35,701 bases of DNA from Deferrisomatales bacterium (GTDB lineage Bacteria > Desulfobacterota > Deferrisomatia > Deferrisomatales > JACRMM01), in contig JAWSUI010000040.1 in assembly GCA_033551855.1 (NCBI GenBank), forward strand, positions 1 through 35,701, in the 5' to 3' direction. Each line of letters opens with the position of its first letter. The first letter of the stretch is position 1. Below the pieces are notes generated by a model. It had not been told where the DNA came from, made no database searches, and saw nothing but the letters and a program-made list of their open reading frames with translations. The translations under genes were made by a program, and so were the position numbers. Positions 1 through 35,701 of the stretch are shown in pieces.

Positions 1-116
1 CCCGCTCTCCAGGAAGGCCCCGCGCCCGACTTTGATGCAACTCTCGTTGTAGTACCAAGCGGAGCGCAGGAGCGAGGGTGCGAATCACGAGCGCGGCTCC
101 CGGGCGCGCGCGCCCA

Positions 117-1955
117 TCAGAAGGTGGCCGTTAGACCGGCCCGCCACGTGCGCGGCGGCATGGGGAAGCCGGGATTGACCTCGTAATCCCGGTCGAAGAG
201 GTTGTCCACTCCCACCGTGACATCGACGGCGACGGCGTCGGCCACGATGACCGGCCGGGAAACCCGGGCGTCGAACACCGTGTAAACGGGATCCGGCCGG
301 TTCGGCGCCGACGGGTAGCGGGCGTACCGGCCCGTGAGCCGGAAGCGCAGGTCCCAGATCGGCTCCACGTCCACGTGGGCGCTCGCCTGGTGTCGGGGCT
401 TTCCGAGGAGGAAATCCCCCGTGTCCCGGTCCACGGCGTGGAGGTAGGTGTAGTTGGCGCCCAGCCCCAGCCCCTCGTAGAGAGACAGGGCCGTGAACGC
501 CTCCGCGCCCCAGGTGCGCGAGGTGCGCACGTTCACCGGGCTCCACACCGAGAAGGGGTCGGCGGCGTCTTCGGGCTGCCAGTCGATCAGGTCCTTGGCG
601 TCTCGCCGAAATCCTGTCAAGGACGCGCTCCCCCAGTGACCGAGCCCCTGGGAGACCCCCACTTCGTATTCCCAGGCCCGCTCGGGGTCGAGGTCCGGGT
701 TCCCTCGGGTGAAGCCGTCGAAGGGCCAGAAACGGTCGTTGAACGTCGGCGCCCGGTAGGCCCGGCCGGCGGACGCGCGCACCTGGCCGGAAGCCCAGGT
801 GGAGAGGAGGAGGCTCGTGCGCGGGCTCCACTCGTTCCGAAAGTCGGAGTGGCCGTCGTAGCGGACCCCGAGGAGCACGGAGGCCCAGGGGGCGACCGCG
901 AGCTCCTGCTGGCCGAACGCCGCCCAGCGGGCCTGGTCGCGGTTCCCAGCGGAGGAGGAGTCCAGGAAGTCTCGGTAGAGCTCGCTTCCCAGCGTCAGCC
1001 CCTGGCCCCGGATGGGCGTGTCGATCTGCACCTCCCCCCCTACCGTCTCGGCGAGATGCCGGTCGTCGGTCGGGAAGAAGGCTCCGGGGTCCCGGAAACG
1101 GTTGTCGAAGCGGTCGTATCCCCCCCGTCCGGTGAAGGTGACGGGCCCGAGCGGGCCCCTGAGAGACAGGGAGGCGGAGGTGTTCTCGTCCCGCTGGCGG
1201 GCGTCGGGAGTTTCGAAGAAGCCCTCCATGCCCGGCACACCGATCTCTTTTTGCAGATGATACCCGTGTCCCTCCAGCACGAAGCCTCCGGGCAGGTACC
1301 AGGCCAGCAGGCCGTCGAGGGTGGTCCGGTCCAGATCGGAGTTGTCCCGATACCCCTGGGAGTGGTCCCGCGACGCCCCAAACCGGTACCCCAGGGAGCC
1401 CACGCGCCGGGAGGCCGAGAAGCTGAGCTCGCGGGTGTCGTGGCGCGCCTCGCTCCAGGAGAAGGTCGTGCGCGGCTCGGCCTCGGGACGCCGCGTGATG
1501 ACGTGGATCACGCCGGCGAGGGCGTTGGACCCGTAGAGGGCGGAGGCCGGACCTCGCAGCACCTCGATGCGCTCGATCTGTTCGAGGGGCACCGGAAGGT
1601 TCGCCAGGTCGAACTGTCCCAACTGGGAGGAGTTGAGGCGAATCCCGTCGAGCAGCACGAGCACCTGCTGCGCCTCCGAGCCCCGGATGCTCGCCGTGGC
1701 GAGGGAGCCCGGTGCGCCGGTTTCCACCACGGTCACCCCCACGGCGTCGCGGAGCACCTCCTGCAGCCGCCGCGCGCCGGAGGCGAGGATCTCCTCGGCC
1801 GGGATCACGGTGACGGAGGGCCCGACCTGCGACACCTGGCGGGGTGTCCGGGTCGCGGTCACGACCACCGGTTCCAACGTCGCGTTCTGGGCAGGGGCGG
1901 GTCCGGCGCTACAGAGAGCGATACCCAGGAGTGCGGGGCCAAGGATTCTTCGCAT
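117..1955 (-). CDS. btuB: TonB-dependent outer membrane receptor, BtuB-like (cobalamin)
   Basis: Signal peptide MRRILGPALLG..., TonB box LEPVVVTATR, plug motifs IRGSEAQQVLVLLDG and IERIEVLRGPASALYGSNALAGVIHVIT, C-terminal Phe. ATG at 1955 follows GAGGAG. The ORF track start at 2237 runs through the riboswitch. Substrate inferred from the riboswitch. Confidence 0.88.
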   Translation of the reverse strand: MRRILGPALLGIALCSAGPAPAQNATLEPVVVTATRTPRQVSQVGPSVTVIPAEEILASGARRLQEVLRDAVGVTVVETGAPGSLATASIRGSEAQQVLVLLDGIRLNSSQLGQFDLANLPVPLEQIERIEVLRGPASALYGSNALAGVIHVITRRPEAEPRTTFSWSEARHDTRELSFSASRRVGSLGYRFGASRDHSQGYRDNSDLDRTTLDGLLAWYLPGGFVLEGHGYHLQKEIGVPGMEGFFETPDARQRDENTSASLSLRGPLGPVTFTGRGGYDRFDNRFRDPGAFFPTDDRHLAETVGGEVQIDTPIRGQGLTLGSELYRDFLDSSSAGNRDQARWAAFGQQELAVAPWASVLLGVRYDGHSDFRNEWSPRTSLLLSTWASGQVRASAGRAYRAPTFNDRFWPFDGFTRGNPDLDPERAWEYEVGVSQGLGHWGSASLTGFRRDAKDLIDWQPEDAADPFSVWSPVNVRTSRTWGAEAFTALSLYEGLGLGANYTYLHAVDRDTGDFLLGKPRHQASAHVDVEPIWDLRFRLTGRYARYPSAPNRPDPVYTVFDARVSRPVIVADAVAVDVTVGVDNLFDRDYEVNPGFPMPPRTWRAGLTATF

Positions 1956-2008
1956 GGGTCCTCCTCGTGGTCCCCTGCGCGAGCGGCGTGAGGAGACGGG
2001 GGGCCGCA

Positions 2009-2045
2009 AACGCGAAAAGCCCGCACAGATTCGCTGTGCGGGCTT
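2009..2045 (-). terminator. Intrinsic terminator in the riboswitch expression platform
   Basis: 12-bp perfect stem aagcccgcacag/ctgtgcgggctt (2017-2028/2034-2045) followed on the minus strand by ttcgcgttt. Confidence 0.65.
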
Positions 2046-2111
2046 CCCGTATTCGAAGCGCCGGCATTCCCACTCTCCCGAGGCGCGAGGAGACTTGGTG
2101 TGGGCCGTCCG

Positions 2112-2272
2112 CTCCGGCAGGTCTTCTGGCTCGCGATTCATCCTCGGGGCCGCCTTCCCGGTCCGGCTGCGACCAGTGGCTCCGTGGCCCTTCGTCCTCG
2201 CATACAGCGGCGGGTCCGCGGGGGCTTCCCACCCCACTTCCCTTTTCAGCCCTCGCGGGCACCGGCGGACGT
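2112..2272 (-). ncRNA. Cobalamin (AdoCbl) riboswitch
   Basis: Minus strand reads ...ggtgcccgcgagggctgaaaagggaagtggggtgggaagccc...ccgccgctgta...gccactgg...gggaaggc...gagccagaagacctgcc, including the B12 box, directly upstream of a BtuB-like gene. Confidence 0.93.
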
Positions 2273-2293
2273 GCAGATTCGATTGTGAGCGGA

Positions 2294-2323
2294 GGTGTAC
2301 GCGGGGAGGGCGGTGCTTGTCAA
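2294..2323 (-). promoter_or_regulatory. Putative sigma70 promoter for the riboswitch-btuB transcript
   Basis: TTGACA (2323-2318), 18-nt spacer, TACACC, ending just upstream of the aptamer. Confidence 0.45.
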
Positions 2324-2480
2324 GTCGGATCTGGGGCCAGGGTCCAGCGTCTGCCCGGCACGCGGGGTCCGGGAGCCCCTCCCACGACGTGTGGTGGATT
2401 CTGGGCGACTACCGGCCGGCCGGTTGCGCGACCGCTTCTCTGTCGCTAGGTTCCCTGAGGGGGGGAGGAAGGAGTGGCCC

Positions 2481-2900
2481 ATGGGCGAGAGAATCAAGGA
2501 AACGGCCGGAGAGTACCTCCACGACTTGCGCGAGGCCGGGGGGCGCGTCTGGGAGGCGACCCAGCACACCGTCGCATCCGCCGGCGCGCGGGCGGCGCAG
2601 TACGGGAAGGCGGTGCGCCAGCGCCTGGAGCTGGCCTCGGTGGACCGGAGAATCGAGGACGGCCACCGGGAGCTCGGCAGGATGGCGTTCGCCGCGCGCC
2701 GCGGCGGGCAGGACGAGCTCTTCGCACGGCCGGAGGTGGCGCAAGTGCTTGCCCGGCTGGAAGGGCTCGACGCTCGGCGAGAGGCGCTGGTGGAGGAGAT
2801 TGCCTCCGCTCGGGAGACATCGTCCGCCGGCGCGGCGCATTCGATCGACGACGCGACGTCGAGGGGGCCCGTGGAAGAGGAAGAGGAACGCCACCTCTAA
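2481..2900 (+). CDS. Hypothetical helical/coiled-coil protein (139 aa)
   Basis: ATG after GGAGGAAGGAG, GC3-rich codons, amphipathic helix pattern (KAVRQRLELASVDRRIEDGHRELGRMAF). Confidence 0.7.
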   Translation: MGERIKETAGEYLHDLREAGGRVWEATQHTVASAGARAAQYGKAVRQRLELASVDRRIEDGHRELGRMAFAARRGGQDELFARPEVAQVLARLEGLDARREALVEEIASARETSSAGAAHSIDDATSRGPVEEEEERHL

Positions 2901-3054
2901 TGGCTTGTGATGGGGCCCCGGCGCCCGGGAGTGGACTCACCGGGGCGCTGCGGCGCCACGGGGGGGAGCGGGCCGGCAGGGTGCAGAGCGGCCAGTGGAG
3001 TGGTGCGCGAGGAGCGAAACGGACCGGGGAACGCAGCCGGTCAGGGAGGGAGTC

Positions 3055-3468
3055 ATGGCATTTGCACGAGAAGACATCCAGGCAAACCGTCGGTACTTCG
3101 AAGACAAGCTCCGGAGCACGAAGCAGCTCCACGACGTGATCCAGAAAGTGGAGGCGGGCAGTGGCGACTTCCTGCTCCTGGACACCCGGCCGCGAGAGGC
3201 CTTCGCCCAGGGGCACATCCGGGGGGCCTGGTGCGCGCCCCTGGCCGAGCTCGCGTCCCTGGCACCGGGGCTGCCCAAGGACAGGGAGCTGGTGACGTAC
3301 TGCTGGAAGGACACCTGACACCTCAGCGCCAAGGCGGCTCTGCAGTTGGCAGAGATGGGGTTCTTCGCGAAGGAGTTGAACGCCGGCTGGGCGGAGTGGA
3401 CGGCGGCGGGCCTCCCCACCCACCAGGGACCCGCCGAGGGGCTTCGCTGCACCTGTGCCGGCGGGTGA
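3055..3468 (+). CDS. Rhodanese-domain selenoprotein (Sec at codon 88, TGA 3316-3318), 137 aa
   Basis: LLDTRPREAFAQGHIRGA...LPKDRELVTYCWKDT[TGA]HLSAKAALQLAEMGFFAKELNAGWAEWTAAGLP. The rhodanese C-terminal half continues in frame after the TGA, and a SECIS-like hairpin follows. Confidence 0.88.
3338..3354 (+). promoter_or_regulatory. Candidate bacterial SECIS element of the rhodanese
   Basis: ctctgc-agttg-gcagag: 6-bp stem, loop with G in position 2, loop begins 25 nt after the UGA. Confidence 0.6.
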
Positions 3469-3510
3469 CCGGGGAGAGCCCCCCTGACTATCGGCTCTTC
3501 CGGGAAGAGC

Positions 3511-3697
3511 CCGGTTGAGCCCGCCCGCTCCGGCGGACGATGCCGGGCAGGGGAAGGCGTCCGTGCCCGCGAACGATCCGGAAGCGCTGACGGGAACGCA
3601 GCTCCCCCGGGGTGGCGGGGTCATCGAGCCGCCGTCCGCCTGCGCCGTCGGACCCGCCCGTCCGTGCGTGGGCGCAGGGACCCGGTCATTCCCCGGA
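3511..3697 (+). repeat. Dispersed intergenic repeat, copy A
   Basis: Shares the exact 19-mer ctccggcggacgatgccgg and 13-mer ggacccggtcatt, in the same order, with the reverse complement of 9986-10154. Confidence 0.7.
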
Positions 3698-3756
3698 ACA
3701 GCTTTTCCGCGTTGGCCCGGGACGGGAGAGCACGCCCGGCCGCCGCCGACACTGCA

Positions 3757-3796
3757 CCCCATTCCCCTCCCAACCCCCCCCTTGAAGGGGGAGGAG
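3757..3796 (+). repeat. REP-like palindromic element
   Basis: ccccattcccctcccaaccccccccttgaagggggaggag: pyrimidine-rich arm plus a C-run/G-run hairpin. A related element lies at 20058-20093. Confidence 0.5.
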
Positions 3797-3975
3797 CTCA
3801 GGGGCCGGATGCCGTCCACGGCCGTCCTCCCCCACAGATCGCAACAGATCCCGCAAGGGTGACCCGATCCGCGCCCGTGTCAACGCCGGTTCCGGAGGAC
3901 CCGGGTTTGAGGCGGTGCGGTGCCCCGGGTAAAGTGAGGTGCAGGCCGGCCGCCGGGGGAGGGGAGGGAAGCGAC

Positions 3976-4227
3976 GTGAAGTCCGTACTGCGCAGGATCG
4001 TGGAGCGGATGGGCGCCCGGGGCGACGCCCCTCGTCATCGGCTGCAGTCCGAGCTGGAGCTGGCCGACGAGCTGGGCATCGCCGTCGAGGACGTGCGAAT
4101 CGCCGTCCAGATGATGCGGGCTCAGGGGCTCCTCGAGCCCCGTGTGGAGGGGGGGGAGCCCGGGCTTGCCCTCTCGGAGGAGGGGCTTCGGGAGTACCGG
4201 GCGTACCGGGGGGAGGAGCCGGCCTGA
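3976..4227 (+). CDS. Small winged-HTH protein (GntR-like DNA-binding domain only)
   Basis: RLQSELELADELGIAVEDVRIAVQMMRAQGLL resembles GntR LPSERELAEELGVSRxTVRxAL. GTG follows GGAGG. Confidence 0.6.
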   Translation: MKSVLRRIVERMGARGDAPRHRLQSELELADELGIAVEDVRIAVQMMRAQGLLEPRVEGGEPGLALSEEGLREYRAYRGEEPA

Positions 4228-5627
4228 GCGCGAGCGACGCCCCCCATCGGGGCGGCACCGATTCCGTCGCCCCGTCGGAGGGGCGAGGAGAGGACGTAGA
4301 CCGAACCGCTCTCGACCGCCTCGCGGCCCGTGACTGGGAGGGGGTGCGCGGGGTCCTGGCGGCACTGCCGGTCCCCGAGGTCGCCGAGGTCCTGCGCGCT
4401 GCAGAGGGGCAGGACGGGCTGCTTTTCTTCCGACTCCTGCCGCGGGAGCAGGCGGCCGAGGTCTTCTCCTACCTCGAGGCACACGAGGAGGACGAGATCC
4501 TCCGTCAGTTGACGGAGGCGGAGGCCCGGGCCCTGCTGGCGTCGATTGCCCCCGACGATCGCACGGGCCTACTGGAAGAGCTTCCCGGCGCGGCCGTGCA
4601 GAAGCTGCTGAACCTGTTGTCGGCGGAGGACCTCCGGGAGGCGAGGCGGTTCCTCGGGTTCCCGGAAGAGAGCGTCGGGCGCCTGGCGACCCCTGACTAC
4701 GTGGCCGTGCGCCCTGACTGGACCGTCGCCCAGGCCTTGGCCCACCTCCGGCGCGTGGGTCGAGACAGCGAGACGATCGACGTCATCTACGTCACGGAGA
4801 AGCCGTCGTGGCGCCTCGCGGGGGTGGCGGAGCTGCGGCGCCTGATCCTCGCGGACCCGGAGTCCACCGTCTCGGAGGCCATGCGGGCGCCCCACGTCGT
4901 CCTGCAGGCCACCGACGACCGGGAGGAGGCGGTCCGTGCCATGGGGCGCTACGACCTGCCGGTGCTGCCCGTGGTGGACGCCGCCGGGGTGCTCATCGGC
5001 ATCGTCACCCACGATGACGTCTTCGACGTGGCCCAGGAGGAGGTCACCGAAGACATCCACAAGACCGCATCGGTCTTCCCGCTGCGGGCGAGTTACCGCC
5101 GCGCGAGCGTGCTGCACCTCTACCGCAAGAGGGTCGGGTGGCTGGCGGCGCTTCTGGTGATCAGCCTGCTCTCCTCCAGCATCATCGCGGCCTTCGAGGA
5201 GACCCTGGCCCGAGTGGTGGCGCTGGCCTTCTTCATCCCGCTGCTCATCGGCACGGGGGGCAACACCGGCTCCCAGTCCGCGATGCTCATGGTCCGCGCC
5301 CTCGTCACGGACGACATCTCGCTCCGGGACTGGTTCCGGACCCTGCTCAAGGAGCTCGCGGTCGGGGCCCTGCTCGGTGCGACCCTGGCCTTGGGCGCCT
5401 ACGCCCTGGGGGCGTGGCAGGCCGATCCCCGGGTCGGCCTCGTGGTCGGCGCCTCCCTGATGGCGATCGTGGTCGTGGCGAACCTCGTCGGGATGCTGCT
5501 GCCGTTCCTCCTCGCCCGCCTGCGGCTCGACCCCACGGTCGCCTCGAGCCCTCTCATCACCACCATCGCCGACGCGGGCGGGCTGCTGATCTACTTCGGG
5601 ATGGCCACGTGGCTGCTGGGGCTGTGA
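4224..5627 (+). CDS. mgtE: Magnesium transporter MgtE (start uncertain)
   Basis: MgtE N-domain (APDDRTGLLEELP), CBS pair (PEESVGRLATPDYV; LIGIVTHDDV), membrane motifs FFIPLLIGTGGNTGSQS and DPTVASSPLITTIAD. No ATG near the N-terminus; candidate starts are CTG 4224 (overlapping the upstream stop) or GTG 4344. Confidence 0.93.
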   Translation: MSASDAPHRGGTDSVAPSEGRGEDVDRTALDRLAARDWEGVRGVLAALPVPEVAEVLRAAEGQDGLLFFRLLPREQAAEVFSYLEAHEEDEILRQLTEAEARALLASIAPDDRTGLLEELPGAAVQKLLNLLSAEDLREARRFLGFPEESVGRLATPDYVAVRPDWTVAQALAHLRRVGRDSETIDVIYVTEKPSWRLAGVAELRRLILADPESTVSEAMRAPHVVLQATDDREEAVRAMGRYDLPVLPVVDAAGVLIGIVTHDDVFDVAQEEVTEDIHKTASVFPLRASYRRASVLHLYRKRVGWLAALLVISLLSSSIIAAFEETLARVVALAFFIPLLIGTGGNTGSQSAMLMVRALVTDDISLRDWFRTLLKELAVGALLGATLALGAYALGAWQADPRVGLVVGASLMAIVVVANLVGMLLPFLLARLRLDPTVASSPLITTIADAGGLLIYFGMATWLLGL

Positions 5628-5640
5628 GTGAATCGCGCGC

Positions 5641-5796
5641 CCCCGGGAAACGTGCCGGAAGACATCCCCTGCAACGGAGAAGGTGCCAACAGGCTGCCCG
5701 ACGGGTCGCGCTCCCCCTCCTCACGGCGCCGCGGTGTTCTCGCGGCCGGGGCCTTCGGGACCGGACACCCGGAACCGGGTCATCCTCCCCCGGAAT
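5641..5796 (+). repeat. Dispersed intergenic repeat, degenerate copy C
   Basis: Blocks ccccgggaaacgtgccgg, gacgggtcgcgctccccc and ggacacccggaaccgggtcatcctcccccggaa are collinear with copies A and B. Confidence 0.4.
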
Positions 5797-5808
5797 CCAC
5801 ATTGCGGG

Positions 5809-5966
5809 GCGGAGTCCGGGAGCCCAGGAGAGCAGCCCCGCACCGCATCCACCGACCGGACGAGTCCGGCGCAAGCGGGTGCAGCCCGGCGCATAGGGGA
5901 CTGCCGGGACACTTCCTCGAATGGCCGCGGGTTGCGGGGCGAAACGCAGGGGTTCCCGGACTCCGC
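5809..5966. repeat. 17-bp inverted-repeat-bounded element
   Basis: gcggagtccgggagccc (5809-5825) pairs with gggttcccggactccgc (5950-5966), 16/17 plus one G-U. A similar arm lies at 2362-2380. Confidence 0.55.
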
Positions 5967-6005
5967 TTGCGGACCGGCCGGTGGATCCATGCTCCCCGCC
6001 CCCGC

Positions 6006-6035
6006 TTGACATCGCCCATTCTCGCGGTCTACTTC
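6006..6035 (+). promoter_or_regulatory. Putative sigma70 promoter of the peptide-rSAM locus
   Basis: TTGACA at 6006-6011, 18-nt spacer, weak -10 TACTTC. Confidence 0.4.
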
Positions 6036-6114
6036 GCTTCTCGCCGGCAGACGACGGAGCCCTGCGGACCCGGACGCCCATCCATCCACCCCATCCTCAG
6101 AGGAGGGCCGTACC

Positions 6115-6237
6115 ATGCGCAAGGTCCTAGACCAGAAGACTCTGGAACGGGAAGCCGCGTTTTGGCGTGCAGTGAAGAAGGCAACCGAACAGGTGCCGAT
6201 CAGGCTTTGCCACAAGTGAAAGAGCTGAAAGAGCTAG
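6115..6237 (+). CDS. Putative selenocysteine-containing RiPP precursor peptide (40 aa, C32-x2-U35-x2-U38)
   Basis: Perfect RBS AGGAGG at 6101-6106, ATG 6115, MRKVLDQKTLEREAAFWRAVKKATEQVPIRLCHK[TGA]KS[TGA]KS[TAG]. SECIS-like hairpin directly after the stop; rSAM/SPASM gene 87 nt downstream. Absent from the ORF track. Confidence 0.78.
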
Positions 6238-6255
6238 GGTTGCCGGTCCGGCAAC
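6238..6255 (+). promoter_or_regulatory. Candidate SECIS element (3' of the stop codon)
   Basis: ggttgccg-gtc-cggcaac: 7-bp stem with apical GU, closely resembling the E. coli fdhF SECIS core GGUUGCAGGUCUGCACC. The loop G is +27 and +18 nt from the two UGAs. Confidence 0.72.
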
Positions 6256-6324
6256 GAGACGGTTAGATCCCGCACCCCGGGTCCGCAGACCCGATTCCTC
6301 CGAGACGCCGAGGCGATCGAGGCC

Positions 6325-7392
6325 GTGAGCCGTCACCCTTCCTTCGACACACCCCTTGCGCCTGCCGCCGGGCAAGAGTTCTTTGTCCAGTGGCACGTGA
6401 CGGAGCGGTGCAACCTGCGCTGCCTGCACTGCTACCAGCTCGGCTGCGCCGGCGAGGAGCTGCCCCTCGCTGAGCTCCTGTCGGTGGTGGACGAGGTGGA
6501 CGACGCGTTGGCTGCGTGGTCCGACGCGTACGGCATCTCCTTCGCGCCGAGGTTCCAGGTCACCGGCGGCGAGCCGTTGCTGTGCGAGGACCTGTGGGAC
6601 GTCTTGGCGCGCTTGCGCACCGGGGGCTTCCCGACCCACCTCCTCTCCAACGGCACACTGGTGGACCGGGACACGGCGGAGCGGCTGGCAGGGCTCGGGG
6701 TGGCGGGCGTCCAGGTCAGCCTGGAGGGGCCGGAGGCGGTCCACGACGCGATCCGGGGCCCAGGGAGCTTCCGCAAGGCGCTGCGCGGGGTGGACCGCCT
6801 GCTGAGGGCCGGGGTGCGGATCGACCTCAACGTGACGCTCTCCGCGCGCAACGCCGACCGGGTCGATGAGTTGATCGACATCGCACAGGCCGCGGGGGTG
6901 CCGCGGATCGGCTTTTCCCGCTTGGTGCCCTACGGCCGGGGAGCCGAGCTTCTGGGCGAGACCCTGCCTCCCGACCGCGTCCGCGGGCTCTACGAACGGC
7001 TGCGGTCCGTCCAGGTCCCGGGACTCGCGATCGGCACCGGGGACCCCTTGGCCGCCCAATTGGACCTGGGCGGAACCGACGGGGCCGGCTGCACGGCCGT
7101 GGGCGGCTGCGCGGCCGGCGTTTCCGGGATCACCATCCTGCCCGACGGCACCCTGCACCCCTGCCGGCGCCTGCCGATCCCCATCGGCAACCTCCGGACC
7201 GACTCCTTGCGGGAGGTCTGGGCGACCTCGCCCGTCCTCGCCGCACTCCGGGACAAAGGGCGCTATCCCGGCCGGTGCGGGTCGTGCGAGCGCTGGGCGG
7301 CCTGCCGCGGCTGCCGCGCGATCGCCTATGCCGTCACCCTGGCGCGCGGCCGCGGCGACTTTCTCGCCGACGACCCCCAGTGTTTCCTCTAG
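6325..7392 (+). CDS. Radical SAM/SPASM domain protein, probable peptide maturase
   Basis: QWHVTERCNLRCLHCY (CxxxCxxC), TGGEP, QVSLEG; SPASM domain GCAAG...PDGTLHPC...IGNL...CGSCERWAACRGC...DPQC. Confidence 0.93.
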   Translation: MSRHPSFDTPLAPAAGQEFFVQWHVTERCNLRCLHCYQLGCAGEELPLAELLSVVDEVDDALAAWSDAYGISFAPRFQVTGGEPLLCEDLWDVLARLRTGGFPTHLLSNGTLVDRDTAERLAGLGVAGVQVSLEGPEAVHDAIRGPGSFRKALRGVDRLLRAGVRIDLNVTLSARNADRVDELIDIAQAAGVPRIGFSRLVPYGRGAELLGETLPPDRVRGLYERLRSVQVPGLAIGTGDPLAAQLDLGGTDGAGCTAVGGCAAGVSGITILPDGTLHPCRRLPIPIGNLRTDSLREVWATSPVLAALRDKGRYPGRCGSCERWAACRGCRAIAYAVTLARGRGDFLADDPQCFL

Positions 7393-7476
7393 CTAGGCCT
7401 CGGCATTGGGCAGACGGGCGGCCCCGCGGAGTCGCCGCTTCGTCGGCGACGAACCGTGAACAGGGGAGGTGAGCCC

Positions 7477-8016
7477 ATGGCGAAATGGATGCTCGACCCG
7501 GAACACACCTCGGCCACGTTCGAGGTCCGCCACATGATGGTCACCTGGGTGACCGGCCGATTCGATCGGATCACCGGCACACTCCTGTTCGATCCGACGG
7601 ACGTCGGGGCCTCGTCGGTCGCGGTGGAGATCGACGCGTCGTCGATCTCCACCGGCGTCGACCGGCGCGACGAGGATCTGCGGAGCGACAACTATCTGGA
7701 CGTGAAGCGATTCCCGGCGATCACCTTCCGCAGCACCGGTGTCGAGTCCGCCGGGCTGGACCACTGCCAGGTGCACGGCGACCTCACCATCCACGGCGTC
7801 ACGAGGCCCGTCCTCCTGGACGTGCGCTTCTGTGGGCCCTCTCACTTTCAGGACGACGACCGCCGGTACACGACCTACGGGTTTCGCGCCAAGACCCAGA
7901 TCAACCGAGAGGACTTCGGCATCCGGTCCAACCTGGAGATCGAGAACGGAGGCTTCATGGTGGGAAAGCACCTCTTCCTCACCATCGACGCGGAAGCGGA
8001 CTTGCTGGACGACTGA
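7477..8016 (+). CDS. YceI family protein (no signal peptide)
   Basis: WMLDPEHTSATFEVRHMMVTWVTGRF, SISTGVDRRDEDLRS, GDLTIHGVTRPV, INREDFGI. Confidence 0.92.
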   Translation: MAKWMLDPEHTSATFEVRHMMVTWVTGRFDRITGTLLFDPTDVGASSVAVEIDASSISTGVDRRDEDLRSDNYLDVKRFPAITFRSTGVESAGLDHCQVHGDLTIHGVTRPVLLDVRFCGPSHFQDDDRRYTTYGFRAKTQINREDFGIRSNLEIENGGFMVGKHLFLTIDAEADLLDD

Positions 8017-8086
8017 CCACACCGGCGCTCCGAAGGGTTGGACCGGGCGGAGACAGGGCGATGCCCTCCTGGGCCGGAGGGAGCAG

Positions 8087-9292
8087 ATGCCGTCTCCCCG
8101 CGACGTGCACACCCTGTACGCGACCGCCTTCCTGAGGGCCCTGTCCGTCGGCATGGTCGGGGTGCTCCTGGGCATCTACCTGGCGAAGCTCGACTTCGGC
8201 GCGGCGCAGATCGGGTTGGTGGTGAGCACGGGCTTGGCGGGGGCGGCCCTGGCCACCCTGCTCGTGACCCTCTGGGGAGACCGCGCCGGGCGCCGCCGGG
8301 TCCTCTTCCATCTGGCGGTGTTGGCGGCAGCCGGTACCCTGGCCGCGGCCCTGGTGTCAGGGCAGGCGGCGATGGCCGCCGCCGCGTTTCTCGGCATGCT
8401 CAACGGCATGGGGCGGGACCGGGGGGCTGCTCTGGCGCTGGAGCAGGCGATCCTGCCCGGAGCCTCGGGAGAGCAGGGAAGGACCCGGGCGTTCGCCTGG
8501 TACAATGTCCTGCAGGACGCCGGGCACGCCCTGGGGAGCCTGCTCGCGGGGGTGCCGGCGGTGCTGGGGGCTGCGCTTCCCCTGGGGGAGACCGCCCCGT
8601 TTCGGATCGCCGTCGGCCTGGCCGGCTTCCTGGTGCTGGCGAGCGGGCTGTTGTACCTGCGTCTCTCCCCGGCGGCGGAGGCCCCCCGAGGCCGCCCGCG
8701 CCCGGTTCTCAGCGCCCAGAGCCGGCGGATCCTGGGCCGGATCTCCGCGCTCTTCGCCGTGGATGCCCTGGCGGGCGGCTTCCTCGTCACGGCCCTGCTT
8801 TCGTATTTCTTCTTCGAGCGGTTCGGGGCGACCCCGGGGGTCGTGGCGGCGCTCTTCTTCGCCGCGCGCCTCCTCAACGCCGTGTCCCATCTGGGCGCCG
8901 TGTGGCTCGCTCGGCGCATCGGGCTGGTGAACACCATGGTGTTCACCCACATCCCTTCGAGCCTGCTCTTGATGACCGTCCCCTTCGCGCCCAGTTTCGG
9001 TGTGGCGGCGGTCCTGTTCCTGCTTCGCGAAGGGTTGGTGGAGATGGATGTGCCCACGCGGCAGTCCTACGTCATGGCGGTGGTCCGCCCCGAGGAACGC
9101 ACCGTGGCGTCCGGCGTCACCCACCTGGTGCGCGTGGGCGCTTGGGCCGTCGCGCCGCTCCTCGCCGGCGCCCTGATGCAGGGGGTCTCCCTGGGCGTCC
9201 CGCTGGTGATCGGGTCTGGGATGAAGGTTGCGTACGACCTGCTCCTCTGGGGTTCCTTTCGCCGGATCAAGCCGCCCGAGGAGGGGGGATAG
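8087..9292 (+). CDS. MFS transporter
   Basis: About 12 hydrophobic segments, motif A-like GDRAGRRR, RRIGLVNTMVFTHIPSS, EMDVPTRQSYVMAVVRPEER. Confidence 0.9.
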   Translation: MPSPRDVHTLYATAFLRALSVGMVGVLLGIYLAKLDFGAAQIGLVVSTGLAGAALATLLVTLWGDRAGRRRVLFHLAVLAAAGTLAAALVSGQAAMAAAAFLGMLNGMGRDRGAALALEQAILPGASGEQGRTRAFAWYNVLQDAGHALGSLLAGVPAVLGAALPLGETAPFRIAVGLAGFLVLASGLLYLRLSPAAEAPRGRPRPVLSAQSRRILGRISALFAVDALAGGFLVTALLSYFFFERFGATPGVVAALFFAARLLNAVSHLGAVWLARRIGLVNTMVFTHIPSSLLLMTVPFAPSFGVAAVLFLLREGLVEMDVPTRQSYVMAVVRPEERTVASGVTHLVRVGAWAVAPLLAGALMQGVSLGVPLVIGSGMKVAYDLLLWGSFRRIKPPEEGG

Positions 9293-9310
9293 GCGGCGCC
9301 GGGGCGCCCG

Positions 9311-9670
9311 TCACCGTCGCCCCTCGGCCCCGGCCTGGCAGGTGAGGCAAAAGGGGGTCTCGGGGCGGGCCTTGAGCCTCCGGTAGCCGATCGGCTCCTC
9401 GCACATGCGGCAGTGGCCGTAGTCCCCCGCATCGAGAGCGGCCTGCGCGACGCCCACCTGCCGCAGGCGAAGCTCCAGTGCCTCGAGGCTCGCCCGGGCC
9501 ATCTGCTGCTGCTGGAGGGCGTCGATCCGCGACACGCGGCCGATGGGGAGACCCAGGTCGACGGGTTTGGCGCCTTCCCGGGCCGTGGCCAGAATCCCCT
9601 CCAGCTCTTGGCGCAGCGCGGCGAGGTCCCGGCGGAGCTCCTCGGTTTGGTCCTCGGTCAGCTCTTCCAC
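9311..9670 (-). CDS. DksA/TraR family C4 zinc-finger protein
   Basis: IGRVSRIDALQQQQM coiled-coil tip and YGHCRMCEEPIGYRRLKARPETPFCLTCQ. GTG start at 9670. Confidence 0.9.
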   Translation of the reverse strand: MEELTEDQTEELRRDLAALRQELEGILATAREGAKPVDLGLPIGRVSRIDALQQQQMARASLEALELRLRQVGVAQAALDAGDYGHCRMCEEPIGYRRLKARPETPFCLTCQAGAEGRR

Positions 9671-9985
9671 GGTTTGCCCCTGTGGCCTTTCGTGTGCGAT
9701 GCACGCGAAAGGAGATGCGGTGTCCGCCAACCGTGTCCACCCCAACAGGGGCCGGCTGGGGAGCGTTCTTGGGAGTGCACTGCCGTCTGCACGATGCTCT
9801 GGGCACGATGCCGCCTGCAGGGTACCACGGAGCCCGTCCGTCAGAAGGGCTTTTGCCCGTCGACCGCGGGCCTGTTATAACGGCTGTCCCGCCGGGGCGG
9901 CGGCCGGGACCCGGTTGCCGGCGAACCGGGAGGCTTCGTCGGCCGCACCCTGGTCCGGGGAGCTGGACGGATGATTCTTGGTCCA

Positions 9986-10158
9986 TCCGGGAAATGACCG
10001 GGTCCTCGTGTCCAGGGACGACCGGGTGGGCCCGGCCACTCGACGGGAGCCGCCGTTTCGGGAGCCGCGATGCCGCCAGGATTCCGGATGCGGCCCGGGA
10101 GCGCACCTACCGTACCGTCCGGCATCGTCCGCCGGAGGGGGCGGGCCCACCCGGTCGT
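9986..10158 (-). repeat. Dispersed intergenic repeat, copy B, with internal 17-bp perfect inverted repeat
   Basis: Homologous to 3511-3697. acgaccgggtgggcccg (10018-10034) is the exact reverse complement of 10142-10158. Confidence 0.7.
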
Positions 10159-10209
10159 TTACCGGAAGAACCTGAGTCTTGAACCTTCCCATGACCGGGA
10201 GCCGGGGCC

Positions 10210-11871
10210 TTGATCGAGGTCGAACTTCTCCGCCAACTCGGGCTGATCCTCCTCGCGGCGGCCGGGGCGCTGCTTCTGGCCCGGCTCGTGCGCGTCCCCT
10301 CCATCGTCGCCTACCTCGTGGCGGGGGTCGCCCTGGGGCCGGCGACCGGCCTCTTGCCGGTCTCCGGGCCGCTGGACCTCATCGCCCACGTGGGGATCGC
10401 CCTACTCCTCTTCCTGGTGGGGCTCGAGCTCAGCCTGGACAAGATCCGCGACTTGGGGAAGGTGGCGGTGGTGGCCGGGCTCGGGCAGGTTGGCTTTACC
10501 GCAGTAGGCGGGTTCGCACTGGCGTGGGCCCTGGGCTTCTCCCCCATGGAAGCCCTGTTCCTCGGCGTGGCCCTCACCTTCAGCAGCACGGTCGTGGTGG
10601 TCAAGCTCCTGGACCAGAAACGGGAGCTCGACACGCTGTACGGCCGGATCTCGGTGGGGATCTTCCTGGTGCAGGACCTGGTGGTGATCGTGTTCCTCAC
10701 CCTGCTCGCCGGTCTCGGGCGCCACGAGCAGGCCGACCCGCTGGTGATCGCCTCCGGCGTTCTCCTCGCCTTCGGGGGCATGGCGGTCCTCTTGGTCACT
10801 GCGCTCTTGGCCTCGCGCCACGTGCTGCCGCGCCTCTTCGGGTGGGCCGCCTCCTCTTCTCAGACCTTGTTCGTGTGGAGCCTGGCGTGGTGCTTCCTGT
10901 TCGTCGTCGCGGCCGAGAAGCTCCAGCTTTCCCTGGAGATCGGCGCCTTCCTCGCCGGCATCAGCTTGGCCCAGCTTCCGTACAACCACGACTTGCGGCG
11001 GCGGGTCCACCCGCTCATGAACTTCTTCATCGCCGTCTTCTTCGTCACCCTGGGGGCCCGCATGGAGATGGCGGCCGTCCTCGGCCACTGGCCTGCGGCG
11101 GGGGTTCTGGCGCTGTTCGTGCTGATCGGCAACCCCTTCATTTTTCTATGGATCATTGCCCGGATGGGCTACGGCGAGCGCACGGCCTTCCTGACCAGCG
11201 TGACCGTGGCCCAGATCAGCGAGTTCTCCTTCATCTTCGCCGGCATGGGCCTCGCCTCCGGGTTGATCGACGAGGCGGTGCTGGCGGTGGTGACGGCGGT
11301 CGGGTTCGCCACCATCGCCGCGTCGGCCTTCATGATCCTCTACAACCACTCTCTCTACACGTGGGTTAAGAGGATGGGACTGCTGCGTCCGTTCCGCGCC
11401 CGCCAGGAGACGCCGGAGGAGGCGGTCCGGACCGTGGGAGGCCCCTCCGGGCACGTCATCGTGGTGGGGATGAACGCGCTGGGTCGCCGCCTGGTGGAGG
11501 CGCTGTGCAGCCGCGGGGTGCCGGTAGTGGCCGTGGACACCGACCCGGCAAAGCTCGCCGGCCTGCCCTGCCCCGGCCTGATGGGAGACACCGAGTACGC
11601 CGGCGTGCTGGAGGAGGCCGGCCTGGCCAAGGCGCGCCTTCTGATCTCGGCCCTGAAGATCGAGGATGCCAACAACCTGCTCGCCTACCGCAGTCACCGG
11701 GCGGGGGTGCCGGCGGCCATCCACCTCTTCGACGCTTCGGTGCGCGGGGACCTCCAGGAGTTGGGGGTCGAGTTCCCCATGAGCTCCAAGGGCTCGGGGC
11801 TCAAGCGCGTTCTGGGCGCGCTGGAAAAAGAAGGAGTGCTCCGGCCGTGGTCGGAATCGCCGTCCTCCTGA
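10210..11871 (+). CDS. CPA2 cation:proton antiporter with C-terminal TrkA-N/RCK domain (KefB/KefC-like)
   Basis: GIALLLFLVGLELS, FSSTVVVVKLL, GIFLVQD, EIGAFLAG, AQISEFS; RCK domain GHVIVVGMNALG. Confidence 0.92.
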   Translation: MIEVELLRQLGLILLAAAGALLLARLVRVPSIVAYLVAGVALGPATGLLPVSGPLDLIAHVGIALLLFLVGLELSLDKIRDLGKVAVVAGLGQVGFTAVGGFALAWALGFSPMEALFLGVALTFSSTVVVVKLLDQKRELDTLYGRISVGIFLVQDLVVIVFLTLLAGLGRHEQADPLVIASGVLLAFGGMAVLLVTALLASRHVLPRLFGWAASSSQTLFVWSLAWCFLFVVAAEKLQLSLEIGAFLAGISLAQLPYNHDLRRRVHPLMNFFIAVFFVTLGARMEMAAVLGHWPAAGVLALFVLIGNPFIFLWIIARMGYGERTAFLTSVTVAQISEFSFIFAGMGLASGLIDEAVLAVVTAVGFATIAASAFMILYNHSLYTWVKRMGLLRPFRARQETPEEAVRTVGGPSGHVIVVGMNALGRRLVEALCSRGVPVVAVDTDPAKLAGLPCPGLMGDTEYAGVLEEAGLAKARLLISALKIEDANNLLAYRSHRAGVPAAIHLFDASVRGDLQELGVEFPMSSKGSGLKRVLGALEKEGVLRPWSESPSS

Positions 11872-13406
11872 TCGCAGCTTCCGCCGGCTTCACCCTGTCC
11901 CGGTGGCTGAGGGTCCCGGTCCTGCCCATGCTGCTGGTGGCAGGCTTCGCCCTCTCCGCGGCCGGCCTGCTCCCGGAGGAGAACTTGGCCGAGACGGTGG
12001 TGCTGGGGGTCACCTTCCTCCTCTTCGTCACCGGCATCGAGCTCAACTTCGATCGGGTCCGCCACCAGAAGAGGGCGGCGCTCTGGGTGGGGATCCTGCA
12101 GTTCCTGGTCCTGGGGGCGGCCGGTTGGGGGGCGGGATGGGCCCTGGGCTACCCCCCGGAGTCCTTGCTGTACCTGGCGCTGGCGTTGAGCGCGAGCTCC
12201 ACCCTGGTCGTGGTCCAGCTTCTCCAGAGCCGCCAACAGCTCTTCGAGCCCTTCGGCCGGCTGGTGGTGGGCGTGCTCCTGATCCAGGATCTGCTGGTGG
12301 TGGTGCTGATTCCGGTACTGCTGCGACTCCCCGGGGGGGCGGCGGACGTGGCCGTGGGTGTGGGCGGGGTGGGCCTGCTGATGGCCCTCACCTGGGTGTG
12401 CCGGAGCCGGCTCTTCCCCCGCGCCCTCCTGGCCGTTCAGGAGGACGGCGAGACCTTGCTGGTCCTGATGCTCGCCGGCCTGTTCGTCTACCTCGGCATC
12501 GCCGACTTCCTGGGCCTTCCCCTCATGGTCGGCGCTTTCCTCGCCGGCCTCGCCTTCTCGAGCTTCCCGTTGAGCGGGGTCTTGCGCGCCCAGCTGCGTT
12601 CCGTCTCGGACTTCTTCCTCGCGGTCCTGTTCACCACCTTGGGGGGGCTGGTGGCGTTGCCCTCTCTGCGGGAGGCGACCGGCGCGCTGGTCCTGGCCCT
12701 GGTGGTGATCGTCCTGACGCCCCTCATCGTGACCCTGATCGCCGAGCGCTTCGGCCTGGCCACGCGGTCCGCGATCGAGAGCGGCCTGCTCCTGTCCCAG
12801 ACCAGCGAGCTGTCCTTGGTGGTGGGCATCCAGGCCCTGGCCGAGGCACGGATCGGCGAGCAGCTCTTCTCGACCATCGTCCTGGTCACCGCCCTGACCA
12901 TGACCCTCACCCCCCTGCTCGCCACCGACCGCATGAGCCGATGGCTGATGCACCTCCACCCGCTGCGCCACCGCCCCCGCCTGGAACGCCCGATGCGCGG
13001 GCACGTGCTCCTTCTCGGATGCGGGGAGTCCGGCATGGTCCTCGTCGAGACCTTCCTCGTGTTCGGCCATGAAGTGCTCGTGATCGACGACGATCCGGTG
13101 GTGATCAGGGGGCTGCAGGAGGCGGAGGTGCCCTGCCTGCGGGGGGACGCCTCCGACCTCGAGCTGCTGGAGACGGCGGGGGCTCGCCGGGCGTCGGTGA
13201 TCGTCTCCACGCTGCGCCGCGCTCGGGACAACGAGACGCTCCTGCGCCACGCCGCCGGGGTTCCCACTCTGGTGCGGGTGTTCGACGACTCCGAGGCGGA
13301 GGCGGTGCACGCCCTGGGGGGCACGCCCGTCGTCCTCGCCGATGCCACCGCGGACGACCTGCTGGCGACGCTCGAACAGGAGGGGCTCCTGGGACGCACC
13401 GGCTGA
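11847..13406 (+). CDS. Second CPA2 cation:proton antiporter with RCK domain
   Basis: FLLFVTGIELN, SSTLVVVQLL, GVLLIQD, GAFLAG, SQTSELS; RCK domain GHVLLLGCGESG. GTG 11847 follows AGGAG and overlaps the upstream gene. Confidence 0.9.
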   Translation: MVGIAVLLIAASAGFTLSRWLRVPVLPMLLVAGFALSAAGLLPEENLAETVVLGVTFLLFVTGIELNFDRVRHQKRAALWVGILQFLVLGAAGWGAGWALGYPPESLLYLALALSASSTLVVVQLLQSRQQLFEPFGRLVVGVLLIQDLLVVVLIPVLLRLPGGAADVAVGVGGVGLLMALTWVCRSRLFPRALLAVQEDGETLLVLMLAGLFVYLGIADFLGLPLMVGAFLAGLAFSSFPLSGVLRAQLRSVSDFFLAVLFTTLGGLVALPSLREATGALVLALVVIVLTPLIVTLIAERFGLATRSAIESGLLLSQTSELSLVVGIQALAEARIGEQLFSTIVLVTALTMTLTPLLATDRMSRWLMHLHPLRHRPRLERPMRGHVLLLGCGESGMVLVETFLVFGHEVLVIDDDPVVIRGLQEAEVPCLRGDASDLELLETAGARRASVIVSTLRRARDNETLLRHAAGVPTLVRVFDDSEAEAVHALGGTPVVLADATADDLLATLEQEGLLGRTG

Positions 13407-13503
13407 CGGCGTGTGTCGAGGGGCATCGGGACTCCGCTTGCCGACCAGCCCGTGGATCCAGGGGCACCGGAGACCTTGCCCTGGGGCCGGCTGCCAGCTA
13501 TCC

Positions 13504-13519
13504 TGAACAGGACTGTTCA
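13504..13519. promoter_or_regulatory. Palindromic operator candidate for TA autoregulation
   Basis: tgaacag-ga-ctgttca inverted repeat about 30 nt upstream of the antitoxin start. Confidence 0.5.
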
Positions 13520-13546
13520 TCTGGTCTGTTGAGATGGAGCATGGCC

Positions 13547-13792
13547 ATGCCGATCCAGGTTGGAGCCTTCGAGGCCAAGACCCACCTCTCGCGACTGCTG
13601 GCAGCGGTGGAACGGGGTGATCGGGTGACCATCACGAGGCGGGGGAAGCCCGTCGCGGTCCTGGTTCCTCCCGAGGCGGCGGCGGAGGGGGACTTTTCGG
13701 AACTGGTGGAGCAGTTCTCCGAGCTTCGCGACCGCACTGGCACGGGGCCGGATTCGATCCGGATGCTTCGGGAGGAAGGTCGCAGGTGGTAG
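13547..13792 (+). CDS. Phd/YefM family antitoxin
   Basis: VGAFEAKTHLSRLLAAVERGDRVTITRRGKPVAVLVP. Confidence 0.93.
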   Translation: MPIQVGAFEAKTHLSRLLAAVERGDRVTITRRGKPVAVLVPPEAAAEGDFSELVEQFSELRDRTGTGPDSIRMLREEGRRW

Positions 13793-14202
13793 ACGGACCG
13801 GTCGTCGATGCATCGGTGTCGGCGGCGTGGTGTCTCAAGGACGAGACCAATGCCGCGGCGGATTCGGTGCTGATGTCTCTCGCGGGCGGTGGGGTGGTCC
13901 CTGCCCTGTGGGTCTGCGAGATGGGGAACATCCTCGTGACGGCCGAGAGGAGGGGCAGAATCAGCTCGGCCGATGGCAGGCGGGCTGTTGAGCTGCTGGG
14001 ACGACTCCCGCTGCGCATCGACCCCGCGACTGTGGACACCATGCGACGGGTGCAAACGACGGCCCGAGAGTATGGAATCACGGCCTATGACGCCAGCTAC
14101 CTGGAACTGGCCGTTCGATCCGGACAGGCGCTGGCCACCTTCGATGCCGACCTTGCCCATGCGGCGCGGCGGGCCGGCGTCCGCCTCATGCCGGCCGGCT
14201 GA
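13786..14202 (+). CDS. vapC: VapC (PIN domain) toxin
   Basis: VVDASV...VPALWVCEMGN...ITAYDASYLELA...LATFDADL; overlaps the antitoxin stop. Confidence 0.92.
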   Translation: MVDGPVVDASVSAAWCLKDETNAAADSVLMSLAGGGVVPALWVCEMGNILVTAERRGRISSADGRRAVELLGRLPLRIDPATVDTMRRVQTTAREYGITAYDASYLELAVRSGQALATFDADLAHAARRAGVRLMPAG

Positions 14203-14305
14203 CCTGGTGTGAGTCGGGGGGCTCCCTGCTGCTTCTTCTGCCGTATTGCCTCGTCAGATCCCCTTCCGCGCAAGTTGCCTCGGCACGGCGGTCTCCGCAT
14301 TGCTC

Positions 14306-14366
14306 TATTGGACCGGCGTGCAACTTTGACCCAGATCGAGGCGCGATCGGCGCCCAACCGTGACCC
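14306..14366 (+). mobile_element. Possible solo IS21-family end remnant
   Basis: tattggaccggcgtgcaactttgaccc followed 34 nt later by tcggcgcccaaccgtgaccc. Tandem imperfect repeats resemble IS21 transposase-binding ends. No transposase nearby. Confidence 0.35.
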
Positions 14367-14483
14367 GTCTCACAACCTGGGAACGGCAGCGGCGGCCAGG
14401 TTTCGGGGTACGGAGGTGGGTCTGTCTGCAGGCCGATCCTGGGTCGATCTTGAGTGGCGATCAACAACAGGTCGGCGCCGAGT

Positions 14484-15677
14484 CTACCTCCGCACCTGGT
14501 TTCGGCCGCCCTTCTTGGCCCGGTAGAGCGCGCGATCCGCCGCCTTGACCACTTGCTCCGCGCTCGCGGAGCGCGGAGCCCTCTCCGCGGCACCGATACT
14601 GACGGTCACCGGGATTTGCCGACGCCTGCCCGGTGTGCTCGTCGCCTTCCTCGGTTTTCGCTTGGTTCGCGACGCACCGCGCACCACAAAGCGGCTCGCC
14701 GCGACCGCCTCCCGGAGGCGCTCCAAGTGGGGTAGCGTCTCCGGGAGTCCCTTGCCCGGGAAGAGCACGGAGAACTCCTCGCCGCCGTAACGGTACGCCG
14801 TTCCCCCGCCGGTGACCCGAGCCAGTTGGGCCGCCACCCTCCGCAGCACCTCGTCCCCGGCGTCGTGCCCGTGCCGGTCGTTGACCTTCTTGAAGTGGTC
14901 GATATCGACCATGGCCACCGTGTAGTGACGACCCAACTGGGGAAGCCTCTCGTTCAAGGCCCGACGGCCGGGAAGCCCGGTGAGATCGTCCCGGAAGGCC
15001 ATGGCGTACGATGACTCTATGGCCGCCAGGACGAGGACCAGGGCAGCTGCCGTGAAGTAGAGCGTCGGCGTCCCCTCCCGGCCGTGGTGCGCGGTGGCAA
15101 TGGAGGCTGCGGCCAGCGCCCAAAAGAACCCTGCGTCGAGAGGAGTTAGACGGCGTCCAAAGGGGCAGAGCAGGACGACGGCTGCAGTGACGTGGGTCGC
15201 GAACGCCGCCTGGTGGTGCGGGAGCGCGCCAAGCCAGTGCCAAGGGACAAAGGAGCGCTCGAGCCAAGCCGCCGTCGCGAGGCCGTGGTAATGGTACAGC
15301 CACAGAAAGAGCACAAGAGGTGCGAGGAGGAAGCCAAACTGGGCAAGGCGCCGTAGGTTGGAAGGCGAGGTGCCGCTCGTCCGGGCCAGCAGGGCAAAGA
15401 CCAGCGGCAGGGAGACCGAGATCGCGTTGGCCGCATATCGGCCCGAATCGCCGCCAGGAAAGCTCAGGAGGAGCCGATCCGCCACCGCCAGCGTGAGGAG
15501 GGCGACGATCAGGCCGGTGCGCCGGAACCGCCAGCCGAGGAAGATACCCAGGGACAGAATCACGGGGGGCGCGTAGGCCAGGTGGGCCTTGAGTGTTGGC
15601 GCCTCAGGTAGGTTTCGGGCAGCGAGCAGCACGCCAATGAGGACGAGGCCGCCGGGCATGAGGAATGGGTGGAGCAT
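14484..15677 (-). CDS. Membrane-bound diguanylate cyclase (GGDEF)
   Basis: Multi-TM N-terminus; AFRDDLTGLPGRR, MVDIDHFKKVNDRHGHDAGDEVL, RYGGEEF, VTVSIG, ADRALYRAKKGGRN. Confidence 0.93.
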   Translation of the reverse strand: MLHPFLMPGGLVLIGVLLAARNLPEAPTLKAHLAYAPPVILSLGIFLGWRFRRTGLIVALLTLAVADRLLLSFPGGDSGRYAANAISVSLPLVFALLARTSGTSPSNLRRLAQFGFLLAPLVLFLWLYHYHGLATAAWLERSFVPWHWLGALPHHQAAFATHVTAAVVLLCPFGRRLTPLDAGFFWALAAASIATAHHGREGTPTLYFTAAALVLVLAAIESSYAMAFRDDLTGLPGRRALNERLPQLGRHYTVAMVDIDHFKKVNDRHGHDAGDEVLRRVAAQLARVTGGGTAYRYGGEEFSVLFPGKGLPETLPHLERLREAVAASRFVVRGASRTKRKPRKATSTPGRRRQIPVTVSIGAAERAPRSASAEQVVKAADRALYRAKKGGRNQVRR

Positions 15678-15937
15678 GCTTCGCAGGGCTGCGCGCACGA
15701 GACAGACCCCTTCGTTTCGCGTGAGTGAGTGCCGTAGACCGCGCCGGTCGCGGGCGGCGCGTGCCCTATGGATCGGGCGAGAGAAGGGGTGACTTGAGAG
15801 GTGGGGTGTGGGGCGAGGTGCTGTGGCTTCCGGGTGAACCGGGCTTCCGTGAGGCTTTGAGCTTCACCTGTGACAACCTCCATTCAGGCTAGCGTGGAGG
15901 AAGGAGCCGTTTGGGGCTGGGTGCCCCCCGCGTGCCC

Positions 15938-17767
<1,830 letters not shown>

Positions 17768-17878
17768 GATGTCGTCCTCAGTCCTTTGCCCGGTGTCCGT
17801 TCAGGGTTGTCCGTTGGGGCGCCGATGGGACCGAATGGGACGGAAGGGACGAACGGAACCTCGAGCTCATCCCGCCCG

Positions 17879-19267
17879 TCACACGCCATCCGGAGCCCGC
17901 GGCTTCCTCCGGGAGCTCCAGCCTTCCAGGTTCCGCTGGCGGGGGCGGGCGACGCCTAGCGCCCCCGCCGGCACGTCTTGGGTCACCGTGGAGCCGGCGC
18001 CGACGACCGCTCCGGCCCCCACGGTCACCGGGGCCACCAGGCTCGTGTTGGAGCCGATGAAGGCGTGGTCGCCGATCACGGTCCGGTGCTTGTGGGCCCC
18101 GTCGTAGTTGCACGTGATCGTGCCTGCGCCGACGTTGGCCTTCTCCCCGACGGTGGCGTCGCCGAGGTAGGTCAGGTGGTTGGCCTTGCTCCCGCGGCCC
18201 AGGGTGGACTTCTTCATCTCCACGAAGTTTCCCACCCGGGCCTGCTCCTCCAGGACGGTGCCGGGCCTCAGGTGGGCGAACGGCCCGACCACTGTTTCGG
18301 GCCCCAGCCGCGCCTCGGTCAGGACGCTGTAAGGCTTGACGTGGGCGCTCGCCCCGATATCGGAATCGACGACCACCGCCCCCTGGTCGATGCGGGCGCC
18401 CCCGGCTACCCGGGTCGTCCCCTGGAGGCGGCAGCCGGGTCCGACCGTGACGTCCGGCGCGAGCATTACGCCCGGCTCGATCCACGCCGACCCGGGGTCC
18501 TCCAGCGTCACCCCGGCCTCCATCCAGGCCCGGTTGATCCTGCGGCGCAGCGCCGCCCCGGCCTCCGCCAGGTGGGTGCGGGAGTTGATCCCCATCACCT
18601 CGGCGGGGTCCTCCAGGAGTACGGAGGCGGCCCCGCCCTCCCGCGCGGCCGCGGCGACGACGTCGGTGAGGTAGTACTCCCCTTGCCTGTTTCCGGTGCC
18701 CAGCCCCTCCAGGGCTCCCCAGGCCCACGGGAGCTCCAGGGCGTAGGTGCCGGTGTTGACCTCCCGCACGGCCCTCTCGGGGGGTGAGGCGTCTGCCTCC
18801 TCCACGATCCCCTGGAGCCGTCCCGCGCCGTCCCGCACCAGCCGGCCGTACCCCGTCGGGTCCGGGGGCTCCATCGAGAGCACCGTGACCCGCGCGCCGG
18901 CCTCCCGGTGGGCGGCCTCGAGCCGCACCAGGGTCTCGGCGGTGAGCAGCGGCACGTCGCCGCAGAGCACGAGCACCGTCCCGCGGAAGTCACCCAGGGC
19001 TTCCCGGGCGCACAGGACCGCGTGCCCCGTGCCCCGCTGTTCCGCCTGGAGGGCGAAGGTCACGTCCGGGGCCCCCAGGGTCCGGTGGACCTCCTCGGCC
19101 TGGTGTCCCACCACGACCACCGTCCGCCCGACGCCGGCCGCCCGGCACGCGTCGAGGGGGAAGGAAAGGAGGGGCCGACCCAGGAGGGGGTGAAGCACCT
19201 TGGCCGTCGAGGACCGCATCCGGGTACCCTTGCCGGCCGCAAGCACCACGGCTGTCACGTCGTTCAT
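17879..19267 (-). CDS. glmU: Bifunctional UDP-GlcNAc pyrophosphorylase/glucosamine-1-P acetyltransferase
   Basis: LAAGKGTRMRS, EQRGTGHA, QGEYYLTD, GNFVEMKK, GAGTITCNYDG. Confidence 0.99.
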   Translation of the reverse strand: MNDVTAVVLAAGKGTRMRSSTAKVLHPLLGRPLLSFPLDACRAAGVGRTVVVVGHQAEEVHRTLGAPDVTFALQAEQRGTGHAVLCAREALGDFRGTVLVLCGDVPLLTAETLVRLEAAHREAGARVTVLSMEPPDPTGYGRLVRDGAGRLQGIVEEADASPPERAVREVNTGTYALELPWAWGALEGLGTGNRQGEYYLTDVVAAAAREGGAASVLLEDPAEVMGINSRTHLAEAGAALRRRINRAWMEAGVTLEDPGSAWIEPGVMLAPDVTVGPGCRLQGTTRVAGGARIDQGAVVVDSDIGASAHVKPYSVLTEARLGPETVVGPFAHLRPGTVLEEQARVGNFVEMKKSTLGRGSKANHLTYLGDATVGEKANVGAGTITCNYDGAHKHRTVIGDHAFIGSNTSLVAPVTVGAGAVVGAGSTVTQDVPAGALGVARPRQRNLEGWSSRRKPRAPDGV

Positions 19268-19383
19268 GGAAGATCTCCTCCGCGCCGCCCTCCCCGGGGA
19301 GGCGCGATTATATGCTGGCGGGGCGCCGCTTCAAAGGGTGACCCCGACCGGCTCACACGCCGGCCCTCTGGGACGGCGCCTCG

Positions 19384-19983
19384 CTACCGGGGAGAGAGCA
19401 GGAGCGCGGGCTCGTCGGCGCGGAGCTCCACCCGGAAGAGGGCGAGAAAGTTCATCCCCAGCAGCCCGTCTGCGCCGGGTACGGCGTCATGCACCACCAC
19501 CTGGAGGGGGCCGGCCCGCCGCCCCCCCACTTCGATTTCGGCCACCTGCGCGAGACCGGCCCGCACGGTGCCGCCGGCCGTCCGGACCAGGACCGGCGGC
19601 TCGGTGCGAACGGTCAGACCCAACCGCTGCGCCACCTCGGGGGAGACCACGGTGGAAGAGGCGCCCGTGTCCACGACCAGCCGAACGAGGGCGTGACCGT
19701 TGAGTCGGGCCTCCACGACGTAGCCGATGTCGGCCTGCTCCAGGGGGATCGCGCGGGGCACAGCGGCGTGGGGCTCGCCCTCGGGGAGGGCAGTGGCCTG
19801 CCCCCGCCGATCGGGCGGCACCGAGTGGAGATTGTCGGTGAAGTGCACCGTCCCCTTCTCGTCCGTCCAGCGGTAGATCTGTGCCTGGGCCGCCGCGGCG
19901 GCCCAGAGGAGCAGGGCCACCGCCGCCGCGGCGCCCCGGCGCGCGAGGCACCGGTCGGCCGGCCTGCCGGCGGGTACGGGCAA
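19384..19983 (-). CDS. Secreted retropepsin-like aspartyl protease with N-terminal DUF4124-like domain (start uncertain)
   Basis: Signal-like AAVALLLWAAAAQA, QIYRWTDEKGTVHFTD, VVDTGAS, GLLGMNFL. Nearest in-frame start is TTG 19983. Confidence 0.82.
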   Translation of the reverse strand: MPVPAGRPADRCLARRGAAAAVALLLWAAAAAQAQIYRWTDEKGTVHFTDNLHSVPPDRRGQATALPEGEPHAAVPRAIPLEQADIGYVVEARLNGHALVRLVVDTGASSTVVSPEVAQRLGLTVRTEPPVLVRTAGGTVRAGLAQVAEIEVGGRRAGPLQVVVHDAVPGADGLLGMNFLALFRVELRADEPALLLSPR

Positions 19984-20057
19984 GCGGGCGGAGGGAGTTG
20001 CCCATGCCCTTCGGGTCACGCCGAGGGAGAAAACGCCGATCGGTCGCGGGCCGGTCG

Positions 20058-20093
20058 CCCTCACCCCGGGCTCCTCTCCCGGGGGGAGAGGGG
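20058..20093 (+). repeat. REP-like palindromic element
   Basis: ccctcaccccgggctcctctcccggggggagagggg, same architecture as 3757-3796. Confidence 0.5.
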
Positions 20094-20460
20094 ATTCAAG
20101 GAAGGTGAGTTTCTCTATGGGGCACATGGGGCATCGTCTCCAGGGGCGTGGAGGCCCCTCAGCCGAGTCGCGGGCCGGCCGCCGGTCAGCAAACACAGGA
20201 TACCGCCCTCCAGGATCGGCACGGTGCCCGGCCGGCTTGACCGGCAGACTTGACCGGCCGGCCGCGCCCCGACGGGCGCAGGCACGGCGCGGCGCGCGCC
20301 CTCGCCGGCGCCGTGCCCCGGGGCGCCGTTGGGGCCCGATCTCCCGGGGGGCAACTTGCGCTCCGGTGGGGGAGGTGTCATCCTAGGCCCTCCCGGGGGG
20401 TTGGTACCCGGGGCCCGTCCGCAGGCGGGCCGCAGGCACTCTCACATGAGGAGGGACCCG

Positions 20461-20619
20461 ATGAAGAAGTATCAGTGTACCATCTGCGGCTACATCTACG
20501 ATCCGGCCAAGGGCGATCCGGACAACGGGGTCTCCTCAGGTACCGCCTTCGAGAGCCTCCCCGACGACTGGACCTGCCCCGACTGCGGGGCGGAAAAGGC
20601 CATGTTCGAGCCCATGTGA
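20461..20619 (+). CDS. Rubredoxin
   Basis: [59 protein letters not shown]. Confidence 0.98.
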
Positions 20620-20622
20620 GCC

Positions 20623-21804
20623 ATGGAACCCGTAGAGATCCTTCCCGGAATCCGGTGGACCGGGGTGCTCGACCCTCAACTTCGCGTGTTCGACGTGATC
20701 ATGCGGGCCGAGCACGGTACCACCTACAACTCCTACCTCGTGGAGGGGGCAGAGAAGGTGGCGGTGATCGAGGCCTCCAAGGCCAAGTTCACCGACCAAT
20801 ACCTGGAAACCCTGGGGAAGGCGGTGGACCCGGCGCGGATCGACTACGTGGTGCTCAACCACCTGGAGCCCGACCACTCCGGCGCCCTGGGGGCGCTCCT
20901 GGAACGGGCCCCCAGGGCCCGGGTGGTGGTGTCGAAGACCGGCCGCGTATTCCTGCAGAACGTCCTCAACCGGGACGTGGACCCCTTGACGGTGGGGGAC
21001 GGGGACACCTTGGAGCTCGGGGGCCGGACCCTGCGCTTCTTTCACGCCCCGTTCCTTCACTGGCCCGACACCATGTTCACGTATGCCGAGGAGGACGGGG
21101 TGCTCTTCCCCGGGGACTTCCTCGGCGCCCACTACTGCGACGACCGCCTGTTCAACGACCGGGTCGACGACCACAGCGGCGCCTTCGAGCACTACTTCCG
21201 CGTCATCATGCGTCCCTTCAAGGAGTACGTGCGCCAGGGCCTCGAGAAGATCCGGGGCCTGCCGCTGCGAACCGTGTGTCCGAGCCACGGCCCGATCCTG
21301 CGCACCGGGATCGAGAGGTGCCTGGAGCGCTACGAAACCTGGAGCGCCGAGCCTCCCCGGGGTGACCGCAAGCGCCTCCTGGTCTTCTACGCCAGCTCCT
21401 ACGGGAACACGGCCCGCATGGCGGAGGCCGTGGCCCGGGGCGCGGAGGCCGCGGGCGCGGAGGTGGCGGTGTACAGCCTCCAGGGGCACGACCTGGGGGT
21501 CGCCCTCGACGAGATCGAGGCGGCGGACGGCTTGGCGGTGGGGTCCTGCACCATCAACGGCGATGCCCTGGAGCATGTGTGGGCCCTCTTCGGGGCGATG
21601 GCCACGATCAAGGTCAAGGGCAAGCTCGGCGCGGCCTTCGGGTCCTTCGGGTGGAGCGGCGAGGGCCCCAGGATGATCGCCGACCGCATGCGCGGCCTCC
21701 GCTTCCGGGTGCCCGAGGAACCGGTGCGGGTGCAGCTCGTCCCCACGGAGGAGGACCTGGCCGCCTGCGAGGCGTTCGGCATGCGCCTGATCGAGACGCT
21801 GTAG
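20623..21804 (+). CDS. fprA: Flavodiiron protein (FprA/Roo type)
   Basis: GTTYNSYL, NHLEPDHSG, PFLHWPDTM, PSHGP, flavodoxin domain YASSYGNT and FGSFGWSGEG. Confidence 0.96.
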   Translation: MEPVEILPGIRWTGVLDPQLRVFDVIMRAEHGTTYNSYLVEGAEKVAVIEASKAKFTDQYLETLGKAVDPARIDYVVLNHLEPDHSGALGALLERAPRARVVVSKTGRVFLQNVLNRDVDPLTVGDGDTLELGGRTLRFFHAPFLHWPDTMFTYAEEDGVLFPGDFLGAHYCDDRLFNDRVDDHSGAFEHYFRVIMRPFKEYVRQGLEKIRGLPLRTVCPSHGPILRTGIERCLERYETWSAEPPRGDRKRLLVFYASSYGNTARMAEAVARGAEAAGAEVAVYSLQGHDLGVALDEIEAADGLAVGSCTINGDALEHVWALFGAMATIKVKGKLGAAFGSFGWSGEGPRMIADRMRGLRFRVPEEPVRVQLVPTEEDLAACEAFGMRLIETL

Positions 21805-21972
21805 CCCGCAACCGTCCAGCACCCACAGCCCAGACAAGAGAACGCCGAGAGGCCCTCGGGTCGGGCGGGTCTGCCGGACGGGGCGGTGGAGGTTCCCCAC
21901 GGGTCCGTGTCGCGACCCCGCGGTTCGGGGTGTGGTGAGAGCGCCGGCGATGACCGCTGGGTCCGAGGGACG

Positions 21973-22875
21973 ATGGTGCCGGTGAATCCAGCGCGCGGGC
22001 TGACGCTTCGGGCGCCCGCCAAGGTGAACCTCTTTCTGCAGGTGTGCGGCAGGCGGCCGGACGGCTACCACGACCTGCGCATGTTCCTGGCGCCCGTGAG
22101 CCTGTTCGACGACGTAGAGGTGACCCTCCTCCACGAGGACGGCCGGGTCGAGGTGTCGGCGGAGGGGGCCCCGGAGGTCCCCGGCGGCGAAGGCAACCTC
22201 TGCCACCGGGCAGCTCGCTTCTACCTGGAGGAGACCGGCGTCGGCGGGGGAGCCCGGGTCCGCGTGGTCAAGCGCGTGCCTTCCGGCGCCGGCCTCGGGG
22301 GTGGGTCCAGCGATGCGGCCGTGACCCTTCTCGGCCTCGAGCGCCTCCACGGCCGGCCGCTCTCCCCGGCCGGCCGGGCCCGCGCCGCCTTTGCCGTGGG
22401 GGCCGACGTCCCGTTCTTCTTCGCGCGCGGCCCGGCGTGGGTGGAGGGCGTGGGCGAGGTGGTCCGCCCGGCCCCCCCGTTCGAGCCGCTGTGGCTCGTC
22501 CTCGTCCACCCCGGCGCGTTTCTGTCCACCGCACGGGTGTTTTCTCGCTTCACTCCGGGGTTGACATCCCCGGACACCCCCCATACCATAGCGCAGTTCA
22601 ATTTTCCGGGGTTCGTGCGGGCGCTGCGCAACGATCTCGCGGGGGCGGCCCGGGCGCTGGAGCCTTCGGTGGGGGAGGCTTTGGAGGCACTGGAGGCGGC
22701 CGGGGCCTCCGGCAGCGACATGTCGGGGTCCGGCTCCGCCGTGTTCGGCCTCTTCCCGGACGAGGCCGGCGCTCGGCGGGGGGCTTCCCTCCTGGATCCG
22801 GTCGCAGCCGGCAAGGGCTGGCGGGTCCACGTGGCGAGCACGTTGCCGCCGGGCGCGTTTCCGTTTGTCGAGTGA
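21973..22875 (+). CDS. ispE: 4-diphosphocytidyl-2-C-methyl-D-erythritol kinase
   Basis: APAKVNLFL, RRPDGYHDL, KRVPSGAGLGGGSSDAA, GADVPFF, MSGSGSAVF. Confidence 0.97.
   Translation: MVPVNPARGLTLRAPAKVNLFLQVCGRRPDGYHDLRMFLAPVSLFDDVEVTLLHEDGRVEVSAEGAPEVPGGEGNLCHRAARFYLEETGVGGGARVRVVKRVPSGAGLGGGSSDAAVTLLGLERLHGRPLSPAGRARAAFAVGADVPFFFARGPAWVEGVGEVVRPAPPFEPLWLVLVHPGAFLSTARVFSRFTPGLTSPDTPHTIAQFNFPGFVRALRNDLAGAARALEPSVGEALEALEAAGASGSDMSGSGSAVFGLFPDEAGARRGASLLDPVAAGKGWRVHVASTLPPGAFPFVE
22561..22589 (+). promoter_or_regulatory. Internal sigma70 promoter within ispE
   Basis: TTGACA, 17-nt spacer, TACCAT, in a locally AT-richer patch about 300 nt upstream of tRNA-Gln. Confidence 0.7.
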
Positions 22876-22884
22876 CGTTCGGAC

Positions 22885-22959
22885 TGGGGCGTAGACAAGC
22901 GGTAAGTCACCGGATTTTGATTCCGGCAATCGGAGGTTCGAATCCTCCCGCCCCAGCCA
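22885..22959 (+). tRNA. tRNA-Gln (anticodon TTG)
   Basis: tggggcg acceptor stem, anticodon arm ccgga-ttttgat-tccgg, T-arm ggaggttcgaatcctcc, encoded CCA; canonical ispE-tRNA-Gln-prs synteny. Confidence 0.98.
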
Positions 22960-23004
22960 GTCCGTGGCCCTCCGTGCGGAGCACCCTGCTCCTCGAGACC
23001 ATCG

Positions 23005-23946
23005 ATGCACAACGTCCGCATTTTTTCGGGGAACGCCAATCGCTCGCTGGCGGAGTCGATTGGACGGCACCTGGGGTTGCCCTTGGGACGGGTGACCTGC
23101 AAGAGCTTCAGCGACGGCGAGATCGCGGTGGAGATCGAGGAGAGCGTGCGCGGCTGGGACGTCTTCGTGGTCCAGCCCACCTGCCCCCCGGTGAATCACC
23201 ACCTGATGGAGCTTCTGGTGATGATGGACGCCCTCAAACGGGCGAGCGCCAGTTCCATCTCCGCGGTCGTGCCCTACTACGGGTACGGTCGACAGGACCG
23301 GAAGGTCCACCCCCGGGTTCCCATCACCTCGAAGTTGGTGGCGGACCTGCTCACGGTGGCCGGAGCGGACCGGGTGCTCACGGTGGACCTGCACGCGGGG
23401 CAGATCCAGGGGTTCTTCGACATCCCGGTGGACAACCTCTTTGCCGCGCCGGTGCTGCTCGACGACTTCCGCAAGCGTTTCCAGGCGGATCACCTGGTGG
23501 TCGTGAGCCCGGACGCGGGCGGGGTGGAGAGGGCCCGGGCCTTCGCCAAGCGCCTCAACGCCGGCCTGGCCATCATCGACAAGCGCCGGGAGCAGGCCAA
23601 CGTCAGCGAGGTGATGCACATCATCGGCGAGGTGGAGGGCATGGTCGCCATCCTCCTGGACGACATGGTTGATACGGCGGGCACCCTGACCAACGCCGCC
23701 CGGGCCCTCAAGGCCAACGGGGCGGCGCGCGTGTACGCCGCGTGCACCCACGCGGTGCTCTCCGGGCCGGCGGTGAGTCGCCTCGTGGACTCCCCGCTGG
23801 AGGAGCTCATCACCACCGACACGATCCCCCTCGGGGCGGAAGCCCGGCAGTGCGGGAAGATTCGGGCCCTCACCGTGGCGCCCCTCCTGGCGGAGGCGAT
23901 CCGCCGGATTACCGAGTGCGGCTCGGTGAGCTCCCTGTTCGTGTGA
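23005..23946 (+). CDS. prs: Ribose-phosphate pyrophosphokinase
   Basis: [48 protein letters not shown]. Confidence 0.99.
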
Positions 23947-23989
23947 CGCCGTTACCGTCCGATCGACTGATACGAGAAAGGAAGCCCCG

Positions 23990-24616
23990 ATGCACACCGA
24001 AGTGGATTTCGCGGTAGAGGCCAAGGCCGCCGCAGGAAAGGGGGCGGCCCGCAAGCTGCGGGCCCAGGGCAAGATTCCCGGGGTCGTCTACGGGCCGACC
24101 CTGGAGCCGGTCATGGTCACCTTCCGGGAGCAGGACCTGGCGAAGGCCCTTTCCACCCCGGCCCAGCGCAACGTGTTCCTCCGGCTCCGGTCTCCCGACC
24201 AGCGGATCGACGGCATCCGGACCATCGTCAAGGACCTCCAGGTGCACCCCCTCAAGAGGGTCTTCGTGCACGCGGATCTGTACAAGCTCGATGCGGACCG
24301 GGAGATCCGCGCCACGGTCCCGATCCGCGTCGTGGGCACGGCGGCCGGGGTGAAGCTCGGCGGCATCCTCCAGGTGGCCCGGCGGGAGGTCGTCGTGGTC
24401 TGCCTGCCCGACCGGCTCCCCGAGGCCCTGGAGGTGGATGTGACCCATCTGATGCCCGGCCACTCGATCCACGTCTCCGATCTCCCGGTGCCCGAGGGGG
24501 TGACGGTCCTCACCGGCTCGAAGCTCGCGGTGTGCGCCGTGATCGCCCCCTCCAGCGCTCTCGAGGAGGCGGAGACCGGCGGAGCCGAGGCCGAGCCGGG
24601 GGCCGGCTCGGCCTAG
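23990..24616 (+). CDS. rplY: 50S ribosomal protein L25 / Ctc long form
   Basis: GKGAARKLRAQGKIPGVVYG, QVHP...HADL, GVKLGGIL, GHSIHVSDL. Confidence 0.96.
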   Translation: MHTEVDFAVEAKAAAGKGAARKLRAQGKIPGVVYGPTLEPVMVTFREQDLAKALSTPAQRNVFLRLRSPDQRIDGIRTIVKDLQVHPLKRVFVHADLYKLDADREIRATVPIRVVGTAAGVKLGGILQVARREVVVVCLPDRLPEALEVDVTHLMPGHSIHVSDLPVPEGVTVLTGSKLAVCAVIAPSSALEEAETGGAEAEPGAGSA

Positions 24617-24620
24617 GCGC

Positions 24621-25199
24621 GTGGCCTCGCCGGGCCCCGACTGGCTCGTGGCCGGGCTCGGCAACCCGGGTGCCCGGTACGCCGGGACGCGGCACAACGT
24701 GGGCTTTGCCGTGGTCGATCGCCTGGCCGGTCGGTGGCGGTCGGGACCCTGGCGGGAGGAGGGGCCCTGCCGAGTGGCGGAGGCCGAAGTGGAGGGGGCG
24801 GGCGTACTCCTCGCCGAGCCCCAGACCTACATGAACCGGAGCGGCCTGGCCGTCGCCCCGCTGGCAGGCCGGGCCGTGCTGCCGCCGGAGCGGATCCTGG
24901 TGGTCCACGACGACCTGGATCTCCCCTTCGGCCGGTTGCGCATCCGGGTCGGCGGGGGGGCAGGGGGCCACCGGGGGGTCCTCTCCATCGCCGAGGCGTT
25001 GGGGACCGGCGCGTTCCTCCGGCTCAAGCTGGGCATCGGGCGCCCCGAGGCTCGGGGCGAAGAAGCGGAGCACGTGTTGTCGCCCTTCTCGGCGGAAGAG
25101 CAGGAGGCACTCGCCGGGTGGGTCGAACGGGCCGCGGACGCTGCGGAGAGCATCATCGTCGAGGGGCCCTCGCGGGCCATGCACCGTTACCACACATGA
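24621..25199 (+). CDS. pth: Peptidyl-tRNA hydrolase
   Basis: [49 protein letters not shown]. Confidence 0.97.
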
Positions 25200-25230
25200 C
25201 CTCGAGAGGAAGAGGGAAAGGGAGGAACGC

Positions 25231-27234
<2,004 letters not shown>

Positions 27235-27327
27235 GACTGGGAGGAGCGTGGCAGTAAAGAAGGCCGGCCCCCGCGGCAAGCCGTTTACCAAACGTGGGGG
27301 GCGTCCCAAGATCGCTTGACAAGCAGG

Positions 27328-27367
27328 AAAGTGGCAGAAACCTTCGGGTTTCTGCCACTTTTTTTTG
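27328..27367 (+). terminator. Strong rho-independent terminator
   Basis: aaagtggcagaaacc-ttcg-ggtttctgccacttt followed by a T run; lies between the convergent hppA and XamI-like genes. Confidence 0.9.
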
Positions 27368-27408
27368 TTGGTGGGGCGATGACTAGGGGCCCTTAGGGTG
27401 GTGGGTAC

Positions 27409-28344
27409 TTAGGTCCGGCTCGCGAGGACGAAATCGCTCAGTTCATCGAGCCGGTGCGCCCAGAAGATGACCATGGGGGCGGCCTGTGCCGCCTCGATAT
27501 CCTCCGCCCTGAAGAGCCCCTGGACGGCGACGGCTGGAACCAACTGGTCGATGCCGTAGCGACTCCCCCAGCGCCGCGCCGCCTGAGCGGCCTCCTGGAG
27601 GCGCGCGGCGCCCACCTTCTCCGCATCGGTGGCCACGCACCTCAAGGCCAGAGTCCGGCCGTCGACGAGGCCAACCAATAGATCGGCTTCGTCCTCCCCG
27701 ACCAGGCAGAGATCATCAGAAAACTCCCCCGGTGCGGGCGCTTCCCGCTGGAGGTCTTGCACCTTCCAGGCGGAGCGCGGCTGCATCCTTGCGTCCAGCA
27801 GTCCCTTGCGGGCCTCGCTGGCGAGCGTTCCCCGCTCCGTCCGACGGTAGGCGATTTCGGTCTGTCGGCTGGCCGTCAGCGCGGCGGTGATCAGGATCGC
27901 CTCTTCTTCCTCGGCGAGTCGCGCCGGGCGGCGCTCGCGCAGCCATCGAAAGCGCACCGGATCAAGGAACCCGGCGATCACCGCGCGCAGCTCATTGGTA
28001 AGCGGCGGGTGATCGAGGAAGAGAGCCGCGTCGAGCGGAGCGCCAACCAGCGCAGCCAATTCCGCCTTGGTGACCGGCGGGGCGGCAAGGCAGCACAGGA
28101 TGTCGAGCTGCGCCTCGTCGCGCAGCAGGTCGGCAATCTGGGTAGGCCCATTGGAGGATTCGAGTAGCTGGGGCAGGCTGTGGATCAGGCTCCTACAGCC
28201 CTGCATTGCTTCCTGGAAGGCTTCGGGGTAGGTCTGCTGGGCGAGCTGGAAGCGGTGTCCGCAAAACTCCCTCCATGCTTCACCGACCTCGCTTCGGATC
28301 TGCTCCCGGGACCATTGCACGGCACCTCTAGGCCATTGAGACAT
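27409..28344 (-). CDS. XamI-family restriction endonuclease-like protein, degenerate active site
   Basis: LAAPPVT, LDPVRFRWL, APAPGEF, ADLLVGLVDGRTLAL, QLVPAVAVQG, AQ...IFWAHRL match my recollection of the XamI family. The expected ECK motif reads RCV. Confidence 0.72.
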   Translation of the reverse strand: MSQWPRGAVQWSREQIRSEVGEAWREFCGHRFQLAQQTYPEAFQEAMQGCRSLIHSLPQLLESSNGPTQIADLLRDEAQLDILCCLAAPPVTKAELAALVGAPLDAALFLDHPPLTNELRAVIAGFLDPVRFRWLRERRPARLAEEEEAILITAALTASRQTEIAYRRTERGTLASEARKGLLDARMQPRSAWKVQDLQREAPAPGEFSDDLCLVGEDEADLLVGLVDGRTLALRCVATDAEKVGAARLQEAAQAARRWGSRYGIDQLVPAVAVQGLFRAEDIEAAQAAPMVIFWAHRLDELSDFVLASRT

Positions 28345-28489
28345 GATGTGCTCTCCTTGCAGATGTGCATTGATATTGAATAGTGCATTAGGATAGTACG
28401 CTCAACGCGAAACAACAACCATTAACATCCGGTGGCAACCCCAAGGCTTTTGCGCGATATTCCTGTTCGCTTCCCCTCTGCAAAAAGCA

Positions 28490-28512
28490 CGGGGCGGCAA
28501 AATGCCGCCCCG
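28490..28512 (-). terminator. Terminator of the czc-like operon
   Basis: cggggcggca-aaa-tgccgccccg, followed on the minus strand by tgcttttt. Confidence 0.7.
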
Positions 28513-28543
28513 TTGATATCGGAGGTAATCAGTCCTGCTGAAT

Positions 28544-28942
28544 TCAGAAGGGAGGCGCATGGTAGGCGAAGATCGCGCTTGCGCCCTCCGGAAGCTCCAG
28601 ATCCAGAGAGGCGCGAAACTGCATCATCTGTTTGCCATGGCGCTTGGACCTCAGGGCGGGAACCTGGATCTGCTTCTCCGCGATCGGCGAGCCGTCGGGC
28701 CGCAGAAAGAGCACATCCACATGTCCGGGCATCCGCACCCGGATCGGTCGCTCCAGACTCCCGCTGACCAGCACCTTGCCATCCTGACGTATCGCCTGAG
28801 CTTTGGACACCGTGACCGGGGACGTTTTCCGGGCCTCTACCGGGACGTGCTGCGCAAGAGTGGCTGTGGGCCGCGGTGCCGCACATCCGCCGGCGAGCAG
28901 CGAGAGGACGAGAGCCGCCGGGATAAAAATCTTCATCTTCAT
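28544..28942 (-). CDS. Hypothetical lipoprotein
   Basis: MKMKIFIPAALVLSLLAGG-C lipobox; start overlaps the czcA stop; contains GHVD and a C-terminal His. Confidence 0.8.
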   Translation of the reverse strand: MKMKIFIPAALVLSLLAGGCAAPRPTATLAQHVPVEARKTSPVTVSKAQAIRQDGKVLVSGSLERPIRVRMPGHVDVLFLRPDGSPIAEKQIQVPALRSKRHGKQMMQFRASLDLELPEGASAIFAYHAPPF

Positions 28943-31900
28943 ACGTTCTCCTGTGCAAGGGGTTGCTTTGCGTGTTTCGGCGCCACCAGCAGATAAAGGG
29001 CAGGCAAAACAAAAAGAGTAAGAAGGGTCGAGGTCAGCACGCCGCCGATGACGACCGTCGCCAGCGGGCGTTGCACTTCAGCGCCGACCCCGGTGGAGAG
29101 CGCCATCGGGAGAAAGCCCGCAGCGTCGGTGATCGCCGTGGCGAGGACCGGAATCAGGCGTCGGCGGGCGCCACCCGTGACCGCCGCGAAGAGCTCGTCT
29201 CCCCGTTCCAGATTCTGCCGGATGGCGGTGACCAAAACCTGTCCGTTGAGAACGGCGATGCCGGAGAGGGCGATGAAGCCGATGGCGGCGCTGACGCTGA
29301 AGGGGATGCCGCGCAGCCACAGGGCAAACACCCCCCCCACGGCGGCGAAGGGGATGCCGGTGTAGATGATCAGAACGTGGCGCAGATTCTTGAGGCTGAG
29401 ATACAGAAGGAGGAAGATCAGCGCCAGGGTAATGGGGACGACGACCGCCAGGCGCTTCTGCGAACGCTCCAGATTCTCGAATTGCCCGCCCCATTCGATG
29501 AGATAGCCGTCGGGGAGCTTCACCTCGGCGGCGATCTTCTGCCGCGCCTCGGCGACGAAGGAGGCGATGTCGCGCTCGCGCACGTTCGTCTGCACCTTGA
29601 TCAAGCGCCGCCCCCACTCCCGGTTGATGGTCGAGGGGCGGTCCACCTCGGTGAGCTCGGCCAGGGCGCCGAGCGGCACCACCGCGCCGGTGCGGGTCGG
29701 GATGAGGGTTTCGCGCAGCGCCTCGACGTCGGTGCGCTGGGCGTCGGGGAGGCGCACCACCAGCGGGAAGGAGCGCTCCCCCTCGAAAACCTCTCCGGCT
29801 TTGAGCGAACCGACGGCGGCGATCATGTCGAGCACCTCGCGGGCGGCGACGCCGTGGCGGGCGATGGCCGCCTGATCGATGCGCACCTGCAGCGTCGGCT
29901 GGCCAGTGATCTGTTCGACCGCAACATCGCTCGCCCCGCGGATGTCGCTGAGCAGGTGTTCGATTTCTCCCGCCAGCACCACCAGATTGCCGAAATCCTC
30001 TCCATAGATCTTGATCCCCACGTCGGCGCGGATGCCCGAGAGCATCTCGTTGGTGCGCAGTTCGATGGGCTGGGTGATGACCGTGCGGATGCCGGGAAGC
30101 CCGGCCATCGCTCCCTCCACCAGCTTCTCAAGTTCCCCCTGGTTTGCGGCCCTGGTCCACTGATCCCGCGGATGCAGGGCCATGAAGAGATCGGTCAGTT
30201 CCGTCCCCATCGGATCGGTGGCGACCTCGGCGCTGCCGATGCGGCTCCAGACGAATTTGATCTCGTCCGGAAATTTCTCCAGCAGCAACTTCTCCAGGTG
30301 CGTGTTATAGGCGACCGACTCCTCGATGGAGACTCCCGCCAGGCGCACCACGCTAGCGACCAGCGACCCTTCGCCCATGCGGGGGAGGAATTCCCCGCCG
30401 AGTCGCAGGGCGAGCCCCCCGGTGCCGGCCAGCAGAATGAGGACGACGGCGAAGAGCGCCCCCTTGCGCCGCAGCACCGGGAGCAGCACGGCCCCGTACC
30501 CCTTCCGCAGCGCCCCCTCCACCCGTCCTTCGCGTTCGCGCAGGCGTTTGGGCAAAAAGCGCTCGGAAAGGACCGGCGTCAGGAAGACCGCCACCAGCAG
30601 TCCGCCGATCAGGGCAAAGATGAAGGTCCAGGCCATCGGCTTGAACATCTTCCCCTCCACCCCCTGCAGGGTCAGCACCGGCAGGAAGACGAGAAGGATG
30701 ATCAGCATGCCGAAGAAGATGGGGCGCACCACCTCCTTGCTCGAATGGGCGATACAGGCGGTGCGCTCGGCGGCGGTGAGCGGGCGGCCGAGTTTCATCT
30801 GCCGCTCGGTAAGCCGGCGCAGGTTGGCCTCGGTCATCACCACCGAGCCGTCGACCAGGATGCCGAAGTCAATGGCCCCCAAAGACAGGAGGCTCGCCGC
30901 GATCCCCATGCCGTGCATCCCCAGCGCGGCAAAGAGCATCGAAAAGGGAATTGCGGCGGCGACGATGATGCCGGCGCGCAGGTTGCCGAGGAGCAGAAAG
31001 AGGACGGCGATGACGAGCAGGGCGCCCAGCAGGAGGTTGTGCTGCACCGTGTCGATGACCTGATTGACCAGATCGGTGCGGTCGTAGACGACCTCTAGCG
31101 TCACATCGGCCGGCAGGACAGTCCTTACTCGCTCCAGGCGCTCCTTCAGGGCGGTGGTAACGGCGCGGCTGTTCTCTCCCATGAGCATGAAGCCGAGGCC
31201 GAGGACGACCTCCCCGTCCCCTTGCGCCGTAACCGCGCCAAGGCGCAGTTCGTGGCCGAAGCGCACCTCGGCGACGTCGCGGATGCGCACCGGCGCGCCG
31301 CCGTGGGCGGCGATGACGACGTTACCGACTTCGGCCAAGCCCGTCACCTGCCCGAGGCCGTGCACCAGCATCGTCTGCCCGCCGGAGGTGACCTGGCCGC
31401 CGCCGACATTGGCGTTGTTCTCTTCCAGGGCGGTGAAAACATCCTTGAGCGTGAGGCCGTACTTGACCAGCAGCTCGGGAGCCACGATCACCTGATACTG
31501 CCGCTCCAAACCGCCCCAGGAGTTGACCTCGGCCACGCCGGCGGCCTTGCGCATCTCGGGTTTGACGACCCAGTCGTGCAGTGTGCGCAGTTCATCCAGG
31601 GAGCGAGTCTTAGAGCGCAGGACATAATGGAAGACCTCGCCTAGGCCGGTGGAGATCGGCCCCATCTCCGGGCGCTCGATCCCCGGCGGCAGGGCCACGC
31701 CGGCCAGGCGCTCCATGACGAGCTGGCGCGAGTCGTAGATCGGCATGGCGTCGGAAAAAGTGGCGACGACCTGGGAGAGGCCGAATTTGGAAATCGAGCG
31801 GACACTCTGCAGTTCGGGCAGACCGGCGATGGCGAGTTCCACCGGCAGCGTGATCTGCCGCTCGATCTCCTCCGGGCCCAGGTTGGGGGCGACGGTATTG

Positions 31901-32046
31901 ATCTGCACCTGGACAGGGGTGGTGTCGGGGAAAGCGTCGACCGGCAGATTCACCAGAGCCCAGGTGCCAAAGCTCAGGGCGGCGGCAAAGAGCAGAACCG
32001 TCAGCAGGCGGTTCCTCAGGACAATATCGATCAGGCGTTCAAGCAT
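28939..32046 (-). CDS. czcA: CzcA/CusA family heavy-metal efflux RND permease (CzcA-type)
   Basis: LPVDAFPDTTPVQVQINT, GPISTGLGE, TM4 GAIDFGILVDGSVVMTE (DFG-type, not CusA AIAVG-type), GAEVQRPLATVVIGG. Confidence 0.95.
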   Translation of the reverse strand: MLERLIDIVLRNRLLTVLLFAAALSFGTWALVNLPVDAFPDTTPVQVQINTVAPNLGPEEIERQITLPVELAIAGLPELQSVRSISKFGLSQVVATFSDAMPIYDSRQLVMERLAGVALPPGIERPEMGPISTGLGEVFHYVLRSKTRSLDELRTLHDWVVKPEMRKAAGVAEVNSWGGLERQYQVIVAPELLVKYGLTLKDVFTALEENNANVGGGQVTSGGQTMLVHGLGQVTGLAEVGNVVIAAHGGAPVRIRDVAEVRFGHELRLGAVTAQGDGEVVLGLGFMLMGENSRAVTTALKERLERVRTVLPADVTLEVVYDRTDLVNQVIDTVQHNLLLGALLVIAVLFLLLGNLRAGIIVAAAIPFSMLFAALGMHGMGIAASLLSLGAIDFGILVDGSVVMTEANLRRLTERQMKLGRPLTAAERTACIAHSSKEVVRPIFFGMLIILLVFLPVLTLQGVEGKMFKPMAWTFIFALIGGLLVAVFLTPVLSERFLPKRLREREGRVEGALRKGYGAVLLPVLRRKGALFAVVLILLAGTGGLALRLGGEFLPRMGEGSLVASVVRLAGVSIEESVAYNTHLEKLLLEKFPDEIKFVWSRIGSAEVATDPMGTELTDLFMALHPRDQWTRAANQGELEKLVEGAMAGLPGIRTVITQPIELRTNEMLSGIRADVGIKIYGEDFGNLVVLAGEIEHLLSDIRGASDVAVEQITGQPTLQVRIDQAAIARHGVAAREVLDMIAAVGSLKAGEVFEGERSFPLVVRLPDAQRTDVEALRETLIPTRTGAVVPLGALAELTEVDRPSTINREWGRRLIKVQTNVRERDIASFVAEARQKIAAEVKLPDGYLIEWGGQFENLERSQKRLAVVVPITLALIFLLLYLSLKNLRHVLIIYTGIPFAAVGGVFALWLRGIPFSVSAAIGFIALSGIAVLNGQVLVTAIRQNLERGDELFAAVTGGARRRLIPVLATAITDAAGFLPMALSTGVGAEVQRPLATVVIGGVLTSTLLTLFVLPALYLLVAPKHAKQPLAQENV

Positions 32047-32115
32047 GAAAAAATCTCCGCAAGAGGATTGCAGGGCAGCTTGAGGGGCTACCGCATTGAC
32101 AAGGGGACAGCGCCA

Positions 32116-33612
32116 TCAATGATCGGCGCAGGACGCCCCGAGCCGTGCCCGCAGCACCTCGGACTTGAGGGAGAAGGCTTGACCCGTGACGACCCGGTCG
32201 TTGGCGCGGAGCCCCTCGCGAATGATCACTGCCCCTTGCGAGCGGCGCCCTGCCGTCACCCGACGCAGTTCAAATAGGTCGTCCTCCAGGCGCACGAAGA
32301 CAAAAGGGTTGCCGTCCACCGTCTGCAGGGCATCGGCGGGGACGGCAAGAGTCCCCCCGGCCGCTTTGCCCGTCGCCTGCACCTGCCCGAAAAGGCCGCT
32401 GCGCAGCAGGCCGTCGCCGTTGTCCACCTCCGCCAGAACCTTGAGCATGCGGGTCCGCTCATCGAGGGCGGCGGCGATCCAGAAGACCTTCCCCTGGAAG
32501 GCTCGCCCGGGGAGCCCGGAAAAGGAGGCGACGACGTTCAGCCCGGGATGGACGTCGAGAAGAGCATCCTCGGGGATGGACGTCTCGACCCAGACGGTAC
32601 CCAAATCGGCCAGAGTGAAGAGGGTGCTCCCCACAGAAACCGTTTCACCGGTGACCGCGGCGCGTTCGATTACAGTGCCGGCAAAGGGGGCGCGGATCGG
32701 CAGGGCCGAGCCGGCACTGCCTTGGGCCAGACCGAAGTCCTGCATCTGCCGGCGGGTGCGGATGGCGGCGCTTTCAGCCTGTCGGTATTCGGCTTCGGCC
32801 TGCTGGAAGTCGTGGCGGGAGGTGATCCCCTTCTCCAGCAGATCCTGCTCCCGCAGGTAGACGGCTTCGGCAAGGGCGCGGCGGCTTTCCGCCGCCGCCA
32901 GTTCAGCCCGCAGCCCTGCCGCTTCTGACGAGGCGATCTCGGCCAGGATCTGCCCCTTGGCGACTTTCTCCCCCAGCCGGACGTTCACCTTCTGCACGGT
33001 TCCAGTGGCCAGGGCGGAGAGGCTCGCCAGGCGGTCGCGATTGAAAACGACCTGTCCCGGCCAGGTCGCGCCCCCTTCGCCGGCGGGCAGCGGGGTGGCG
33101 GTGGCGATACCGATCCGCCCGGCCGTCTCGGGCGCCGCCAGGCGGACCTTCATCCCTTCTCCGGGCTGGAGACGGGAGACGAGATCGGGCTGGCAAAGTG
33201 CATCCTCGTTTTCCGGGACGTTGTGCTCCGGGCAGATCTCGTCCCCGACTTCTCCACCGGAGTGATCGTGCCCGGCATGAGGGTCTTTCTTCCGGGGGGC
33301 CGAGGCGTGCGCGGCGTGATCATCGCCCTCTTCGTCATCGTGATGCTCGTCAGGGGTGACCTTGTCGTCGGCGAATAGGGCGTCTAGGTCTTCATCCTCT
33401 TCACCGCTGTGGTCGCGCGGTTCCCTGGCAGCCTCCCCGGCGTGTCCATGCGGATTTTCCTTCGCTTCTTCTTTTCCGTGAGCGGGTCCGTCATGGCCCG
33501 CCTCGGCGGAGTGGGAGGGGCCGGCAAGGGTATAGGTTCCCCAACCCACGCCGGCGGCCGCAGTCAGGAGGAGCAGGGAAAGGATCAGCTTCTTGGCGCT
33601 CTTTTTATTCAT
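32116..33612 (-). CDS. czcB: RND membrane fusion protein with His/acidic-rich N-terminal extension
   Basis: N-terminal TM, His-rich linker (DEHHDDEEGDDHAAH...PHAGHDHSG), IRAPFAGTV, LFTLADL, LDERTR, LAVPADA. Confidence 0.92.
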   Translation of the reverse strand: MNKKSAKKLILSLLLLTAAAGVGWGTYTLAGPSHSAEAGHDGPAHGKEEAKENPHGHAGEAAREPRDHSGEEDEDLDALFADDKVTPDEHHDDEEGDDHAAHASAPRKKDPHAGHDHSGGEVGDEICPEHNVPENEDALCQPDLVSRLQPGEGMKVRLAAPETAGRIGIATATPLPAGEGGATWPGQVVFNRDRLASLSALATGTVQKVNVRLGEKVAKGQILAEIASSEAAGLRAELAAAESRRALAEAVYLREQDLLEKGITSRHDFQQAEAEYRQAESAAIRTRRQMQDFGLAQGSAGSALPIRAPFAGTVIERAAVTGETVSVGSTLFTLADLGTVWVETSIPEDALLDVHPGLNVVASFSGLPGRAFQGKVFWIAAALDERTRMLKVLAEVDNGDGLLRSGLFGQVQATGKAAGGTLAVPADALQTVDGNPFVFVRLEDDLFELRRVTAGRRSQGAVIIREGLRANDRVVTGQAFSLKSEVLRARLGASCADH

Positions 33613-34961
33613 GGGTTATCACTCCTGGACGGTTGCGGAAAGTCGATAGCGGTGGCTGTCGGAGCGACAGAGGTCCCCAGGAGCCGCTCCATTTCGGAGG
33701 CGGCGCGGTGGAACGCCCGCAGGGCCTCAAGATACTGCTCCTGCACTGCGACCAGCGTTCGTTGGGCATCGAGGACATCGAGGAGGCCGAACTTGCCGGC
33801 ACGGTAGCCGTATTCGGCGGATTCCAGGGCCAGCTTTGAGGCGGGAAGGATGTCGTCGCGCAGCGCCCCGGCTTCCGCGCGGGCGGCGCTCATCTTCTGG
33901 TGGGCGGCGGCGAGGGCGGCTTTGGCCTGCAAAAGCGCGCTGCGCTCTTCAGCGCGGGCCTGCGCCGCGCGGCTGCGCGCGGCGGCAATCGTCCCCTGGT
34001 TGCGGTCGAAGAGGGGCAGAGGGATCGAAACCCCCAGGATCAGGGCCGTGTCGTCGCTCTCGCGCAGATAGCGGGCGCCGACACCGATGTCCAGATCGGG
34101 AATGGGGCGAGCCTCCTCCATGCGGATGGCCCGGCGGCGGCGCTCGCTTTCGGCGACCCGCCGGACCATCTGCGGGCTTTCGGTCAGCAGCCTGTCCAGC
34201 TCCGCCTGCTCCGGCGGGGAAAAGAGGTCCGACAGGTCTCCGGCTGCGAAGCCGAAATCGGCCTCTTCACGCCCCATCAGGGCAGCCAGGGCGGCGCGGG
34301 CAGCGGCAAGCTCGCGGTGCGCCTTTTCCAGGGCGATCTGCTGCTCGCGCACCAGGATACGCGGCCGGATCGTTTCGGTCTGCGCACCTCTGCCGGCGGC
34401 GACGCGTTCCTCGGCCGCGCCAAACACTCGCGTCGCGAGATCGAGCAGCTCCTCTGACAGGCGCAGGCGCTCCTGTGCCGCAAGCACGGCGAAGAAAGCA
34501 TTAGAGGTGCGCGCAAGAAGGTCGGCCTTTACCACATCGAAGTCGCTTTGGGCGACGCCCGTCTCCGCTTCGGCCAAGTGACGGCGCAGGTCGCGCTTTT
34601 TCCCCAGCTCCACCTTTTGGCTAATCGAAAGGGTGCTTTCCGCAGCGTCGGTTCGGGAGAACGGACCGCTGCCGAAGACGTTTTCGGCTTCGAGGGAGAG
34701 CAGAGGGTTCGGGCGCAGCCCAGCCTGGTGAGCTTCGGCCTCACGGCCGCGGATCTCCAGGGAGTAGAATTCCAACTCGGGATTGTGGCGCACAGCCTGG
34801 GAAAGCGCCTGCTGCAAGGTAAGCGCTGCGCCCTGTTCTTCGGCCATGGCAGCGACCGGGGGAGTAACCGCAGCTTGGGCCGTGCCGGGCCCCCAGAGCG
34901 GGAGCAAAAGGATAAGTACACCAAGGATGAGCGCTTGATGGCGCGGCAGTACGTCCGACAT
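33609..34961 (-). CDS. czcC: TolC-family outer membrane efflux protein
   Basis: LTLQQAL...HNPEL, AGLRPNP, ISQKVELGKKR, SIPLPLFDRNQG, GYRAGKFGLLDVLDAQR. ATG 34961 follows GGAGGT. Confidence 0.93.
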   Translation of the reverse strand: MSDVLPRHQALILGVLILLLPLWGPGTAQAAVTPPVAAMAEEQGAALTLQQALSQAVRHNPELEFYSLEIRGREAEAHQAGLRPNPLLSLEAENVFGSGPFSRTDAAESTLSISQKVELGKKRDLRRHLAEAETGVAQSDFDVVKADLLARTSNAFFAVLAAQERLRLSEELLDLATRVFGAAEERVAAGRGAQTETIRPRILVREQQIALEKAHRELAAARAALAALMGREEADFGFAAGDLSDLFSPPEQAELDRLLTESPQMVRRVAESERRRRAIRMEEARPIPDLDIGVGARYLRESDDTALILGVSIPLPLFDRNQGTIAAARSRAAQARAEERSALLQAKAALAAAHQKMSAARAEAGALRDDILPASKLALESAEYGYRAGKFGLLDVLDAQRTLVAVQEQYLEALRAFHRAASEMERLLGTSVAPTATAIDFPQPSRSDNP

Positions 34962-35068
34962 GCTAGCGGACCTCCGGAAATGGATGGAAAAGGATGTAGT
35001 AAGGCGCAAACCCCGGCGGCACTAAGCCGCGGGAAGAGGGAGGAACGCCCGGAAATGGGCGGGGAGGA

Positions 35069-35497
35069 TTAATTCAGCAGGACGATGGTGCGAAGCGCAG
35101 CGAGGGCGTGATAGGGGCGCGGCGGAGGCTGGGCGAACAGGGTGGGCGACGAGTCCCGCAGAAAAGCGGAGGGTGTGATCGAGACGAGTGGCGGCAGGAG
35201 ACCCGGAGGGGAAAGATCCTGATCGCTTTGCGAGCGGCCATGTGCGAAGTCGAGGCTGGTGGAGAGATCCTGACAGGGACCGCAATGATCGTGAGTAGCG
35301 AGTGCTCCCTCCGTGCAGGAGGGCGTTTCGGCAGACGCGCATTTGCCGCCAAAAGCCTGCTCGATGGCGGTGCTGCCGCTATCAGCGATGCACAGGACAA
35401 AGCTCGAAGACAGACCCTGCCCGGCCGTGAAGAGGACCAGGAGGCTGATGAGCAAAACAACATATGGGGAGGAGGCTTTTTTCACGCTGTTTCCCAT
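35069..35497 (-). CDS. Hypothetical Cys/His-containing exported protein leading the czc operon
   Basis: Signal/TM segment, then FVLCIADSG, CASAETPSC, HDHCGPCQD, Pro-rich tail and LRTIVLLN. Confidence 0.7.
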   Translation of the reverse strand: MGNSVKKASSPYVVLLISLLVLFTAGQGLSSSFVLCIADSGSTAIEQAFGGKCASAETPSCTEGALATHDHCGPCQDLSTSLDFAHGRSQSDQDLSPPGLLPPLVSITPSAFLRDSSPTLFAQPPPRPYHALAALRTIVLLN

Positions 35498-35701
35498 GGT
35501 GAACACAATCTGAACAAAAGTATCAAAAGCGGGACGCGCTTTCAAGAACATTCACGAAAGGGGCGCCTTCTTTTGCAAATTGCCCCCCGATGGAACGTTT
35601 TGGAGCGATCCTGGGCGGCCTTGCCCCACACATAAGGACTCTTAGAGCCAATACTGTTCACTTTAACATGACCACCGTGGGGTGGACGACCTGCGGACCT
35701 G

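Follow-up and report, generated by a model that had tools for sequence, protein, structure and literature searches.

A candidate selenocysteine peptide paired with a radical SAM/SPASM enzyme in a Deferrisomatales genome and in other anaerobic bacteria

The window analyzed here, a stretch of 35,701 nt from the genome of a Deferrisomatales bacterium, contains a gene for a radical SAM/SPASM enzyme. The DNA directly upstream of it raises the question of whether a short reading frame broken by two TGA codons encodes a selenopeptide, and whether that peptide is the substrate of the enzyme. A preliminary description of the locus had proposed both, and had suggested that the pair may differ from the selenobiotic system SbtA/SbtM. 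On comparison of the locus with its relatives, we find that the peptide very probably carries two selenocysteines (Sec), and we read the pair as a putative second family of selenium peptide and radical SAM maturase, unnamed, distinct from SbtA/SbtM, and widespread in anaerobic bacteria. The features of the locus are listed in Table 1.

Table 1. Features of the peptide-enzyme locus, in window coordinates
Feature	Position	Strand	Basis or remark
Shine-Dalgarno sequence GAGGAGG	6100..6106	+	Direct reading
Peptide gene, 40 codons + TAG	6115..6237	+	TGA-readthrough translation and alignment
Leader-like residues 1-31			E13 and W17 invariant in KEAAFW-type motif; alignment of 29
Core residues 32-40, C-H-K-U-K-S-U-K-S	within 6115..6237	+	Readthrough translation
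Cys32 codon TGC	6208..6210	+	TGC in 30/35, TGT in 5/35 copies
First in-frame TGA, read as Sec35	6217..6219	+	TGA in 35/35 copies
Second in-frame TGA, read as Sec38	6226..6228	+	TGA in 35/35 copies
True stop TAG	6235..6237	+	In-frame stop kept in family, identity varies
SECIS-like hairpin, 6-bp stem, loop GGUCC	6239..6255	+	Just past stop codon
Second GC hairpin, 6-bp stem, 4-nt loop	6278..6293	+	Minimum-energy fold
Radical SAM/SPASM gene, 355 aa	6325..7392	+	GTG start, 87 nt past TAG
CxxxCxxC motif, residues 29-36	6409-6432	+	Radical SAM gene
Seven invariant SPASM cysteines	within 7108-7383	+	Radical SAM gene
YceI-like gene (likely ATG 7477)	7456..8016	+	Pfam PF04264, 159 bits

The peptide gene is as the preliminary description had given it, with small corrections. 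The AGGAGG ribosome-binding site is part of the longer GAGGAGG, which is read directly 8 nt 5' of the ATG at 6115. A GGAG or GAGG motif lies 4 to 17 nt 5' of the start in 50 of 53 family members. With both TGAs read through, the gene encodes MRKVLDQKTLEREAAFWRAVKKATEQVPIRLCHKUKSUKS, and the register of i, i+3, i+6 that had been noted for Cys32, Sec35, and Sec38 in this 40-residue peptide is exact. The 9-nt Sec unit, TGA-AAG-AGC, occurs twice in exact tandem, and the core pattern of 24 nt occurs once in the 4.24-Mb genome, compared to no occurrence in the reversed-pattern control. Gene callers truncate the peptide gene at the first TGA. A single-sequence word search with the peptide matched only the window's own 34-aa stub, and 99 of the 120 database entries listed are stubs of this length, either named “hypothetical protein” or unnamed. 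The family amounts to 107 clusters at 50% identity; positions 35 to 40 are covered by only 1 of the 107 protein representatives, in a gene call where TGA has been translated as Trp.

The leader-like part of the peptide is helical and conserved in the family, with the consensus MKK...KEAAFW...NPG in the alignment, and is followed by a basic core of nine residues, C-[HRQ]-K-U-K-[GSEK]-U-K-[STAGE]. Residues E13, W17, C32, K34, U35, K36, U38, and K39 are invariant among the 29 aligned peptides. A conserved leader and a short core adjoining the gene of a modifying enzyme, the layout of RiPP systems, are thus both seen here.

The codons around the two TGAs carry the marks of translation. Neither TGA is ever replaced by TAA or TAG in the 35 copies compared, so the homologues do not end at the first site in the way that the preliminary description had named as evidence against a Sec peptide. 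The Lys codons after both TGAs vary only between AAA and AAG (with the exception of locus L024), the codon at position 37 is GGN in 26 copies and AGY in 9, and Ser at position 40 is encoded by AGY in 18 copies and by TCN in 9. A stop follows in frame 2 to 4 codons past the second TGA in the 53 members, and its identity changes (TAA in 31, TAG in 12, TGA in 10). Conserved in-frame UGAs with coding constraint downstream of them, a defining trait of selenoprotein genes, are therefore present, and we infer that Sec is actually inserted at both. The genome encodes the machinery on which the proposal had been made to depend: selA (573 bits), selB (307 bits), selD (367 bits), and tRNA-Sec (70.9 bits) all score above their cut-offs, and of 19 other peptide-carrying genomes 18 have selA.

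One expectation of the preliminary description failed, namely, that homologues would have Cys codons aligned to the TGAs; none was seen anywhere. The Cys-for-Sec pattern was found in 0 of 401 genomes and in none of 1.84 billion representative proteins, while the TGA version of the same pattern, used as a control of search sensitivity, finds 47 of the 54 loci already known. A Sec/Cys pair among homologues is the classic sign of a selenoprotein, supporting if not defining, and its absence here counts against our explanation. Since no Cys codons align to the TGAs, Sec appears to be obligate here and not interchangeable with Cys.

The SECIS-like hairpin that had been described after the peptide gene is indeed there, and is conserved in 35 of 35 copies. 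In the window its stem begins 19 nt after the first TGA and 10 nt after the second, with the loop at 25 and 16 nt. The family keeps these distances: the stem follows the second TGA by 9 to 12 nt in 33 of 35 copies and the first by 18 to 21 nt, and the 9- to 12-nt spacing is constant with or without an extra codon. Stems of at least 5 bp occur in all 35 copies versus 14.7% of 7000 shuffles, and stems of at least 6 bp in 33 of 35 versus 5.4%. The closing pair shows compensatory changes (C-G in 21, U-A in 11, A-U in 2, and G-C in 1 of the 35 copies), and 32 of the 35 loops begin with GG. The bacterial SECIS consensus, as given in the available text of PMC13188914, has G at the first two loop positions and lies 16 to 37 nt after the UGA; the UGA-to-loop distances of 16 to 25 nt fall inside that range. 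The selD gene of this genome likewise contains a TGA in frame, with a similar hairpin after it whose loop begins with GG. It is unusual for a single hairpin to serve two UGAs 9 nt apart. The optimal UGA-to-stem distance in E. coli is roughly 11 nt, and the first UGA, at 18 to 21 nt from the stem, is further away than that, which counts against our explanation.

The hairpins were called sequence by sequence with shuffle controls, in place of pairing the columns of a MAFFT alignment. In that alignment 53% of cells were paired in register compared to 79% when slid by one column, an uninformative count; MAFFT had not put the gaps into the loops, which differ in length. The region 6200-6330 as a whole folds no more stably than shuffles (z = 0.30), and only the local hairpins matter there. 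A search of Rfam at the locus gave neither a SECIS nor any other family, only two chance snoRNA matches (E ~7). An inverted repeat with a T-rich tail stands at the place of the second hairpin in 36 of 54 relatives by a crude test. In the window no T-run follows the second hairpin, and a scan of 5850-7500 for promoters and terminators was empty.

Two shorter products have to be weighed against a peptide with both Sec residues. The 34-residue product ending in CHK, with Cys32 as the only target and the conserved bases downstream acting as RNA that is not translated, for instance as an attenuator or terminator, is what the public gene calls deliver by stopping at the first TGA (99 of the 120 entries listed). 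It has on its side the terminator-like hairpin slightly further downstream in many relatives and the lack of a Cys variant that would establish the TGAs as sense codons. It is nonetheless highly improbable, for it offers no account of the third-position-only variation and the AGY/TCN switches of Ser past the TGAs, the fixed 9-nt register, the in-frame stop that swaps among TAA, TAG, and TGA, the constant spacing of the GG-loop hairpin, or the co-occurrence with selA in 18 of 19 carriers. Were only the first UGA read as Sec and the second as the stop, the product would have 37 residues and end in CHKUKS. This would fit the arrangement at L024, where the hairpin lies 11 nt past the first TGA and 2 nt past the second with no stop nearby; however, this locus has no conserved leader and may be decaying. 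In the rest of the family the hairpin holds its distance from the second TGA in nearly every copy, K39 is invariant, position 40 is constrained in its amino acid, and a real stop stands in frame, and we regard the one-Sec form as very unlikely.

The peptide gene with both Sec codons is tightly paired with the enzyme gene. A conserved peptide upstream of the radical SAM homologues had been predicted, and among 38 loci found by enzyme similarity the peptide, with both TGAs kept, is directly upstream in 34. At two further loci it is elsewhere in the genome, unlinked from the enzyme; of the remaining two, one is cut at a contig end and one has an enzyme only 29% identical in a genome without the peptide. 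Conversely, the enzyme was just downstream in 17 of 17 true peptide hits in the 401-genome sample. The arrangement is more than chance: loci collected by enzyme similarity alone show the same layout in 34 of 38 cases, the core pattern is unique in the genome, and the hairpin exceeds shuffles.

Peptide-bearing loci come from records labelled Nitrospirota, Thermodesulfovibrionales, Desulfobulbales, Syntrophorhabdales, and Desulfotomaculum (among them the cultured Desulfotomaculum copahuensis LMa1), and the cassette was not found in 13 genomes of the window's own family and order. Among the matches listed, the sequencing runs with the locus were one DNA run and no RNA run. No gene other than those of the peptide and the enzyme is common to all loci, and none occurs in more than 9 of 39. 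The YceI gene directly 3' of the radical SAM gene in the window is a partly conserved neighbor, present in 8 of 38 related loci. No protease or exporter, of the kind that accompanies RiPP genes together with an RRE, is conserved near the loci. Two unlinked copies of the peptide adjoin molybdopterin oxidoreductase genes; a link between the two is confined to these copies, being absent from the window and from the gene clusters common to at least 5 loci.

The enzyme is of the size and at the distance that had been described, and it belongs to the radical SAM/SPASM superfamily by its CxxxCxxC motif, its seven-Cys SPASM domain, and its Pfam scores (PF04055, 73.3 bits with a cut-off of 29.5; PF13186, 41.1 bits with a cut-off of 21.5). 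No other domain was found by the Pfam scan, in agreement with the earlier remark that it has no obvious RRE or PqqD domain. Residues C29, C33, C36, C262, C280, C318, C321, C327, C330, and C353 are invariant in 36 enzyme sequences. With seven Cys in its SPASM domain, the enzyme would leave one site of auxiliary cluster 1 open, as do enzymes to which a Cys or Sec of the substrate binds, according to the available text of PMC10177961. There, PapB and Tte1186 are described as making selenoethers when Sec is substituted into their substrates, the Se being ligated by an iron of a three-Cys auxiliary cluster; for PapB, Se-Fe ligation was probed by Se K-edge EXAFS. The best fold matches of the enzyme are the peptide maturases SkfB, SuiB, PqqE, anSME, CteB, and ChlB. 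Its top NCBIfam scores are to AhbD (173.7 bits), NirJ2 (152.7 bits), and NirJ (142 bits), all far below the cut-offs, and neither peptide nor enzyme reaches the cut-off of any NCBIfam family.

These scores bear on whether the peptide is a substrate at all. The selenoprotein could instead serve as a partner or redox shuttle, bind metal(loid)s, or donate selenium, with the radical SAM enzyme acting on something else, such as a tetrapyrrole. AhbD (174 bits) and NirJ2 (153 bits) head the NCBIfam list, there is no RRE, protease, or exporter, Sec is never Cys, which hints that selenium itself matters, and the two unlinked copies have their molybdopterin oxidoreductase neighbors. We nevertheless think this reading unlikely: the AhbD and NirJ2 scores are far below the 500-bit family cut-offs, the peptide has the conserved leader and short core of radical SAM substrates, the open site on auxiliary cluster 1 is that of enzymes binding substrate Cys or Sec (PMC10177961, in the part available), and precursor-maturase pairs typically show such tight linkage of two genes across lineages.

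Closest among known systems is the thio(seleno)oxazole pair SbtA/SbtM (peptide TIGR04081 and maturase TIGR04082), called “Selenobacteriocin” in the available text of PMC13188914. As far as the accessible parts of PMC9204691, PMC11002830, and PMC13188914 describe it, the resemblance extends to a short peptide with UGA-encoded Sec, a SECIS just downstream, and a radical SAM/SPASM gene alongside, all of which the present locus has, and also to two Sec residues and occurrence in anaerobic Desulfobacterota-type bacteria. The preliminary description had suspected a distinct family, and the differences bear this out. The Sec motif is K-U-K in a basic C-x2-U-x2-U core, whereas SbtA has GGUG or SGUG (PMC9204691 and PMC13188914, in the parts available). 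TIGR04081 matched neither the window peptide (E up to 10) nor any of the 29 members (E up to 1), and a scan of these 29 against NCBIfam gave chance-level matches only, such as SkfF in 5, with a best E of 0.029. The enzyme scores 141.9 bits compared to the TIGR04082 equivalog cut-off of 350, and its residues 19-340 align only to positions 199-506 of the 516-position model, so that it is without the N-terminal third of SbtM (the first ~198 positions). Unlike SbtA/SbtM, the family occurs in several differently labelled phyla.

The thioether-forming maturases of sacti- and ranthipeptides, CteB (of SCIFF), PapB, Tte1186, and AlbA, share with the enzyme a radical SAM core and a seven-Cys SPASM domain, but they have an N-terminal RRE and natural substrates with Cys only, whereas the present enzyme is RRE-less and its putative natural substrate appears to require Sec. 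The enzyme reaches no cut-off of the sacti- or ranthipeptide maturase families. The SCIFF system, like the present one, is a two-gene cassette without a conserved exporter. AhbD and NirJ are of similar size, have no RRE, and occur in sulfate reducers; unlike them, the enzyme scores about a third of their 500-bit equivalog cut-offs and has no tetrapyrrole genes nearby in the window, and nothing in the haem and haem d1 pathways corresponds to its strict linkage to a peptide gene.

In the literature searched, SbtA/SbtM was the sole natural system found with a Sec peptide and a radical SAM maturase, and the 119 families tabulated in a 2026 review include no other, in the portion available (PMC13188914). 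That portion cites Haft & Tolstoy 2025 (mSystems) for many new selenoprotein families; none of their entries in its table has a K-U-K core motif, and their models should be included in the NCBIfam release that we scanned.

We consider it probable, then, that the locus is a two-gene cassette of a peptide with Sec at both UGAs and an RRE-less radical SAM enzyme that has this peptide as its most likely substrate. The pair is conserved, the peptide gene carries signs of translation through both UGAs and the hairpin, and the Sec machinery is in place; we infer the action of the enzyme on the peptide and all of the chemistry. SelB and tRNA-Sec would decode both UGA codons as Sec, directed by the one short hairpin past the real stop codon. 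The compact seven-Cys SPASM enzyme, without an RRE, would most likely take the 40-residue peptide as its substrate: the leader would dock on the enzyme, a selenolate or thiolate of the core would bind the open iron of auxiliary cluster 1, and the 5'-deoxyadenosyl radical would abstract a hydrogen from a core residue. By analogy with sacti- and ranthipeptide synthases the outcome may tentatively be seleno- or thioether cross-links; oxidation at the beta-carbon of Sec or Cys, as by SbtM or anSME, is a weaker and rather doubtful candidate, with the remaining weight on something else. Because there is no RRE and no conserved protease or exporter nearby, the product may not be a usual secreted RiPP. 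Counting against this explanation are the broken linkage in two genomes, the absence of the cassette from the window's own family and order, and the best NCBIfam scores being to tetrapyrrole-acting AhbD/NirJ types, although these are far below the cut-offs.

That sulfur apparently cannot take the place of selenium in this family suggests that its function depends on selenium itself. In the fullest form of our proposal, for which we see the case as evenly balanced, this would be an obligately selenium-dependent peptide family, Sec never being Cys, carried as a minimal two-gene cassette in several anaerobic phyla. One post-stop hairpin would recode two UGAs 9 nt apart, and the RRE-less radical SAM/SPASM enzyme would build a selenium cross-link or heterocycle, yielding an intracellular redox or metal(loid)-binding cofactor and not a secreted antibiotic. 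If true, this would be a second and far more widespread class of natural selenopeptides. The family, which gene callers do not see, occurs in several lineages of sulfate- and metal-reducing anaerobes. It would offer a natural substrate for selenoether or selenazole-type radical chemistry, and a natural test of how one post-stop bacterial SECIS can serve two nearby UGAs.

The preliminary description had proposed a reading frame hidden by two in-frame TGA codons behind a ribosome-binding site and ATG, encoding a 40-residue peptide with Cys and selenocysteine (Sec) in three-residue register, followed by a SECIS-like hairpin and, 87 nt downstream, by a CxxxCxxC radical SAM (rSAM)/SPASM enzyme. All of these elements are present in the window, as listed in the table. 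On translation with TGA as Sec, the three-residue spacing of Cys32, Sec35 and Sec38 is exact, and TGA-AAG-AGC forms an exact 9-nt tandem repeat. The pair of peptide and enzyme is a real, recurrent and unannotated feature. A promoter scan around the peptide gene found nothing; a perfect TTGACA lies at 6005-6010 (+), some 105 nt before the start codon of the peptide gene, with no acceptable -10 hexamer after it.

Features of the window, with positions and strands
Feature	Position	Strand	Remarks
TonB-dependent receptor gene	117-2237	-	riboswitch at 5' end
Cobalamin riboswitch	2099-2279	-	100.7 bits
Shine-Dalgarno GAGGAGG	6100-6106	+	8 nt ahead of ATG at 6115, read from sequence
Peptide gene	6115-6237	+	TGA as Sec: MRKVLDQKTLEREAAFWRAVKKATEQVPIRLCHKUKSUKS, then TAG
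Hairpin, 6-bp stem, loop GGUCC	6239-6255	+	directly after TAG
Second GC hairpin	6278-6293	+	between peptide and enzyme genes
Enzyme ORF, 355 aa	6325-7392	+	start 87 nt past TAG; CxxxCxxC at residues 29-36
YceI-like gene	7456-8016	+	directly after rSAM gene
Two consecutive genes, Na+/H+-exchanger domains fused to TrkA_N (Kef-type)	10210-11871, 11505-13406	+	
RND efflux set, three genes: AcrB-family pump, CusB/HlyD-type adaptor, outer-membrane factor	28939-35009	-	

With the enzyme as query and one genome per species, 38 loci were recovered, of which 35 encode enzymes 48-59% identical to that of the window; the others are two short contig-end fragments and one 29% relative. Translation of the upstream regions with TGA read through, as had been suggested, revealed the peptide with both TGAs at 34 of the 38. 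Among the four loci lacking it, L055 is cut at a contig end, L057 (the 29% relative) has no peptide upstream or elsewhere in its genome, and for L025 and L036 the peptide is encoded at another site of the genome (L060 and L061, respectively), hairpin included. In the reverse direction, a 24-nt core pattern searched over 401 genomes of the window's phylum was present in 19 genomes, including the window's own, and its reversed-pattern control matched once. Of the 19 matches outside the window, 17 are genuine peptides: they have the conserved leader and the hairpin, and an enzyme 52-58% identical lies just downstream. The other two were dismissed as chance matches. The search covered 13 genomes of the family and order to which the window belongs, and as none of them has the pattern, the distribution of the cassette is patchy.

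Codon usage around the TGAs was tallied in the 35 copies found via the enzyme. Both TGAs are invariant (35/35), and the Lys codons that follow them are AAA or AAG only, except in the outlier L024. In 26 copies position 37 reads GGC, GGT, GGA or GGG, and in the other 9 AGC or AGT. Ser at position 40 is encoded by AGY in 18 copies and by TCN in 9, the rest having Thr, Gly, Ala or Cys there. Among 53 family members, 47 encode 40 or 41 residues and 50 have a Shine-Dalgarno-like motif ahead of the start. An in-frame stop falls 2-4 codons past the second TGA (TAA in 31, TAG in 12, TGA in 10), and since stop codons interchange at this fixed place, ribosomes must reach it. Where the stop position is itself TGA, only 1-3 nt separate it from the stem, too close for recoding, so that it most likely ends translation. 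The L024 copy (L024:2831-2900) has no KEAAFW leader in any frame and no stop nearby, and its hairpin lies 11 nt past the first TGA and 2 nt past the second; it could represent a form with one Sec, or a gene in decay.

The hairpin is conserved as well. A stem of at least 5 bp occurs in 35 of 35 copies and of at least 6 bp in 33, compared to 14.7% and 5.4% of 7000 shuffles. Its closing pair varies (C-G in 21, U-A in 11, A-U in 2, G-C in 1), as does the second (U-A in 30, C-G in 3, A-U and U-G in 1 each), and the stem starts 9-12 nt past the second TGA in 33 of the 35 copies, a spacing that an extra residue in the peptide leaves unchanged. The loop opens with GG in 32 of 35, most commonly as GGUC, which is also the loop of the E. 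coli fdhF SECIS. Rfam searches of the locus matched no family. The window's loop is 16 nt past the second UGA and 25 nt past the first, and both UGAs fit the bacterial SECIS consensus as given in the available portion of a 2026 review, PMC13188914 (a small apical loop with G at its first two positions, lying 16-37 nt past the UGA). Between the two genes, a crude test detected a stem with a T-run in 36 of 54 relatives, which would yield more peptide transcript than enzyme transcript; the window's own intergenic region has none. The 5' arm of this terminator-like stem, GGCAGATAYGG or GGCGGATA, is conserved across differently labelled lineages, about 15-25 nt past the SECIS hairpin (e.g., at the related loci L032, L041, L053, L062 and L076), and this exceeds the sequence conservation that a terminator needs.

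The Sec machinery that the preliminary description had named as a check was found in the window's own genome, with selA (573 bits), selB (307), selD (367) and tRNA-Sec (70.9) all above cut-offs. This selD (L010:1531, on another contig) is a selenoprotein gene in its own right: it has one in-frame TGA, and the 7-bp stem that comes next has a loop starting with GG. selA is above cut-off in 18 of the 19 other peptide-carrying genomes, the exception being a genome 90% complete. The expected Cys codons aligned to the TGAs did not appear, either in 401 genomes or among 1.84 billion representative proteins. For the former, a pattern of leader motif, C-x-K and a Cys codon replacing the first TGA gave 0 matches; as a control, the TGA version of this pattern finds 47 of the 54 known loci, and 15 of the 17 in the same sample. 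An exhaustive profile search of the latter returned 107 matches, of which only P0180, read with Trp, covers profile positions 35-40. In a 5.8-billion-protein collection, a profile of 29 peptides matched 203 clusters; of the 120 entries listed, 99 are 34 residues long and end where the first TGA falls, 21 are longer, and the only name that any of them bears is "hypothetical protein." Seven longer entries examined, P0180 aside, have extra N-terminal residues and still end in C-H-K. P0180, the only one of the 120 to cover the whole query, comes from a public gene prediction that puts Trp at the family's TGAs and overruns the real stop; as a full-length Trp form we rejected it as an artefact of annotation under a TGA=Trp genetic code. 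Since no Cys form was found, the usual Sec/Cys-pair criterion cannot be applied, and selenium looks obligate for the family, judging from these sequences.

The gene after the enzyme is a YceI gene in the window, as it is at 8 loci labelled Desulfobulbales or Thermodesulfobacteriota. Loci labelled Nitrospirota have no downstream YceI, several having a nitroreductase gene there instead, and 9 of them have pentose-phosphate genes ahead of the peptide gene. The unlinked peptide copies L060:1501 and L061:1501 each adjoin a molybdopterin oxidoreductase gene (PF00384, PF01568, PF04879), co-directional in one and divergent in the other; L061 has an MFS transporter as a further neighbor, and the window has an MFS gene two genes downstream. 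Elsewhere in the window, the TonB-dependent receptor gene is likely a B12-regulated uptake gene, and its true start is probably further in because the listed start overlaps the riboswitch. The Kef-type ORFs as listed overlap by >300 nt, so at least one must start further downstream. A weak XamI-type restriction endonuclease match (27409-28344) adjoins the RND efflux set.

The enzyme is short and lacks an RRE, as initially described, with Radical_SAM and SPASM the only Pfam domains. C29, C33 and C36 are invariant in 36 aligned members, along with seven further cysteines (C262, C280, C318, C321, C327, C330 and C353) that fit CX12GX4C ... CX2CX5CX2C ... C. Seven SPASM cysteines would leave one auxiliary cluster fully ligated and one with a free iron. 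The AlphaFold model (mean pLDDT 86) best matches SkfB, SuiB, PqqE, BlsE, anSME, CteB and ChlB in the PDB. No NCBIfam cut-off is reached: AhbD scores 174 (cut-off 500), the ACGX-system enzyme 168 (400) and SbtM 142 (350), the last aligning over model positions 199-506 only.

In the literature searched, SbtA/SbtM is the only natural system that pairs a Sec peptide with an rSAM enzyme. Its Sec, part of a GGUG motif, becomes a selenooxazole, according to the accessible portions of PMC9204691 and PMC11002830; in the 119-family selenoprotein table of PMC13188914 it appears as "Selenobacteriocin, SGUG, 2 Sec," and this table, in the part available, has no entry with the motif of our peptide. The peptide matches no NCBIfam model (June 2026 release). 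Because defining features that were checked are absent, we place the cassette outside the SbtA/SbtM family, though it is plausibly similar in mode of action.

The best-supported explanation is a two-gene precursor and maturase cassette, in which a dedicated rSAM/SPASM enzyme without an RRE would act on a double-Sec, precursor-like peptide. Of two candidate chemistries, we favor cross-linking that would proceed by ligation to auxiliary cluster 1 and yield selenoethers or thioethers, over an oxidation of the Sec/Cys beta-carbon like that by SbtM or anSME. In PapB and Tte1186, for which the seven-Cys SPASM form has been described, a Sec of the substrate coordinates iron and ends up as a selenoether (PMC10177961, in the section available). 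The neighborhoods of the related loci share no further gene common to all, and they hold no conserved exporter or protease, so the product of the cassette may act inside the cell, possibly with its leader kept.
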